Assembly (NCBI GenBank): GCA_011364905.1
Contig: RDNZ01000017.1
Coordinates: 1 to 53,238, forward strand
Source of the DNA: Candidatus Thorarchaeota archaeon
GTDB lineage: Archaea; Asgardarchaeota; Thorarchaeia; Thorarchaeales; Thorarchaeaceae
Length of the DNA stretch: 53,238 bases
Reading direction: 5' to 3'
Positions within the stretch are counted from its first letter, which is position 1; every line of letters begins with the position of its first letter. A model generated the notes under the pieces. The model ran no database searches. It saw only the letters and a list, made by a program, of their open reading frames with translations, and had not been told where the DNA came from. Position numbers and translations under genes: made by a program. Shown piece by piece: positions 1 through 53,238 of the stretch.

Positions 1-451
1 CGAGGTCTTGGACCAACTACTCTACCTCCAGGATCACGGAGTAATAGTTCCTATTGGTATTCAGACAATTCTCCAACGCCAGGGTCTCGCATTGGTGAAT
101 GGGTCGAGTGACCAACTTATGCAGCCCCCGGCAGCAGTGGAAGAACCATCATCAATTGAGGAAAAGCCCAAAGGTAAAGGAAAGGAGAAGGCAAAGGAGG
201 AACCTCCCGAGGCTGCTGAAGAGCTTGAGTTTGATGAAATTACTGAGGAATCCCTAGAAGAGCCTCATGAAGAGATTGTTGAGAAACCAGAAAAAGAAGA
301 AGACGAGATGGAAGCGTTTGTCCAAGATGTGGAGTCCCTTCTCGTTGCAAAATCCAAGGAAGAGAAGAAGGACGATGATGAGCTGGACAAGTTCGTGAAA
401 GAACTAAGAGCCAAGATTGGCGAAGATGAGGACGAAGAATCTGAGGACTAA
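1..451 (+). CDS. 5'-truncated hypothetical protein with long acidic/low-complexity C-terminal tail
   Basis: The frame is open from the window edge (GAG GTC TTG...). E/D/K-rich tail; stop TAA at 449-451. Confidence 0.7.
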   Translation, partial: EVLDQLLYLQDHGVIVPIGIQTILQRQGLALVNGSSDQLMQPPAAVEEPSSIEEKPKGKGKEKAKEEPPEAAEELEFDEITEESLEEPHEEIVEKPEKEEDEMEAFVQDVESLLVAKSKEEKKDDDELDKFVKELRAKIGEDEDEESED

Positions 452-501
452 GCCAAGAACACTTATGTACCACACAAATAGGACAGGAGTCGTGCGTAGA
501 G

Positions 502-804
502 ATGCCATGGGCTGTTGACAATTACAATATACTTGATGGACGCATCTTAAGGGTTGAAATCACTGTACCCCTGATTGAATTCATGTATCTCAAGATTGAC
601 GATGTCAAAGAGGCATGGATAAGATTTCTTGGGCAGTTCATTTCTGAGCAACCAGGAATTGACTTGTCTTGGGAGATGGAGCCAAAAGATGATAATGCGC
701 TGGTAACTCTCAAGATTGCTAAGATTGGCGATCTCCCAAAATTCAGTGAAAAAGAGGCATTGGGTGCGCTCGATGCAGTTGATGCGCTCTTTGATAATTC
801 GTGA
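502..804 (+). CDS. hypothetical protein (100 aa)
   Basis: ORF with globular protein-like composition, preceded by a GGAG motif, and abutting the convergent gene (stop at 804 vs 806). Confidence 0.7.
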   Translation: MPWAVDNYNILDGRILRVEITVPLIEFMYLKIDDVKEAWIRFLGQFISEQPGIDLSWEMEPKDDNALVTLKIAKIGDLPKFSEKEALGALDAVDALFDNS

Positions 805-805
805 C

Positions 806-2077
806 CTAGGGATTTCGTAATCTCGGAGTCGTTCTCAAACCATCATTCAGTATTGCCACTTTTTTGCTGGAAGCAAGCATACTTTGGGCGGTCTCGAAAC
901 CTTCCTGCAAGTCTTTCACGGCAGTGCAATGTAAATGCTCCTCAACAAGTGACTCGCGAAGGCTGCTACAAATTATCACGTTTCTGGAATTCAGTACATT
1001 CCAAAAGAAGCAAGCCTTTTCCATCCCAAACTCGAAATTCGTGTCTGAGGCAATGAGGACTTCTTGCTCAGATGAGTATTCCGACATTCCACGAAGAAAA
1101 CCATTGGGGCCAACATCTCCACTGCACTCAGCCAGAAGGACAATTGAAGCTCCATGTTCGGTCACCTCAAGAGCAGGATAAAGACCATCAATCGCATCAT
1201 AGAGAGTATTGTCGAGTGGATTGCCTCCAGCACTTACTACTGCAATATCGGCTTTTCTGGTATACTCCACACTTGCAATACGAAACGCTGATTCTATACC
1301 TGATTTCCATGATGAGCGAGAGTCGCCAGCCACTACTTGAGCCAAGTTTCCTTGCCAATCCAACACTGTATTGATGATGAAATCGAGCCCAGCTATCTGC
1401 GCTACCTCCAACATATCAATGCAGGAAGGGGTTTCCATCATGAACTGGCCTATGTTTTTGCCAACCCTTAGCTTCGCATTCCTGATTATTGTCTTCAACC
1501 CGGATGCGCTCGGAATCACGGACATTCTTCCACCTGTCGCGCCATAGAAGACATCGGGTCGAATCTCACCTAGACCAATCTTCAGGTCGGCGCAGAGAAA
1601 CGCTTCGTTGATATAGACAGGTGTGGAGTAGCTTGGAGTTTCTCCGATATGATTCAGGTCTGCTTCTTTCTCAGGTCTATGAAGAACTAATATGTGCCCA
1701 CGTGCTTCGGGATTCCCCAAGAGGTCATTGACCTCGTCTTTCATAACTCGTTCTCCAGGTATTAACGGATAGACTATTGTTACATTGTCTGGATCGAAAG
1801 CAAGGGTTTCAACACTACTCAAGAGAGAGAGCAGGAAATCCTCTATGAGTTTGTGATGTTCGAGTCTATTCACAACGATTGCAATTGAGTCAACCTCTGA
1901 AACCCTCTCGGAGAGAGGTGGTGAATCTACTGGAGACTCCTGTACACGAAGTAGCTCAGAGAGAACATTGGGGTGTTTGGTCACGGTTTTTGGTAAAAGC
2001 TGCTCAATGGTGAGATCGCTATCCAATTCAAGTGGAAGAGACCCCTCTCCATATCGCAAGTCAACTCGCATAACCAT
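806..2077 (-). CDS. LarA/DUF2088 nickel-dependent lactate racemase-family protein, apparently catalytically degenerate
   Basis: LarA-like scaffold motifs: N-terminal LRYGEG, IGETPSYSTPVYIN, GATGGRMSVIP, DIAVVSAGGNPLDNTLYDA and LLAECSGDVG. Confidence 0.85.
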   Translation of the reverse strand: MVMRVDLRYGEGSLPLELDSDLTIEQLLPKTVTKHPNVLSELLRVQESPVDSPPLSERVSEVDSIAIVVNRLEHHKLIEDFLLSLLSSVETLAFDPDNVTIVYPLIPGERVMKDEVNDLLGNPEARGHILVLHRPEKEADLNHIGETPSYSTPVYINEAFLCADLKIGLGEIRPDVFYGATGGRMSVIPSASGLKTIIRNAKLRVGKNIGQFMMETPSCIDMLEVAQIAGLDFIINTVLDWQGNLAQVVAGDSRSSWKSGIESAFRIASVEYTRKADIAVVSAGGNPLDNTLYDAIDGLYPALEVTEHGASIVLLAECSGDVGPNGFLRGMSEYSSEQEVLIASDTNFEFGMEKACFFWNVLNSRNVIICSSLRESLVEEHLHCTAVKDLQEGFETAQSMLASSKKVAILNDGLRTTPRLRNP

Positions 2078-2173
2078 TCACTCTCACTGTTGTGTCTGGT
2101 CCGCCTCTTAAAGTTACCATACTTCTTGTGACAATGTTCATATTCAGGGTCGAAAAGCTCCTTCTAGAAGACA

Positions 2174-2923
2174 ATGAGGAATAAAGACAAACTCTTGCTA
2201 GTGTCAGTGGTCCTGCTATTACTCTACCTAGTCTTGAGTGCCTTAGTTCCTGGTCTCGTTAGCCCTTTTGGAGTTGCGTATAACTGGCTATTAGATGTCT
2301 CACTCGTTCTTGGCTATCTAGGTGCGTTCATCATTTCACTAGTTGGAAATGCCACAATTCTGTTTCCCTTTCCCTATGTTGGTGTGGCGTTCATACTCGG
2401 AGGACTGAGAAACGAACTAACAACAATGTTCCTCTTTGATCCTTGGGTGATTGGTGTTGTCGCGGGAACCGGAGCAATGCTAGGGGAGATGACTGGGTAT
2501 TTCATAGGGTATGGAGGCGGACGTCTGATTGACCAGAATCAGACAAATTCATTCAAGCTCTTTGTTGATGCGCATCCAAAAGTCACTCCATTTATTGTTT
2601 GGTTTCTCGCAGCAACTCCAATCCCTGATGATGTCCTAGTTGTGCCATTGGGAGCAGCGCACTATTCATGGTGGAAAGTAGCTCTGCCTCAGTTGATAGG
2701 AAAATCAATGTTCCTGACGACAATCGCATGGTCTGGAAGGATAGGACTTGATTTCATAGGAGCAATCCTCGGGAGTACTAATCCATTGAGTATTCTCTCA
2801 CGGATGATTGAAGTGGCAAGTGTGCTACTAGTGATTATTGCAATATACCTCCTTGTCAGCATTGATTGGACCGCACTCATTGATAAGAAAGCCTTTGAAC
2901 ATCAGCCACTCTCATCATCTTGA
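2174..2923 (+). CDS. DedA/VTT (SNARE-associated domain) family membrane protein
   Basis: Multiple hydrophobic segments, the GxxLGExxGYxIG motif, and LAATPIPDD typical of VTT/DedA proteins. Confidence 0.8.
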   Translation: MRNKDKLLLVSVVLLLLYLVLSALVPGLVSPFGVAYNWLLDVSLVLGYLGAFIISLVGNATILFPFPYVGVAFILGGLRNELTTMFLFDPWVIGVVAGTGAMLGEMTGYFIGYGGGRLIDQNQTNSFKLFVDAHPKVTPFIVWFLAATPIPDDVLVVPLGAAHYSWWKVALPQLIGKSMFLTTIAWSGRIGLDFIGAILGSTNPLSILSRMIEVASVLLVIIAIYLLVSIDWTALIDKKAFEHQPLSSS

Positions 2924-3870
2924 TTTTGTGAGTTTCCAAAGATTTTGCCACCCGCCTTTGTTAAAGACACAAACCCATCTTGCAGCATCTTTCCGATGGT
3001 TGCGACATTGATTGATTTCAGAGAAACTGGGATATTCACCATGCCTATATCATTCATTTCGCCGAGTAGTTGAAGGTACGCTCCTAAACGATAGAGAGCG
3101 AGTAGTCCGACACAGTTTGCAAAAGCTCGTTTGACGCCTGTGACAACGCCTTCTCGTGGATCCTCGAACTCTTTCATTGCACGTTCAATCTGCAAGAATG
3201 AACAACACATTGTCTGAGCGTTCTCATCAGGATGATCCATAAAGTGACCTGGCGCCTTAAGCATGAACGGATCTCGGACAAATCCCTCAACCTTTAGACG
3301 AGCCTCCTCATCAGGTATCGTCCACCATGAATGCAGGTGTTTGTCAGACAAGGGTCGCACCTCTAGACCTTCATCAACCTCTGAGTCTTTGAGTTCAGAA
3401 GGTAGAAATGAATGCCAACCGGGAATCATTCGGAAAGCAGTGTTTGGTTTGAGATGGACCTTGCGAGTACAGTAGTGAATTGAGTCATAAACCGCATATT
3501 TCCTAGGTCCGTCCAAGTATACAAAAATGGGTTCATAGTCACCCTCATGAGCTGGTACGGCCTGATAGTCCCACACGTAGAAATACTGCAGACAGGTCCC
3601 GCCTCCTTGTCCATTCTGCCGAACAACTCGACCAAATACTCCCACGAAGTCTGTATCTCGCAACGCATCGCGTGTGGAGTCTGGCATTACAGTGTCTAGA
3701 GTGTCTGCAAGTAATCTGTCACCCGTTACAATCCCTTGGGTTCGAGGAAGATGCTCTTGTAGGAGCTTCTTGTCAAAGTTGGCGGAGAGACCACTCTCAT
3801 GCTCCTTAAATGAAAGATTAGCTAGAGGAACCTTAACATGCAACTTATCAGCGAATTCTTTCTCAACCAA
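2902..3870 (-). CDS. hypothetical protein with Vps62/NPP1-like QY..HEGD(W/Y)E motif
   Basis: 322-aa ORF containing CLQYFYVWDYQAVPAHEGDYEPIFVYLD. Confidence 0.6.
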   Translation of the reverse strand: MVEKEFADKLHVKVPLANLSFKEHESGLSANFDKKLLQEHLPRTQGIVTGDRLLADTLDTVMPDSTRDALRDTDFVGVFGRVVRQNGQGGGTCLQYFYVWDYQAVPAHEGDYEPIFVYLDGPRKYAVYDSIHYCTRKVHLKPNTAFRMIPGWHSFLPSELKDSEVDEGLEVRPLSDKHLHSWWTIPDEEARLKVEGFVRDPFMLKAPGHFMDHPDENAQTMCCSFLQIERAMKEFEDPREGVVTGVKRAFANCVGLLALYRLGAYLQLLGEMNDIGMVNIPVSLKSINVATIGKMLQDGFVSLTKAGGKIFGNSQNQDDESG

Positions 3871-3921
3871 CTCATTCGGACCTCTTCTTTGAACGGGATT
3901 TGTATCATTGAAGCGATTCTA

Positions 3922-3964
3922 TAAAAAGAAAGGGATTGGGACTTCTTATTGAGAGAGCCCCAAT
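3922..3964 (-). terminator. hairpin plus U-tract downstream of the thiolase-DUF35 operon
   Basis: Minus strand: ATTGGGGCT-loop-AGTCCCAAT (9-bp stem with one G-U pair) followed by CCCTTTCTTTTT, just after the stop at 3969. Confidence 0.55.
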
Positions 3965-3968
3965 TGGA

Positions 3969-4358
3969 TTATGCAGGTTTGAATGCGAGATAGGTCTTAC
4001 CTGACTTCCCCTTCTCGTAGTCAAGTATTACAGGAATTCCCAAAGTTACTTCTTCAGGTTTTAGAGGATCGAATCCAAGAAGCCTTGCACTCACTCGAGG
4101 ACCTTCATCAAGCTCGATTATCGCAACATAATATGGAGTTTCTTCTGCGAACTCATCAGGTGCGACATGAATGACTGTGAAAGAAATGAGCTTACCTTTC
4201 CCACTTACTTCGGCCCAATCGATATTATTGCTGCCGCATTCATAGCAGCTGCCGGAAGGTATCGCCATTAATGATCCACAGTCTACGCATCGATAAGCCT
4301 TGAACATCCTTTCTTCGATATTCTTCAGATATTCCTCGATTGTCGGTTTATTACTCAT
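3969..4358 (-). CDS. Zn-ribbon + OB-fold (DUF35/ChsH2-like) thiolase partner
   Basis: CxxC..CxxC (CVDC, CYEC) followed by G.GKLISFTVIH..PY.VAIIELDEGPRV. ATGA overlap with the thiolase. Confidence 0.92.
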   Translation of the reverse strand: MSNKPTIEEYLKNIEERMFKAYRCVDCGSLMAIPSGSCYECGSNNIDWAEVSGKGKLISFTVIHVAPDEFAEETPYYVAIIELDEGPRVSARLLGFDPLKPEEVTLGIPVILDYEKGKSGKTYLAFKPA

Positions 4359-5527
4359 ACATCACTCCTCCTCATCACCGTCACGACACATGTAGCACCT
4401 GTGCCTCCGAAGTTATGAACAATACAGGTGTCATGTTTTGGTACCTGATTGGGGCCAGCAGTCCCAAGAAGTTCTTTGTAGGCTACAACCACCTGCTTAA
4501 CACCAGTGGCACCTACAGGATGACCAACTGCTTTCAAGCCACCCATGGGATTAATTGGTCGATCACCATCAAGTGCCGTCACACCATCACGCACAGCCTT
4601 TGCTGCCTCGCCTGGTTTGAAGAAACCAATGTCCTCACTTGCGATAATCTCTGCGATTGTGAAGCAATCATGGACTATAGCGAAGTCCATATCCTTAGGT
4701 TCCAGACCAGCCATCTTGTAAGCAATTCTACTTGCATCTACACTCGAGCTGAATGATGTCAGATCACTCCGATTGCAGAGATCCATAGAAGCTGAAGCCT
4801 GACCAGTCCCAGTGATTTTCACAGGCAAGTCAGTGTATTTCTTAGCCTTTTCATTCGATGTCAAGACAACAGCTGCTGCGCCATCAGATATAGGAGAGCA
4901 GTCAAAGAGTTTCAGTGGCCATGCAACATATCGTGGAGTCAAAGCCTTCTCTAGGGTTATCTCTTTCTGGAACTGAGCAAGAGGATTCGTTGAGGCATTC
5001 TTGTGTGCCTTGACAGATACAAGCGCCATGTCTTCCTCTGTTGTTCCATACCTCTGCATATGTGCCACAGCTGCAATACCGAAAACCCCTGGGAATGTCA
5101 GGCCAATGCTTGACTCAAATTGGTCATCTGCTGCAGCCGCAAGTGCCTCAGTCACTTTGGCTGTCGAGGAAGATGTCATCTTTTCCACACCAGCAACCAG
5201 AACCGTATCATAGATTCCTGATTCTATAGCCATAATTGCAGCCCGCAGAGCTGTTGCTCCAGATGCACATGCAGCTTCATGTCGAGTCCCAGGTATTCCT
5301 TTTAAACCAGCGAAATCAAGAAGCAATGGAGCAGTATGCCCTTGGTGAACTAACATCTCGGGAATGAAGCTTCCAATGAAGGCTGCCTGAATCTCCTTTT
5401 TTGGCACTCCAGCCTGAGTTGTGGCTTTGTCCACAGCCTCAGCAAACATCTCTCTGAAGGTCACGCCTTTGAGAGCTCCAAACTTTGTCTGGGCTGCACT
5501 TACAATGTTCGTGTTTTTCAGTGGCAA
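4355..5527 (-). CDS. thiolase (archaeal/SCP2-type acetyl-CoA acetyltransferase)
   Basis: EAACASG (catalytic Cys), CSPISDGAAA, VHDCFTIAE, GHPVGATG and HNFGG. TTG start with GAGGTG upstream. Confidence 0.95.
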   Translation of the reverse strand: MPLKNTNIVSAAQTKFGALKGVTFREMFAEAVDKATTQAGVPKKEIQAAFIGSFIPEMLVHQGHTAPLLLDFAGLKGIPGTRHEAACASGATALRAAIMAIESGIYDTVLVAGVEKMTSSSTAKVTEALAAAADDQFESSIGLTFPGVFGIAAVAHMQRYGTTEEDMALVSVKAHKNASTNPLAQFQKEITLEKALTPRYVAWPLKLFDCSPISDGAAAVVLTSNEKAKKYTDLPVKITGTGQASASMDLCNRSDLTSFSSSVDASRIAYKMAGLEPKDMDFAIVHDCFTIAEIIASEDIGFFKPGEAAKAVRDGVTALDGDRPINPMGGLKAVGHPVGATGVKQVVVAYKELLGTAGPNQVPKHDTCIVHNFGGTGATCVVTVMRRSDV

Positions 5528-5679
5528 CTAACGATTCCACCTCTCAATTTTACATGTCGCCACGAAAAAACAAGTACAAAAATGTAGGGGCGTGAGAGCT
5601 TTTTCCGATCTCTGAAGTTCGCATGCACTTTCGAGCTGGTCCGAAGACATAATAAGTCGGAGCGAGTGGTCACTGACGA

Positions 5680-6888
5680 TTGACAATGGACTTCTCACTA
5701 TCCGAAAAAGAGCAAAAACTATGGGAGCGAGCAAAAGAGTTCACACACGAAAATATCACACCACGAGCTCAAGAGCTTGAAAAGAAGAACGAGTTTCCAA
5801 AAGAGGTGGTTCAGAAAGCCTATGAAGCTGGTTTGATGAATCTCCATATCCCCACGGAGGCCGGTGGGCCTGGCCTGTCGCTGCTAGCGGAAACCTTGGT
5901 CTCTGAGGCTACCGGATATGGATGCGCAGGTATCGCGACATCAATGATGTGTAACAATCTTGCATTCGCACCCCTTGTCATTGGAGCGACAACTGAGCAA
6001 TTGCAGACATATGTACAACCACTAATCACAGGAAAGGACGCGAAGTTTGGGGCATTCTGCTTGACTGAAAGAAAAGCAGGATCAGATGCGGCTGCTGTGG
6101 CCACAAGAGCTGTCCGTGATGGAGATGAGTATGTGATTAATGGGATGAAATGCTGGATAACTAACGGGCCAGTGGCCTCACTCTACACTGTATTTGCCTC
6201 AACTCAGCCAGAACTTAAACACAAAGGATTGTCTGTGTTCTTTGTTCCAAAGAGCAAAGGCGTGAAGGTTGGTCATATTGAGAACAAAGTAGGCCAGCTC
6301 AACTCCATTCAGAGTGAAGTGATCTTTGAGGATGTTCGGGTACCCATAGACTGTCTGGTAGGCAAAGAGGGCGACGGTTTCAAAATCGCCATGTTGACAT
6401 TAGATAAGACAAGAGCTGGGATTGCGGCCATTGCAACTGGCGTGGCTCAACGAGCAGTCGATGAGGCAGCTAAATTTGCCAATATTCGCCATCAGTTTGG
6501 CCAACCAATTGGCAAGTTTCAAGGTATCAGTTTCACGCTTGCTGATATGGCAGCTAAGACAGCAGCAGCTCGATGGCAAACCCGATATGCTGCCTGGTTG
6601 GCAGACCAAGATTTGCCAAACTCAAAAGACTCGTCCTTTGCGAAGTTTTTTGCATCGGACACCGCAATGCAAAACGCTATCGATTGCATACAGATAATGG
6701 GTGGCTACGGGTATGTACAGGAGTACCCCGCTGAAAAACTAATGAGAGATGCGAAGCTTCTCCAGATATATGAGGGGACCAACCAAGTGCAACGGCTTGT
6801 TGCTGGAAACGTCATCCTCAAGGAAAGCGTCAATCTCGACACGGGCTTTCGGTTCAAGTACGATGGCCATGATGCACCAACAATGTAG
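5680..6888 (+). CDS. acyl-CoA dehydrogenase
   Basis: FCLTE..AGSD, NG.K.WITN, R.QFGQPIGKFQ, GGYGY..EYP and IYEGTNQVQR. The start may be ATG 5686. Confidence 0.95.
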   Translation: MTMDFSLSEKEQKLWERAKEFTHENITPRAQELEKKNEFPKEVVQKAYEAGLMNLHIPTEAGGPGLSLLAETLVSEATGYGCAGIATSMMCNNLAFAPLVIGATTEQLQTYVQPLITGKDAKFGAFCLTERKAGSDAAAVATRAVRDGDEYVINGMKCWITNGPVASLYTVFASTQPELKHKGLSVFFVPKSKGVKVGHIENKVGQLNSIQSEVIFEDVRVPIDCLVGKEGDGFKIAMLTLDKTRAGIAAIATGVAQRAVDEAAKFANIRHQFGQPIGKFQGISFTLADMAAKTAAARWQTRYAAWLADQDLPNSKDSSFAKFFASDTAMQNAIDCIQIMGGYGYVQEYPAEKLMRDAKLLQIYEGTNQVQRLVAGNVILKESVNLDTGFRFKYDGHDAPTM

Positions 6889-6917
6889 AAGACCCTTTGG
6901 CTGTATATCAAAAATAT

Positions 6918-6953
6918 AGCAGGCGAGAGTTTATCTCGCCTTCCTGCTTTTTT
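6918..6953 (+). terminator. hairpin plus T-tract after acyl-CoA dehydrogenase
   Basis: AGGCGAGA-gttta-TCTCGCCT (perfect 8-bp stem, 6921-6941) followed by TCCTGC-TTTTTT. Confidence 0.6.
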
Positions 6954-7560
6954 GGTGATAGACATGAGAAAGAGGTTCATCATACCCCTATTCATCATCG
7001 TAGTGTTGTCGCTCATGACCATCTACGACTTAGTACCATATCAAGAGCAGATACAGATAACACAGTCTGATTTTGTTCAGACTCAGCATGAACTACATAT
7101 TCTTTACAACAGCACACAGGGATTCATTCTCAACACAACAATTGAGATCAACAGACCCAATTTTTCCATCATCGATTCCACTATCCTTTCATCACACAGA
7201 AATCTGACCATGAAGATATTCATGACCAACACATCTTCTTTACTATTAAGTACAGAGTACACACCTGGTATGCAGCTCGTTCAGAACAGCTCAACGTTCT
7301 TCCTCGATAATATAGGCCAGAGAACTTTCTCGGTACGGTTTTACTCCTACAACTCATTCGGAAACTTCACATTTCGGGTTACAACTGTTCTTGGATATCA
7401 GATAACGGTCTTATTCCAGAGACTTCACAAGGTCCTCTTTTCAGAGATATTCAGGGACATCTTCAACGCCATTGACTCACCCCTATTACCATTTATTGTC
7501 ATCATGTCAATAATGATTCCCCTCGACATTCTAGCCTACCGTTATCTCAAGGACCATTGA
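6952..7560 (+). CDS. hypothetical membrane protein (N- and C-terminal TM, N-glycosylation-sequon-rich ectodomain)
   Basis: Hydrophobic ends and several N-x-S/T sequons. The start is probably ATG 6964. Confidence 0.7.
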   Translation: MVIDMRKRFIIPLFIIVVLSLMTIYDLVPYQEQIQITQSDFVQTQHELHILYNSTQGFILNTTIEINRPNFSIIDSTILSSHRNLTMKIFMTNTSSLLLSTEYTPGMQLVQNSSTFFLDNIGQRTFSVRFYSYNSFGNFTFRVTTVLGYQITVLFQRLHKVLFSEIFRDIFNAIDSPLLPFIVIMSIMIPLDILAYRYLKDH

Positions 7561-7815
7561 TATGTCCCTATGATTCGGCGTAAAAATTGAATGGACATTT
7601 GACAAAATATTCTCTTAAGCATAATAAGACTCGTCTTGCTAAGGAGTTGAACACTGAAAAATGAACATTAACTTTGACCTCGATGGAACCATCTGCTATA
7701 TAGCCAGAGATCTTTCACCGTCATTTTTCTCTCTTTCTCAAACATTGAGGTCATTTGGTTACTTACTTAAGAGTGATTTACCCCGACCAAGTCATCACTG
7801 TCTGGAGACACAATC

Positions 7816-8562
7816 TTGGATGATAACGAAACTCTGCGAACCATAAAGAACCGTCGGGCCATACGAGACTACGATACATCAAGAGATGTTCCTGATGAAC
7901 TGGTGTACAAAGTAATTGAAGCTGGCGGATATGCACCAAGTGCGGAGAATCAACAGCCATGGCGGATCATTGTTATTCGTGATAAGAAACTGCAGGAGTT
8001 TATCGGTCAAATCGCTGTGAACCGTACAATCGAGCTGTTTGGACGTGCTACGCCACGACAAGAGATCGAACGGAGATTGAGCTATATTCAATCGAAGGCG
8101 AGCCTTGAACGGACAATTGACATACTGATATCTGGCGAACGATTTGAATACATCAAGGGAAAACCGGAAACAAATGGAGCACCAGTCCTTCTTGTCTTGG
8201 CTGTTGATCAGACGCATGTCGGTAATTCACAGCCAACTCTGAGGGGAACTGGTGGAGTCTATGGGTGGTCATCTCCAAGACACGCCATTATTGCAGGGGC
8301 GATGATGTTACAGAACATGGCACTAGCGGCAACTTCACTAGGCCTCGGTAGCTGTGTCTCATCAGTCCAACTTGATCACTTTGATGATGTGAGAGCAATT
8401 TCTGAAAAACTCGGGATACCTCATCCTCACTGGGTCCCAATCCTCTGTTTGACACTCGGCTATGCCAAATATGAACGAACACTAGGTCCACCAAGGCAAC
8501 CTCCTGAAGAAGTCGCCTTTGTAAACAAGTGGGGCAGTCAATTCAAGGGGGCAAAGCGATGA
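7816..8562 (+). CDS. nitroreductase family protein
   Basis: RRAIRDY, APSAENQQPW, QNMALAATSLGLGSC and LTLGY. Confidence 0.93.
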   Translation: MDDNETLRTIKNRRAIRDYDTSRDVPDELVYKVIEAGGYAPSAENQQPWRIIVIRDKKLQEFIGQIAVNRTIELFGRATPRQEIERRLSYIQSKASLERTIDILISGERFEYIKGKPETNGAPVLLVLAVDQTHVGNSQPTLRGTGGVYGWSSPRHAIIAGAMMLQNMALAATSLGLGSCVSSVQLDHFDDVRAISEKLGIPHPHWVPILCLTLGYAKYERTLGPPRQPPEEVAFVNKWGSQFKGAKR

Positions 8563-9107
8563 ACGATTTAGAAACTCTCAGAACAAGCTTTGTTGCATTC
8601 ATCGATGGTCTTTGGTGGGGCCTCCGGGATCATACAGGACCTTTGTCCATGTACGACGGATACAAAAGAGGTTTCAAACAGATTGGGCTCGAGGTTGCAG
8701 AGAAGGTTGGCGGAAAGGGAGCTATTCCTGCTGCGGAAATCGCAGGGAAGGTGTTTAGTGCAATTGGCTTGGATGTTTCAGTAGATGAAGCAGTTGTCAC
8801 AGTGAAGAGATGTCCTATATGGGAAAGAATCCTGGAGCGCGGTCTCGAATTTGCATTTCATATTGAGGAGATTTGCTGGATACCAATGCTCGAGGGCATT
8901 GGCGAAAGAACTGGAGCGAAGCCTGAGATGGTATCAGCATTAAGGCTCGTACACAATGAGAAAGCAAAAATCGAGCATAAAAAAGGAAAGGCAAAATCTG
9001 CTTTGGATAAGGGCCGAATCTCTCGAGAAGAATATGATAAGCAAATAGTTATGCTTGATCAGACACTAAAGGACTCGCCCACCGTTGGCAAATACCAATT
9101 CAAGTAG
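8559..9107 (+). CDS. hypothetical protein, Cys-containing V4R/ATC-hydrolase-like fold with C-terminal SHOCT-like helix
   Basis: ATGA overlap with the nitroreductase. RCPIW...ICW motif and LDKGRISREEYDK (SHOCT-like). The fold call is tentative. Confidence 0.6.
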   Translation: MNDLETLRTSFVAFIDGLWWGLRDHTGPLSMYDGYKRGFKQIGLEVAEKVGGKGAIPAAEIAGKVFSAIGLDVSVDEAVVTVKRCPIWERILERGLEFAFHIEEICWIPMLEGIGERTGAKPEMVSALRLVHNEKAKIEHKKGKAKSALDKGRISREEYDKQIVMLDQTLKDSPTVGKYQFK

Positions 9108-9135
9108 GTGGAACTCTTACAGGTAGGCAGGAACG

Positions 9136-10401
9136 ATGGAAAACCTAGAGAAAGCAGGACTTGCCGTCAACTACAACAAGGTATCCGAAACGAAGTCAAA
9201 ATTCCTGCCCAAACGAGTATTCATTTGGGATGAAACCCTGAGAGACGGTGAACAGACCCCAGGGGTTGCACTCACAATCGATGAGAAGATTGAGATAGCA
9301 AAGAAACTCGACGAGGTTGGAGCAGCAATCGTTGCTGTAGGTTTTCCAGCTGTAAGTAATGAGGAAAAGAAGGGCGTAGCTGCTATAGCAAAGGAGGGAC
9401 TCAATAGAGCCTCAGTCGCTGCGCCTGCACGCGCGGTGATTACTGATGTTGAGGCATGCATTGAAGCAGGTGTGCAAGAAACCCCCATCTTCATAGCAAC
9501 CTCGGATTTCAGGCTGAAATATCAGCTCAGAATGACTCGGGAAGAAATGCTCGAGAGACTCACAAAGTGTATTGAATTTGGAAAAGAGCACGGTCTCATC
9601 ATCGACTACATTGCAGAGGATGCAACTCGCAGTAACATGGAATTTCTGTGTCAGGCATACAGAACTGCAATTGATGCAGGGGCTGACAAGATATGTATAG
9701 CAGACACAGTCGGTTTCGTGCGACCTGAAGTAATGAGGCATATTATCAGGGAGGTCAAAGAGCATCTCTGGAGCAAGTCCAAGTACAAAGTGCCCATATC
9801 TGTTCATTGCCATGATGACTTTGGTCTTGCGACAGCTAATACCTTAGCAGCCATCGAAGAGGGTGTAACGTATCCTCAGGTATGCGTTAATGCATTCGGG
9901 GAGCGTGCTGGAAATGCAGCCTTTGAAGAAGTTGTAATGGCTTTGGAAGAGCTATATGGCATAGAAACAGGGATTGAAACAGAAAAACTCTATGCGCTCT
10001 CAAAGTTAGTCGAACGCCATTTTGTCATACCCCTGCCACTGCACAAAGCAATCAGCGGTGATAATGCATTTACTCATTCAAGTGGCATACACTCACACGG
10101 TCAACTTACTCACTCTATGACTTACGAGCCAATCAACCCAATCCTTGTCGGAAGGAGAAGAGAGTTCCATCTCGGAAAATTCGTCGGAAGGCACTTTGTT
10201 GAATATCTTCTGAAGATGGGAGGGGTGAAAGCAACACCAGAACAAGCTCGGGAGATAACAGATCGTGTCAAGCGTACTCACGAGGAGCATAAAAAAACGC
10301 AATCAAAAGCTGCCTTTGACAAAATAAAGGGCGAATTAAAAGATCTCAGGACCGGGGTCACAGAGCGTGAATTTTGGGCAATTGTCTTTGATGTGGTCTA
10401 A
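9136..10401 (+). CDS. DRE-TIM acyltransferase, homocitrate/2-isopropylmalate/citramalate synthase family (no C-terminal regulatory domain)
   Basis: DETLRDGEQTPG, IADTVG, HCHDDFGLATAN, GERAGNA and H.SGIH. Confidence 0.93.
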   Translation: MENLEKAGLAVNYNKVSETKSKFLPKRVFIWDETLRDGEQTPGVALTIDEKIEIAKKLDEVGAAIVAVGFPAVSNEEKKGVAAIAKEGLNRASVAAPARAVITDVEACIEAGVQETPIFIATSDFRLKYQLRMTREEMLERLTKCIEFGKEHGLIIDYIAEDATRSNMEFLCQAYRTAIDAGADKICIADTVGFVRPEVMRHIIREVKEHLWSKSKYKVPISVHCHDDFGLATANTLAAIEEGVTYPQVCVNAFGERAGNAAFEEVVMALEELYGIETGIETEKLYALSKLVERHFVIPLPLHKAISGDNAFTHSSGIHSHGQLTHSMTYEPINPILVGRRREFHLGKFVGRHFVEYLLKMGGVKATPEQAREITDRVKRTHEEHKKTQSKAAFDKIKGELKDLRTGVTEREFWAIVFDVV

Positions 10402-11111
10402 TTCTGTTTCAGTGATTTGCTAAGACTCCTTCGCATGAGTACACCAATGTCCATAATCATTATACCAAGTAGAAACACAACACCAAATCCGATCAAAACC
10501 CAGAGTTCCTGTGGTCCAGTCACGGGGTCCAGACCAGAGAGCCAATGACCCGCGAAGTACCGGTAGGCAATTTCTACTAGCAGAAAGACTGTTGAAACAA
10601 TAAGGGAGAGTTTAATCCCATCGCGGAAGACCTTCGTTGCCCCAGTTGCCCTCTTTGTGAAGTCACTAAGATGTGCTTCAGCAGCTTTTGATTCCACTTT
10701 TACGAAATGGCCTCTCTCAATCTGTTCCTTCACAAAATTATCTAGCTTAACGAGATCCAGCTTAGTGTGGTCAGCTTCAATGAAAGTACCTCGAATGTAT
10801 TTGAATGAGGCTCCGCCACTAAAGATGGCCAAGACAAGTATCACAATGATAAAGACGACCACCTGCCAGAAGGCAAATACTGCAAGGATGATAGCGACAA
10901 CGATGAACATGATTATCATCTCTAGGAGGCCCCCAGAGCTCTCTACACCGCCTTCAAAGAGAAAACTCAATTGCTTCATCACATTGACACTAAGCCACGT
11001 CTGATAGAAACTTTCGTCTGAGAGTTCAAGGTTCCGTTCAATAGACTCCTTCACTTCATCCCGTCTTCCCCCATAGACCGAAATCTCCATGGTTGGTCCT
11101 GACACGCTCAT
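10398..11111 (-). CDS. hypothetical membrane protein (about 4 TM)
   Basis: 237-aa ORF with strongly hydrophobic segments. Confidence 0.75.
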   Translation of the reverse strand: MSVSGPTMEISVYGGRRDEVKESIERNLELSDESFYQTWLSVNVMKQLSFLFEGGVESSGGLLEMIIMFIVVAIILAVFAFWQVVVFIIVILVLAIFSGGASFKYIRGTFIEADHTKLDLVKLDNFVKEQIERGHFVKVESKAAEAHLSDFTKRATGATKVFRDGIKLSLIVSTVFLLVEIAYRYFAGHWLSGLDPVTGPQELWVLIGFGVVFLLGIMIMDIGVLMRRSLSKSLKQN

Positions 11112-11227
11112 TCACTTCAATCTCCCAGAGCCTAACAATATCTATTGAGTAAGGTTTGATATAACAGTTCCTCATATCCAAGAACTAAACCGGTTTACTT
11201 TTCCGGAAGCACACATTGTGATAATTC

Positions 11228-11950
11228 ATGACAGACGCGTGGAGCGAGATCATGCGGGATGCTGCAGATGGAGTGTCAGGACAGTACCTCATTGAGAGAG
11301 ACGACGGAAGAATCGAAACACTCGAAGTTGGCGATTACATCAAACCATTCGAAGAATGGGATGAGCCTGAACGTCAGGCAATCAAGCATGTTAAGGGGAG
11401 AGTACTTGACATAGGGTGTGGTGCTGGAAGGGTCGCAATCTACCTCCAGGTTCTTGGATACGAGGTTGTCGGCATTGATCTTGCGCCAGGAGCTGTAGAT
11501 GCAAGCAGGAGAATGGGGCTCAAAGAAGCCTATGTCATGTCTGCAAATGACTTGACTTTCTCAAACGACATCTTCGACACCGTAGTCATGTATGGGAATA
11601 ACTTCGGAGTCGCGGGAGAAGAAGAGCATGTCCTATCGATGCTACGCGCACTTCAAAAGATCACATCACCAAACGCGGTCATTCTTGCGGGAAGTGCAAA
11701 CGCAACAAACACTGAAGTTGAGGACCATCTGAAGTATCACCAGATGAACCGGGATAGGAACAGACCGCCAGGACTTGTACGAATCAGAGTGAAGTATAAG
11801 GACTATGTCACTGAGTGGTCAGACCTTTGGCTTGTCACCCTGGAGGAGTTGGAAGAACTGACTGAAAAGAGTGAGTGGCAAATAGATAAAATATACCAGA
11901 CCGGTAAGATTAACCAACCAGCATATGTTGCAGTTCTCTCGAAGAGGTGA
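11228..11950 (+). CDS. class I SAM-dependent methyltransferase
   Basis: VLDIGCGAGR, VVGID and FDTVVMYGNNFG. Confidence 0.93.
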   Translation: MTDAWSEIMRDAADGVSGQYLIERDDGRIETLEVGDYIKPFEEWDEPERQAIKHVKGRVLDIGCGAGRVAIYLQVLGYEVVGIDLAPGAVDASRRMGLKEAYVMSANDLTFSNDIFDTVVMYGNNFGVAGEEEHVLSMLRALQKITSPNAVILAGSANATNTEVEDHLKYHQMNRDRNRPPGLVRIRVKYKDYVTEWSDLWLVTLEELEELTEKSEWQIDKIYQTGKINQPAYVAVLSKR

Positions 11951-12486
11951 ACATCATAACAATCTACGAGCTTGGAGGAAAGAAACCAGAGATTGCATCG
12001 ACTGCTTATGTTCATCCACAGGCGTCGGTCATAGGAGATGTGAAGATCGGAGAACGAGTCTTTGTCGCCCCCATGGCTTCAATTCGGGGAGATCGCGGCA
12101 GAATTGAGATTGGTGACGAAACGAATGTGCAGGATGGAGCTATCATCCACTCGGACCAAGCTTTTGTGACTAAGATAGGCCAGCGGGTCAACATCGGGCA
12201 CAATGCAACTATCCATGCAGAATGCATTGAGGATAATGCTGCTATTGGAATGGGTGCAGTCCTGATGATTGGAAGCAAAGTCGCCAGAGGAGTAATGATT
12301 GCGAACTCCGCCCTCCTTCATAACAAGACAGTAACTGAGCCAAACAAGATCTATGCTGGAATCCCAGCGAAGTATCTACGCGACATCGACCCTGGAAGCG
12401 ATGCACGAAAGGCCATAGACAGGTATCTGGAAGACTATATCGAAAGCATTGAGGACTATCGGGAGAACCTTCGAGAAACTGCTTGA
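11947..12486 (+). CDS. gamma-carbonic anhydrase-like (YrdA/PaaY) hexapeptide-repeat protein
   Basis: IGDVKIG, RGD, NVQDGAIIH and IGHNATIH (three metal His). GTGA overlap with the methyltransferase. Confidence 0.92.
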   Translation: MNIITIYELGGKKPEIASTAYVHPQASVIGDVKIGERVFVAPMASIRGDRGRIEIGDETNVQDGAIIHSDQAFVTKIGQRVNIGHNATIHAECIEDNAAIGMGAVLMIGSKVARGVMIANSALLHNKTVTEPNKIYAGIPAKYLRDIDPGSDARKAIDRYLEDYIESIEDYRENLRETA

Positions 12487-12539
12487 TTTAGATTCGACAG
12501 ACCCATAGCTTTTTACGCGTCATTAATTATAGTTAAATT

Positions 12540-12815
12540 ATGGACGATATTATAGAGGGAAAAATTGTCGCTTCGAACATGGGTGAGTTCTCGAAGAAGC
12601 GAATTATGTATGGATTTCTTGGAATCGAAACATCAGACAAGAAGCACTTCAAGGTCAAAGTCGATTCCTATACTGAGTACGAAACCCTCAAACTTGGTGA
12701 TGAGGTTGAAGTTGAAGTGCATGCCTTAGCTGGTACAGATATTCTTGTTGCCAGGAAAATTCACTTGAAATCCGGCGGAGAATCTTCGCCGGAAGAAGTC
12801 GAAGCGATGACATAG
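12540..12815 (+). CDS. small beta-rich (OB-fold-like) hypothetical protein
   Basis: 91 aa with LKLGDEVEVEV..LVARKI pattern; AT-rich TATA-like sequence upstream. Confidence 0.65.
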   Translation: MDDIIEGKIVASNMGEFSKKRIMYGFLGIETSDKKHFKVKVDSYTEYETLKLGDEVEVEVHALAGTDILVARKIHLKSGGESSPEEVEAMT

Positions 12816-13060
12816 CTGTTAAAGGCAATTGGTTGATGGAAGGACAGCGGCATACTTGTTTTCATCGCTATCTCTACGGAGAATTAAAAGAGATAGACAG
12901 CTTATTGATTCATTCGTATAAAATGAGTAGGAATCATTGGCAGTATACGTAACTATTCTGTGTGCGTCAATATGGATCATGCAATCCCGTTACAATACAC
13001 ATTATACTTTTAGCGAAAGATGTTCTATCATCAATTCATCACTGAGATGAGGAATATATC

Positions 13061-13435
13061 ATGCCAAAACTCCCGTTGCGGTACTATTGCTATGTATGCG
13101 GTCACGAGAATGACCTCGAAATGGACATTCCTCTTGCACCTGAGATCAAGCGGAGTGAGATCAAGTGCAGCAACTGCGAGGATGTCACACACCTGCTACT
13201 TACTGCATGTCCAAAGTGCCAAAGCACTTTCAGATACTATCTTTCTGATCTCGACTTCCCGGAAGAGATTATATCTCTCGCTAACGTTTATGTCAAACTC
13301 CTTGCAGGAGTTCGTGACAGTCTTAAGGATCATATCAAGGACTTCAACGTACCTGTGCCAAAGAAATGGTCTGTCAAGCTCAATTGTGAGTGCGGCGAAG
13401 AGTATACAGCAGAAATCCCCCTGCCGCAGCTATAA
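13061..13435 (+). CDS. multi-zinc-ribbon protein
   Basis: CYVC, CSNC, CPKC and CEC; GAGGA upstream of the ATG. Confidence 0.8.
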   Translation: MPKLPLRYYCYVCGHENDLEMDIPLAPEIKRSEIKCSNCEDVTHLLLTACPKCQSTFRYYLSDLDFPEEIISLANVYVKLLAGVRDSLKDHIKDFNVPVPKKWSVKLNCECGEEYTAEIPLPQL

Positions 13436-13449
13436 GACGTTTCTCCACC

Positions 13450-13890
13450 TCACTCTTGAAGAACAACATCATAATTCAGATGAACCGGGCATTTCATTGA
13501 GTTTGCAACCAGACAATACTGATGGGCTCTCTCTGCAGCCTTCATCATCCTCTTACGGTCTTTTTCAGTATCGACAATGATTGTTGCCTCGATGGTAATC
13601 TGTTCAAACTCCCATCCAAACTCGCCTTTCTGTAGTGTACCGGTTCCAGTCAAGTGAAAGTCTTTGAACTCACCATGGTACCTCTTAGCTGCGCCAGCCA
13701 GAGTTACACCATAACAGGACAGGGCAGATGCAACAAAGAGGTCTTCAGGAGAAATGAGTTCATTCGGACTTTCGGCCCAAAAATCAGAAGGGGTTGCCAC
13801 TTGAAAATCCGGTTTTCCTGCTACCTCAATAGTGACGATTTTACCTCGGACCCAGTTGCTTGACATACCGTAAACGTGCTCTTCTTGCAT
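13450..13890 (-). CDS. OsmC/Ohr family protein
   Basis: SPEDLFVASALSC...AHQYCLVANS two-Cys motif. The likely start is MQEEH (13890) or 13899, not 14169. Confidence 0.9.
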   Translation of the reverse strand: MQEEHVYGMSSNWVRGKIVTIEVAGKPDFQVATPSDFWAESPNELISPEDLFVASALSCYGVTLAGAAKRYHGEFKDFHLTGTGTLQKGEFGWEFEQITIEATIIVDTEKDRKRMMKAAERAHQYCLVANSMKCPVHLNYDVVLQE

Positions 13891-14072
13891 AACTGTCATG
13901 TCTTTTCGTGCGTGTTGATGTATTGAATAGCCTTTTGCTACCGGAAGCAAACAACTTCGTGCGAGTTCAGTCATACGGTGAGGCTTATTAGGAAGCATGT
14001 GCATTCCAAAAATGGTGGACAGGCGGCTGATAGGGCAACATTTTCTGTAACATGCCCTCATAACTCCCCCCC

Positions 14073-14108
14073 TCCTACCATTTGCCTTATTGGCGCTTGC
14101 CACCAACC
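14073..14108. repeat. 36-bp direct repeat, copy A
   Basis: TCCTACCATTTGCCTTATTGGCGCTTGCCACCAACC; 34/36 identical to 15865-15900. Confidence 0.9.
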
Positions 14109-14285
14109 GCATTTTAATTCCAAGAGAAGACACTGTAGGAGAAGAGGGTGAGAGTTGAATCCCCCTCACTGTGCTAAATGTTACTTACGTTTGACTATAA
14201 CCACAATCTAACGACACCTTTCAAAGCTTGAAGAGATAGAGGACACTGCAAAATATATTGCCCTTGACGTCATGAAAGGATAGTT

Positions 14286-15764
14286 CTATTTCCTTGATTC
14301 CGGTATCAGAACTTTGGCTACATCGTCAAGATATTCCATGCTTTGAGATTTTGAGATCATCCGGACTTCGGTAAGTAACTTTTCTGATTGTTTAAATTGC
14401 GCTTGTTTGTAAAGGAACTTGGCCTTCAACAATTTCAGATGGCCTTCGATTGCAGGAAGGTCATTCTTCTCAACATGTTCAATCAATCTTGCCATCCACG
14501 GACCTGAGAGATCCGTCTTCTTATCTTCATAGTCAAATGTTTCAATCTCGATGTCACAGAGATTAACCAAAGAAACGTTTACGAATGCGAGACTCATATA
14601 TCGCTCAAAAATCTCGAGTGCTCTTTCTAGGGTGAACGATGCAGCTCCATAATCACGTTGAGCTTTCTCGATAAGCCCTTCGACCATGTAGACTAGTCCA
14701 AGACGGACCTCATTGCTAGACTTCAGGATGATTTCCTTGGCCTTCATGATTACAGGTTCTGCATCATTTACATTTCCTAGGTTTGTCAAAGCCCAGGCTT
14801 CTTGGATTAGGACATATGGATCATCACTCAGTGATTCATGTCCATCATTCGTCATCAGTTCTAATGCTTTGGCTCCATCTCCCATCATATTATACAAGAA
14901 TGCAATCTTAGGTCCTCGCATATACCGGGGCCGACCCAATTCTTCAGATATCTCAAACTGTTTGACATGATACTGAACAGAGAGGTTGAACTCACCTCTT
15001 GCCATTGCTATGTGTCCCATCTCCTGGTTATAGTTGTATAACCCAGAATTCATCCCGATCTCTTCACTGATGCTTCGAAGCTTCTCGAGAGTGTTCAGTG
15101 CCTCATCAACATCTACTCTTTTTATCAGGTTCGCCTTCATAAATAGACACATCATTAAATCGTCATAGTTTTCATGTTCTTCAGCATGCTTTATTGCCAG
15201 ATCATAGAGTTTGATCGCTTCATCTATTCTACGTTCTCGTGTGAGTCTATTGGCTCTCAGTCTGTATAGACCCGAGAGATAGAAGCTGAATTCTTCATCC
15301 TCCTCTATCTTCTCTTCCAGAACATCCAATCCTTTGAAATCTGTAGCACTCTCCGGAAAACCAAGGTTGCTCTCGACGCCTAATCTCCAAGATAGATAGA
15401 CACCGCAAGCAAACCAGTCATTTGGAGCAGCTTCAATTGCCCTACTGACAGATTGCTGGACATCACTCCAGGTTACATCAAATCGTTCCTCGGAAAGAAT
15501 ACGACTGACTATGATGTCAGAAAGAGCTGAGTGCTTCCCAGCATCTTCCAGTCTATGGATGATGTGATGATTGCTTGCATTGCTTGCAAAGGAATAAGCA
15601 ACAAATATTGTCAGTTCATTCACTTCCTCGCTACAGACAACATCACAAAGTATCTCAGCAAAATCTCCCATGTCTTTAGCTTTGTCCATAGCAGACTGTA
15701 GGATGTTCCTTGTTTCCTCATCAACATGCGGGAAACATGCAGTTATCATTCCGAGAGACTTCAC
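14286..15764 (-). CDS. TPR-repeat helical protein (Thorarchaeota-type 'ITxCFPHVDEETR' paralogue family)
   Basis: TPR-like helices. The likely GTG start at 15764 has GGAGGA 6 nt upstream; the track start is 15830. The family recognition is from memory. Confidence 0.8.
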   Translation of the reverse strand: MKSLGMITACFPHVDEETRNILQSAMDKAKDMGDFAEILCDVVCSEEVNELTIFVAYSFASNASNHHIIHRLEDAGKHSALSDIIVSRILSEERFDVTWSDVQQSVSRAIEAAPNDWFACGVYLSWRLGVESNLGFPESATDFKGLDVLEEKIEEDEEFSFYLSGLYRLRANRLTRERRIDEAIKLYDLAIKHAEEHENYDDLMMCLFMKANLIKRVDVDEALNTLEKLRSISEEIGMNSGLYNYNQEMGHIAMARGEFNLSVQYHVKQFEISEELGRPRYMRGPKIAFLYNMMGDGAKALELMTNDGHESLSDDPYVLIQEAWALTNLGNVNDAEPVIMKAKEIILKSSNEVRLGLVYMVEGLIEKAQRDYGAASFTLERALEIFERYMSLAFVNVSLVNLCDIEIETFDYEDKKTDLSGPWMARLIEHVEKNDLPAIEGHLKLLKAKFLYKQAQFKQSEKLLTEVRMISKSQSMEYLDDVAKVLIPESRK

Positions 15765-15864
15765 TCTGATTCCTCCGACCGATTCTGAGCTAGTGACCCC
15801 TTTGAAACGGATTCTGCTTAATAATTCCATACGTTTCTAATAAATTGGTTCACCAATTACGACT

Positions 15865-15900
15865 TCCTACCATTTGCCTTATCGGCGCTGGCCACCAACC
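15865..15900. repeat. 36-bp direct repeat, copy B
   Basis: TCCTACCATTTGCCTTATCGGCGCTGGCCACCAACC. Confidence 0.9.
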
Positions 15901-16089
15901 TTCTGAAGATCCAGATGTCTTGCTAGTTCTCTAAAGCTAAAACAATTTCCTATTTTTATAGTTATTACATCCTAAGAATCCTAAATACACATACTGAGAA
16001 TATCACAATGATTGGATAGCCATATTGAGGCAGTTCCAACTACCCTGCACCAAATTCAGGATGTTAAGGATTCAAAGGTGATTCGAAAA

Positions 16090-19000
16090 ATGACGCCATC
16101 TTCGTCAAGATTTAGACCTACTGTAAAAGAATATGCTGGACGACACGCCTCCATTTTGAAATGGAGTTTAGTCTTAATCACGATAACTTTCCTGTTGATT
16201 TCATCTTCAGACACGGGCATGGTGCAGCCCAAGGAGGGTGATGATGTCAATCCCATAGAGTCCAGCTTTTCAACGTCATCCAATTTCATAAGAGTAAAAC
16301 TACCATATCAAGTGTATTCGATTGCTCCAGGAGTAATTCCTATAGGGTCTGGATTTGCGTATGTTCACGAAGACACAATACGTTTCAAAGACCCTGTCAA
16401 CCAATTAAACGACTCATTGTATATTGGGATGGGGGACACGTTCTATGAAACGCTGACAGGATACGACATAGATAATGACGGCTATACTGAATTTCTATTC
16501 ATCATGTTTAATTCAACCATTGCTAGTGAACGACTGATTATCGCTGATTTCGACGCGAGTTCAGTCACAAACTATGATTGTCCCGTATCTGGAGCATCTG
16601 AGATAATTTTCGGTAATTTCACGCCTGATGGGCAGACTGATGTCGCTATCTACAATATGGACGCTATTGCAAGGATTGACCTAAGTGATGGAAGTCAAAT
16701 TGGGGCACCGTACAAACCCGGTACAGAGATAAAGCGAGCTGTTGCGGGCAATTTCTCAGCAACTTCGGAAGATGAGATTGCCATTCTCAGTACAAACTGG
16801 GGGAGCGGGAGAGTCAATATTGAAACAATAAGAGGAGATGGCTCTCCAGTACTATGGATTGAGTATCCATCTATGTCCGTTGCTAGTGATATGACACTGC
16901 ACTCATGGCGGGCTGAATCGGACGATTTGGCCATCACAGTTACTAACCAGGATATTGGGACTAGTGAGCTTGTAGGGATATATGGAAATAATCTGACAGA
17001 GAGATTCATCAAAAAGATTCCAGAGTATTTTGGAGACACCTTTGCAAAAACAGGCTCTTTCAATGATGATTCTATAGATGACCTTGCAGTTATACCAACA
17101 ATGTGGCATACGGCATGGTTCTTCGATGGAGAAACTGGGATGCTAATTGGACATACAGAAGAGCAGGTGTCATCTTACTGGAGAAGAGGAGTTGCAGTAT
17201 CTGTGTTGGACTCAGATGCCTATACAGATTTGGCTGTGGAGGGTCCAAGAGGACAGTTGACTCTAATCAGAGGAAGCAATGGCAAAACAGGATATGAAGA
17301 AAACAGAATACCTGGACCATTCTATCAGGTCGTCTCCTTCGATATCAATGAAGATGGAAGAGACGATATCATTGCTCTAATGGACAGTGTTTCAATTCTA
17401 TTGAGTGACACTGAAATTCCTAATGTTAGTTTAGATCCACTATATCCAACACATCCAACCATCTATGACACCTTCATGAAGGTGGAACTTACAGCAACAG
17501 ACAACATCTATGTTGCACGTGCTACAATTTACATCAAGTCTACTACAGGCGGGGTTGCTGCACCATTCATGGCTAATGAGATGATAAGAGTCCAAAATGA
17601 CAAATTCATTTACATTACGACGGATTTGCAAGCCGGAGAATACCAATACTATGTTAAAGTGGTTGATGCTTACCTCAACACATTTTCTTATGGAAATGAA
17701 ACAAATCCAGAAATCCTTGATGTTGAAGATCACTTTGCGGATGGATACTTTTTCAACGCGACCATTGATCATGCAATGGGACATGTCTTGGCAGAGGGAA
17801 ACAACACAGCTGGTGAAGATCTAATATACGTCGTCACGGTAGAGACTTCTTCTAGGACTGCAACACTCAGAGCTTTTGCACCTAATGGAACAACCATTTC
17901 AGACTTCGTGATACCCAACACATCTTCATCTGATAGTTTCGAGGTTTATTCTGGTATGCATGATGGAGACTCGATTTTAGATCCTGTCGTCGTAAGATCC
18001 AACTACACCCATACTGTGTTCTATGTGTTTCATGGAAACGACTTGACTTCTTGGAAGAACGTGACCTACAAGGAAATTCCGATACTCGATGAGAGGGCAA
18101 TCAGCGTATTCGATGACGATAATGACGGATTTGATGAGGTTCATTATGTTCAAGGCAACTACTCCGCTCCGACTATTAGAAGAATTGAGCATGATTTTTC
18201 AGTCAGCATTAGTGATCCGCTTTCAGACAACGGTGACGTAGTAGGGATGGCATATGCCACAATTGAAGATACAGAACCCCAGATAGGCCTTCTTAGAGCC
18301 AACAATAGCGTAGACATCTATCAGGCATACAACCTCACGTTACTAAAAACTCTGGATTATTCTTCACCGGGCTCAACGCTAGGAGATAATCCCCTGGGAA
18401 TCGTGCCTTACAATAATGCTACACATACAGGAGAACAATTCCTAGTAGCATATAGCAGCTGGTCAGGCGACACGCCCACGATTTACCTTTGCTTAATCGA
18501 TTCTCAAACATTGCAAGTAGGAAGCGCTCCATACACAGAGTTACTTGGGGATCACATCAAAGGAATATACTCCTATGATGTGGATAAAGACGACATTGAT
18601 GAACTATTCGTCTTTGAGGAGTCCGGGAATATTTCATTATGCGAGCTTGGCGAAACAACACCCAGACAATGGTCAGTGTTTGTAAGTGAGGCTTTCCCAA
18701 CAAGTGCTATTACGTTGGACTATAACGGGGACGGCGCAGAGGAGTTTATAATCTCAACATCAGATGACATGTTAACGGCGATTAGTTTCCAAGGCACTGT
18801 TGAATATCAAGCCAAAATAGGAATGATATTCAATATGGTTAAAGTGGGAAATGTCGATGTTGGTGTTGGGGAAGATATAGCAGCATTTCCAATATTTCGT
18901 GCTAGGTATAGTCTGGCAACAATCCGGGACATTGATCTCCTCTACATTCTCGATACTACTTTTGGTATAGAATCAAGCACAACTCTTCAGGGAAGCAGCG

Positions 19001-22000
19001 TCTGGGCTAATGCCACGGTCTTAAATGCATATAATGAACCTGTATCCGATGCAGTGGTTTCACTTACAGTTGAATACGAGTTTGGAAGCGGGACGACTCA
19101 ACAAACACTGGGCTTAGTCTATAATGAAGTTTTACAGCTCTACACAACCAATATTGCTCCAAACTGGCCAATTGGAATGGTAAACATGACACTTAGCGGG
19201 AATCATGATTACTATGATCCTTTCACACAATTCCATGCGGATGCATTGCGAGTAGAGTCACCATTGACTATTTCTATAATTCGTGAACCAGAGTTGTTAC
19301 AAGGCAATGATCTTGAAGTCAATATCACTGTTTCAGACAGCTTGGGCGGAAAGGTTTCAAATGCAGATGTGACATTGACTTTTGACGGGACTGACTACAT
19401 AGCAAACCATGTTGGCCAGTTCTACTACATAATCATACCAAGTGTAACCAAAGCTCCTGGAAGCTACAGCCTCCTAGTTACTGCCAATCATAGCTATGCA
19501 ACAGGCATCAAGACTCAAGTAAGCTCTGTTTCTATCTATACTAACACTTTGAATATTGCAAGAAGCTCCCCAAGTCAAGTGACTCAAGACCAGTATTTCG
19601 CAATCTGGCTCAACATAACTGATACATATGGGAATTCTATCAGTGGTGCAGATGTGAGAATAAGCTTTGATGGTACTGAGTTTATACTCAGTGAGATTGA
19701 ACTAGGAAAGTATCAGCTAAATGCCACAGCGGCCTTGCCTGTTGGCAATTATTCAGCAAGAATCACTGTGGAGCACTCCTATGTTGAGGGAAGGAGTTTT
19801 GGTGGATTCTACATGGCAGTCATAGGCGATCTCTATCCTGTTGTCAATTATGAATCCACAGTTAATGCAGGACAAAACTTCACAGTTTCAATATTCGTCT
19901 ACGATTCGTATAGTGCTTTTCCTGACGGTGCGTGGGCAACTGTGGAACTGGATGGAAGTAACTTCACAGCCCAGTACATAGTAGGTGCTGAATTCAGAGT
20001 TGAATTAAATGCATCTTTGGCAATTGGACATCAAAGCTTCATAGTATATGTTGGATCTGATTTTAGTACGCCTAGGTCAGACTATCAAGACCTCTACGTT
20101 TATTCACGGGCCAGTATGAATCTTGACTCTTCAATTGGTTGGATATTGAATCAAGGAGACTCAACATTTCTCACACTCACGCTAGCGGATTGGGATGACA
20201 ATCCAGTTACCGGTGCGACTGTTACAATGCTTCATCCAAGCAGTCTTGCCTTTATTGACAACTTTGATGGAACATATTCAGTGACACTAGATACAGAGGG
20301 ATACTCCCCTGGTAATTATTCGTTGATTGTTTATGCAGACCATCCATACTTGATTGAGGCGGATTTGCATACCATCATAACCGTAAACGGTCAAGCTGCT
20401 GTTGATGCAGAGATACCAGAACTAGTTTGGAATCACCAAAATGTGACTATGTATTTCGCAATAATTGACATATACGGTAATCCTCTTTCGGACTTTAATT
20501 ACGCACTTTCCTTTGCAGGGATCTATTCCAAGTCCGGCACGTCAGTTTTGTATGGACTGAGTTGGGAATTCTTGCCTGATCTGTATCCGGGATCGTATCC
20601 TCTGGATATTATAATAGATGGTGATTTCCTTGCTCACTATGAAAACACCATCTGGATAGATGTGAGGGGGAGTGCAAATTCAAGTATCTTATCCCCTATG
20701 AATAGCTCAATAATTTCTCAAGGTGACCAAATAAACTTCACAGTGTTTGTGGAAGATTTGAGTGGTTATGATATATCGGGCTGCCAAGTAAGTGTTACAA
20801 TCCATGGGAGTAGTTATACTCTGAATGAGGGTATTTCGGGGATATACACTCGAAATATACCAACTGCTGGATTCCCATTAGGTCAGTATAATCCGATAAT
20901 TAGAGTTGTTCACACATATCTTGATACGCAGGAATTATCGATGATTATATCATTGGAGGGCTATGCGGATGTCAAGTTATCATACTCACCATTCCCTGTA
21001 CAAAACAAAATTGACGTCACATTCAATTTCACAGTAACAGATCAATATGGAAATCCATTATCCGGTTTCAACTATTCTTTGGACTTTGCAGGAGTGTATA
21101 ATCAAACTGGAACTGCATCTTCCTATCGATTGTCTTGGACAGTCGATCCTAGTTTTACTCCGGGTAAGTACTTCCTGAATATGACACTTAATGGAACATA
21201 CCTGCTACATTCGGTATTCAGCTTCAGCATTGATGTTCAGGGAGTAGTTTCCGCTAGCATTCTTACGCCGACAGACTATGCGGCTTTCTCACAAGGAGAT
21301 CCAATTCAGTTTACAGTGCATGTACAAGATGAGCTGTTCTTTAACATAACTGGGGCAGATGTCGAGCTTGATTTACTTGGTAGCACTTTCGCTTTAACGG
21401 AAACATCGCCAGGAATCTATATTGTCACAATTTCTACAACTCAGTTGTCACTTGGTGAATACACTGCAAAGATCACAGCCTCACAAGGCTTTATGGACAC
21501 ATATACAGCCTACGTGCATTTCTCCATCATTGGTAGTGCTCATATTGCAGTTATCACAAATCCAACAGTGGTACTAAACTACGAGAATGTAACTTTTGAC
21601 ATCAGTGTTCTTGACCAATGGGGCAATCCAATTTATGTCTTTGATTACACTTTTGACTTTGGCGGGGTATGTAATGTATCAGGAACCTCTACCTCATCAC
21701 TCAAGTCTTGGCAATTACTTCCGGATGTTGTACCAGGAGCATATGCACTTAATGTCACTGTTTCAGGAGCGCATTTTCCAACAGAAACTCTGATTGTTGA
21801 CGTATACGTCCGGAGTGATACAATCGCATCAGTACTCTCTCCACTTAACAACAGCCAGTATGTTCAAGGTACTGATGACATTCTCTTCACCCTAAACCTT
21901 GAAGACATGCTTGGAAATGTGATGATTGGAGGGGATGTTTCAGTTTTAATCCATGACTCATTCTACATACTATCAGACTTAGGCAATGGTACATACTCAA

Positions 22001-23601
22001 TAGTTGTATCTACTGACGGTTGGGCGGCGGGTCTGTACAATTACACACTGATGGTCGCTCATGGTTTCTTGTCGCAAGATGCAACTATCAGAGGCTCTGT
22101 GGAGATATTTGCAGACCTAGTTTTCGGCATTGAATATTCCCCTAAGGAACCGGTAAAGGGAGAATATGTAAACATCACAATTGAAGTCACAGATACGTAT
22201 GGAAATCCAATGTCGGGTCTATCAGTTTATGTGACATTTCGAAATCATACTGAGATGGCCACAGAAACAGCGCAGAAGGGGACTTATTTCACCAGGTTTG
22301 TCGTAGCTGGAGAAGGTTTTGGTGACTCTACTATCGATGTTGGTGCGGAAGGCGTTAGATGTAATCCAGGAGTAGGAAGTGTAAATGCATATGTCGTGGT
22401 TCCGGCACCTCAATTAACAATGGATCCTCAGAGCTTTGGATTCCTAGCTCTGGGCTCATTCCTAATTAGCTTCCTTGGTCTACTTATGTACTTCAAAATA
22501 TCATCAGGGCTTTCAATCACAAGCGGATCTCAAGAGCAGCTAATCCGTGGACTCCGGAGGTTGGATTACCTCTATCTAGGAGTTGTTGGCCTTGCCGCAT
22601 TGACTGTTTCCCATTCATATGTGTCCGCGGCGGCAGGCAACTACGATTTGGCAGTACTAGAGAGTGTACTCTTACTCGGTATTTCACTAATCCTATATGG
22701 TATCTGGCTTTACAGAGATGCCACATCGACAATTCTCCAATCGCAAGCTGTTAGCAGAAGAAGGATGTTTCTTGGTCTCTGGCATCTGATTTTTGTCCCA
22801 TTCGTGATCATGCAGCTGTTTGATTGGGGAAGACACATCGAGTGGTTGAATTTCTACGTATTGCGGAATGTGTTCCATCTCGGTGAACTTGAACTCCCAA
22901 GCATAATGCTGACAATATTCGCAGCCTACATATCTTCCATTGTGATAGTTGTTGTCAATCTCTACAGAGAGATTAGTAAAGGACTTTCTAGGATTAATGA
23001 GATGGCTGTACTCGGCACACCACCAATTGTGGTTGAGCAAGAATGTGTAGATCTAGTAGAGAAGCTTGGATCCTCAATACGCACGAAATTCTTCATGTTC
23101 CTTGTTGTTCTAGCAGGAACTTCCGTACTGACAATGGATTTCCTCAAGAGCTATTCTCTTGGTGTAATTGTCCTGATGCCAGTTGTATTCTTGGTGTTTG
23201 TTCCCTATGTGTCATCCAAGATGGCAAAGGGTATTACAAGAGTATCCAGTAGCCGCCGGGAAAGACACACTGATGACAAAACCTTAGTAGAGATTGCAGA
23301 TGGAACTGTTGATTCTGATACTTCATTTGATGCCAAGCCATACTATGACTCAGAAAAGGAGATTAAACCCTCAGAGATAGAAATACCTCCTTTGGAAGAA
23401 GAAACTGAAGAAGAGCAAATTGAAGAATCATTAGAACTCCAAAAACTTACCAAAAAAGAACTCATCGAAAGACTTCCTGAAAAAGTGAAAGAATCAATTG
23501 GCCTCGACGAACTGAAGAAGCTCTCCAAAGACCAACTTAAAGCGTTGGTACAGCTAGAAGAGATTGGATTAGAGAGTAGCGATGACAAAGAAAGTAAATA
23601 G
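16090..23601 (+). CDS. giant surface protein: N-terminal signal/TM, FG-GAP/VCBS-like propellers, tandem Ig-like repeats, about 7 TM helices, acidic cytoplasmic tail
   Basis: D-x-D/N-x-DG-x-x-D/E motifs (DIDNDGYTE, DINEDGRDD, DYNGDGAEE). Recurring D..GN.ISGA.V...G.Y Ig-like units. Seven hydrophobic segments at ~22435-23210. ATG 16090 is preceded by AGGTGA. Confidence 0.85.
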   Translation: MTPSSSRFRPTVKEYAGRHASILKWSLVLITITFLLISSSDTGMVQPKEGDDVNPIESSFSTSSNFIRVKLPYQVYSIAPGVIPIGSGFAYVHEDTIRFKDPVNQLNDSLYIGMGDTFYETLTGYDIDNDGYTEFLFIMFNSTIASERLIIADFDASSVTNYDCPVSGASEIIFGNFTPDGQTDVAIYNMDAIARIDLSDGSQIGAPYKPGTEIKRAVAGNFSATSEDEIAILSTNWGSGRVNIETIRGDGSPVLWIEYPSMSVASDMTLHSWRAESDDLAITVTNQDIGTSELVGIYGNNLTERFIKKIPEYFGDTFAKTGSFNDDSIDDLAVIPTMWHTAWFFDGETGMLIGHTEEQVSSYWRRGVAVSVLDSDAYTDLAVEGPRGQLTLIRGSNGKTGYEENRIPGPFYQVVSFDINEDGRDDIIALMDSVSILLSDTEIPNVSLDPLYPTHPTIYDTFMKVELTATDNIYVARATIYIKSTTGGVAAPFMANEMIRVQNDKFIYITTDLQAGEYQYYVKVVDAYLNTFSYGNETNPEILDVEDHFADGYFFNATIDHAMGHVLAEGNNTAGEDLIYVVTVETSSRTATLRAFAPNGTTISDFVIPNTSSSDSFEVYSGMHDGDSILDPVVVRSNYTHTVFYVFHGNDLTSWKNVTYKEIPILDERAISVFDDDNDGFDEVHYVQGNYSAPTIRRIEHDFSVSISDPLSDNGDVVGMAYATIEDTEPQIGLLRANNSVDIYQAYNLTLLKTLDYSSPGSTLGDNPLGIVPYNNATHTGEQFLVAYSSWSGDTPTIYLCLIDSQTLQVGSAPYTELLGDHIKGIYSYDVDKDDIDELFVFEESGNISLCELGETTPRQWSVFVSEAFPTSAITLDYNGDGAEEFIISTSDDMLTAISFQGTVEYQAKIGMIFNMVKVGNVDVGVGEDIAAFPIFRARYSLATIRDIDLLYILDTTFGIESSTTLQGSSVWANATVLNAYNEPVSDAVVSLTVEYEFGSGTTQQTLGLVYNEVLQLYTTNIAPNWPIGMVNMTLSGNHDYYDPFTQFHADALRVESPLTISIIREPELLQGNDLEVNITVSDSLGGKVSNADVTLTFDGTDYIANHVGQFYYIIIPSVTKAPGSYSLLVTANHSYATGIKTQVSSVSIYTNTLNIARSSPSQVTQDQYFAIWLNITDTYGNSISGADVRISFDGTEFILSEIELGKYQLNATAALPVGNYSARITVEHSYVEGRSFGGFYMAVIGDLYPVVNYESTVNAGQNFTVSIFVYDSYSAFPDGAWATVELDGSNFTAQYIVGAEFRVELNASLAIGHQSFIVYVGSDFSTPRSDYQDLYVYSRASMNLDSSIGWILNQGDSTFLTLTLADWDDNPVTGATVTMLHPSSLAFIDNFDGTYSVTLDTEGYSPGNYSLIVYADHPYLIEADLHTIITVNGQAAVDAEIPELVWNHQNVTMYFAIIDIYGNPLSDFNYALSFAGIYSKSGTSVLYGLSWEFLPDLYPGSYPLDIIIDGDFLAHYENTIWIDVRGSANSSILSPMNSSIISQGDQINFTVFVEDLSGYDISGCQVSVTIHGSSYTLNEGISGIYTRNIPTAGFPLGQYNPIIRVVHTYLDTQELSMIISLEGYADVKLSYSPFPVQNKIDVTFNFTVTDQYGNPLSGFNYSLDFAGVYNQTGTASSYRLSWTVDPSFTPGKYFLNMTLNGTYLLHSVFSFSIDVQGVVSASILTPTDYAAFSQGDPIQFTVHVQDELFFNITGADVELDLLGSTFALTETSPGIYIVTISTTQLSLGEYTAKITASQGFMDTYTAYVHFSIIGSAHIAVITNPTVVLNYENVTFDISVLDQWGNPIYVFDYTFDFGGVCNVSGTSTSSLKSWQLLPDVVPGAYALNVTVSGAHFPTETLIVDVYVRSDTIASVLSPLNNSQYVQGTDDILFTLNLEDMLGNVMIGGDVSVLIHDSFYILSDLGNGTYSIVVSTDGWAAGLYNYTLMVAHGFLSQDATIRGSVEIFADLVFGIEYSPKEPVKGEYVNITIEVTDTYGNPMSGLSVYVTFRNHTEMATETAQKGTYFTRFVVAGEGFGDSTIDVGAEGVRCNPGVGSVNAYVVVPAPQLTMDPQSFGFLALGSFLISFLGLLMYFKISSGLSITSGSQEQLIRGLRRLDYLYLGVVGLAALTVSHSYVSAAAGNYDLAVLESVLLLGISLILYGIWLYRDATSTILQSQAVSRRRMFLGLWHLIFVPFVIMQLFDWGRHIEWLNFYVLRNVFHLGELELPSIMLTIFAAYISSIVIVVVNLYREISKGLSRINEMAVLGTPPIVVEQECVDLVEKLGSSIRTKFFMFLVVLAGTSVLTMDFLKSYSLGVIVLMPVVFLVFVPYVSSKMAKGITRVSSSRRERHTDDKTLVEIADGTVDSDTSFDAKPYYDSEKEIKPSEIEIPPLEEETEEEQIEESLELQKLTKKELIERLPEKVKESIGLDELKKLSKDQLKALVQLEEIGLESSDDKESK

Positions 23602-23687
23602 TCAATAGTGTACGGACCTGAACTCAGCTGCAAAGAAAAACATCCTAGTCATAGGAAGTGTACAGCCTAATGCAGCACCTCATGAAA

Positions 23688-24581
23688 CTACTTTCGTGAC
23701 TTGGATTTTAACTGTCTTACAGCCTCGCGGATGTCTGCCTCGTCAATCTCCTGTTCCTCCATCATGAGGTCGTCACTTGCAGCAGCTGGGGCACTTGCTG
23801 GTCTGGCTGTCATTGCTCTTTTCGTTACTCCCTTTGCTTGAACCCTTGCCACAATCTCAGAGATCTTGTCCTCGGTGAACTCCTCATCAGCAGGAAACTC
23901 GTCCATGCTGACGCCCATGTCTTCCAAGATTGACTTTTGGATTGCTAGCTTATCTATCTCCTCAACCGCAATACCGGTTATGATGTTTACAAGTAAGTCA
24001 GCTTTCTCCAGCGGGAAAAATCTACCTTGAGAGTCAGCAGCAATCTGCTCATAGGTATTCACAGCATTTTGATAATTGGCAATCTCAGGGAAACAACCAA
24101 CTGTGTGTATGACGACTCCTTTTTCGAAGGCTTTCTTTGACTCCTCAGTCCAGTTTGCCCCATCAGGAGTGCCCTTAGGCCAGCGGTCACCCTCTTCAAC
24201 TCCATGTGGCGGCGCATCTCCAATCAGCACTGCTATCTTTGCAGACTCGTTAAGAAACTCCATCCTGTTCATCACTTGAAGCGCTGATGAAACAGCCTCA
24301 GGACCATCCCCACCCCCAGATGCTTCCATCTGCATGACATAGCTCTCAATCTTCGAGGTGTCTGAAGTCAGCTCGTATTTTTGTGTGACATAGGTGGTCT
24401 CTTCTGGAGGGTGGTCTCGATACGATACAAGACCAACTCTAAGCCTATGACATAACTCCTCCTTTTTGATTGTGCGAATTATCTCTAGAATCTTTGTCTT
24501 CACTGTCTGTATGTAGGGACCCATAGAACCAGTGTTATCAACGACGAAAACTAGGTCTAGCTGTCCAATTCTCTCTGACAT
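23688..24581 (-). CDS. von Willebrand factor A (vWA) domain protein, vwkA-like
   Basis: DLVFVVDNTGSM (MIDAS), YRDHP, GGGDGPEA and IGDAPPH. Confidence 0.9.
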   Translation of the reverse strand: MSERIGQLDLVFVVDNTGSMGPYIQTVKTKILEIIRTIKKEELCHRLRVGLVSYRDHPPEETTYVTQKYELTSDTSKIESYVMQMEASGGGDGPEAVSSALQVMNRMEFLNESAKIAVLIGDAPPHGVEEGDRWPKGTPDGANWTEESKKAFEKGVVIHTVGCFPEIANYQNAVNTYEQIAADSQGRFFPLEKADLLVNIITGIAVEEIDKLAIQKSILEDMGVSMDEFPADEEFTEDKISEIVARVQAKGVTKRAMTARPASAPAAASDDLMMEEQEIDEADIREAVRQLKSKSRK

Positions 24582-24800
24582 ATTAGTCTCCTCTTAACTA
24601 GCGTGCTATAGCCCAAAACCATAGCTCCGGCCAGAAACAAAACTGAACAAAGATAAGTCTTAGCATGGCTGTAGCTCTTGTCCAACTCGTCTTTAGACTT
24701 CTCAAACCTCAGAAGAAACGGACATTGGAGAATTCAATCTATAAAGAGCATCCAAAGCCTTCTATTTCATCATCGAAACGCGATGACGAAACTTCTGGTT

Positions 24801-26465
24801 TCACTCCCAGAAATGATTTACAATGGGCATCTTCCATCCTATTCCAAAAGACTTCTTGGTGATGCGGATGCAGGGAGGTGCCTGCCACCTTTTGTACTCT
24901 GATTGGCGAACCCGTCTGTAAACATCCTCAACAATCTCCAAGGGATATCCTTTGCTTAGTAGTTCCTTCTTTCCTAGTCGATCAGCAACAATCTCATCAA
25001 CCATGGGACTCACTATATCAAAATCGAAAGGATCAAACTGGTCGTCCTTGAGCTCTGCTGAGGGTTTCTTTGTGATGGAGCCTTCTGGAACGATCTGTTT
25101 CCCTGCCTTTCGGTTCACATACTTGGTCAACTTGTAGACTTCCAATTTACTGACATCACCAATTACGCCGACCCCACCTGTCATATCACCGTACAACGTA
25201 CAGTAGCCAAGGGCAATCTCTGTCTTATTACCAGTATTGAGAACGAGAATCCTGAGGTCTTTCAAGCGATTGGAGATATCCATCAGTGTATTACCCCGGA
25301 CACGGGGTTGAATATTCTCATCTGCGACCGGATCATCCTGTGAGGATTCTATGTTGAAATGAGTGCGCAACTCCTGCAAGGGCTTCTCCCATGTCTTGTG
25401 ATATGAGTCAACAATCTCTTGAATGGGGATTTGGATGTACTTGATGCCAAGGTTCTCAGCCAGTTCTTCAGCATCAGTCTTGGAGTGACCACTTGAATAC
25501 TTAGAGGGCATTGATACACCGATGACATTCTCCGGACCCAAAGCATCTACTGCGATGCACGCTGTAAGAGAGGAGTCAATACCACCGCTTAGGCCCAGAA
25601 CCGCCATCTTGAATCCCGTCTTTCTGAAATAATCACGAATTCCAAGAACAAGAGCATTATACATCTCAGCCTCTTTGTCATAGAGTGGTTTCTTTCGAGG
25701 TTCTCCCTCTCCAGACTGACTATCAATCTCAGTTATCACAAGGTCTTCTTCGAACTGCTTTCCCACAGCGATTATTCTTCCCTTGGAGTCCGCAGCAACG
25801 CTTCGTCCGTCAAACACGAGTTCATCCTGCCCTCCAATAACATTAACAAGAAAGACCGGAACTCTGTTCTTCTTCGCCTTTTCGACTACTAACTTCTCGC
25901 GCTCAAACTGCTTTCCAACATGAAAGGGAGAAGAGGAAATGTTGATGATTAGTTCTGCACCCTTTGAACAAAGGAGGTCTGTGACCTTAATGTCATAATC
26001 ATCATCCCATAAGTCTTCACAGATTTCAACTCCAAGACGAACCTTCTTGCCATCCACCTGTACCGTGAGAGGCTCAATTGACTCCCCGGGTTCGAAATAC
26101 CGCTCTTCATCAAATACATCATAAGTCGGTAGTAGTGTTTTGTGAACATATCTGTGGAGTTCCCCATTCTCAAAAACGGCAGCAGCATTATAGAGACATC
26201 CCTCTGCATCTGAATCCACAAAACCAACAACTGCTACAATTCCCTGCGTCGATTTTGTGATTTCCTTGATTGCGTCTTGATTCGCACGAATGAATTCTGC
26301 TTCGTGAAGCAAATCCTGAGGAGGATATCCAGTTATGACCATCTCTGGAAATGCAATGATTTTGACTCCTTTTCGCTTGCACTCGTCAATCTTCTCAAGG
26401 ACCTTGCTAAGATTTCCTTTGATGTCACCGACAGTGGGATTGATTTGAGCCATAGCTATCTTCAT
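24801..26465 (-). CDS. nadE: glutamine-dependent NAD+ synthetase
   Basis: Nitrilase domain (AQINPTVGD, FPEM, K.LLP.YDVFDE.RYF, ICEDLW) plus synthetase domain (GLSGGIDS, ENIQPR.RG, TGNKTE, GY.TLYGD, PSAEL). Start at MKIAMAQ. Confidence 0.97.
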   Translation of the reverse strand: MKIAMAQINPTVGDIKGNLSKVLEKIDECKRKGVKIIAFPEMVITGYPPQDLLHEAEFIRANQDAIKEITKSTQGIVAVVGFVDSDAEGCLYNAAAVFENGELHRYVHKTLLPTYDVFDEERYFEPGESIEPLTVQVDGKKVRLGVEICEDLWDDDYDIKVTDLLCSKGAELIINISSSPFHVGKQFEREKLVVEKAKKNRVPVFLVNVIGGQDELVFDGRSVAADSKGRIIAVGKQFEEDLVITEIDSQSGEGEPRKKPLYDKEAEMYNALVLGIRDYFRKTGFKMAVLGLSGGIDSSLTACIAVDALGPENVIGVSMPSKYSSGHSKTDAEELAENLGIKYIQIPIQEIVDSYHKTWEKPLQELRTHFNIESSQDDPVADENIQPRVRGNTLMDISNRLKDLRILVLNTGNKTEIALGYCTLYGDMTGGVGVIGDVSKLEVYKLTKYVNRKAGKQIVPEGSITKKPSAELKDDQFDPFDFDIVSPMVDEIVADRLGKKELLSKGYPLEIVEDVYRRVRQSEYKRWQAPPCIRITKKSFGIGWKMPIVNHFWE

Positions 26466-26633
26466 AACTGGACCACCAGCCTCAACGACCGCATAAGCGA
26501 GTAAAGGCTTTTGTCCCACAGGTTGCAGGCAAAAAACGCAGCTATTCAGAGGTCACGGCGAAGATTACCAATTGCCACCAGGCAAACCAAAAAAATGCTC
26601 GTTTTTGAGGAAGTTACTAAAGCTGCGAGCTAA

Positions 26634-28061
26634 TCAGTTGGTCTTAGGAAGCCAGAACCTGAACATTGCCCCTTGTGTATAGTCACCATCAATGCGATCA
26701 AGAATATCGAAGGTCCCACTGTACTTATTGGTAATCTGGACACATTGATGAATTCCAATCCCTCCTGAGCGTCGTTCAGGGTCAAGTAGATTCTCCTTCA
26801 TCGAAGCACTAATACCAGGGCCATCATCCGCTATTGTAACGGCATACCCGCCCTCAACCTCGTCCAATTCTACCCAGATGCGCTTAGGAGTGTTTTCATT
26901 GTATTTCATTGCATTGGAGAGCATGTTCATGATGAGATGATTGAGAAACGAATCAGCATTGACAATCGCTTTTTTCTTCTTGATTCTTTTCTCAATTACT
27001 ACATCCTTGTGGTCTTTTGAAAAGACATCAAGACATCTCTTCAGAGAAGAATCAAGCGACATTTTTTCAGAAGGTGTCGTCAGAAGAGCTGCTGTAGATT
27101 GCACCGATGAAATGAGCTCACTGCATTCAGTGACTGAAGCACCAATGTGGTCGAGAAGAGATATTCTGGTAGCATCAGACTCATCAATGCAAAGCAGATC
27201 AGAAGCGATTATTATTGCTTGGAGGTAATTTCGGATGTCATGACCAGTGATATCTTGATAGAGAAGCGCTATGTTGTGAGCTGCACGAGCCTCCTCCTCA
27301 GCCTTCTTCAAATCTGATATGTCACGCATCACAACTACAACACGTTTTCCATCCTCATGAGGACTAACACTGATAGAGAACCATTTCTGAATGCCCCTAG
27401 TATCAAGCGAATGCTCGAAACTGAGAGCAAATTGCGATTCAAGTACTTCACTAGTTGTGTCCATGAATCTCGAAACAACTACTTCGGGAAACAAGTCACT
27501 CAATTTTTGCGCAATGTGTTTTCCTGGACTAGCGTCGGGTATGAGACCAGTCTGGGAGTATAGTTCCGAAATTTCACCTTTTTTCCCCATTACGAACACT
27601 GTATCAGTAAGTGACTCGACCAGCATCCGGTGTTTACGTTCACTCTCACGAAGTGCCTGTTCAGTGGCTCTTCTTTTCCTTCTTTGCTCGGCCTCACCAA
27701 TCTCACGCCGAATTGCAGGTACCAGTCGACTCAGGTTATTCTTTGTGAGATAATCATGAGCACCAGCATGCATCATTTCAACCGCGACTTCGTCAGAGAT
27801 AGTACCTGATACTATAATGAACGGCAAATCAAGATCCTTGATTTCGAGTTCCTTCATCGCATCTTCAACGCTGAATTCAGGCATCATATAGTCACATAGG
27901 ATGGCATCCCATGAGTCATCCTCTAGAGCGCGACGCATCTCTATGCCATCGCACACACGTTTAATGGTGACTGAGAGGCCCCCTTTTTCCATGACTCTTT
28001 CTATGAGTAAGGCATCATCCTCAGAGTCTTCAATTAGAAGGATCCGTGTATCTTCACTCAC
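26634..28061 (-). CDS. hybrid receiver-PAS-histidine kinase
   Basis: REC (LLIEDSEDD, LCDYMMP, YLTK), PAS, H-box GHDIRN, N-box LSNAMKY and G1 DDGPGI. Confidence 0.92.
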   Translation of the reverse strand: MSEDTRILLIEDSEDDALLIERVMEKGGLSVTIKRVCDGIEMRRALEDDSWDAILCDYMMPEFSVEDAMKELEIKDLDLPFIIVSGTISDEVAVEMMHAGAHDYLTKNNLSRLVPAIRREIGEAEQRRKRRATEQALRESERKHRMLVESLTDTVFVMGKKGEISELYSQTGLIPDASPGKHIAQKLSDLFPEVVVSRFMDTTSEVLESQFALSFEHSLDTRGIQKWFSISVSPHEDGKRVVVVMRDISDLKKAEEEARAAHNIALLYQDITGHDIRNYLQAIIIASDLLCIDESDATRISLLDHIGASVTECSELISSVQSTAALLTTPSEKMSLDSSLKRCLDVFSKDHKDVVIEKRIKKKKAIVNADSFLNHLIMNMLSNAMKYNENTPKRIWVELDEVEGGYAVTIADDGPGISASMKENLLDPERRSGGIGIHQCVQITNKYSGTFDILDRIDGDYTQGAMFRFWLPKTN

Positions 28062-28509
28062 AATCCTCAGGACCTCCTTTTGGATTCACATTGAGAACTA
28101 GCCAATAGAGACCCATAGTACGAATAGCTTCGACAAACTGGTCGAAATCAACAGGTTTCTGAATGTATGAATTTGCACCATGATCATAGCTTTCACAAAT
28201 GTCCCGTTCCTCATTTGAAGACGTAAGGATCACAACGGGAAGAAACTTCAGCTGGTGAATCTGACGAATCCTTTCAAGCAATTCTAAGCCGCCCATTCGT
28301 GGCATCTTCAAATCGAGAAGAACAACAACTGGCAAATCACTTGAATCACGGCCGGCATACTGACCTTTTGATGTCAGATAATCGAAAGCCTCAGCACCAT
28401 CACGAGCAACAATGACCTCATTCAAAATATCTGCTCGTTGTAGAGCTCTTAATGTCAACAACACATCATCCGTATTATCTTCGACCAGCAGGATTTTCTT
28501 CGATGACAC
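28054..28509 (-). CDS. single-domain response regulator (Rcp1-like)
   Basis: LLVEDN.DD, LLDLKMP, VILTSS and GANSYIQKP. Confidence 0.95.
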   Translation of the reverse strand: MSSKKILLVEDNTDDVLLTLRALQRADILNEVIVARDGAEAFDYLTSKGQYAGRDSSDLPVVVLLDLKMPRMGGLELLERIRQIHQLKFLPVVILTSSNEERDICESYDHGANSYIQKPVDFDQFVEAIRTMGLYWLVLNVNPKGGPEDCE

Positions 28510-28523
28510 TTTGGTTCGCTCCT

Positions 28524-31500
28524 TCAGTCAGGAATGGTGAAGTAAAAGGTCGACCCTTCATTCACTTTACTTTCAGCCCACACCTTACCACCATGACGAT
28601 TTATAATACGTTGCACGGTTGCTAAGCCGATACCAGACCCTTCGAATTCTTCGGTTTCATGTAATCGTTGGAAGGGAACAAAGAGCTTATCAGAATACTC
28701 CATGTTAAAGCCTGCACCATTGTCTTTAACAAAGATTATTCTCTCTCCCTCTCGTTCTTGACTGCCAAACTCGATTTGTGCCTCAGGAACCTTACTTGTG
28801 AACTTCCACGCATTGTCTAAGAGGTTTTGCAGAACCAGTTTGATTAGTCGCGGGTCACACCTAATCTGTACATCTTCCGGGATTTTGACAGTGACTTTTC
28901 GGTCGGAGTCAACCTCGCGCAAGTCATCAATAATATCACGGACCATCTTAGAGAGGTCAACTTCCGTTCTAATCATCTCAGTCCGAGTCACTCGTGTAAG
29001 CCCAAGAATGTCTTCAATCAACGAGCCCATATGAGTAGCTGCAGATCGAACTCGGCGCAGGAAATCTTGACCCGTTTCATCAAGAACATCGGAATAGTCT
29101 TCAAGCAGAGCCTGGCTAAAGCCATCGATGGTACGAAGAGGGGCTCTTAGATCATGGGACACCGAATACGAGAATGCTTCAAGCTCCTTGTTTGCAGCAG
29201 CCAATTCTGCGGTCCTCTCTTCAACCCGACGCGAAAGCTCTGCGTTAAGCTTCTGAATCTCACGGTCTTTTTGAATCCGTTCGGTGATATCTGTTATGAC
29301 TGCCACTGTCCCATCAACCAACCCATCATCATCTCGGGAAGGAACAGCCGAAACCCTGACAGTTCTATGCATTCCATCCTTTCGAACAAACTGATGTGTG
29401 TATGCTGAGCTCTTGCCGCTCCGTCTTACTTCAGTCTGTTCTAGAATTGTTGGTACGTTGGTTTCTGCGACTATCTCGAGGATGTTTTTTCCGACAAGCT
29501 CGCTTTGGGAGTAGCCCAACATATCAGCAAAGGCATCATTCACAAACAGAATGAGTTCATCTAAGTCCACTATCGCCATTCCCTCGTCTATATTCGTGAG
29601 GAGTTCTCGGTACCGTCTTTCGCTGATTTGTAGAGCCTTCTCTGCTTTCTTTCGCTCAAGAACAGATCCCAACATACTCACAATTGTGGAAAAGATCTCT
29701 AAATCCCCCTCAGAATAATCTCGTGGCGTATAGGTTGCGAGACTTAGGACTCCAAGGAGCTGCTGGTCATCATCAAGAATAGGATAGGCAATCGCGGATG
29801 ATGCACCAATTTCCACCAATCGGTGAAGAAATGGACTCTCTGGGGCCGCTTTGGCAACATCAGGAATGAAAATCGGTGTCTTGGAAAGCGCTGTTTTCAC
29901 AATGATGTACTCATTTCCAAGCTCGGAGGTTAAAGGAAGCTCTTCATGGATGTCTTTAATATCAACACCAAGAAGAGCAGAAAACCGAAGAGCATTCTTC
30001 TTCTCATCATAAAGCCGAAATGTGCCAAAATCGAATTCAAGTGAATTGATAATACCTTTCAGGAGCTCACGCGTCAACTCTCGAGTATCCTTTGCTTGAA
30101 TTGCACCCTCAGCAATAGTACGAAACACTTTCCGATCACGAAGAAGCTCCTTCTCAGCTTCAAGTCGTTTTGTAATGTCAATCACAGTTACTTGTGCAGC
30201 TGGCGTATCGCCATATTCAATTGCTCCCGCTGAAAAATCCACCCAAATCTCTGACCCATCCCTGTGAATCATCCTGACCTGCAAAGGTTCGCCTGGTTCG
30301 GTTTCTTCTATGCGTCTGTTTAGATAGTCATCAATTCGACCAACATCATCGGGGTGTACTAAAGCACTCACTTGCTCACGATTCATATGAATTAGCTCTT
30401 CCTGAGAGTAGCCAAGAATATTGCTCATCTTTGGATTGGCAAACGCAATGCTCTCAAAACCTAGAGGAACGATTGCTATGCCCATCAATGATTGATCAAC
30501 AACGCTACGGTATTTTATCTCCGACTCTCGTAACGCATGAGCAGACTCAGTGGCTTCAGTGATATCCCAATAGATCCCAATAATACCTACAATGTTACCT
30601 TCATCATCACGAACAGGAGCTTTGACGGTATGTGCAAAACGCGGTTCGTCCACACGCATGTATGGTTCATCCACTTCGAAGGTTTCTAAGGTGTCAAGAA
30701 CCTGCTGATCTGATGACCTGTATGAGTCAGCGAGCTCCTTCGGATAGAAATCATAATCAGTCTTACCTATGATATCACCAACGTCTTTTCCCAAGTCGCT
30801 GGCAAATGCAGGATTAGCAGCGATGTATATGCTGTTCCTGTTTTTATAGAACACTCTTTGTGGAAGGTTTTCAAGCAAGTTTCGGTATTTCTCTTCACTC
30901 TGTTCCAGTGCTTTTTCAATCACTTTTCGTTCAGTTATATCGAGTAAGGTACCTATTGCTCGCTTCGTTCCGCCCTCTGAGTTCCGTTCAACCACCTTGC
31001 CTCTTTCAAGAACCCACTTCCATCCGCCAGCTTTTGTGCGCATCCTGTGCTCAGAGGAATAAAGGGGAGTTATACCATCAACATGAGATCTCCATCTCTC
31101 CTTCGCGAGCTGAAGGTCATCAGGGTGAACAAGGTTTTCCCAACTAGCGTATTTTGGTACAATATCTTCCAACCTGTAACCAAGCATTCCTACATATCTA
31201 TCTGAGAAGATCATCTCTCCAGATTCTCGAGTCCAATCCCAGACCCCCAAGTCTGCACCTCTCAACGCAAGTTCGTAGCGATCACGACTCTCTTGTAATG
31301 CCTTTAGCGCCGTGACTCGTTCAGTAATATCGTAACCGGCAATCACTGCGCCTATGGTCTTTCCGTTATCTTGAATGGGGCCAATTCTCAGAATATGCCA
31401 TGTAGTGGGTCTTCCCTCCACGGATTCAGAGATTTCAATCTCCTGATTTATTCCTCGCTTCATTGCAGTCTCAAGCTTCTGCCGAAACTCCTCTCTGTAT

Positions 31501-32006
31501 TGAACACCAACTCCATCGACGACAGGGGTTCCAATGAATTCGTTCGCAGATTCACTAAAAGCTGGGTTTACATAGATCATATTGAGATCGGTATCAACTA
31601 CGACCATCTTCAGATAGGCACTTGAAACAATGTTCTTGAAAGCAGGTTGGTGGTCATCCTTGTCGTCTATCACAACTAGGAAGCCCTTAGACTGACCACC
31701 TTCAGCGAGGCCAATAATCCGCACTTGTCTACTCCGGTACTCACCATCATGGTTTATGAAAGCCAGACTCAAGGATTGGCCTTTCTCCTTGGCAAGTTGT
31801 AGAGGCAATGTCCCTTTGTCCTCGTCGGCAACCAAGTCATCAAGGTGGCGATTGAGTAACTCGCCAGCTGAGTATTGGAGGAAGTCTGCAAAAGCTTGGT
31901 TTGAGTGGACAATCACCCCAGAATTATCAATTATCACAAGGCCCTCATCTAAGAGGTCATAGAGTCTGTTTACCTGAAGAGTGCTTGTCCATGGAAGTTC
32001 TGACAT
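28524..32006 (-). CDS. cytoplasmic multi-PAS/GAF sensor histidine kinase
   Basis: About six PAS/PAC units (DITERK ends), one GAF, H-box YSVSHDLRAPLR, NLLDNAWKFT, DNGAGF and GSGIGLA. Confidence 0.95.
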   Translation of the reverse strand: MSELPWTSTLQVNRLYDLLDEGLVIIDNSGVIVHSNQAFADFLQYSAGELLNRHLDDLVADEDKGTLPLQLAKEKGQSLSLAFINHDGEYRSRQVRIIGLAEGGQSKGFLVVIDDKDDHQPAFKNIVSSAYLKMVVVDTDLNMIYVNPAFSESANEFIGTPVVDGVGVQYREEFRQKLETAMKRGINQEIEISESVEGRPTTWHILRIGPIQDNGKTIGAVIAGYDITERVTALKALQESRDRYELALRGADLGVWDWTRESGEMIFSDRYVGMLGYRLEDIVPKYASWENLVHPDDLQLAKERWRSHVDGITPLYSSEHRMRTKAGGWKWVLERGKVVERNSEGGTKRAIGTLLDITERKVIEKALEQSEEKYRNLLENLPQRVFYKNRNSIYIAANPAFASDLGKDVGDIIGKTDYDFYPKELADSYRSSDQQVLDTLETFEVDEPYMRVDEPRFAHTVKAPVRDDEGNIVGIIGIYWDITEATESAHALRESEIKYRSVVDQSLMGIAIVPLGFESIAFANPKMSNILGYSQEELIHMNREQVSALVHPDDVGRIDDYLNRRIEETEPGEPLQVRMIHRDGSEIWVDFSAGAIEYGDTPAAQVTVIDITKRLEAEKELLRDRKVFRTIAEGAIQAKDTRELTRELLKGIINSLEFDFGTFRLYDEKKNALRFSALLGVDIKDIHEELPLTSELGNEYIIVKTALSKTPIFIPDVAKAAPESPFLHRLVEIGASSAIAYPILDDDQQLLGVLSLATYTPRDYSEGDLEIFSTIVSMLGSVLERKKAEKALQISERRYRELLTNIDEGMAIVDLDELILFVNDAFADMLGYSQSELVGKNILEIVAETNVPTILEQTEVRRSGKSSAYTHQFVRKDGMHRTVRVSAVPSRDDDGLVDGTVAVITDITERIQKDREIQKLNAELSRRVEERTAELAAANKELEAFSYSVSHDLRAPLRTIDGFSQALLEDYSDVLDETGQDFLRRVRSAATHMGSLIEDILGLTRVTRTEMIRTEVDLSKMVRDIIDDLREVDSDRKVTVKIPEDVQIRCDPRLIKLVLQNLLDNAWKFTSKVPEAQIEFGSQEREGERIIFVKDNGAGFNMEYSDKLFVPFQRLHETEEFEGSGIGLATVQRIINRHGGKVWAESKVNEGSTFYFTIPD

Positions 32007-32316
32007 ATGCTGTCACTACCCTTTTTCTTTGAAGCGCTTAGGTCCCTCTAGGCACTTACTAGAATACTCCGGCGTGGTTCGATGCCCTTTATTATTTTTC
32101 TAGTAAGGACCAGATATAATTGAGCAAAAACTCCCAAATTCAATGAGGGTTTCAATGACGGAATGGGAAGCGTCAAACCTTAATAGTAGGCATTCCTGTC
32201 ATTGAGTTGCGATATCTTTGATACGCACTGGGGTTGGATTATGCTTCCGGGCGAGTCTAGGCATAGTCGCATATAGTACTGTAAAGTAGGTACAGGACAT
32301 TGAGAGGTGGAGTTTA

Positions 32317-35300
32317 GTGACCGACGTCACATCATTTGCCAGAAGTGTCAGAATTGAAAAGAGCAAAGCATCGGCACTACTTCTTCTAGCTCTTCTCACT
32401 CTTCCATCGCTCATTGCTAGTGCGGCTCCAATAAACGACAATGCAACTCTAGGAACGTCAGAACTGATTCAAGAGTTACAACCAGCTCCCGATGAGTCGA
32501 TTGACAAAGAGGCAGTGATCGAACAAGCTCAATCGTTTATGAGAAGCCAGTTTACTGAGAATAAAGGACAGGTAGGAAATGACGAGGTCATGTTCTACGG
32601 AAATATACCAAATGGCATGATTGGTTTTGGTATCAGTAGGGTCTTCGTCTGGCTCGAAGGTTCAGATAGAAGCATGATTTTCGATTTCGTTGATTCCAAT
32701 CAAGTCGTTCCTAGTGGTGGTTGTGTAACATTTTCAAGATCGAATTACTTCCTTGGAGACCGTGGCACCTACACTGATATCAATTCCTTTACTGAAATTT
32801 GGTATCCCAATTTATGGTCTGGAATTGACCTTGTATATAGAGCTACACCTAATGGTGCAAAATATGAATATCATGTGGCTCCGGGAGCAGACCCTCAGAA
32901 CATAGCAGTAGATGTTCAGAATTATGATGAGTTACTTGTTTCAGACACATCCCTAATTGTCAAGACATCTGGTCTACCTTTCTTTGATAATGGTCTCATA
33001 GCTTTTCAAGACATGACTGAAGTAAAGGTAGGATTTGACCAGATTGGTTCATCAACATTTGGTTTCAGTATAGAGTCTTATGACAATAGCAAGTCCCTCA
33101 TAATTGACCCGCTCATTTACTCTACATATGTTGGTGGTGACTCTGAGGAGAACCCCCAAGATGTAGCCATTGATTCCACAGGCGCTGCATATGTTACCGG
33201 AAGTACACACTCTGAAGGCTTTCCAATGGTGAATCCGTTTGACGGAACATTTAGTGGTCCCTCTGGGGGTTCAGATATTTTTGTCTACAAATTGAATGCA
33301 GCTGGTAACGGGTTAATCTATTCCACCTACGTTGCTGGTAATGAATGGGAAACCGGGTGGGGAATTGAGGTTGATAGTTCAGGCTACGCATATGTTGCTG
33401 GCTTCACAAGGAGTGATGATTTTCCAACAGTCAATGCCTATGATAGCACATACGATTTTGGAATGGATTGTGTTGTTTTCAAACTAAATCAGACAGGAAA
33501 TGGATTGGAGTTTTCGACATATGTTGGCGGCAGTTGGTACTATGATGAAGCATATGATTTAGCTATTGACGCAACTGGAAATTCCTATGTGACGGGGTAT
33601 ACTCAATCAACTAATTTCCCAAGGGTGAATGCGTATGATAGCTCTCACAATGGAGGAGATGACTGTTTCATCTTCAAGTTGTCATCCACCGGTAGTACGA
33701 TGATATACTCAACTTTCTTTGGTGGATCAGGAGATGACAGAGGACGCTCGATAGATATTGATCAGTTTGGTAATGCCTATGTAACAGGTCAAACGACTTC
33801 ATCTGATTTACCTATAATCAACGGGATTGATGACACATATAGTGGTTCGACTGATTGTTTTGTGTTGAAGCTAAGTTCTGCAGGTAATGTTGTTGATTAT
33901 TCATCATATTTGGGCGGGACAGGTATTGACGAAGGATATGGGATTAGAGTTAAAGATGTCAATCAGACCTATATCACCGGAGGTACTACATCTGTTGATT
34001 TCCCTGCAACTGGTGGGTATGACTCGTCACATAATGGAGATCGAGATATTTTCCTGACATATCTCAATATTGCAGACAACACGATGCCCTACTCCACGTA
34101 TATCGGTGGGACCGGATATGAACGAGCAGATGCCCTCCACATAGATGACTATGGATCCGTCTATCTCGTAGGATTCACCTTATCCTCCGATTTCCCAATG
34201 ATTAATTCTTACGATGATACCTACGACGGAAACTCAGATGCCTTCGTTTTGAAGGTGAATAGTGCTGGAACAAGTATTCTCTATTCGACCTTCTTTGGTG
34301 GAGCTGATTATGACTATGGACGAGGGATTGCAGTAGACTCTGATGGATATGCATATGTCGTCGTAGACACTAATGGTGGGGTCCCTATTGTATCAGCGTA
34401 TGATGCAACCTATAACGGAGGAAGTGATCCTTGTTCTTTCAAGCTTGCAGATTTGGGAGATAGTGATTCTGACCTTTTGATAGACTATCTTGAAGTCATG
34501 AACGGAACTGACAGGTATAATCCAGACTCCGACTTCGATAAGGTGAAAGACGGACATGAGGTCATCCTCTATGGCACTGATCCTCTCAACGCGTCTGAGC
34601 CAACCTGGGCAAGTACAGTAGGTTACTCGACCTTAGTTGGAGGGTCAAGTGAGGACATCCCCACGGATATCACAGTGGATCACCTTGGAAACGTGTATGT
34701 GGTGGGTATAACACACTCAACTGATTTCCCCATGTACATGAGCTTTAATGATACCTATGCTGGGGCTTGGTATGACGCTTTTGTGTTCAAACTGTCTCCC
34801 GATGGGAGTAATCTAATCTTCTCAACATTCATTGGTGGTTCAGGCGAGGACTATGGACTTGCGATTGAAGTTGATGTACTTCAGAATGTCTATGTGACTG
34901 GTGTGACAGAATCATCTGATTTCCCAATTTTCAATGCGCTCTTTGACTCATACACCGATACTGACTGCTTTGTCCTCAAACTGAATCCATCAGGGGACAC
35001 ATTGATTTTCTCAACCTTTGTCGCAGGAGGAAATACAGATGAACCATGGGACATTTTTGTTGATTCCTCCTACAATGTATATGTTTCAGGAACTACTTAC
35101 TCTACTGACTTCCCGACGGTAAATGCCTATGATTCTGTATATGATGGCATTGGCTCTGAGTGTTTCGTATTCAAACTGAATAGCACTGGCAACGGTCTTT
35201 TTTACTCGACGTACTTTGGTGGAAATAGCACTGAAGAGGTTGGTGTACTTGCAGTAGACGAGTCCGGTTCTGTTTACCTTACAGGTATGACTGAATCAAA

Positions 35301-38300
35301 GGACCTCCCTTTGAAGAATCCTTTTGACAGCATCAATGAAGACCATGACCTCTTTCTCTGTAAACTCAACTCAACTGGAAATGGTCTGGAATTCTCGACC
35401 TACTTAGGTGGTAGTGGTTACGAGATCGTATGTAGCATTCAGTTAGATTCAGCTGGAGATATCTACATTTGCGGATCAGCTATGGCATCTGAATTTCCAT
35501 ATACCACCATGATTGGTAGTAGTGCCGACTCTGACGATATCTTCGTAATGAAGTTCAACTCGACTGGTAATGGATTGATTTTCTCAACAATCGTTGCAGG
35601 AACTGATTGGGATGAGCCTCTCAGTATGGAAATCGATTCCACTGGTGCTGCCTACGTAGCAAGTCCAACAGACTCCATCGATCTTCCTGTAGTGAATACA
35701 GATCTCTCGCCTCCCGGGAGTTATGATTCGTATGTCATGAAACTAAGCCCAGATGGCACTCACCTCGAGTTCTCTAGCTACATTGGAGGTTCAGGTATAG
35801 ACACTGATCCATACCTTGCTTTAGACTCATTTGGTAGGGTTTATGTCACTAGCTTAACAACATCCTCAGACATCCCCTTCGTCAATGAGTATGATGACAC
35901 ACCTAACGGTGGTGATGATGTCTTTGTCATTCGTCTTGACTGGTCCATCGATAGTGACTCAGATGGATTGCCTGATTTCTGGGAGGATGAGTTCGGTCTC
36001 AACTCATCAGACGCCAGCGATGCGTTAGAGAACTGGGATGCTGACGGCCTCACAAACATTGAGGAGTATCAGAACAGTTGTGATCCGACTGATGATGACA
36101 CAGACAATGACACACTTTCTGACAGTGATGAGGTCTATGTGTACGGAACCAATCCTACCAACAATGACACAGATTATGACCTCATGCCTGACAACTGGGA
36201 AATTCTAAATTCGTTGAATCCTCTTCTTGATGATTCAAGTGGTGATTTAGATGCTGACCAAATTTCAAACATTGTAGAGTATCAAATTGGGAGTGACCCT
36301 GATGACAGTGACACAGACAATGACCTGATGCCTGATGGTTGGGAGTATCAGAACAGTCTTGATGTCTTGGTTAATGATGCGGATGATGATGCAGACACTG
36401 ATGATGCCACCAATCTTCTTGAGTTCAACGCAGGGACAGATCCTAATGATCCTGACAGTGATGATGATCTTCTAACTGATGGACAAGAACTCAATACCTA
36501 TTCTACAGACCCACTAGATCCAGATTCAGACAATGACAACTTGACAGACTTCCAAGAGATCATCACTTATGGTACGAACCCATTAGTTGTAGACTCGGAT
36601 CTCGATAATCTGAGTGATGGTGACGAAGTCCTACTGTATTCAACCAATCCACTGGATGTAACTGATCCTGGTTGGAACGAAGCATTGACATACTCATCGT
36701 ATTTTGGAGGTAGTTCATCCGACAATGCTTGGGACATCGCTTTAGACTCTGCAGGTAACATCTATGTCGTGGGTTCTACCTACTCTTCAAACCTGCCATT
36801 AATGAACCAGTATGACGGAACCTTAGCAGGTACAACCGACTGCTTTGTTATGAAGATGGATCCCACAGGTTCTACTCTACTCTTCTCAACCTATATCGGC
36901 GGCGGCTCGTCTGAGAATGGGCGAGTAATCGAGGTAGACGAGTCTGGTAACGTATTTGTTTGTGGAGACACACAAAGTAGTGACTTTCCCACTGTTAGCG
37001 CATACCAGTCCTCTCATGCAGGTAGCTATGATCTTTTTGTTCTCAAACTTCACAGTTCTGGCAGTAGTTTGATTTACTCCACATATCTCGGAGGTAGTGA
37101 GCATGAACTTGAACCAGGAATGTGTATTGACAACGATGGTAACGCCTACATTGTTGGTAGAACTGGTTCATCTGACTTTCCGGTTTTCAATGGATATGAC
37201 ATGACCCACGATTCAATGTCTGATGGATTCCTCACAAAAATAAACGCCACGGGCAATGGTGTTTACTTCAGCACATTTGTTGGAACAAATGGAGATGATT
37301 TTGCTTCTGCAGTAGCAATTGATAGTGGTAGGAATATCTACGTTGCCGGTAGGACATCATCATATGTTGGATTCTCCACATCTGGGGCTTATGACGAAAT
37401 ACACAACGGTGGATATGATGCCTATGTCCTGAGAGTTGATTCTACAGGTTCTACTCTCGAATACTGCACTTACTTAGGTGGCGGACTGGGCGTTGGTTCT
37501 GGCACAGTTGAATATTATGAGTTTGCTGAGGACATCGCAGTCGACCTGAATGGTTCAGTATATGTTACGGGTTTTGCCAGGTCATACAACTTCCCGGTAG
37601 TCAATGGATTTCCCAAGCCTGAAAGTGGTGGCGATGATTGTTTTGTAGCTAAATTCAACCCGGACCTTAGTAGTCTCCTTTACTCTACATTCCTTGGCGG
37701 TCAAAGTGATGATCAGGGCTACTCAATCTTTGTTGATTCATTGGGTAATGCTTACGTGACCGGTTATACAGACTCACCCGAATTCCCAGTTAAGATTCCG
37801 TACGATGGTATTTTTGGAGGGTCATCGGACATCTTCGTTTCAAAGATTAATGCAACTGGGAACGGGCTTCACTTCTCTACTTTCATTGGTGGAAGTGATA
37901 CAGACAGAGCCTATGGGATTGCACTTAATGCAACTGGTTTTATCCACATTGCAGGCTATACCTACTCAACTGACTTTCCAAAGCTCAATCCATATGATGG
38001 TACTTATAGTCAAACTGAGTGCGCTATTGTCATTCTCGCTGACTTCAGCGATTCAGACTCAGATGGGCTCAGTGACTACAATGAAAGCCTCATTGGCACA
38101 GACCGTCTGAGTTGGGATAGTGACTCTGATTCGTTAAGTGATAAAGACGAATTGGATGTTTACCTGACTGATCCATTGAGTAATGACACTGACCTCGACC
38201 TGATGCCTGATGGCTGGGAGGTCGGACTCGGTCTAGATCCAAACTCAGATGACTCGATGGGAGATCTAGACACTGACGGTTTAGAGAACGTGTACGAGTT

Positions 38301-41300
38301 CCTATATGGTACATTGGCTGACAATAATGACACAGACTCTGATACACTACTCGACGGTTTGGAGGTCTACACCTATGGTACTGACCCACTCAGTGTTGAC
38401 ACAGACTCTGACATGTTGTTAGACCCAGACGAGATTTTCGTGTATGGAACTGATCCAACGACACCGTACAGTGATTCAGACATAATGCCCGATGGCTGGG
38501 AGATTCAACATGGACTCAATCCACTGGCTGATGACTCAGGTGGAGACCCTGACACAGACCTCTTGGTGAATGAAGATGAGTATATTTGGGGCACAGACCC
38601 TCAAAATCCGGATACAGATCTGGATTCATTCACCGATGGGTATGAAGTCCATACTCTTGGTTCGGACCCATTGGATCCACTCTCGCCTCTTAGTTCGAAA
38701 GAGCCAGAGTTTTCCACGTTCATTGGGGGAAGTAGTGATGACACCTTCTATGATGCCATTGTAGACTCTGAAGGCAACATCTACATCACTGGATACGTCA
38801 AATCATCCAATTTCCCGATTGTCGGAGCATATGACGGAACCTACAATGGAAACTGGGACACTGTCGTTGTTAAGTTGAACTCCACTGGAAATGGAGTAGT
38901 ATTCTCAACCTATATAGGCGGCTCCAACGATGAACGAGGTCTCGAGTTCTACATTGGCACGGACTTCTCGGTGTGGTTTACCGGATATACTGCGTCCTCG
39001 AACTTTCCAACGGTGAATGCCTACGATAGCACCTACAATGGAGGGTGGGACGGATTCATAGTTCATCTGAGTGCCAATGGCTCATCGCTCCTCTACTCGA
39101 CATTCATTGGAGGTAGTGGTGATGACCTGGCAGAGTTCATCACATTTGATGATGACGGGTATCTCTATCTATCAGGTTTCACGCGCTCCTCGAATTTCCC
39201 CGTGGTTAATGGTTATGATACCACATTCAATGGGGACCGTGATGCATTTGCCCTGAAGATGCAGCCAGATCTTCACGGCTTTGTCTTTTCGACATTCCTT
39301 GGTGGGTCTGGGTATGACTATACCTATGGTTCCCGAATTGCTGCAAATGGTGACTTCCTCATTGCTGGGGTCACTACATCGACTAACTTCCCCATGCTCA
39401 ATTCATTCGACTCAACCTACAACGGTGGTGACGACATATTCGTCACAAGGTTGAATGCCGCAGGTAACGCCCTCATTTTTTCAACCTACATCGGAGGTTC
39501 AGGAGAGGAATATTTCGGAAAATTCGATCTTGATCAACAAGAGAATCTCCTAATGGGAGGTTCAACAATGTCTTCGGACTTTCCGACTCGTAACGCCTAT
39601 GATTCCACGTTCAACGGGGGAAGAGACGCATTTGCCCTTAAGCTAGCCAGCAATGGTAGTGCTTTGTACTTCTCGACATACATCGGCGGAAGTGGAAGCG
39701 ATACAGTATATGGGGTCCAGGTTGACAGATGGAACAACATCCACCTCTCTGGTGTAACCACCTCCACTGACCTTCCGGTAAAGAACGCGTTCCAGAATGA
39801 GTCACAGGGCATGGATGACACCTTTGTGTTCAAGATAAATAGCACAGGGAACGGCCTGCTCTACTCGACATACCTAGGCGGTTCTGCTGATGATGGGCAA
39901 CGTGGTATGGCAATTGATAAGCTTGGTCGTGTCTATATAGTCGGATGGACGCAGTCTTCAGACCATCCAGTTGTAAACGCCTACGATGATACAATTAACA
40001 GCGTGTCTGATGGATTCATCACATGCTTCCGGCCCTTGGATGATGAAGACTCTGATGGTATACCAGACGATATCGAAATCTTGCTTGGCACAAACCGGTT
40101 TTCAAATGACTCTGATTCAGACTCGATGATTGATGGATGGGAATACTTCCACGGGCTTGATCCGCTTGTCAACGATTCATATCTCGACCTTGATTCTGAT
40201 TCACTGTTGAACATAGAGGAGTACGCTCTAGGCACGTTTCCAGAAACCAATGACACAGATTCGGATATGATGCCAGACGCCTATGAAGTGTTCTATGGTC
40301 TGAATCCATGGGTGAATGATGCTTCTACCAGCCTCGACAATGACTCGTTGTCAAACTTATTGGAATATCAACTTGGTACCTTGCCGAATTATTGGGACTC
40401 TGACTACGACCTGATGCCTGATGATTTCGAGTACTGGTATGGACTTGATCCTCTAGTGGATGATGCTGATGGTGATTTAGACTCAGACACTTTGACCAAT
40501 CTAGAGGAGTTCTATATTGGAACATTTCCGAATAACATTGACTCTGATTACGACCTGATGCCAGACGGATGGGAGGTTGATAATGGCCTACTCCCATGGT
40601 TTGATGATGGCGGGGATGATCACGATGGTGACGATTTGACTAATTATGAGGAGTTCGTCCTAGGTACAGACCCACAAGATAGCGACTCCGACTCCGATTT
40701 GATGCCAGATGGGTGGGAGTACTCCTATGGTCTCGATCCGTTGGTGAATGATGCAGGACTTGATGGTGATTCCGATGGCCTGTCAAACCTCGGTGAATAC
40801 AATGCACAAACTGACCCGACTAATTCTGATTCCGACTCTGACCTCATGCCAGATGGTTGGGAGGTCTCCAATGGTCTTAATCCGATAGCTGATGACGCGA
40901 GTAATGATCCAGATTCAGACACCTTAACGAACCTTGAAGAATATCTCAATGGAACTGATCCCCTCAGCTCAGATAGCGATTCTGACACAATGCCTGATGG
41001 ATGGGAGCTTGACAATGGTCTAAATCCTCTACTCGATGATGGTGATGCGGATGCAGATTCTGACGAACTATCAAATGCCCTGGAGTATGAGTACGGAACA
41101 GATCCTCAGGTTGCTGATAGTGACTCTGACAATTTGATTGATGGTCAAGAGATTACCTATGGCACCGACCCCCTCATCGACGATACGGATATCGATATGC
41201 TACTTGATGGAGACGAAGTCCATCAATACGGAACCGACCCAACATTGTACGACACGGACCATGATACATTATCGGATGGTGAAGAAGTATTGATTTATGG

Positions 41301-43986
41301 AACAAACCCGCTTCTAGCGGACAGTGACTTTGATGGTTTATCAGACTCTCAGGAGATTGCCATGGGCCTTAACCCGATGATCAACAACTTCGTCGCGAAT
41401 GCAGGCATCATTATCGCAGTTGTAGCAATCATCGTAGTGGTGATTGTTTACTGGAGGAAGGTCCGCATTCCTCAGCAGAAGGCAAAGAAGCGACAGATGG
41501 TTGAGCTTTTCATCGAGAACAGCAGGGAACGAGGGGAGGTCGATGACTATTATATTGAGGAGAACTCGCCCTTGTGGTATGTTGGGACCATCTTTGCATC
41601 TTACAAGAAGAAAGGAGGCAAACAGAGAGATCCCGCTCCGGTCCTTGAACACTTAGTGACCAACGAATTCCCAGGAAGCTTTGAACAGGGAGCAGAGAAG
41701 ACGCTGATGGGCATGTGCCTTGAACTTGCTGCACATCAGGAGTTCTCATTCCTCTCATGGCTGAGTGCAGCTATCACCAAGAAGATGGCGGCTGGGCAGT
41801 TCTCGTTGAAACTGAAAGATAATGACTTCAGAATGAAATGTTGGCAGGTGGCACAGTTAGGAACTCCTGCTTGGAGGTCACGTGGACTAACAAATGAAGA
41901 TAGGGCAAAACTGTCAAACATCATTACAGAGCTGCAGAGTAAAAAGGATCTCCAAGACGAGTTCATCCCCTATGTCGCTCAAGTGTTGATGGTCTCATGG
42001 GACAGCTCAGCAATGTCTCGCTCGTGGATTGCGGATCTGTTCAAACCAATGTCATTTGAATACAAGTTTGAATTCCTAATGCAGTTTCGTAAGGTCGGTG
42101 GGACCTATGAGAAGATGTTGTTGCTTGATGGCATACTGAGCGGAATCAAACTCAAGGAGCTCTTAGATAAACCTGAGGAGGAGTGGGAGAAGATAATCTC
42201 CGAAATTGTAGGAGCCGGATACGCCAGTAGACCAATTCCTTTTGACACAGATGACATTGCTGGGTTCCCCTTTGAGAAACGCTTCAGCATGGCTTCTGTG
42301 ATCCAGAAGAACAAGACAGACCTCAAGAACGAAGAGAGCTTCTCTAAACTCCTCTTTGTTGACGCAAAGGACCACAAGAAGTTCTATGACTACGAGATTC
42401 CTCAGGGCATCCTAACGCATAGTATGAACATGCTGAAGAGCCGTGTCCGTGAAACTCCTGCCTACATCAGCATCAATCGTGTTGGCATACTGAGCGTGCT
42501 TCGTGAATACCAAGATAAGCGGATAGATTTGGAAACGATGATGTCGTTTGTGAATAATGTTCCAGAAAGTATTCAGGATAAGATTCATGCCAATCCTGGC
42601 ACACGTGGAGCCTTCAGATATGCAATTAGTACAGTCATCATCGAGAAAGTCAGGAAAAGCGACTTCGATTCAGTAGCGCCGCTTTTGAAGATCTATCGCG
42701 AACCGTTTGATCTTGTTCTCAACTTTGTGGAAAAGACGATTAATCAGACTCTTGTGGCTCATGGCAATGACAAGAATCTGCAGCAGTTCTTACTCACACT
42801 ACAGGCTGAACTCCTAGAGTCTGGTTCTGACAAGAAGAGTGTCAGGAAGATTGTAGATTGGTTGAAGCTTTGGAGTCTGATCTATGAAACGACAAAAGGT
42901 GCAAAGCAACATCATGGATATGTGGCTGGTTTACTCGACGTGGTTAAGGAAACAAAGGGATCTTTTGAACCCAGAGCGATAACCGAACAAGTCCTGACTA
43001 TCATAAATGACGAGTTTGAAAGAACCGTCAGAATATTCAGAGGTACTCCGCGACTAGACAACCTGACATATCGAACTAGAACTGATGCAGCCAAGGCATG
43101 GATGGAATCAGTAAAACATGCGTACTACAAACTCCTACTGATGGCCGATAATAGCGGACTCGAACTCTCCGATGATGACCGGGACCATATGAGAAAGGTT
43201 GCGCACGAGATTCTAGGATTCGTCATAAGGGTCAGGAGAGAGGACTTCCTTGAGAGAATGGAGCATTTCCCGATAGACATTGGTGATGTCATAGACCCAG
43301 GGCATCTGCTAAAGAGTAGCATTGAGAAGTCCCATTTCGTCCTTCTTCCCGAATCGTTCCACACCTTTCCATTACCTGCACTGATAGTGCTGAACGAGTT
43401 TCTTAGGAATCCCATCAGACTGCCATTTGTCGGAAACAAGCAGCAAGGAGTTCTGATTAACCCGATGTTCTGGGTGTTTGGGGCCTCAATTAGCCTGGCT
43501 CTTATACCGACCATGGTGATGGCTGAGCAAACATACAGCAATTATTTCATCGGGGAGTACCTAAAGACTGCTGCATTGGCGGTGAAGCAGGCAGAAGAAC
43601 CCATTGGAAAACTGCTCATCAAGGTTGACCCCAACCTGACAGCTGAGAATATGATTGTGAAGTCATTCAAGCAGCTTATGGATTTGCATTACCTACAAGG
43701 AGTCATAACGAGAGAGATGGTTATTGTTGCCCTCGAGTTTGGAGGTTGGAATACTGCTCTTGCGGACAAGATCATCGAGGAGAAAGACTACTGTGTATAC
43801 TGCTCGTTCGAGCTGCCAAAAGACGCTGAAACATGCCCCAACTGCGGAAAGCCCGTCGTGGTGCTTGATGTGTCAGCCATCACGCCGGATGAAGTACAAG
43901 TAGACCTCTCTGAACTTGGTCTCGATATGGCCGAAGGCGGTCCAACCGAGCCTAGACCTGGTGGCGGAGGTTTGGAGGTGGAATAA
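32317..43986 (+). CDS. giant (3889 aa) surface/receptor-like protein: signal peptide, four SBBP beta-propeller modules, D-x-D-x-DG Ca-binding repeat tracts, TM helix, ~840-aa C-terminal region with zinc ribbon
   Basis: FTENKGQ N-domain. Repeated YSTY.GGS..D....IA.D..G..YV.G.T.S.DFP blades. DSD.D.MPDGWE...GL.P repeats. TM AGIIIAVVAIIVVVIVYW at 41401-41454. CVYC/CPNC near the end. GTG start after GAGGTGGAG. Confidence 0.9.
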   Translation: MTDVTSFARSVRIEKSKASALLLLALLTLPSLIASAAPINDNATLGTSELIQELQPAPDESIDKEAVIEQAQSFMRSQFTENKGQVGNDEVMFYGNIPNGMIGFGISRVFVWLEGSDRSMIFDFVDSNQVVPSGGCVTFSRSNYFLGDRGTYTDINSFTEIWYPNLWSGIDLVYRATPNGAKYEYHVAPGADPQNIAVDVQNYDELLVSDTSLIVKTSGLPFFDNGLIAFQDMTEVKVGFDQIGSSTFGFSIESYDNSKSLIIDPLIYSTYVGGDSEENPQDVAIDSTGAAYVTGSTHSEGFPMVNPFDGTFSGPSGGSDIFVYKLNAAGNGLIYSTYVAGNEWETGWGIEVDSSGYAYVAGFTRSDDFPTVNAYDSTYDFGMDCVVFKLNQTGNGLEFSTYVGGSWYYDEAYDLAIDATGNSYVTGYTQSTNFPRVNAYDSSHNGGDDCFIFKLSSTGSTMIYSTFFGGSGDDRGRSIDIDQFGNAYVTGQTTSSDLPIINGIDDTYSGSTDCFVLKLSSAGNVVDYSSYLGGTGIDEGYGIRVKDVNQTYITGGTTSVDFPATGGYDSSHNGDRDIFLTYLNIADNTMPYSTYIGGTGYERADALHIDDYGSVYLVGFTLSSDFPMINSYDDTYDGNSDAFVLKVNSAGTSILYSTFFGGADYDYGRGIAVDSDGYAYVVVDTNGGVPIVSAYDATYNGGSDPCSFKLADLGDSDSDLLIDYLEVMNGTDRYNPDSDFDKVKDGHEVILYGTDPLNASEPTWASTVGYSTLVGGSSEDIPTDITVDHLGNVYVVGITHSTDFPMYMSFNDTYAGAWYDAFVFKLSPDGSNLIFSTFIGGSGEDYGLAIEVDVLQNVYVTGVTESSDFPIFNALFDSYTDTDCFVLKLNPSGDTLIFSTFVAGGNTDEPWDIFVDSSYNVYVSGTTYSTDFPTVNAYDSVYDGIGSECFVFKLNSTGNGLFYSTYFGGNSTEEVGVLAVDESGSVYLTGMTESKDLPLKNPFDSINEDHDLFLCKLNSTGNGLEFSTYLGGSGYEIVCSIQLDSAGDIYICGSAMASEFPYTTMIGSSADSDDIFVMKFNSTGNGLIFSTIVAGTDWDEPLSMEIDSTGAAYVASPTDSIDLPVVNTDLSPPGSYDSYVMKLSPDGTHLEFSSYIGGSGIDTDPYLALDSFGRVYVTSLTTSSDIPFVNEYDDTPNGGDDVFVIRLDWSIDSDSDGLPDFWEDEFGLNSSDASDALENWDADGLTNIEEYQNSCDPTDDDTDNDTLSDSDEVYVYGTNPTNNDTDYDLMPDNWEILNSLNPLLDDSSGDLDADQISNIVEYQIGSDPDDSDTDNDLMPDGWEYQNSLDVLVNDADDDADTDDATNLLEFNAGTDPNDPDSDDDLLTDGQELNTYSTDPLDPDSDNDNLTDFQEIITYGTNPLVVDSDLDNLSDGDEVLLYSTNPLDVTDPGWNEALTYSSYFGGSSSDNAWDIALDSAGNIYVVGSTYSSNLPLMNQYDGTLAGTTDCFVMKMDPTGSTLLFSTYIGGGSSENGRVIEVDESGNVFVCGDTQSSDFPTVSAYQSSHAGSYDLFVLKLHSSGSSLIYSTYLGGSEHELEPGMCIDNDGNAYIVGRTGSSDFPVFNGYDMTHDSMSDGFLTKINATGNGVYFSTFVGTNGDDFASAVAIDSGRNIYVAGRTSSYVGFSTSGAYDEIHNGGYDAYVLRVDSTGSTLEYCTYLGGGLGVGSGTVEYYEFAEDIAVDLNGSVYVTGFARSYNFPVVNGFPKPESGGDDCFVAKFNPDLSSLLYSTFLGGQSDDQGYSIFVDSLGNAYVTGYTDSPEFPVKIPYDGIFGGSSDIFVSKINATGNGLHFSTFIGGSDTDRAYGIALNATGFIHIAGYTYSTDFPKLNPYDGTYSQTECAIVILADFSDSDSDGLSDYNESLIGTDRLSWDSDSDSLSDKDELDVYLTDPLSNDTDLDLMPDGWEVGLGLDPNSDDSMGDLDTDGLENVYEFLYGTLADNNDTDSDTLLDGLEVYTYGTDPLSVDTDSDMLLDPDEIFVYGTDPTTPYSDSDIMPDGWEIQHGLNPLADDSGGDPDTDLLVNEDEYIWGTDPQNPDTDLDSFTDGYEVHTLGSDPLDPLSPLSSKEPEFSTFIGGSSDDTFYDAIVDSEGNIYITGYVKSSNFPIVGAYDGTYNGNWDTVVVKLNSTGNGVVFSTYIGGSNDERGLEFYIGTDFSVWFTGYTASSNFPTVNAYDSTYNGGWDGFIVHLSANGSSLLYSTFIGGSGDDLAEFITFDDDGYLYLSGFTRSSNFPVVNGYDTTFNGDRDAFALKMQPDLHGFVFSTFLGGSGYDYTYGSRIAANGDFLIAGVTTSTNFPMLNSFDSTYNGGDDIFVTRLNAAGNALIFSTYIGGSGEEYFGKFDLDQQENLLMGGSTMSSDFPTRNAYDSTFNGGRDAFALKLASNGSALYFSTYIGGSGSDTVYGVQVDRWNNIHLSGVTTSTDLPVKNAFQNESQGMDDTFVFKINSTGNGLLYSTYLGGSADDGQRGMAIDKLGRVYIVGWTQSSDHPVVNAYDDTINSVSDGFITCFRPLDDEDSDGIPDDIEILLGTNRFSNDSDSDSMIDGWEYFHGLDPLVNDSYLDLDSDSLLNIEEYALGTFPETNDTDSDMMPDAYEVFYGLNPWVNDASTSLDNDSLSNLLEYQLGTLPNYWDSDYDLMPDDFEYWYGLDPLVDDADGDLDSDTLTNLEEFYIGTFPNNIDSDYDLMPDGWEVDNGLLPWFDDGGDDHDGDDLTNYEEFVLGTDPQDSDSDSDLMPDGWEYSYGLDPLVNDAGLDGDSDGLSNLGEYNAQTDPTNSDSDSDLMPDGWEVSNGLNPIADDASNDPDSDTLTNLEEYLNGTDPLSSDSDSDTMPDGWELDNGLNPLLDDGDADADSDELSNALEYEYGTDPQVADSDSDNLIDGQEITYGTDPLIDDTDIDMLLDGDEVHQYGTDPTLYDTDHDTLSDGEEVLIYGTNPLLADSDFDGLSDSQEIAMGLNPMINNFVANAGIIIAVVAIIVVVIVYWRKVRIPQQKAKKRQMVELFIENSRERGEVDDYYIEENSPLWYVGTIFASYKKKGGKQRDPAPVLEHLVTNEFPGSFEQGAEKTLMGMCLELAAHQEFSFLSWLSAAITKKMAAGQFSLKLKDNDFRMKCWQVAQLGTPAWRSRGLTNEDRAKLSNIITELQSKKDLQDEFIPYVAQVLMVSWDSSAMSRSWIADLFKPMSFEYKFEFLMQFRKVGGTYEKMLLLDGILSGIKLKELLDKPEEEWEKIISEIVGAGYASRPIPFDTDDIAGFPFEKRFSMASVIQKNKTDLKNEESFSKLLFVDAKDHKKFYDYEIPQGILTHSMNMLKSRVRETPAYISINRVGILSVLREYQDKRIDLETMMSFVNNVPESIQDKIHANPGTRGAFRYAISTVIIEKVRKSDFDSVAPLLKIYREPFDLVLNFVEKTINQTLVAHGNDKNLQQFLLTLQAELLESGSDKKSVRKIVDWLKLWSLIYETTKGAKQHHGYVAGLLDVVKETKGSFEPRAITEQVLTIINDEFERTVRIFRGTPRLDNLTYRTRTDAAKAWMESVKHAYYKLLLMADNSGLELSDDDRDHMRKVAHEILGFVIRVRREDFLERMEHFPIDIGDVIDPGHLLKSSIEKSHFVLLPESFHTFPLPALIVLNEFLRNPIRLPFVGNKQQGVLINPMFWVFGASISLALIPTMVMAEQTYSNYFIGEYLKTAALAVKQAEEPIGKLLIKVDPNLTAENMIVKSFKQLMDLHYLQGVITREMVIVALEFGGWNTALADKIIEEKDYCVYCSFELPKDAETCPNCGKPVVVLDVSAITPDEVQVDLSELGLDMAEGGPTEPRPGGGGLEVE

Positions 43987-43989
43987 CAT

Positions 43990-44691
43990 ATGATGAATTT
44001 AAAGTTAGAAGATTTCGGTCTGTTGCATCCGATTTACCCTAAAGGAACTATGAAATTCAAAGGAACAGGTTTGATGACAGCAAAGACATTGAAGCTATGT
44101 CCTAACTGTTTGTTGCCAGGAAACATCATGGAGCACTTTGGCCCATTTGTCGTCGGAATGTGGAGAGTGACCATCCCCATTTCCACCCATAGGGAATGTA
44201 GTTCTGGCTGGTCAAATAGGAACATTTCAGGAAGTACACGGGTTTGGGCCGAATCAGGGTATCCCGGATACATATGTTTTGACTTCAAGAATCCAGTCTA
44301 TGCAATGCTCTTTTCAAGAATCAACTTTCAGGCTTTGTTTGATGGCGGAGGTCGACCACTGACTGCAAGATACGATGATGAACTTGCAAGACTTAGAAGG
44401 GTCCAGAGAGAACGCCAAAACAAGTTGGGAACATGTCCAAGGTGTAAAAATGACCTCTATGAGGAAGCAGATTCGTGTCCCTCTTGCGGGCTCAGTAGGA
44501 AAACGTCATGGGTGAGAATGACGCCAAGACCGAGTGAAGAAGTAACAGAGTCAATGGAGAGCTTAGAAGTTGTTGTCAAATGCGCCGAGTGCGGAACACT
44601 GATGCTCAAAGAACCAAAGTTGAAAAACTGCGGAAAGTGTGGAAGCCCACTCAAGGACCAGGAATCAAAAGAGGAAACGGAAACCGCATAG
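43990..44691 (+). CDS. multi-zinc-ribbon protein, probably co-transcribed with the giant gene
   Basis: CPNC/HREC, CPRC-CPSC and CAEC-CGKC; starts 3 nt after the giant gene stop. Confidence 0.8.
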   Translation: MMNLKLEDFGLLHPIYPKGTMKFKGTGLMTAKTLKLCPNCLLPGNIMEHFGPFVVGMWRVTIPISTHRECSSGWSNRNISGSTRVWAESGYPGYICFDFKNPVYAMLFSRINFQALFDGGGRPLTARYDDELARLRRVQRERQNKLGTCPRCKNDLYEEADSCPSCGLSRKTSWVRMTPRPSEEVTESMESLEVVVKCAECGTLMLKEPKLKNCGKCGSPLKDQESKEETETA

Positions 44692-44698
44692 AACCAAC

Positions 44699-45616
44699 TC
44701 ATTGTTCAAAAAACTCAATCTCAATTGGTTGGTTCCTAATGACATAGTACTGTTTGAGTTTGAGCTTGACAGAACTATTGGTTTCTCTCTGACTGTCATA
44801 ATAGGCAAACAGGCGGACCGCACAATTGTACCCAGCAGAGATACCTATGTATCCACTATCAAGTGTCAGGTTTACAGGTTGGGATACGACATCAATTGGG
44901 GCCCATCCGATTTGAGGATCATAGACCTCAGCCCATGAATGCATCTTCCATGAACGACGATGCCGCTGTAGACCCACCATTGCTCTAGAGGGGATGTTAT
45001 TGTTTCTAGCTAGAGCTAGGAAGAGATGAACAAAGTCGCTACATGTGCCTCGTCGAGACCTCAGGGTTTCAAGTGCGCCTCTGTAGTTTTTGTCCTGCAA
45101 ATCGTAGCTATAAACGATGTATGTATTCACCCATTGCGCAATTGCGCGGACAGCAGACCAAAAGCTTTGGTCCTCATTTACAATCTCGCTAGCCAATTGG
45201 CTGATCTCATCAGCACCGGTCTCAATATAGTCATGCGATTCCAGATAGTCCGCGATATCAGGAATTTCTTTTAAAATTTCAGGGAGGTCAGCAATACTGG
45301 TAGCATCACTAATCCTGTATGGATTGCGCCTTTCGAAATCTATGTTCAAGATAATATTTGCACTTGCTTGTTTAGTGCGCGGATCAAATGCTTGATGATT
45401 GATTTCGAGGTTGTATAATGTCGACCATCTCTCATGAGTCACCTTGAAGGGATGGTTTATGCCAATTAGCTCAATCTTTTGGCGTGGGTCAGATGAAGGG
45501 CACTTAAGAAAAACACGGAGCGTGTCGAAATCTCCATCAACATGATTCAGCATTGTATGAATGATGACCATGTTATTCCAACGAGGTATTGACACGCAGG
45601 TTAACTCTCCGAACAA
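44699..45616 (-). CDS. transglutaminase-like cysteine protease/ligase
   Basis: GTCSDFVHLFLALAR..NIPSR, HSWAEVY and GWAPID (Cys-His-Asp triad). Start is TTG 45616 or ATG 45571. Confidence 0.92.
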   Translation of the reverse strand: MFGELTCVSIPRWNNMVIIHTMLNHVDGDFDTLRVFLKCPSSDPRQKIELIGINHPFKVTHERWSTLYNLEINHQAFDPRTKQASANIILNIDFERRNPYRISDATSIADLPEILKEIPDIADYLESHDYIETGADEISQLASEIVNEDQSFWSAVRAIAQWVNTYIVYSYDLQDKNYRGALETLRSRRGTCSDFVHLFLALARNNNIPSRAMVGLQRHRRSWKMHSWAEVYDPQIGWAPIDVVSQPVNLTLDSGYIGISAGYNCAVRLFAYYDSQRETNSSVKLKLKQYYVIRNQPIEIEFFEQ

Positions 45617-45671
45617 GTGCTTGAGCTATTGGTGGCATCGATTTTGAGATTTACTATTCTGCAATTAGACC

Positions 45672-47033
45672 TTATTCATCGTCGTCTTCGATATCTTCCT
45701 CTTCTGAATACTCGAGTTCTTCGTCTTCGTGCTCAGTCTGATCCTCATCAACAGTATCATCTTCCCCGGAAACTTCAGCTTCATCCTCGGCTTCAACCTC
45801 GTCGGGCTCTTCCTCCTCTTCCTCTGGCGCTTCAACATCAGCGGATCTTGGAGCCTCCTTTACAAGGAAGTCTCTATACATGGTGGCTCTCGGGAAGTAC
45901 TCAACAATCGTACGATAGAGGCCTCTACTGTCTGACGCAAGCACAAGTAGGTTAACATCTTTCGGTCGTTTTCCGAAGAATCCAGGCTTTTTCCTTTTCA
46001 CATAGACCTCAATTATTTTGATGATTGTGGGATACCCGTAATCGCTGTAGTCTTGTTCGTGTCGAATCTTGACATCAATCCGAGATATGGTGTCCCATTC
46101 TACAAGATTTGCCGACAGATGTGACATCGTTTCATGCCAAATGTAGAGAATTCCATCGGGTTTTATGGCGAAGGTTGTCGGAACCAAGACATCTTCCAAC
46201 TGGAAATTCTGTCTAACGGTTTCAAGCTGCCGTCTCCAATCAAGTGCCAAATCCTTAGAGTATGTTGGCCGAGTATCCATCTTCGATAGTAGCTCCTCCA
46301 GGTAGTCAACTTTCATCATCATGGTATTGAGCTTGAACTCATTCTCTTCCATCGGGATGAATGCGTTTATCAATTCGGTGTCACCAATCTCCCTTGCTGA
46401 TTCAGAAGACTGCAGAACACGACGGAACTCGTTGAGGAACTCCATCTCGACAGAATTGCTCACATCAGGTTGCAACGTTGAAACTTCGATTTCAGTGAAC
46501 TCCTCTTTTTCAAAAGACTTTGTTTCTGAGGACTCTGCGTCTGAATCATCATTGAGATCTTCACTTTCAACTAAGGTAGATGTTCTTTTCAGGATTCCAT
46601 TGAATCCCTTAACCGCATTGTTGATGGGATCCACGACGATACCAAGGAATTCCGGAGAGAGTCGGGTCAAGTCTCTGAAGCTCCTGAAGTCTGTCCCCGA
46701 AAAGAAGACTCCAAGACCAGGATGGGTATGAATCCAAGCCCCCGATCTGAAGTTGTACAACTCTTTCTTGTCTGAGGTAAGCCGAATAATCTGCTTTGTC
46801 ACAAGTGGGAACACTTCTTTTCTAAACTCACAGTAGGCACCGGATTGGATCTTCTGCGGTGGCAGGACAATACCTCTTACATGAAAGGTATCGCCTTCCT
46901 GAAATCCAACGCAAACACCGCCCCATTCTGATGCGCCATACAGTTTCGTATAGACTCGGAATTGCTCATATACAGATTCATCAATGGTTACACGTTGAGG
47001 AATCTCCGGTTGATCATAGTTTGATGTAATTAT
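45672..47033 (-). CDS. JAMM/MPN+ metallo-isopeptidase (Rpn11/AMSH-like) with coiled-coil, PH-like region and acidic tail; N-terminus extends beyond the ORF-track start
   Basis: WIHTHPGLGVFFSGTD (H-x-H-x7-S-x2-D) and GIVVDP. The frame stays open upstream of 46814 to 47054, encoding RVTIDESVY...SEWGGVCVG (catalytic Glu). The start is uncertain (ATA 47033, ATT 47030, CTG 47045 or ATA 47054). Confidence 0.88.
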   Translation of the reverse strand: MITSNYDQPEIPQRVTIDESVYEQFRVYTKLYGASEWGGVCVGFQEGDTFHVRGIVLPPQKIQSGAYCEFRKEVFPLVTKQIIRLTSDKKELYNFRSGAWIHTHPGLGVFFSGTDFRSFRDLTRLSPEFLGIVVDPINNAVKGFNGILKRTSTLVESEDLNDDSDAESSETKSFEKEEFTEIEVSTLQPDVSNSVEMEFLNEFRRVLQSSESAREIGDTELINAFIPMEENEFKLNTMMMKVDYLEELLSKMDTRPTYSKDLALDWRRQLETVRQNFQLEDVLVPTTFAIKPDGILYIWHETMSHLSANLVEWDTISRIDVKIRHEQDYSDYGYPTIIKIIEVYVKRKKPGFFGKRPKDVNLLVLASDSRGLYRTIVEYFPRATMYRDFLVKEAPRSADVEAPEEEEEEPDEVEAEDEAEVSGEDDTVDEDQTEHEDEELEYSEEEDIEDDDE

Positions 47034-47038
47034 AGGGT

Positions 47039-47043
47039 CCTCC
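47039..47043 (-). promoter_or_regulatory. Shine-Dalgarno-like GGAGG ahead of the candidate non-canonical JAMM start
   Basis: Minus strand reads GGAGG-ACCCT-ATA-ATT in the JAMM frame. Confidence 0.5.
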
Positions 47044-47050
47044 AGTTTTG

Positions 47051-48913
47051 CTATTCAGTGGGGAAGAATTCGAATGTGCTCTCTTCGGGTGGAAGATTGA
47101 GATGCTGAGGACAAGAATCTTTCATCTTGTGCCTGCAGTCCTTTCCAGCCTCACACTTCGCCAGCATCTGATAGCGCGGATAGTATTGCACGAAGTGTGT
47201 GACCTCAACATCTAGCTTTGAGAGACTGGCAACTGCAATAGCTGTCTGCATTGCGCCAATGGTCCCAATTGTAGACACAATTGAGGGAATTGGAATCTTG
47301 CCTGTACAACTGACGACCTCTCTCTGTTCCTTAGTTTCCTCCCCATACCGACATACGTAGCAGTCTGCATCAGGCATGAACAAGTCAACTTTCCCCTCGA
47401 ACCTCTCTGCTCCAGCACTGATGACCGGTATCTTCAGAAGCTTACCTAGGAGAGTCGAAACGTAACGCGTTCTTATGTTATCAGGTCCGCATATGAGGAG
47501 GTCCGATTGCGAAAGGGAATGCGCCAAAACTGATTCCTCTCGGAGGATGTCAAGTGGAATCTCGATACCATCTATGACCTGAGTCTTGCCCACGCCCTCA
47601 CTCTTCTTTTTCTCATACTCGTCCAAAGGCATAAAGTCCTTCATGACAATGGCATTTGCGGTTCCTATTTCAGTTTGCCAGGGCAAAGATACTACCTTGT
47701 TTGTGGGATTGATTTCGAGAAGTTTTTTCCGTGCAGCAATTGCTTTAGGTTTGCCTATTGAGTCTCGGTTGAAAAGGATTTGACGATTGAGATTATGCTC
47801 CTCCACCTCGGCATCATGATCGTTGAGAACAAGTGTGCAGTTCTCTGTGTTTGAAACACTGAATAAAGCAGTACTCCACGAACCAATGCCTCCCACTCCG
47901 AGGAAGTACACCGTCTTGTCAGTGAGCGATGTCGGTATTTTCACATCTCTGTCCTTGATGTATATCATATCCTCTCTCTGTTCGACTTTGGTTTCTGCTA
48001 ATGGAGAGAATAGAAGCGAAATAGTTGGTCTGAACATGTCGGGAGGGACATCATCTAGAATCTCTATCTGGTCTGTCAGCATTCGTGTGAGATAAGAGCC
48101 ACTAGGGAAGCCACACTTCAGTATAATTCGATCCGGATCCACTTCGACTGTTTCTTCTACTTTCCCCCCAACATAGCGCGTAGTTGTGGTGGTGAACTCC
48201 TCTATTTGCGTGTTTAGTATTTCCCCACCAATTTTCATCCTGACCTTGAAAGGTAGACTTTCTCGTTTTTTCTGCGAGTCCCTGACTTTCTGCAGGATTC
48301 CCCGTTGCTGAATCACACATCTCAGATTCAAGTCCCTCTGAAGTAGCTCCGATGGACGGATCAGCATATTTCGCCGCATGATTTCCGTCACAGCAAACCC
48401 AGCAGCCACTGCAGCCAAAGATGGAGTGAGGACATCAAACTCATGAGGTTCGATGACTGCTTGTCGAGTACCCATATAGGCTGCAGTCTTAGAACAGACA
48501 GCCCAAATTGGAGCTTCAGTTTCTGGCAGAATGAGAGAGTTAGTAGGGTCGCTGTTTGCACTTCCGGTTGCCACAACAGCATCATAGTTGTATGAATCAA
48601 GATCATCAATCCCGATTACAGCGATGTCCGATGCAATCTCACTCTTCACATGATCTCTGATTGCTTCCCAAAGTGGCCGTCCAACATCCTCTTTTTTCAA
48701 GAGGAGCTGACCTTTCACATCTTCCTCTCTGACTTTACGTTTCTTATAAAAGCCAATGAATCCTTGGGACGTTCCAAATCCAAGAAATGCAAGGTGTGTG
48801 ACCAAATAGCTGATCACTGGACCGGACCCCCCAATGAAAACTCGCATGTCCTCGATTCGTTCTTGGTACACCAGACCGACTTGTCGGTCAACACGCTCTG
48901 AGTATTTCACCAT
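47051..48913 (-). CDS. E1-like ubiquitin-activating enzyme with tandem ThiF/MoeB domains (degenerate N-terminal, active C-terminal)
   Basis: N-domain RVDRQ...RVFIGGSG...LAFLGFG. C-domain FLGVGGIGS, DHDAEVEEHNLNRQILF, GKPKA, PDNIRTR, CYVC, VSC and a C-terminal Cys/His cluster. ATG 48913 follows GAGGAG. Confidence 0.92.
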   Translation of the reverse strand: MVKYSERVDRQVGLVYQERIEDMRVFIGGSGPVISYLVTHLAFLGFGTSQGFIGFYKKRKVREEDVKGQLLLKKEDVGRPLWEAIRDHVKSEIASDIAVIGIDDLDSYNYDAVVATGSANSDPTNSLILPETEAPIWAVCSKTAAYMGTRQAVIEPHEFDVLTPSLAAVAAGFAVTEIMRRNMLIRPSELLQRDLNLRCVIQQRGILQKVRDSQKKRESLPFKVRMKIGGEILNTQIEEFTTTTTRYVGGKVEETVEVDPDRIILKCGFPSGSYLTRMLTDQIEILDDVPPDMFRPTISLLFSPLAETKVEQREDMIYIKDRDVKIPTSLTDKTVYFLGVGGIGSWSTALFSVSNTENCTLVLNDHDAEVEEHNLNRQILFNRDSIGKPKAIAARKKLLEINPTNKVVSLPWQTEIGTANAIVMKDFMPLDEYEKKKSEGVGKTQVIDGIEIPLDILREESVLAHSLSQSDLLICGPDNIRTRYVSTLLGKLLKIPVISAGAERFEGKVDLFMPDADCYVCRYGEETKEQREVVSCTGKIPIPSIVSTIGTIGAMQTAIAVASLSKLDVEVTHFVQYYPRYQMLAKCEAGKDCRHKMKDSCPQHLNLPPEESTFEFFPTE

Positions 48914-48987
48914 TTGAATAATATCTCCTCTACCATGATGCTTCGTAATTGCAGCCAGCAATGATTGTTATATGTCAAATTCATCCT

Positions 48988-49377
48988 TCATTTTCTTGCT
49001 GGGCTGTTGAAGTTCTCATTGTTCAGAATTCTCTTCACACCCTGAAGGAACGCCATGATATGACGGTATTTCTGGAGCTCATCTCTGAGGTTTCCCAGGC
49101 ACATGAAAGGATACTCCTTATTGAGCTTCGGACAGAGTTTCGGATGAAAGATGTTAATGTGCCTAATGTCCTTGTCCTCAATATTCAGGATGAAGATATC
49201 TGGCATTATGTTGGGGTAGTTTGAAAGGTCGATGAACGTATGATATGGTATCTTTGTTTTGTCGCCTTTTCCGACTACACCATCGATTACAACAGTGACA
49301 GCAAACACAAATTCACCTGATTGAGCCACAGGTTTGAGCGTGGGAAAGAGATCCTTTGCTTCTTCTAGCTGAGCCAT
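48988..49377 (-). CDS. UBC-like E2 ubiquitin-conjugating enzyme homologue
   Basis: YPNIMPDIFI (cf. YPxxPPxVxF), HINI (cf. HPNI), FMCL (cf. ICL; Cys93) and C-terminal NENFNSPA (cf. PNxxSPA). Sits between the Ubl and E1 genes. Confidence 0.8.
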   Translation of the reverse strand: MAQLEEAKDLFPTLKPVAQSGEFVFAVTVVIDGVVGKGDKTKIPYHTFIDLSNYPNIMPDIFILNIEDKDIRHINIFHPKLCPKLNKEYPFMCLGNLRDELQKYRHIMAFLQGVKRILNNENFNSPARK

Positions 49378-49441
49378 GTGAATAGGAGAAATCCCAGTTC
49401 ACTCCTGAACCTCTAGGTGCAATGAAGGTAAGAGAAACCGA

Positions 49442-49681
49442 TCAAGCTCCACCAGCAATGTCCTGGCCGGGAGTGATATGAGCTACGCACTCACGTTCCC
49501 CGATAGGAAGATCGGTAATATCGTTACCATCTGTATCTAAAACAGTCCACATCACTTCTGGCGGTGCAAGAGAATAGCTCCTAACCAACTCACCATAAGT
49601 GATGTTCTTGTCAGATGCAATTACAACGTTTCGACGCCCATTAAGGGTGTTAATTACCTGAATTTCTGTTTCCTCGGTCAT
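49442..49681 (-). CDS. ubiquitin-like (beta-grasp) protein precursor ending in Gly-Gly-Ala
   Basis: 79 aa with a beta-beta-alpha-beta pattern (IQVIN, NVVIA, TYGELVRSY, WTVLD, VAHIT), C-terminus IAGGA*, and first position in the E2/E1/JAMM cluster. Confidence 0.82.
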   Translation of the reverse strand: MTEETEIQVINTLNGRRNVVIASDKNITYGELVRSYSLAPPEVMWTVLDTDGNDITDLPIGERECVAHITPGQDIAGGA

Positions 49682-49719
49682 AACGAGACCCCTTCCGTTA
49701 CCTTGCCTTACGGGCTGTA

Positions 49720-49732
49720 CCTATTAAAGCTT
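49720..49732 (-). promoter_or_regulatory. TATA-like box upstream of the Ubl cluster
   Basis: Minus strand AAGCTTTAATAGG about 40 nt upstream of the Ubl ATG. Confidence 0.4.
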
Positions 49733-50109
49733 GTCTTGTTTTGTTCCGTCAGTTGTCAGAATCTTCGTATCCGAGTATGCATCATAAACGCAAAAATCCG
49801 AACCATTTGATTCCATTTTAGACGGATTGCATAGCATGACTGGTCAGAAAAGGCACCGCAGAGTACACATCAATAGATATTGAAATTTGTATCGCCAAAA
49901 CTCGGTGTTTGAAAATTGGCATTCGCTAAACTTAGGAAAAAAGTGAAACCTGAACCAGATCTGAAGGAGTATCAGCAACTGAAGGCGCATATGCGGACGG
50001 AAGTCTACAGAGCCTCCTTCCAGAGGTAAACACGATGTCATTCATCTCTAAGGAGAAAGTATTGGAAACCCTAACGGTCGTGTGCAAAGCACGGCCGTCC
50101 CCTTCTTTT

Positions 50110-50619
50110 TTATTTGTCAGATTTTAGCAATCTCAGAAACAGCTTGTTGTTCCTCAATGAATCAAGGTCGGAGTCGTTTCGAGCCCATTCCTTGATGGAT
50201 CCATCCTCCTGAAACGCGCTATCGAGATATTGTAGTGCGTCCTCATGTCGCCCCGCGACACAGTTGTAACACCCAAGATTATAGAGAGCAGATCCAATTT
50301 CATTAGGTTTCGTTGTAAGTTTGGTGGCTTTTAGTGTCACTTCAATTGCATCATCAAGTTGATTTAGTTCTTTTTTCACATAGCCAAGGCTGAGCCAAAG
50401 CCAGAAACCGTTTGGATTCAGTTTTGTTGCAGTTTCAAACGCAGAAGCGGCTTCACTGAAGTTCTGGTTTGCAACAAGAACGTGACCAAGTTGATCCCAT
50501 AACTCCCAAGCATCCTCATTGTCACTTATCGCTAGTCGTGCTAAACGTTCAGCCTCATCAAATCGCTTCTCTTTTCGCAGTTCCACGATTCTCTCGGTCA
50601 TCGTTTCAACTTGTGACAT
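50110..50619 (-). CDS. TPR protein
   Basis: LWDQLG...A..AF..A..LNP, ALYNLGCY and WARNDSDLDSLR terminal motif. Confidence 0.9.
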   Translation of the reverse strand: MSQVETMTERIVELRKEKRFDEAERLARLAISDNEDAWELWDQLGHVLVANQNFSEAASAFETATKLNPNGFWLWLSLGYVKKELNQLDDAIEVTLKATKLTTKPNEIGSALYNLGCYNCVAGRHEDALQYLDSAFQEDGSIKEWARNDSDLDSLRNNKLFLRLLKSDK

Positions 50620-50723
50620 CCAAGATCAGCTACCTGATTGTCATTTACAAAAATTATATTACTTAACCATGGTTAAAGGATTTTGCCAACAAGCACTTTT
50701 TGAAGTAGGAGACTGTATTAGCA

Positions 50724-51584
50724 ATGAAGACCCCCGAACTAAAAGCTGCCATATTGAGACTTGCTGGGAAGCGAGAGTTCTATGGATATGAGATGCATAA
50801 AGAACTGGAAGAGAAGAAAATCAAAATTGGAATTGGTCGTCTCTACTCCATACTATCTGAAATGAACGAAGAGAGCCTTTTGAAGGATAGATGGGAAAAG
50901 AGCCAGTCTGGTCCGGAAAGGAGAATCTATAGAATTGATAAAAAGGGAGAGATAGCGCGTGAAAAGATCCTCAAGGAAGCAATTAGAACTGTCCATGAAT
51001 TCTACATCGAATATCTTCGGGATCTGCCTCCAGAGAGTAGCGCATTTAAAATCGTAAGTGGAATTCTAACGAGAGGAATTCCCAAAAATGCAAACGTGGC
51101 TTATGTAGCAACAATGTTCAGTGGACCATTGAGGAGCATTATTACTCAAATGAGGGAAGATATCTCAGGTGGGAGAATCTATGCGATCTCAGAGTCGACG
51201 AAATCTACTGAACTCAGACTTGAGGACGTGTCTACTATTGAAGGGGTTTTTGATGATATTCCGATGAAGGATGAGTACCTAGATCTTCTCGTTATCTCGG
51301 GAAACATAGACAGTGAATGCTTAGAGCGATGTTTATCGGAATGGAAGAGAGTATTATCGAAAAACGGAACTCTCGCGATTGTTACACCCACAGCGACTAT
51401 CACAACTTACAAAGATCCGCTTGGAATTGGAGAGTTCGTTGAGCAGAGAGAGCATCCGAGAATTAATGGTGAAGGAATGTTGGATTCAGAAACTCTTTTA
51501 GCTGAAATGAGGCGACACTTTGAAAGCGTGGATGAACAGAAAGTTGTCCATATATCTGTCCTATTGGGGACAAAGCATGTTTAA
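50724..51584 (+). CDS. PadR-family winged-helix regulator fused to a methyltransferase-like domain
   Basis: YGYEM, GRLYSILSEM...LL, GPERRIYRI..KG. C-terminal IPMKDEYLDLLV and LSEWKRVLSKNGTLAI. Confidence 0.85.
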   Translation: MKTPELKAAILRLAGKREFYGYEMHKELEEKKIKIGIGRLYSILSEMNEESLLKDRWEKSQSGPERRIYRIDKKGEIAREKILKEAIRTVHEFYIEYLRDLPPESSAFKIVSGILTRGIPKNANVAYVATMFSGPLRSIITQMREDISGGRIYAISESTKSTELRLEDVSTIEGVFDDIPMKDEYLDLLVISGNIDSECLERCLSEWKRVLSKNGTLAIVTPTATITTYKDPLGIGEFVEQREHPRINGEGMLDSETLLAEMRRHFESVDEQKVVHISVLLGTKHV

Positions 51585-51931
51585 GCTATATCGAAAAGTG
51601 ACTTTACCGAACTAGCGATAGCAGTTTATATTCTCACAAATCGGTTGTAGAACTTGAGAGTTTATTCATCTGTTGGCGAATTAAGCTCTCCTCCTACTTC
51701 AGACTTAAGGTAGTGTAGTACACCTTTGGGAGGAGGCACTGGTCCTGCTTCCTCCATCTTCCTACTTTTAACATCAATTATCAAAATATTGGACAAATCA
51801 GTGGGAACTTCGTTTAATCTTTGCTGCTCCCAGATATTTGGATTCATCTAGTTGAAATAGCATTGTCAAAGTCAAACACAACTTTTTCTAAAACTTGGAA
51901 GAATCGATGAGAGGACTTCACATTCCAAATC

Positions 51932-51971
51932 AAAAAGAGGAGTTAGCTGGCAATTGCCAACTAACTCACTC
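51932..51971 (-). terminator. strong hairpin plus U-tract downstream of the MBL gene
   Basis: 28-bp near-palindrome at 51940-51967 (minus strand GAGTTAGTTGGC-AATT-GCCAGCTAACTC) followed by CTCTTTTT. Confidence 0.65.
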
Positions 51972-51989
51972 ATTGACCACAAACAGAGG

Positions 51990-52790
51990 TCAATATTCAA
52001 AGGTATAGGAGTGCCAGTAGTGCAGCCACATTGGTGTGCAATCTGAACAAGCCTGAATCTCATTGGTATAATTAAGGACAAATATCTCAGCACTGAGACT
52101 GTATTCGAAATGGATAGGAATGAAATAATCCGGCTGCAATTTTGCAACGGCATCAACGATTTCCATACCAGACATTGATTGACAACCAGGACCAAGTGGA
52201 AGCAACGCCACATCTATTTGACCAGAGATCTGTTCATACTCAGTTATGTTCTTGGAATCACCGGCATGGAAAATCTTGAAACCGCCGATATCAATGATGT
52301 AACTTGTCCAGTTTGCCTCAGATGGGTGGCTTGCGAAGCATTCACCATCAATCCAGATTTCAGTATACATATAGTAAGCAGTGATGGTAATCTCTCCAAC
52401 CTGAACACTGTCAAGAGGATTAACTCCCACTGCGTTGTGAGCAGAAACCTCAGTGGTCATATTCTTAGGCATTATGTTCACTGTGTTTTCCTTTTGCAGC
52501 ATGTCAATACATGCGCTGTTGTAATGGTCTCCATGGGGGTGTGTGATCAGGACAGCGTCAGCAGGTAACGAAGAATAGTTCGAGGGCAGACTTATTGGAT
52601 CTACATAGATGCGCATCCCATTAGCCTCAATCATTACTCCAGCATTATAAAGAAGAGTAAGCGTGACTGAACCAGTAGTGGATGATGGAGGAGGATTGAG
52701 CAGCATATAACCAGCAACAACTCCGCCGCCCATGACAACAACCAAGATAGCCACAACAGCAATTGTTTGGGTTTTACCTGTTGGACTCAT
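51990..52790 (-). CDS. membrane-anchored MBL-fold metallo-hydrolase (UlaG-like)
   Basis: N-terminal TM, IYVDP, LITHPHGDH, FHAGD and IPIHF. Confidence 0.92.
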   Translation of the reverse strand: MSPTGKTQTIAVVAILVVVMGGGVVAGYMLLNPPPSSTTGSVTLTLLYNAGVMIEANGMRIYVDPISLPSNYSSLPADAVLITHPHGDHYNSACIDMLQKENTVNIMPKNMTTEVSAHNAVGVNPLDSVQVGEITITAYYMYTEIWIDGECFASHPSEANWTSYIIDIGGFKIFHAGDSKNITEYEQISGQIDVALLPLGPGCQSMSGMEIVDAVAKLQPDYFIPIHFEYSLSAEIFVLNYTNEIQACSDCTPMWLHYWHSYTFEY

Positions 52791-52935
52791 GTTTCCAAGT
52801 TGAATTAGATTTGTTTTATTTAAGGTGAGGTTCTACGCAGCTTCTTGCCCTTATTTATAAGACTTGGAGAAACCGCATCAAAGACAACCAGAATTGATAC
52901 TAGAGGGAGTTGAATTAGTGAATTTGGGGAGCATT

Positions 52936-53118
52936 ATGTACGGATTCCTTTACTTTATTTGTGAGATTCTGATTGTTTGTTTTGTAGTAGTTCAATGGAC
53001 TAGTAAAAGAGAAAAGAGCCAAGAAAGAGCCGAATACGGACTCATTTTGGTCCAATTTCGTGTGAAGCACCAAGCTTATGACAGAACAGCAGGTCCTTCA
53101 ACTTGGTTATTCCAATGA
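52936..53118 (+). CDS. possible small membrane protein
   Basis: Hydrophobic N-terminus. Its TGA overlaps the next ATG (ATGA). Confidence 0.3.
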   Translation: MYGFLYFICEILIVCFVVVQWTSKREKSQERAEYGLILVQFRVKHQAYDRTAGPSTWLFQ

Positions 53119-53238
53119 CTTCCAACGAAGCATTTGAACGTGGGAGAGAGGAGATGCAGTCAGGCAGACTTGAGAAAGCGATTGAAGCCTTTGATGAATC
53201 AACGAGCCAGTCACCTTCCTCATTCGATGCATGGTGGG
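53115..53238 (+). CDS. TPR protein, 3'-truncated by the window edge (not in ORF track)
   Basis: MTSNEAFERGREEMQSGRLEKAIEAFDESTSQSPSSFDAWW..., a TPR-like repeat. Confidence 0.7.
   Translation, partial: MTSNEAFERGREEMQSGRLEKAIEAFDESTSQSPSSFDAWW

Follow-up and report, generated by a model that had tools for sequence, protein, structure and literature searches.

An AUU codon as the probable start of a JAMM metalloprotease gene in a Candidatus Thorarchaeota archaeon

In bacteria, the fidelity of start codon selection is set by IF3. Its gene, infC, starts at AUU, and this codon is kept between species and not replaced by AUG. Archaeal reviews give the start codons as AUG, GUG, and UUG only, and our literature search found no description of conserved ATT, ATC, or ATA starts in Asgard archaea. 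Two further bacterial cases are close to the one described here. The ebpA gene of Enterococcus faecalis is reported to have a rare ATT start, the annotated downstream ATG being wrong (PMC4447247). N-terminal proteomics of Deinococcus deserti is reported to have revealed an unusual usage of non-canonical initiation codons and to have refined the annotation (PMC2830850). In the archaeon Haloferax volcanii, near-cognates of AUG made up about 30% of the putative alternative sites of initiation detected by ribosome profiling; they were discounted as possible false positives, with no link made to conserved genes (PMC7261190).

The gene analyzed here, in a window of 53,238 nucleotides from a Candidatus Thorarchaeota archaeon, resembles infC and ebpA in having a probable AUU-type non-AUG start after a Shine-Dalgarno (SD) sequence. 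The initiation machinery of the organism is of the archaeal aIF1/aIF1A/aIF2 type, whereas infC and ebpA are bacterial, and no autoregulatory loop is evident. An ATT, ATC, or ATA start of aIF1, as in infC, was sought, and the aIF1 gene of the genome appears to start at GTG. In contrast to the protein-level proof reported for D. deserti, the Thorarchaeota case is comparative only, with conservation across 20–25 species per gene. Unlike the H. volcanii sites, the ATT, ATC, and ATA sites considered here would be primary, sole available, and conserved starts.

The closest described relatives of the protein are the Rpn11-like JAMM deubiquitinase of Caldiarchaeum subterraneum (PDB 6FJU, 6FNO) and eukaryotic Rpn11/PSMD14, with which it shares the MPN+ fold and the E...HxHx7Sx2D motif. 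As in the Caldiarchaeum ubiquitin operon, the JAMM gene adjoins an E1-like ThiF gene and a gene for a small protein ending in Gly-Gly-Ala. It differs in the length of its product (452 aa, with about 300 unassigned C-terminal residues and an acidic tail), in its ATT start, in a Pfam JAB score below the cut-off, and in the transglutaminase-like gene downstream. The features of the locus, all on the minus strand, are as follows.

48913 to 47051, minus strand: E1-like (ThiF) gene, upstream; likely start ATG 48913, stop TAG 47051–47053; Pfam ThiF.
47054 to 47031, minus strand: eight-codon stretch from the E1 stop to the ATT, carrying the SD; in-frame TAA in G002; dN/dS 0.86 over codons 1–16.
47043 to 47039, minus strand: Shine-Dalgarno GGAGG, complementary to 16S CCUCC and kept in orthologues.
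47030 to 45675, minus strand: JAMM/MPN+ coding sequence, 452 aa if read from the ATT, stop 45672–45674; 12 homologues align.
47030 to 47028, minus strand: proposed start codon ATT (AUU), 8 nt past GGAGG and homologous to the ATG of an orthologue.
47027 to 46815, minus strand: hidden part of the MPN domain (strand 1, helix 1, strands 2–3, catalytic Glu, start of helix 2).
46928 to 46926, minus strand: catalytic Glu codon in E-W-G-G (E43 of the open frame), invariant in 13 of 13 aligned sequences.
46814 to 46812, minus strand: GTG, the first canonical start and the start of the truncated annotation; codon 81, within predicted helix 2.
46730 to 46689, minus strand: zinc-binding JAMM motif H-T-H-x7-S-x2-D (H109, H111, S119, and D122 in open-frame numbering), invariant in 13 of 13.

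The order of the operon is Ubl, E2-like, E1, JAMM, and transglutaminase-like, the first two being candidate assignments. The E1 protein matches Pfam ThiF in three stretches (E 2.8e-35), and its orthologues were called at 620–625 aa. An E1-like gene lies upstream of JAMM in every locus, and a transglutaminase-like gene lies downstream in every locus with downstream DNA. The candidate Ubl (79 aa) ends in ...IAGGA and has SAMP2 as its sole PDB match, a weak one (E 0.38). The candidate E2-like protein (129 aa) had no Pfam or PDB match, and its only leads, from Atlas, were weak (E2-CBASS and Prok-E2, scores 0.86–0.87). Sequence searches of Pfam, PDB, and Atlas thus did not confirm the assignments of these two neighbors.

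The open JAMM frame extends from 47054 to 45675 (460 codons, followed by the stop at 45674–45672). It is bounded upstream by an in-frame TGA at 47057–47055, so that the ATA at 47054 is the first open codon. The first 80 codons contain no ATG, GTG, or TTG. When the layout was derived anew, it agreed with that of the first-pass annotation, which had described an open frame of 80 codons without a start upstream of GTG 46814, and the translation given there for the hidden segment (IAKLEDPIITSNYDQPEIPQRVTIDESVYEQFRVYTKLYGASEWGG...) was reproduced. Because the three canonical starts make up 5.6% of the codons in long open reading frames of the window's genome, a leader of this length without a start is more than chance would give (P about 0.01). 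It is the third-longest such leader among 2244 coding-like open reading frames of the genome, and the most coding-like of the seven with 60 codons or more. In the window, the hidden N-terminal half is reachable only from a non-canonical start codon.

Several results identify the protein as a divergent member of the MPN+/JAMM family, a membership that rests on motif and fold. Pfam JAB aligned to residues 20–134 of the extended open reading frame and covered profile positions 4–116 of 117 (E 0.0035). The scores for JAB (PF01398; 17.6 bits vs. a cut-off of 22.5) and Prok-JAB (PF14464; 17.0 vs. 25) were both below the curated thresholds. The zinc motif sequence HTHPGLGVFFSGTD holds H109, H111, S119, and D122, and in a PDB profile search this stretch matched Rpn11 (E 2.4e-9), CSN5, and AMSH; the catalytic E43 is encoded ahead of the first canonical start. 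An AF2 model of modest quality (pLDDT 61, pTM 0.60) had the MPN-like order of secondary structure, with strands at residues 13–16, 38–45, and 48–55 and helices at 18–31 and 69–87. The best 50 Foldseek matches of the model were all MPN-domain chains (E about 1e-5 and 129–149 aligned columns, at TM-scores of only 0.37–0.47), the top ones being Rpn11, the Caldiarchaeum Rpn11 homologue, CSN5, BRCC36, and AMSH. The order of elements in the model and the invariance of E43 bear out the proposal that the hidden half comprises the first strand, the helix, and the catalytic Glu of an MPN domain.

Twelve homologues of 265–503 aa aligned over the JAMM open reading frame. An absence of the upstream segment from homologues would have spoken against the proposal, and all 12 contained it. 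Among the 13 sequences, including that of the window, E43, H109, H111, S119, and D122 were invariant. In the comparison with L013 (dS 0.31–0.62), dN/dS was 0.065 for residues 17–80 and 0.010 for residues 81–150. The window's lineage had 19 private replacements, none of which fell in residues 17–150; each of two sister lineages had 2–3 replacements in the MPN domain. Scans for relatives found one among genome contigs and none among metagenome contigs. As judged from these alignments, the N-terminal MPN half is real, conserved, and under strong purifying selection, and the fold depends on it.

We then considered which codon would serve as the start. The first-pass annotation had placed a GGAGG 5 nt before the pair ATA-ATT and had noted an ATA overlapping the E1 stop. 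Both observations held: the GGAGG is at 47043–47039, followed by ATA at 47033–47031 and ATT at 47030–47028, and the upstream ATA (47054–47052) overlaps the TAG at 47053–47051. The 3' end of the 16S rRNA, found on contig C24 (...GGATCACCTCCT), contains the CCUCC complementary to GGAGG. In the genome, the spacing from GGAGG to canonical starts peaked at 7–10 nt (63, 37, 35, and 30 cases), and a spacing of 5 nt was found in 2 of about 230 cases. ATT 47030 is 8 nt from the GGAGG, and ATA 47033 is 5 nt from it.

An alignment of orthologues had been proposed earlier as a check for an ATG at this position, and it gave two groups. The codon is ATT in the window, L022, and L023, ATC in L013 and L016, and ATA in L015, and in each of these six sequences a perfect GGAGG precedes the codon by exactly 8 nt. 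Although the residues encoded across the GGAGG differ (L/P, E, D/G/E), the motif is preserved in nucleotide sequence; in the genome, GAG accounts for only 49% of Glu codons, and G is the final base of 21% of all codons. A perfect GGAGG is missing from the three orthologues whose ATG coincides with the ATT codon or adjoins it (G002/L014/L018, L024, and L021). The ATG of G002/L014/L018 occupies the same column of the DNA alignment as the ATT, and those of L024 and L021 lie within one residue of it. At the protein level, the start Met of P0009 aligned with the Ile encoded by the window's ATT, and the ATG of G002/P0003 was positionally homologous. Because AUU 47030 has the best SD spacing, corresponds to ATG in G002 and P0009, and has GGAGG 8 nt upstream in all six sequences, we prefer it as the start. 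Of the earlier proposal that translation begins at AUA, AUU, or CUG, the non-canonical start was thus retained, with AUU favored by spacing and orthologues, and AUA and CUG were not.

The eight codons 47031–47054 are probably an untranslated spacer that carries the SD. In the comparison with L013, codons 1–16 had a dN/dS of 0.86 on few sites, and the substitutions look unconstrained. G002 has an in-frame TAA within the stretch that matches the eight codons before the ATT. GGAGG plus 8 nt plus ATT, ATC, or ATA appears, on this comparison, to be the normal start signal of the JAMM family, and the start appears neither lost nor damaged in the window. L015, L016, L022, and L023 have a canonical ATG, GTG, or TTG 5–7 codons upstream, at or adjoining the E1 stop, and in these four the ATT, ATC, or ATA could be an internal Ile codon, with the GGAGG kept for another reason. 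Two histories of the codon were dropped. One took the ATT for a mutated form of the ATG seen in G002; in the wider alignment, the presence of ATT, ATC, or ATA here in all other orthologues indicates that the G002 ATG is derived. The other assumed that an ATG across the E1 stop was ancestral and had been lost; the arrangement of GGAGG, 8 nt, and ATT, ATC, or ATA is kept even beside an upstream ATG or GTG.

Four other explanations of the locus were weighed against initiation at AUU 47030. Ribosomes that terminate on E1 might reinitiate at an upstream near-cognate codon, ATA 47054, CTG 47045, or ATA 47033. This has some appeal: the window and L013 share the ATA overlapping the E1 stop (A-TAG), an ATG or GTG overlaps that stop in L015, L016, and L022, and L023 has a TTG 2 nt past the stop, at the position of CTG 47045. 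We nevertheless consider it unlikely, because ATA 47054 and CTG 47045 are not preceded by an SD and ATA 47033 has the rare 5-nt spacing. These codons are also not conserved as near-cognates (L022 has CCG in place of the CTG, and elsewhere AAA, GAA, or ACA precedes the ATT, ATC, or ATA), and the TAA of G002 interrupts the stretch that holds them. The same TAA counts against a programmed −1 frameshift at the end of E1 that would produce an E1-JAMM fusion protein. In its favor, the JAMM frame is the −1 frame of E1 and becomes open just 4 nt ahead of the final base of the E1 stop. Against it, a JAMM-frame TGA two codons before that stop leaves a shift window of one codon. The sole possible site, A-CUG-AAU-AG, does not form a slippery heptamer, and no fused homologue was present among the matches outside the "longer" length class. 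We regard such a frameshift as highly improbable.

As the first canonical start, GTG 46814 is the codon that automated callers would pick, and the true product might then be a protein of 380 aa with no protease activity. In the AF2 model, however, this GTG lies inside helix 2, and the product would lack strands 1–3, helix 1, and the catalytic Glu. Pfam found no domain in the GTG-started form, the sequence preceding the GTG (agtttagaaaagaa) has no GGAGG, and strong purifying selection on the 64 codons upstream would be senseless if they were untranslated; a start at this GTG can hardly be credited. A recent pseudogene with a lost start, or a base error in the consensus that hides an ATG, would account for the absence, in the window alone, of the TTG (codon 16) and GTG (codon 28) found in L013, and the completeness of the genome bin is 81%, its contamination 4.6%. 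This explanation is at odds with a dN/dS of 0.01–0.07, with the lack of MPN-domain replacements in the window's lineage relative to its two sisters, with the repetition of the ATT, ATC, or ATA plus GGAGG arrangement in five other independent assemblies, and with the conservation of such starts by three further gene families in the genus. We consider either form very unlikely. The JAMM gene thus most likely encodes a full-length, active-type metalloprotease of 452 aa, translated from AUU 47030–47028.

For initiation at this AUU, the GGAGG of the mRNA (47043–47039) would pair with the CCUCC at the 3' end of the 16S rRNA and anchor the small ribosomal subunit, which would put the P site 8 nt downstream, on the AUU. 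The initiator tRNA of the bin, whose tRNA set is incomplete, has an ordinary CAU anticodon and A1:U72; an unusual initiator had been sought. With a CAU anticodon, pairing to AUU needs a mismatch at the third position, so that the tRNA would pair with two of the three bases and presumably insert methionine; we infer both this decoding as methionine and its efficiency. The JAMM start is 20 nt past the E1 stop, and ribosomes ending E1 may also feed the AUU site.

Starts of this type were also found in other genes of the genus. An NTP-transferase gene had GGAGG plus 7 nt plus ATT, ATC, or ATA in 25 of 25 genomes (15, 8, and 2, respectively), and many of these loci had an in-frame stop four codons upstream of the start. 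A GNAT gene had GGAGG plus 8 nt plus one of the three codons in 21 of 21 genomes. ATG is only one mutation away from these codons, yet it was never seen at the start of either gene. In 21 of 22 genomes, the gene for eS25 had ATC or ATT after a weaker SD (GGAGA); the codon at the same position was TTG, GTG, or ATG in other genera and families. The first-pass annotation had suggested that a non-canonical start may keep the deconjugase low relative to E1 and E2; this idea is weakened by the use, in the same lineage, of AUC or AUU for eS25 and by the constant pairing of such codons with an SD, which is a perfect GGAGG in the JAMM, NTP-transferase, and GNAT genes and the weaker GGAGA in eS25.

For a genome-wide test in G000, we compared the in-frame codons that lie 8 or more codons upstream of the first canonical start. 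The near-cognates among them (ATT, ATC, ATA, CTG) had a GGAGG 7–9 nt upstream in 8 of 251 cases, and the remaining codons in 8 of 2423 (odds ratio 9.9, P 3.6e-5). A cruder comparison of near and deep positions gave weak enrichment (ATT, 9 near the 5' ends of open reading frames vs. 87 deep, P 0.21; CTG, P 0.024). An annotation-free count of trinucleotides 7–10 nt past all 5941 GGAGG sites was powerless, with even ATG enriched only 1.06-fold. Among these tests, only the filtered one was significant.

We suggest, tentatively, that a stringency-sensitive regulon of Thorarchaeaceae, comprising eS25, the NTP-transferase, GNAT, and JAMM, may have SD-anchored AUU, AUC, AUA, and perhaps CUG as its selected start codons. 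The proposed regulon would be analogous to the bacterial IF3/infC system but run by eukaryote-like aIF1/aIF2 machinery. In a more radical version of the proposal, SD-anchored ATT, ATC, and ATA starts would insert isoleucine.

The prediction that annotation would yield a truncated protein was borne out in close relatives, where gene callers started P0001 at a TTG and P0002 at a GTG inside helix 1. The annotated JAMM product would look catalytically dead, whereas the 452-aa form would have a complete JAMM active site, and the ubiquitin-like operon of this archaeon would therefore have its deconjugating or processing enzyme. Because standard callers accept only ATG, GTG, and TTG, genes of the lineage will be truncated, extended, or missed, eS25 included, and the presence or absence of eS25 is used in arguments on Asgard archaea and on how eukaryotes arose. 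Conserved non-AUG starts beside initiation factors of eukaryotic type bear on the evolution of start-codon stringency.

The frame holding the annotated GTG (46814) of the JAMM/MPN+ protease gene is bounded upstream by a TGA (47057–47055, minus strand). As the first-pass annotation had reported, none of the 80 codons between that TGA and the GTG (47054 to 46815, −) is ATG, GTG, or TTG; the sites it had placed there were also found, namely GGAGG at 47043–47039, ATA at 47033, ATT at 47030, and an ATA overlapping the stop codon (TAG, 47053–47051) of the upstream E1 gene. In the long ORFs of the window's own genome (G000), ATG, GTG, and TTG make up 5.6% of codons, and therefore an 80-codon run without any of them has a probability of ~0.01. 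This leader was the third longest among the 2244 coding-like ORFs of G000 and the most coding-like of the seven leaders reaching 60 codons.

Pfam JAB aligned to residues 20–134 of the extended ORF (numbered from 47054), nearly the entire profile, with a score under the curated cut-off; the GTG-started product had no Pfam match. The predicted segment was present in 12 of 12 homologues, all from Thorarchaeota where the source was named. Residues E43 (in E-W-G-G), H109, H111, S119, and D122 were invariant in the homologue alignment, giving the full E...HxHx7Sx2D JAMM signature. In the PDB, the family profile matched Rpn11/PSMD14, the Caldiarchaeum Rpn11 homologue, CSN5, and AMSH. The 162 residues that follow from the ATT were modelled with AF2; the model was of modest quality (pLDDT 61) and had the MPN strand and helix order; Foldseek with this model returned MPN-domain chains throughout the top 50 listed. 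Because GTG 46814 sits within predicted helix 2 of the model, the short product would lack strands 1–3, helix 1, and the catalytic Glu. The E43 invariance, the JAB alignment, and the model uphold the claim that the first MPN strand, the helix, and the catalytic Glu are encoded upstream of the GTG. The protein shares motif and fold with Rpn11 and the Caldiarchaeum JAMM, but it falls below the curated Pfam cut-off and has an uncharacterized C-terminal region of ~300 residues, so it is a divergent JAMM member; by analogy, the protease would act like those two proteins. The C-terminal region (45675–46540, −) is conserved among homologues, lacks a Pfam match, and closes with a long acidic Asp/Glu tail.

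The gene order at 44699–49681 (−) is Ubl-like (79 aa, ending in GGA), a 129-aa E2-like candidate, E1 (ThiF), JAMM, and transglutaminase-like; it is conserved in related loci, the Ubl and E2 identities being putative. This operon was detected in only 2 of the 28 genus genomes and 3 of the 87 class genomes. At 32317–43986 (+) lies a 3889-aa ORF containing many repeat units, beta-propeller-like and Asp-rich; a gene for a 233-aa Cys-rich protein comes next (43990–44691, +). In related loci reaching far enough, a gene of similar size (184–233 aa) lies past the transglutaminase-like gene, on the other strand.

Selection on the segment was examined with the relative's locus L013 as dN/dS reference, the closest DNA to hand (88% protein identity, different metagenome). 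The ratio was 0.065 for residues 17–80, 0.010 for 81–150, and 0.86 for 1–16. The window protein and its homologues P0001 and P0002 are roughly equidistant, with 18–19 private replacements apiece; within residues 17–150 the window protein had none, and P0001 and P0002 had 3 and 2. This pattern argues against a pseudogene. Judged by codon substitution, the results show that the hidden segment is translated.

The first-pass annotation had proposed initiation at AUA, AUU, or CUG. A near-cognate start was supported, and spacing and orthologue conservation narrowed it to ATT 47030. The 16S rRNA 3' end of G000 has CCUCC, and GGAGG precedes canonical starts by 7, 8, 9, and 10 nt in 63, 37, 35, and 30 cases, respectively, and by 5 nt in only 2; ATT 47030 lies 8 nt from the GGAGG, and ATA 47033 lies 5 nt from it. 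The orthologues were divided as to an ATG at this position. Six independent ones have ATT (window, L022, L023), ATC (L013, L016), or ATA (L015), and in all six a perfect GGAGG precedes the codon by exactly 8 nt. An ATG at or beside the position occurs in L024, L021, and the congener G002 (loci L014 and L018), none with a perfect GGAGG; in the protein alignment, a Met of homologue P0009 is aligned with the window's Ile. In G002 an in-frame TAA separates the E1 stop from the ATG. At the orthologue junctions the GGAGG is kept as nucleotides though the overlapping amino acids vary; in G000, 49% of Glu codons are GAG and 21% of all codons end in G. On this comparison, GGAGG + 8 nt + ATT/ATC/ATA appears to be the usual start signal of the family. 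Loss of an ATG in the window was considered and dropped, because in the wider alignment this signal is usual and the G002 ATG derived. In distant orthologues, the ATG, GTG, or TTG picked by gene callers overlaps the E1 stop or closely follows it, and may be a fortuitous codon or an additional start. At the level of sequence, the conserved signal, the absence of an alternative start, and selection on the segment are established.

A whole-genome scan of G000 for coding-like ORFs whose Pfam domain starts before the first canonical start gave several further cases.

Further G000 genes with proposed near-cognate start signals (contig:positions, strand, gene, signal, loci)
C60:10816–10830 (start 10828), +, NTP-transferase, GGAGG + 7 nt + ATT/ATC/ATA, L034–L058; N-terminus IHGVILAAGKGER
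C79:1159–1174 (start 1161), −, GNAT acetyltransferase, GGAGG + 8 nt + ATT/ATC/ATA, L087–L107
C95:51245–51262 (start 51260), +, ribosomal protein eS25, GGAGA + 9 nt + ATC/ATT, L059–L080 and L134–L153
C21:4737–4752 (start 4739), −, HTH_20 regulator, GGAGG + 8 nt + ATC in G000 only, L108–L133

The NTP-transferase start was ATT in 15, ATC in 8, and ATA in 2 of the 25 genus genomes having the gene, and the GNAT start was ATT in 9, ATC in 9, and ATA in 3 of 21; ATG was never found in either. In many genomes, a stop codon lies in frame 4 codons ahead of the NTP-transferase start. In G000, eS25 has no canonical start ahead of its domain; its signal was shared by 21 of the 22 genus genomes and by 8 of 8 in a second genus. 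Other genera of Thorarchaeaceae have TTG, GTG, or ATG at the same codon, and other Asgard families have ATG. In the HTH_20 regulator, most congeners carry an ATG 6 codons further upstream; G000 has AAT at that place plus the new signal, by sequence a change to a non-canonical start specific to this lineage.

Of the in-frame G000 codons lying 8 or more codons ahead of the first canonical start, 8 of 251 near-cognates (ATT, ATC, ATA, CTG) had a GGAGG 7–9 nt upstream vs. 8 of 2423 other codons (odds ratio 9.9, P = 3.6e-5); cruder genome-wide enrichment tests in G000 were weak or powerless. Candidate CTG starts 7–9 nt after GGAGG/AGGAG and before coding-like sequence were seen at C87:62092 (+; a PmbA/TldD peptidase), C14:23933 (−), C22:1086 (+), C68:34054 (+), C7:4772 (−), and C34:11788 (+). 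Further candidate ATT starts, at C41:14780 (−), C17:36662 (−), C25:8775 (−), C7:15477 (+), and C44:740 (+), yield two signal-anchor-like N-termini, one GNAT (domain from about residue 9), and one HEAT-repeat protein.

No unusual initiator tRNA was found in G000, where it is ordinary (CAU anticodon, A1:U72); the aIF1 gene apparently starts with GTG. ARAGORN predicted a tRNA-SeC(tca) in this bin. The SD/anti-SD duplex would place the P site on the AUU 8 nt downstream, with Met-tRNAi presumably tolerating the third-position mismatch, aided by the perfect SD; we infer both which amino acid comes first and how efficiently AUU initiates. The JAMM gene begins 20 nt past the E1 stop, so ribosomes leaving E1 may be reused there.

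The first-pass proposal that AUU may keep the protease scarce is weakened by two observations: eS25 uses a start of this type, and such codons are always paired with an SD (a perfect GGAGG for JAMM, NTP-transferase, and GNAT). Nevertheless, ATG is wholly missing from these sites in 20–25 species per gene, which suggests that the non-AUG start is itself selected, as for infC, a bacterial gene with a non-AUG start.

Non-AUG starts in bacteria are described for ebpA of E. faecalis (PMC4447247) and for Deinococcus deserti (PMC2830850). Ribosome profiling in Haloferax glimpsed near-cognate initiation sites (PMC7261190), and the start codons named in a review of archaea are AUG, GUG, and UUG alone (PMC7531240). 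Literature searches turned up no paper that describes ATT/ATC/ATA-type starts in Asgard archaea, Thorarchaeota included. The core interpretation of the first-pass annotation is supported and sharpened to ATT 47030, and the lineage-wide pattern of near-cognate starts is a more interesting result than the single JAMM gene.

Follow-up and report, generated by a model that had tools for sequence, protein, structure and literature searches.

Canonical E1 enzymes are defined by an asymmetric pseudodimer, an arrangement that was regarded as a eukaryotic invention until BilD was solved in 2023-24. The locus described here, on a contig of a Candidatus Thorarchaeota genome (GenBank assembly GCA_011364905.1, contig RDNZ01000017.1), raises the question whether an archaeal gene codes for such an arrangement in a single chain and, if so, what the enzyme does together with its neighbours and whether it shares its origin with the E1s of eukaryotes. 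An original prediction, made by reading the DNA, had described the gene product as a single-chain pseudodimeric E1 resembling UBA1 in its architecture. In this study, we revisited this prediction by computational analysis of the gene, its homologues and its neighbours in the window, by which we mean the whole stretch of 53,238 nucleotides.

The gene and its membership in the ThiF superfamily

The open reading frame lies on the minus strand and extends in its longest form, which begins with TTG, from 47051 to 48961. All of the approximately 40 homologues, each 600-630 aa in length, start at the methionine encoded at 48913 (MVKYSERVDRQ), and therefore 47051-48913 is the likely coding sequence (Table 1), as had been proposed. 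The whole protein matches Pfam ThiF (PF00899) with an E-value of 2.8e-35 and 122 bits, compared with a curated cut-off of 28.1. When the halves were scored separately, the C half lay above this cut-off and the N half, with 24.9 bits, below it; the N half alone matches positions 8-94 of the Pfam model at 48611-48886 (E 1.5e-5).

Table 1. Location in the window of the E1 gene, its parts and the genes around it
Feature	Residues or length	Position	Strand	Basis
Candidate ubiquitin-like modifier (Ubl), end ...IAGG-A	79 aa	49442..49681	(-)	Translation; homologues in Asgard loci
E2-like protein	129 aa	48988..49377	(-)	Alignment A4; adjoins E1
E1 coding sequence	620 aa + stop	47051..48913	(-)	ATG at 48913; ORF list, translation, homologue starts
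N-terminal domain	1-195	48329..48913	(-)	hhalign of N against C, Pfam ThiF, model, superposition
R-V-D-R-Q motif	7-11	48881..48895	(-)	Conservation in alignments A1 and A3 and in distant loci
Middle region	196-320	47954..48328	(-)	Model secondary structure; family alignment
C-terminal adenylation domain	321-600	47114..47953	(-)	PDB profile search; invariant columns
ATP-binding glycine loop GVGGIG	339-344	47882..47899	(-)	Four invariant glycines; aligns with ThiF/MoeB GxGxxG
C-Y-V-C	518-521	47351..47362	(-)	C518 invariant, C521 nearly so; aligns with CxxC of ThiF and MoeB
Cys536 (VSC)	536	47306..47308	(-)	Invariant in A1; aligned to ThiF; loop in model
C-terminal tail	601-620	47054..47113	(-)	CP.HLNLP..ENPF.FF, Asgard-conserved in A1
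JAB/JAMM peptidase, long C-terminal extension		45672..47030	(-)	Weak Pfam JAB and Prok-JAB matches
Transglutaminase-like protein, last cluster gene		44699..45616	(-)	Pfam Transglut_core, E 3.1e-24

Two halves with complementary motifs

The claim that the protein consists of two ThiF-like repeats was borne out not only by the Pfam match to each half but also by hhalign, in which the N part (1-195) of a 27-sequence alignment was matched to the C part (321-620) at 94.4% and an E-value of 9.1e-8, pairing residues 18-94 with residues 328-403. Furthermore, phmmer with the N part as query retrieves the C domains of homologues.

The N half is a ThiF Rossmann domain in degenerate form. As had been read from the translation, its P-loop is reduced to GGSGPV (residues 29-34) and the D-x-D and NLxRQ motifs are gone, KKR standing where the acidic DxD is expected and V.GQ where NLxRQ is expected, while RVDRQ is kept. 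In alignment A1, conservation reaches 90% or more at R10, Q11, G13, L14 and Q17; the R, Q, G and Q of this region are invariant in A3, a cross-phylum alignment of 15 sequences, and are also present in all distant loci. By analogy with MoeB, NAE1 and Uba1, R10-Q11 is a candidate arginine finger for the ATP site of the C domain.

The C half presents the opposite picture. Its profile matches ThiF (E 1.2e-24) and MoeB (E 4.7e-23) in the PDB ahead of the active adenylation domains (AADs) of canonical E1s (approximately 1e-16 to 1e-17), and the motifs that had been listed for it are all present, namely GVGGIG, DHD (365-367), EEHNLNRQ (371-378), DN..TR (478-483) and CYVC. The columns invariant in A1 are G339, G341, G342, G344, D367, E371, H373 to Q378, K390, D478 and R483. 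R-x-x-R-Q was not found in the C half of any family member examined, either in the alignment or in the distant loci. This complementary loss, with the arginine motif confined to the N half and the ATP motifs to the C half, was seen in every member examined, from Asgard archaea to Streptomyces.

CYVC is probably the first half of a structural zinc site, to judge from its sequence, with C601 and H604 (CPxH) as its probable partner; the C..H pair near the C-terminus is kept in distant family members. The codon given originally for the VSC cysteine was correct, and the residue that it encodes, Cys536, is by alignment the equivalent of ThiF Cys184 and MoeB Cys187. The surrounding S-C-(T/Q) is retained in bacterial and other archaeal members. 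Cys536, which is a candidate for the catalytic cysteine, lies in the crossover loop (532-539); this loop is short and flexible and is the sole internal stretch of the structural model with a pLDDT below 50.

A predicted pseudodimer in one chain

The AlphaFold2 model of the E1 has a pLDDT of 87.8 and a pTM of 0.89, with values of 85-97 pLDDT in the N half. Its top match in VIA-align is BilD (8tyz_A; Z 29.6, rmsd 3.1 Å, 389 residues across model residues 4..618). The type II BilD of Ensifer aridi (PDB 8TYZ/8TZ0; PMC10557695) is a solved single chain with the order IAD-AAD-CYS, in which the inactive adenylation domain (IAD) comes first, and it had been overlooked when most prokaryotic E1s were described as single-domain enzymes. 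The model also superposes on UBA1, UBA6 and UBA7 (Z 25.5-27.0, 391-424 residues, across approximately residues 2-620), whereas only 205-222 residues were aligned with ThiF/MoeB (Z approximately 25 over 216-222 residues); in Foldseek, canonical E1s rank top with alignments of about 690 columns. Since both halves superpose at once on BilD and on UBA1/6/7 and the single-domain ThiF/MoeB proteins cover far less, these results support the original reading of the E1 as an intramolecular pseudodimer in which one adenylation domain is inactive and the other active, an architecture that is predicted with high confidence. The N-terminal ~200 aa, on whose ThiF-like fold that reading had been staked, are likewise predicted to adopt it, given their Pfam and hhalign matches and the superposition of both halves.

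Between the two domains lies a region that had been described as a beta-rich insert of ~140 aa. The model supports the first part of this description, being mostly beta here with a long hairpin at 234-268; the length is 125 aa rather than ~140. The region is found in all family members (82-127 aa). Folded alone (alignment A2), it reached a pLDDT of 83 and a pTM of 0.55, and a VIA-align search of its fold against 48,161 PDB representatives gave a best Z of 2.8 and none of 5 or more. Judging by the models, the region probably does not form a domain of its own.

Distribution of the family

In a set of 1.84 billion representatives, 31 clusters belong to the two-domain E1 family, whose members come from Asgard archaea, other archaea and several bacterial phyla (e.g. 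Streptomyces and Pirellulaceae). The motifs of both halves, including Cys536, are kept in members from Thermoprotei, Pirellulaceae, Aminicenantes, Streptomyces and Poseidoniales. A two-domain relative was not found in the phage and plasmid collections. Two sequences, P0093 and P0094, were considered as split subunits consisting of an IAD only and were rejected; they have further ThiF fragments as neighbours or sit on a contig of 980 bp, and look like fragmented genes. No published description of the family was found in a search that left subscription journals largely outside, so that an earlier description is possible. The family forms a prokaryotic lineage of its own, and a rare one. It is present in 4 of 301 sampled Asgard genomes and, when 24 further genomes from the genus were considered, in 1 of them, and this sporadic spread argues against a core part in eukaryogenesis.

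Origin of the two-domain arrangement

Separate phylogenies of the two halves had been proposed as a check on their origin. We used the Rossmann core (87 rows and 95 columns, the IADs being long branches) and, for a quick tree, the full AAD (49 rows and 243 columns). BilD was not included, since type I BilD has diverged too far for an alignment. In the core tree each of the four domain classes forms its own well-supported clade and no pairing of like with like is supported. The two trees disagree on the placement of the C domain, which groups with ThiF/MoeB-like proteins in the core tree (90/89) but joins the eukaryotic AADs in the quick full-AAD tree (SH-aLRT 81). None of the arrangements submitted to AU tests was rejected, be it the N domain with the eukaryotic IAD (p 0.40), the C domain with the eukaryotic AAD (p 0.19) or the N with the C domain (p 0.29). 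The check is therefore compatible both with a shared duplication and with an independent one, and the trees do not fix the backbone.

On balance we lean slightly towards the view that the halves came together in an event separate from those in eukaryotes and in BilD, by internal duplication or by fusion of two different ThiF-type genes, and that the Uba1-like layout is convergent. The separate clades of the core tree are in agreement with this view, as is the distance from type I BilD, which the C-domain HMM matches at an E-value of only approximately 1e-4 over 60 residues and the N-domain HMM does not match, and which is without an N-terminal RxxRQ. The accessory parts differ as well: the middle region replaces FCCH/4HB, the cysteine loop is short and the UFD is absent. 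However, a single clade of N and C domains, at a cost of 8.9 log-likelihood units, receives no preference from the AU test, and the alignable core amounts to just 95 columns in which the IADs are long branches.

We consider it unlikely that the IAD-AAD duplication is common to the family and to eukaryotic E1s by ancestry, the family representing a simpler, pre-eukaryotic stage before CYS and UFD were acquired. Such a history would be consistent with the shared domain order and the superposition of both halves on UBA1/UBA6, with a 3-5-residue insertion after LGxG that the N domain has in common with eukaryotic AADs, with the clade of N domain and eukaryotic IAD that passes the AU test, and with the position of the C domain in the quick full-AAD tree. 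In addition, when the N+M profile was run against the 1.84 billion representatives, the best matches from outside the family were canonical E1s of eukaryotes, ~1000 aa in length (E approximately 5e-12), which outrank the far more numerous ThiF/MoeB proteins. However, these matches land on the eukaryotic active domain and not on the IAD, and no SAE1 or NAE1 chain is found among the best 60 of 64 PDB matches (E <=0.001). Moreover, the core tree puts the C domain with ThiF/MoeB-like proteins and not with eukaryotic AADs, the chain has no room for a CYS domain or UFD and FCCH was not detected in it, and the scattered occurrence in Asgard archaea together with the presence in bacteria is easier to explain by lateral spread than by vertical inheritance leading to eukaryotes. 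The bolder proposal that prokaryotes have retained, in this family, a relative of the forerunner of canonical eukaryotic E1s, that the fusion pre-dates eukaryotes, CYS and UFD, and that the Asgard copies mark the transmitting lineage, seems to us decidedly improbable; if it were true, the preference of the N domain for eukaryotic E1 adenylation domains rather than ThiF/MoeB and the shared insertion would be traces of that kinship.

Neighbouring genes and proposed mechanism

The gene order at the Thorarchaeota locus is Ubl-E2-E1-JAB. In most of the 33 E1-bearing loci with enough flanking sequence, the gene for the two-domain E1 has genes for an E2-like protein and a JAB peptidase on its flanks, and the E2-like gene adjoins it in nearly all loci. 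Homologues of the Ubl candidate lie upstream of E2 and E1 in the Asgard loci L001, L005 and L042, and among the loci compared a Ubl was recognised by sequence in Asgard loci only. In the atlas its neighbours fall into clusters with ThiS, TmoB or YukD minorities, which are leads only. The 79-aa protein is presumed to be the substrate of the E1.

In the E2-like protein, H73-x-N75 and Cys93 are invariant (alignment A4). Pfam gave no match for any of 18 members, no PDB profile matched, and NCBIfam and PADLOC gave no match either; atlas leads point to prokaryotic E2 families. A prediction of the complex between E1 (A1) and E2 (A4) was graded as 'weak support', with a score of 0.60 against 0.00 for the best control, and no interface was reported from it; recruitment of the E2 by the insert, as originally suggested, is thus still conjectural. 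In the calibration, 58 of the 80 solved complexes reached the mark, as against 2 of the 110 mismatched pairs; at scores of 0.60 or less it was reached by 7 of the 80 solved complexes and likewise by both mismatches. The runs had a contact agreement of at least 79% and a partner pLDDT of at least 79.

The JAB protein carries H-T-H..S..D, and the open frame upstream includes E-W-G-G. Its start is probably the ATT at 47030-47028, with which an ATG is aligned in the 85%-identical locus L001. As the gene is without a canonical start codon in the Thorarchaeota genome, the operon may be partly impaired there. The transglutaminase-like gene at the end of the cluster is conserved only in that same close relative (L001, 7961-8893).

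Taken together, it is likely that the gene encodes the E1 of a self-contained Ubl-E2-E1-JAB tagging operon, and that the 620-aa chain forms by itself the pseudodimer that ThiF and MoeB build from two subunits. In the mechanism that we propose, the JAB peptidase would probably first trim the terminal alanine from the Ubl. The C-terminal domain would act as the working adenylation domain, binding ATP-Mg and adenylating the C-terminal glycine of the Ubl. The N-terminal domain, having lost nucleotide binding, would fill the dimer interface, from which its R-x-x-R-Q arginine would reach the ATP site of the C domain as in MoeB, NAE1-UBA3 and Uba1. Cys536 would then accept the Ubl as a thioester and hand it to Cys93 of the E2-like protein. 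The analysis itself showed the duplication in the sequence, the pattern of motifs, the conservation of the gene linkage and, as a prediction, the two-domain architecture; the arginine finger and the thioester relay, as well as the roles of the middle region and the C-terminal tail, are what we infer.

That the protein is instead a ThiF/MoeB-like sulfur-carrier adenylyltransferase and not a conjugation E1, its N domain being a mere scaffold or the chain additionally homodimerising, is very unlikely. In its favour, ThiF and MoeB are the best sequence matches of the C domain (E 1e-24 and 5e-23), the cysteine, on a short loop, falls where ThiF has Cys184, the position of the C domain in the core tree makes sulfur-carrier-type chemistry possible on sequence alone, and the BilD complex assembles as 2:2:2 (PMC10557695). 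Against it, the link to an E2-like protein with an invariant cysteine and to a JAB peptidase is kept across phyla, Pfam showed neither a rhodanese nor a sulfur-transfer partner next to the E1 within the window, a canonical ThiF/MoeB gene is encoded separately in the genome (contig C56), and the face through which the C domain would canonically dimerise is, in the model, taken up by the N domain.

Read as the E1 of a tagging operon, the protein belongs to a second prokaryotic lineage with the E1 pseudodimer layout, very remote in sequence from BilD and more minimal in form, with its cysteine on a ThiF-like loop and without a CYS domain or UFD, and it occurs in both Asgard archaea and bacteria. 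This provides a simple system in which to ask what an inactive domain contributes, be it an arginine finger or asymmetry for the hand-off to E2, by what means an E1 that lacks a UFD engages its E2, and how often the layout arose. Cultured Streptomyces and Allorhizocola members give experimental access to the family.

Comparison with known systems

With ThiF/MoeB and minimal E1s such as UBA5, the Thorarchaeota E1 shares the C-domain motifs, the CxxC zinc half-site and a cysteine on a short crossover loop. However, ThiF and MoeB have one domain, in which RxxRQ and the ATP motifs occur together, and receive the arginine in trans from an identical subunit, whereas in the Thorarchaeota E1 the arginine helix and the ATP site are on non-identical halves. 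The partners also differ, being an E2 and a JAB peptidase for the family and sulfur-transfer enzymes for ThiF/MoeB.

The likeness to canonical eukaryotic E1s (UBA1, UBA6 and UBA7, and the heterodimeric NAE1-UBA3 and SAE1-UBA2) lies in the predicted IAD-AAD pseudodimer of the same order and in the R-x-x-R-Q helix of the inactive half. Canonical E1s carry a CYS/SCCH domain in the crossover loop, but here only about 24 residues, Cys536 included, separate C521 from the helix at 546, and PF10585 (SCCH), which true E1s match at 1e-61, has no match in the protein. PF09358 gave no match either, and 34 residues follow the last AAD strand compared with a UFD of ~90 aa. Pfam E1_FCCH and E1_4HB do not match the E1, though a remote relation of the middle region to FCCH may remain. 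The chain has 620 aa compared with ~1000 in canonical eukaryotic E1s, and its AAD is closer to ThiF/MoeB by sequence. Of the UBA1-like architecture originally proposed, the two adenylation domains thus stand, but the CYS/SCCH domain and UFD are absent, and the protein is not a UBA1-type enzyme.

BilD is different again. Its crossover loop houses a CYS domain of ~80 aa, mobile and alpha-helical, that carries the catalytic cysteine, where the Thorarchaeota E1 has about 24 residues from CxxC to the next helix, and it lacks, at ~450-500 aa, any counterpart of the 125-aa middle region. The PADLOC BilD profile PDLC03847 matches residues 343-412 of the Thorarchaeota E1 (P0001) over positions 203-274 of 453 (E 4.5e-6), compared with positions 3-439 and an E-value of 5e-126 for a genuine BilD, whose full-length match the Thorarchaeota protein does not share. 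The PADLOC library, Bil profiles included, returned no family for the neighbouring E2 or JAB protein, and the order Ubl-E2-E1-JAB of the family differs from Ubl-E2-JAB-E1 in Bil operons. Nevertheless, BilD, with its IAD and AAD in one chain, is the best structural match of the Thorarchaeota E1 (Z 29.6), and in both systems the accompanying genes code for a Ubl, an E2 and a JAB peptidase but for no E3.

Gene and operon layout

Some 40 E1 homologues, each 600-630 aa long, were recovered, all in Asgard MAGs (Thor-, Hod-, Hel-, Loki- and Heimdallarchaeota), and their shared first residue is the methionine encoded at 48913 (MVKYSERVDRQ...). The alignment therefore makes it likely that the coding sequence is the one originally predicted, 47051-48913 and 620 aa. 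The gene belongs to a same-strand cluster (see the table). The JAB reading frame is open right behind the E1 stop codon (minus strand, 47028-47057 region) and contains no ATG, GTG or TTG ahead of 46814; in an 85% identical locus (L001) an ATG occupies the exact position of an ATT in the window (47030-47028), with GGAGG 9 nt upstream. Judged by this comparison, the JAB gene here probably starts at ATT or has lost its start codon. On the opposite strand, a 3889-aa ORF stops ~700 bp short of the cluster's 3' end (TGase stop, 44699), and a double zinc-ribbon protein of 233 aa is encoded between the two.

Coordinates of the E1 gene, its neighbours and features within it
Feature	Position	Strand	Basis or place
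Candidate Ubl, 79 aa, C-terminus ...IAGG-A	49681-49442	minus	translation
E2-like protein, 129 aa, H-x-N and later Cys	49377-48988	minus	cluster member
E1 ORF	48961 (TTG) to 47051	minus	ORF listing
N half of E1, Pfam ThiF match	48611-48886		E 1.5e-5
C-domain insertion, residues ~412-476	47486-47680	minus	C domain
Last 20 residues of E1	47054-47113	minus	C-terminus
JAB/JAMM protein	~47030 to 45672	minus	3' of E1
Transglutaminase-like (TGase) protein	45616-44699	minus	last in cluster list
Double zinc-ribbon protein, 233 aa	43990-44691		between 3889-aa ORF and TGase gene
3889-aa ORF	32317-43986	plus

Two ThiF-like repeats in one chain

The motifs on which the original prediction was based are all present and conserved in an alignment of 27 family members. 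In the N half (residues 1-195), R10, Q11, G13, L14 and Q17 are kept at >=90%; the glycine loop reads GGSGPV here and TGEGAI, NGTNLI and so on in other members, and the DxD and NLxRQ positions read KKRK and VKGQ. In the C half (residues 321-620), G339, G341, G342, G344, D367, E371, H373-N-L-N-R-Q378, K390, D478, R483, C518 and C536 are invariant, and no RxxRQ precedes the glycine loop in any of the 27 sequences. Profile-profile comparison of the two halves (94.4% probability, E 9.1e-8; N18-94 aligned with C328-403), the Pfam ThiF match to the N half alone, and a search with the N part, which retrieves the C domains of homologues, agree with each other and thus confirm the proposed pair of ThiF-like repeats. 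The region between them, put at ~140 aa, measures 125 aa (residues 196-320).

An AlphaFold2 model built from the same alignment has a mean pLDDT of 87.8 and a pTM of 0.89, its sole poorly defined internal stretch being residues 532-539, the loop that carries Cys536. The top Foldseek matches were UBA7, UBA1 and UBA6 (~690 columns aligned). Upon re-alignment with VIA-align, bacterial BilD (8tyz_A) gave Z 29.6 and rmsd 3.1 A over 389 residues (model 4..618), UBA1, UBA6 and UBA7 gave Z 25.5-27.0 and rmsd 2.8-3.6 A over 391-424 residues (most of ~2..620), and single-domain ThiF and MoeB gave Z ~25 and rmsd 1.9-3.1 A over 205-222 residues (~220 aligned, from ~62-67 to 597-617). A single rigid superposition spans both halves, and the model therefore predicts that the N domain packs against the C domain as an inactive (IAD) against an active (AAD) adenylation domain, which would fill the face used by ThiF and MoeB for homodimerization. 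The predicted structure thus supports the intramolecular pseudodimer.

All family members have the middle region (82-127 aa); when it was modelled by itself, no structural match exceeded Z 2.8. Between its fourth strand and DN..TR, the C domain has a cysteine-free insertion of ~50 aa that forms two helices and one hairpin and that ThiF and MoeB do not have. Asgard members share a motif in the last 20 residues, CP.HLNLP..ENPF.FF, and the E2 or JAB protein could dock on this peptide.

Distribution of the family

A profile of the N domain and middle region (N+M), made from a 15-sequence cross-phylum alignment, was searched against 1.84 billion representatives and matched 31 clusters with E <= 1e-30, or 51 with E <= 1e-10. 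Full-length relatives beyond Asgard archaea occur in Thermoprotei, in MAGs of Poseidoniales (MGII), Methanosarcinales and Thermoplasmatota, in the bacterial groups Pirellulaceae, Aminicenantes and Gemmatimonadetes, and in cultured actinomycetes (Allorhizocola rhizosphaerae and several Streptomyces strains). The N-terminal R-x-x-R-Q-x-G-L-x-x-Q is retained in every one of these relatives, as is the S-C-(T/Q) loop. In most loci with sufficient flank, E2-like and JAB homologues adjoin the E1, in the order E2-E1-JAB in Asgard archaea and E1-E2-JAB in bacteria. Of 301 sampled genomes of the phylum, only 4 had a full N+M match, as did 1 of the 24 others from the same genus; the operon thus occurs sporadically, in the manner of accessory or conflict systems. 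Besides this E1, the host genome (81% complete) has a single ThiF-family gene, of standard ThiF/MoeB type.

Bacterial operons of this kind contain two tandem E2-like genes (L003:7458-11854; L048:2031-5078; L007:7607-10653), and in some there appear to be two JAB-like genes behind the E1, though the high-GC Streptomyces ORFs partly overlap and may be spurious; these arrangements recall the Ubc13/Mms2 and Rpn11/Rpn8 pairs. Marine Poseidoniales (MGII) loci (L012:5962-7545 and 9753-11324; also L068-L073 and L081) contain a pair of two-domain E1 paralogues separated by a few kb, both with a shortened N domain. ORFs of ~330-430 aa (G018:C32:9969-10256 and 23 other Asgard genomes) match the N-domain profile at E 1e-11 to 1e-13, in its Rossmann half only, and are probably ordinary Asgard E1-like proteins; none was found in the window's own 81% complete genome.

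Relation to eukaryotic E1s

After its own family, the N+M profile best matched eukaryotic canonical E1s (~1000 aa, E ~5e-12), at the start of their active domain and ranked before ThiF/MoeB. Furthermore, a short insertion after LGxG is common to the N domain and eukaryotic AADs and missing from the C domain, ThiF and eukaryotic IADs. Both features hint, at the sequence level, at an affinity to eukaryotic E1s. Four groups came out separately in a tree of the Rossmann core (87 rows, 95 columns): eukaryotic IADs (100/100), N domains (100/99), C domains (99/94) and eukaryotic AADs (90/76). The C domains have ThiF/MoeB-like proteins as neighbours there (90/89), and the backbone of this tree is open. 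When the AAD was used in full (243 columns, quick search only), the C domains instead joined eukaryotic AADs (SH-aLRT 81). AU tests rejected neither N with eukaryotic IADs (p 0.40), nor C with eukaryotic AADs (p 0.19), nor N with C (p 0.29). On balance we favour a fusion that arose independently of eukaryotes, because the accessory parts differ, the distribution is sporadic and cross-domain, and like does not pair with like. Two prokaryotic ThiF-family proteins of ~400 aa (P0156, P0199) group with eukaryotic E1 active domains (SH-aLRT 95, quick tree) and also have the insertion after LGxG; they may be nearer prokaryotic relatives of canonical E1s than this family.

Proposed mechanism

The C-terminal glycine of the Ubl would be adenylated by the C domain, and R10 of the N domain would reach the ATP site in cis, by analogy with the equivalent arginine of MoeB, NAE1 and Uba1, which has an established role there. 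A thioester would then form on Cys536 in the mobile loop and the Ubl be handed to Cys93 of the E2, a protein assigned as E2-like from its invariant H73-x-N75 and C93, its conserved linkage and atlas leads to prokaryotic E2 families. The lone trailing alanine of the Ubl implies a need for maturation, presumably its removal by the adjacent JAB peptidase, much as BilA is matured by BilC (PMC10557695).

Comparison with UBA1 and BilD

The resemblance to UBA1 holds for the predicted IAD-AAD pseudodimer but does not extend to a CYS domain or a UFD. In canonical E1s and BilD, a CYS/SCCH domain bears the catalytic cysteine (PMC10557695, PMC11601596); here, the predicted structure leaves only ~24 residues between C521 and the helix at 546, so that there is no room for one, and Cys536 aligns with the region of ThiF Cys184 and MoeB Cys187. 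The chain stops 34 residues past the last AAD strand of the model and hence has no UFD. Pfam did not find FCCH, 4HB, SCCH or UFD in this E1; the same domains were readily detected in the eukaryotic E1s recovered by the N+M profile. The PADLOC BilD profile match is limited to 70 core residues, and a genuine type I BilD used for comparison is barely alignable to the family and lacks the N-terminal RxxRQ. A literature search, incomplete in coverage, found no description of this family. BilD is an existing prokaryotic precedent for the architecture, from which, as from UBA1, the present E1 family differs in defined ways.
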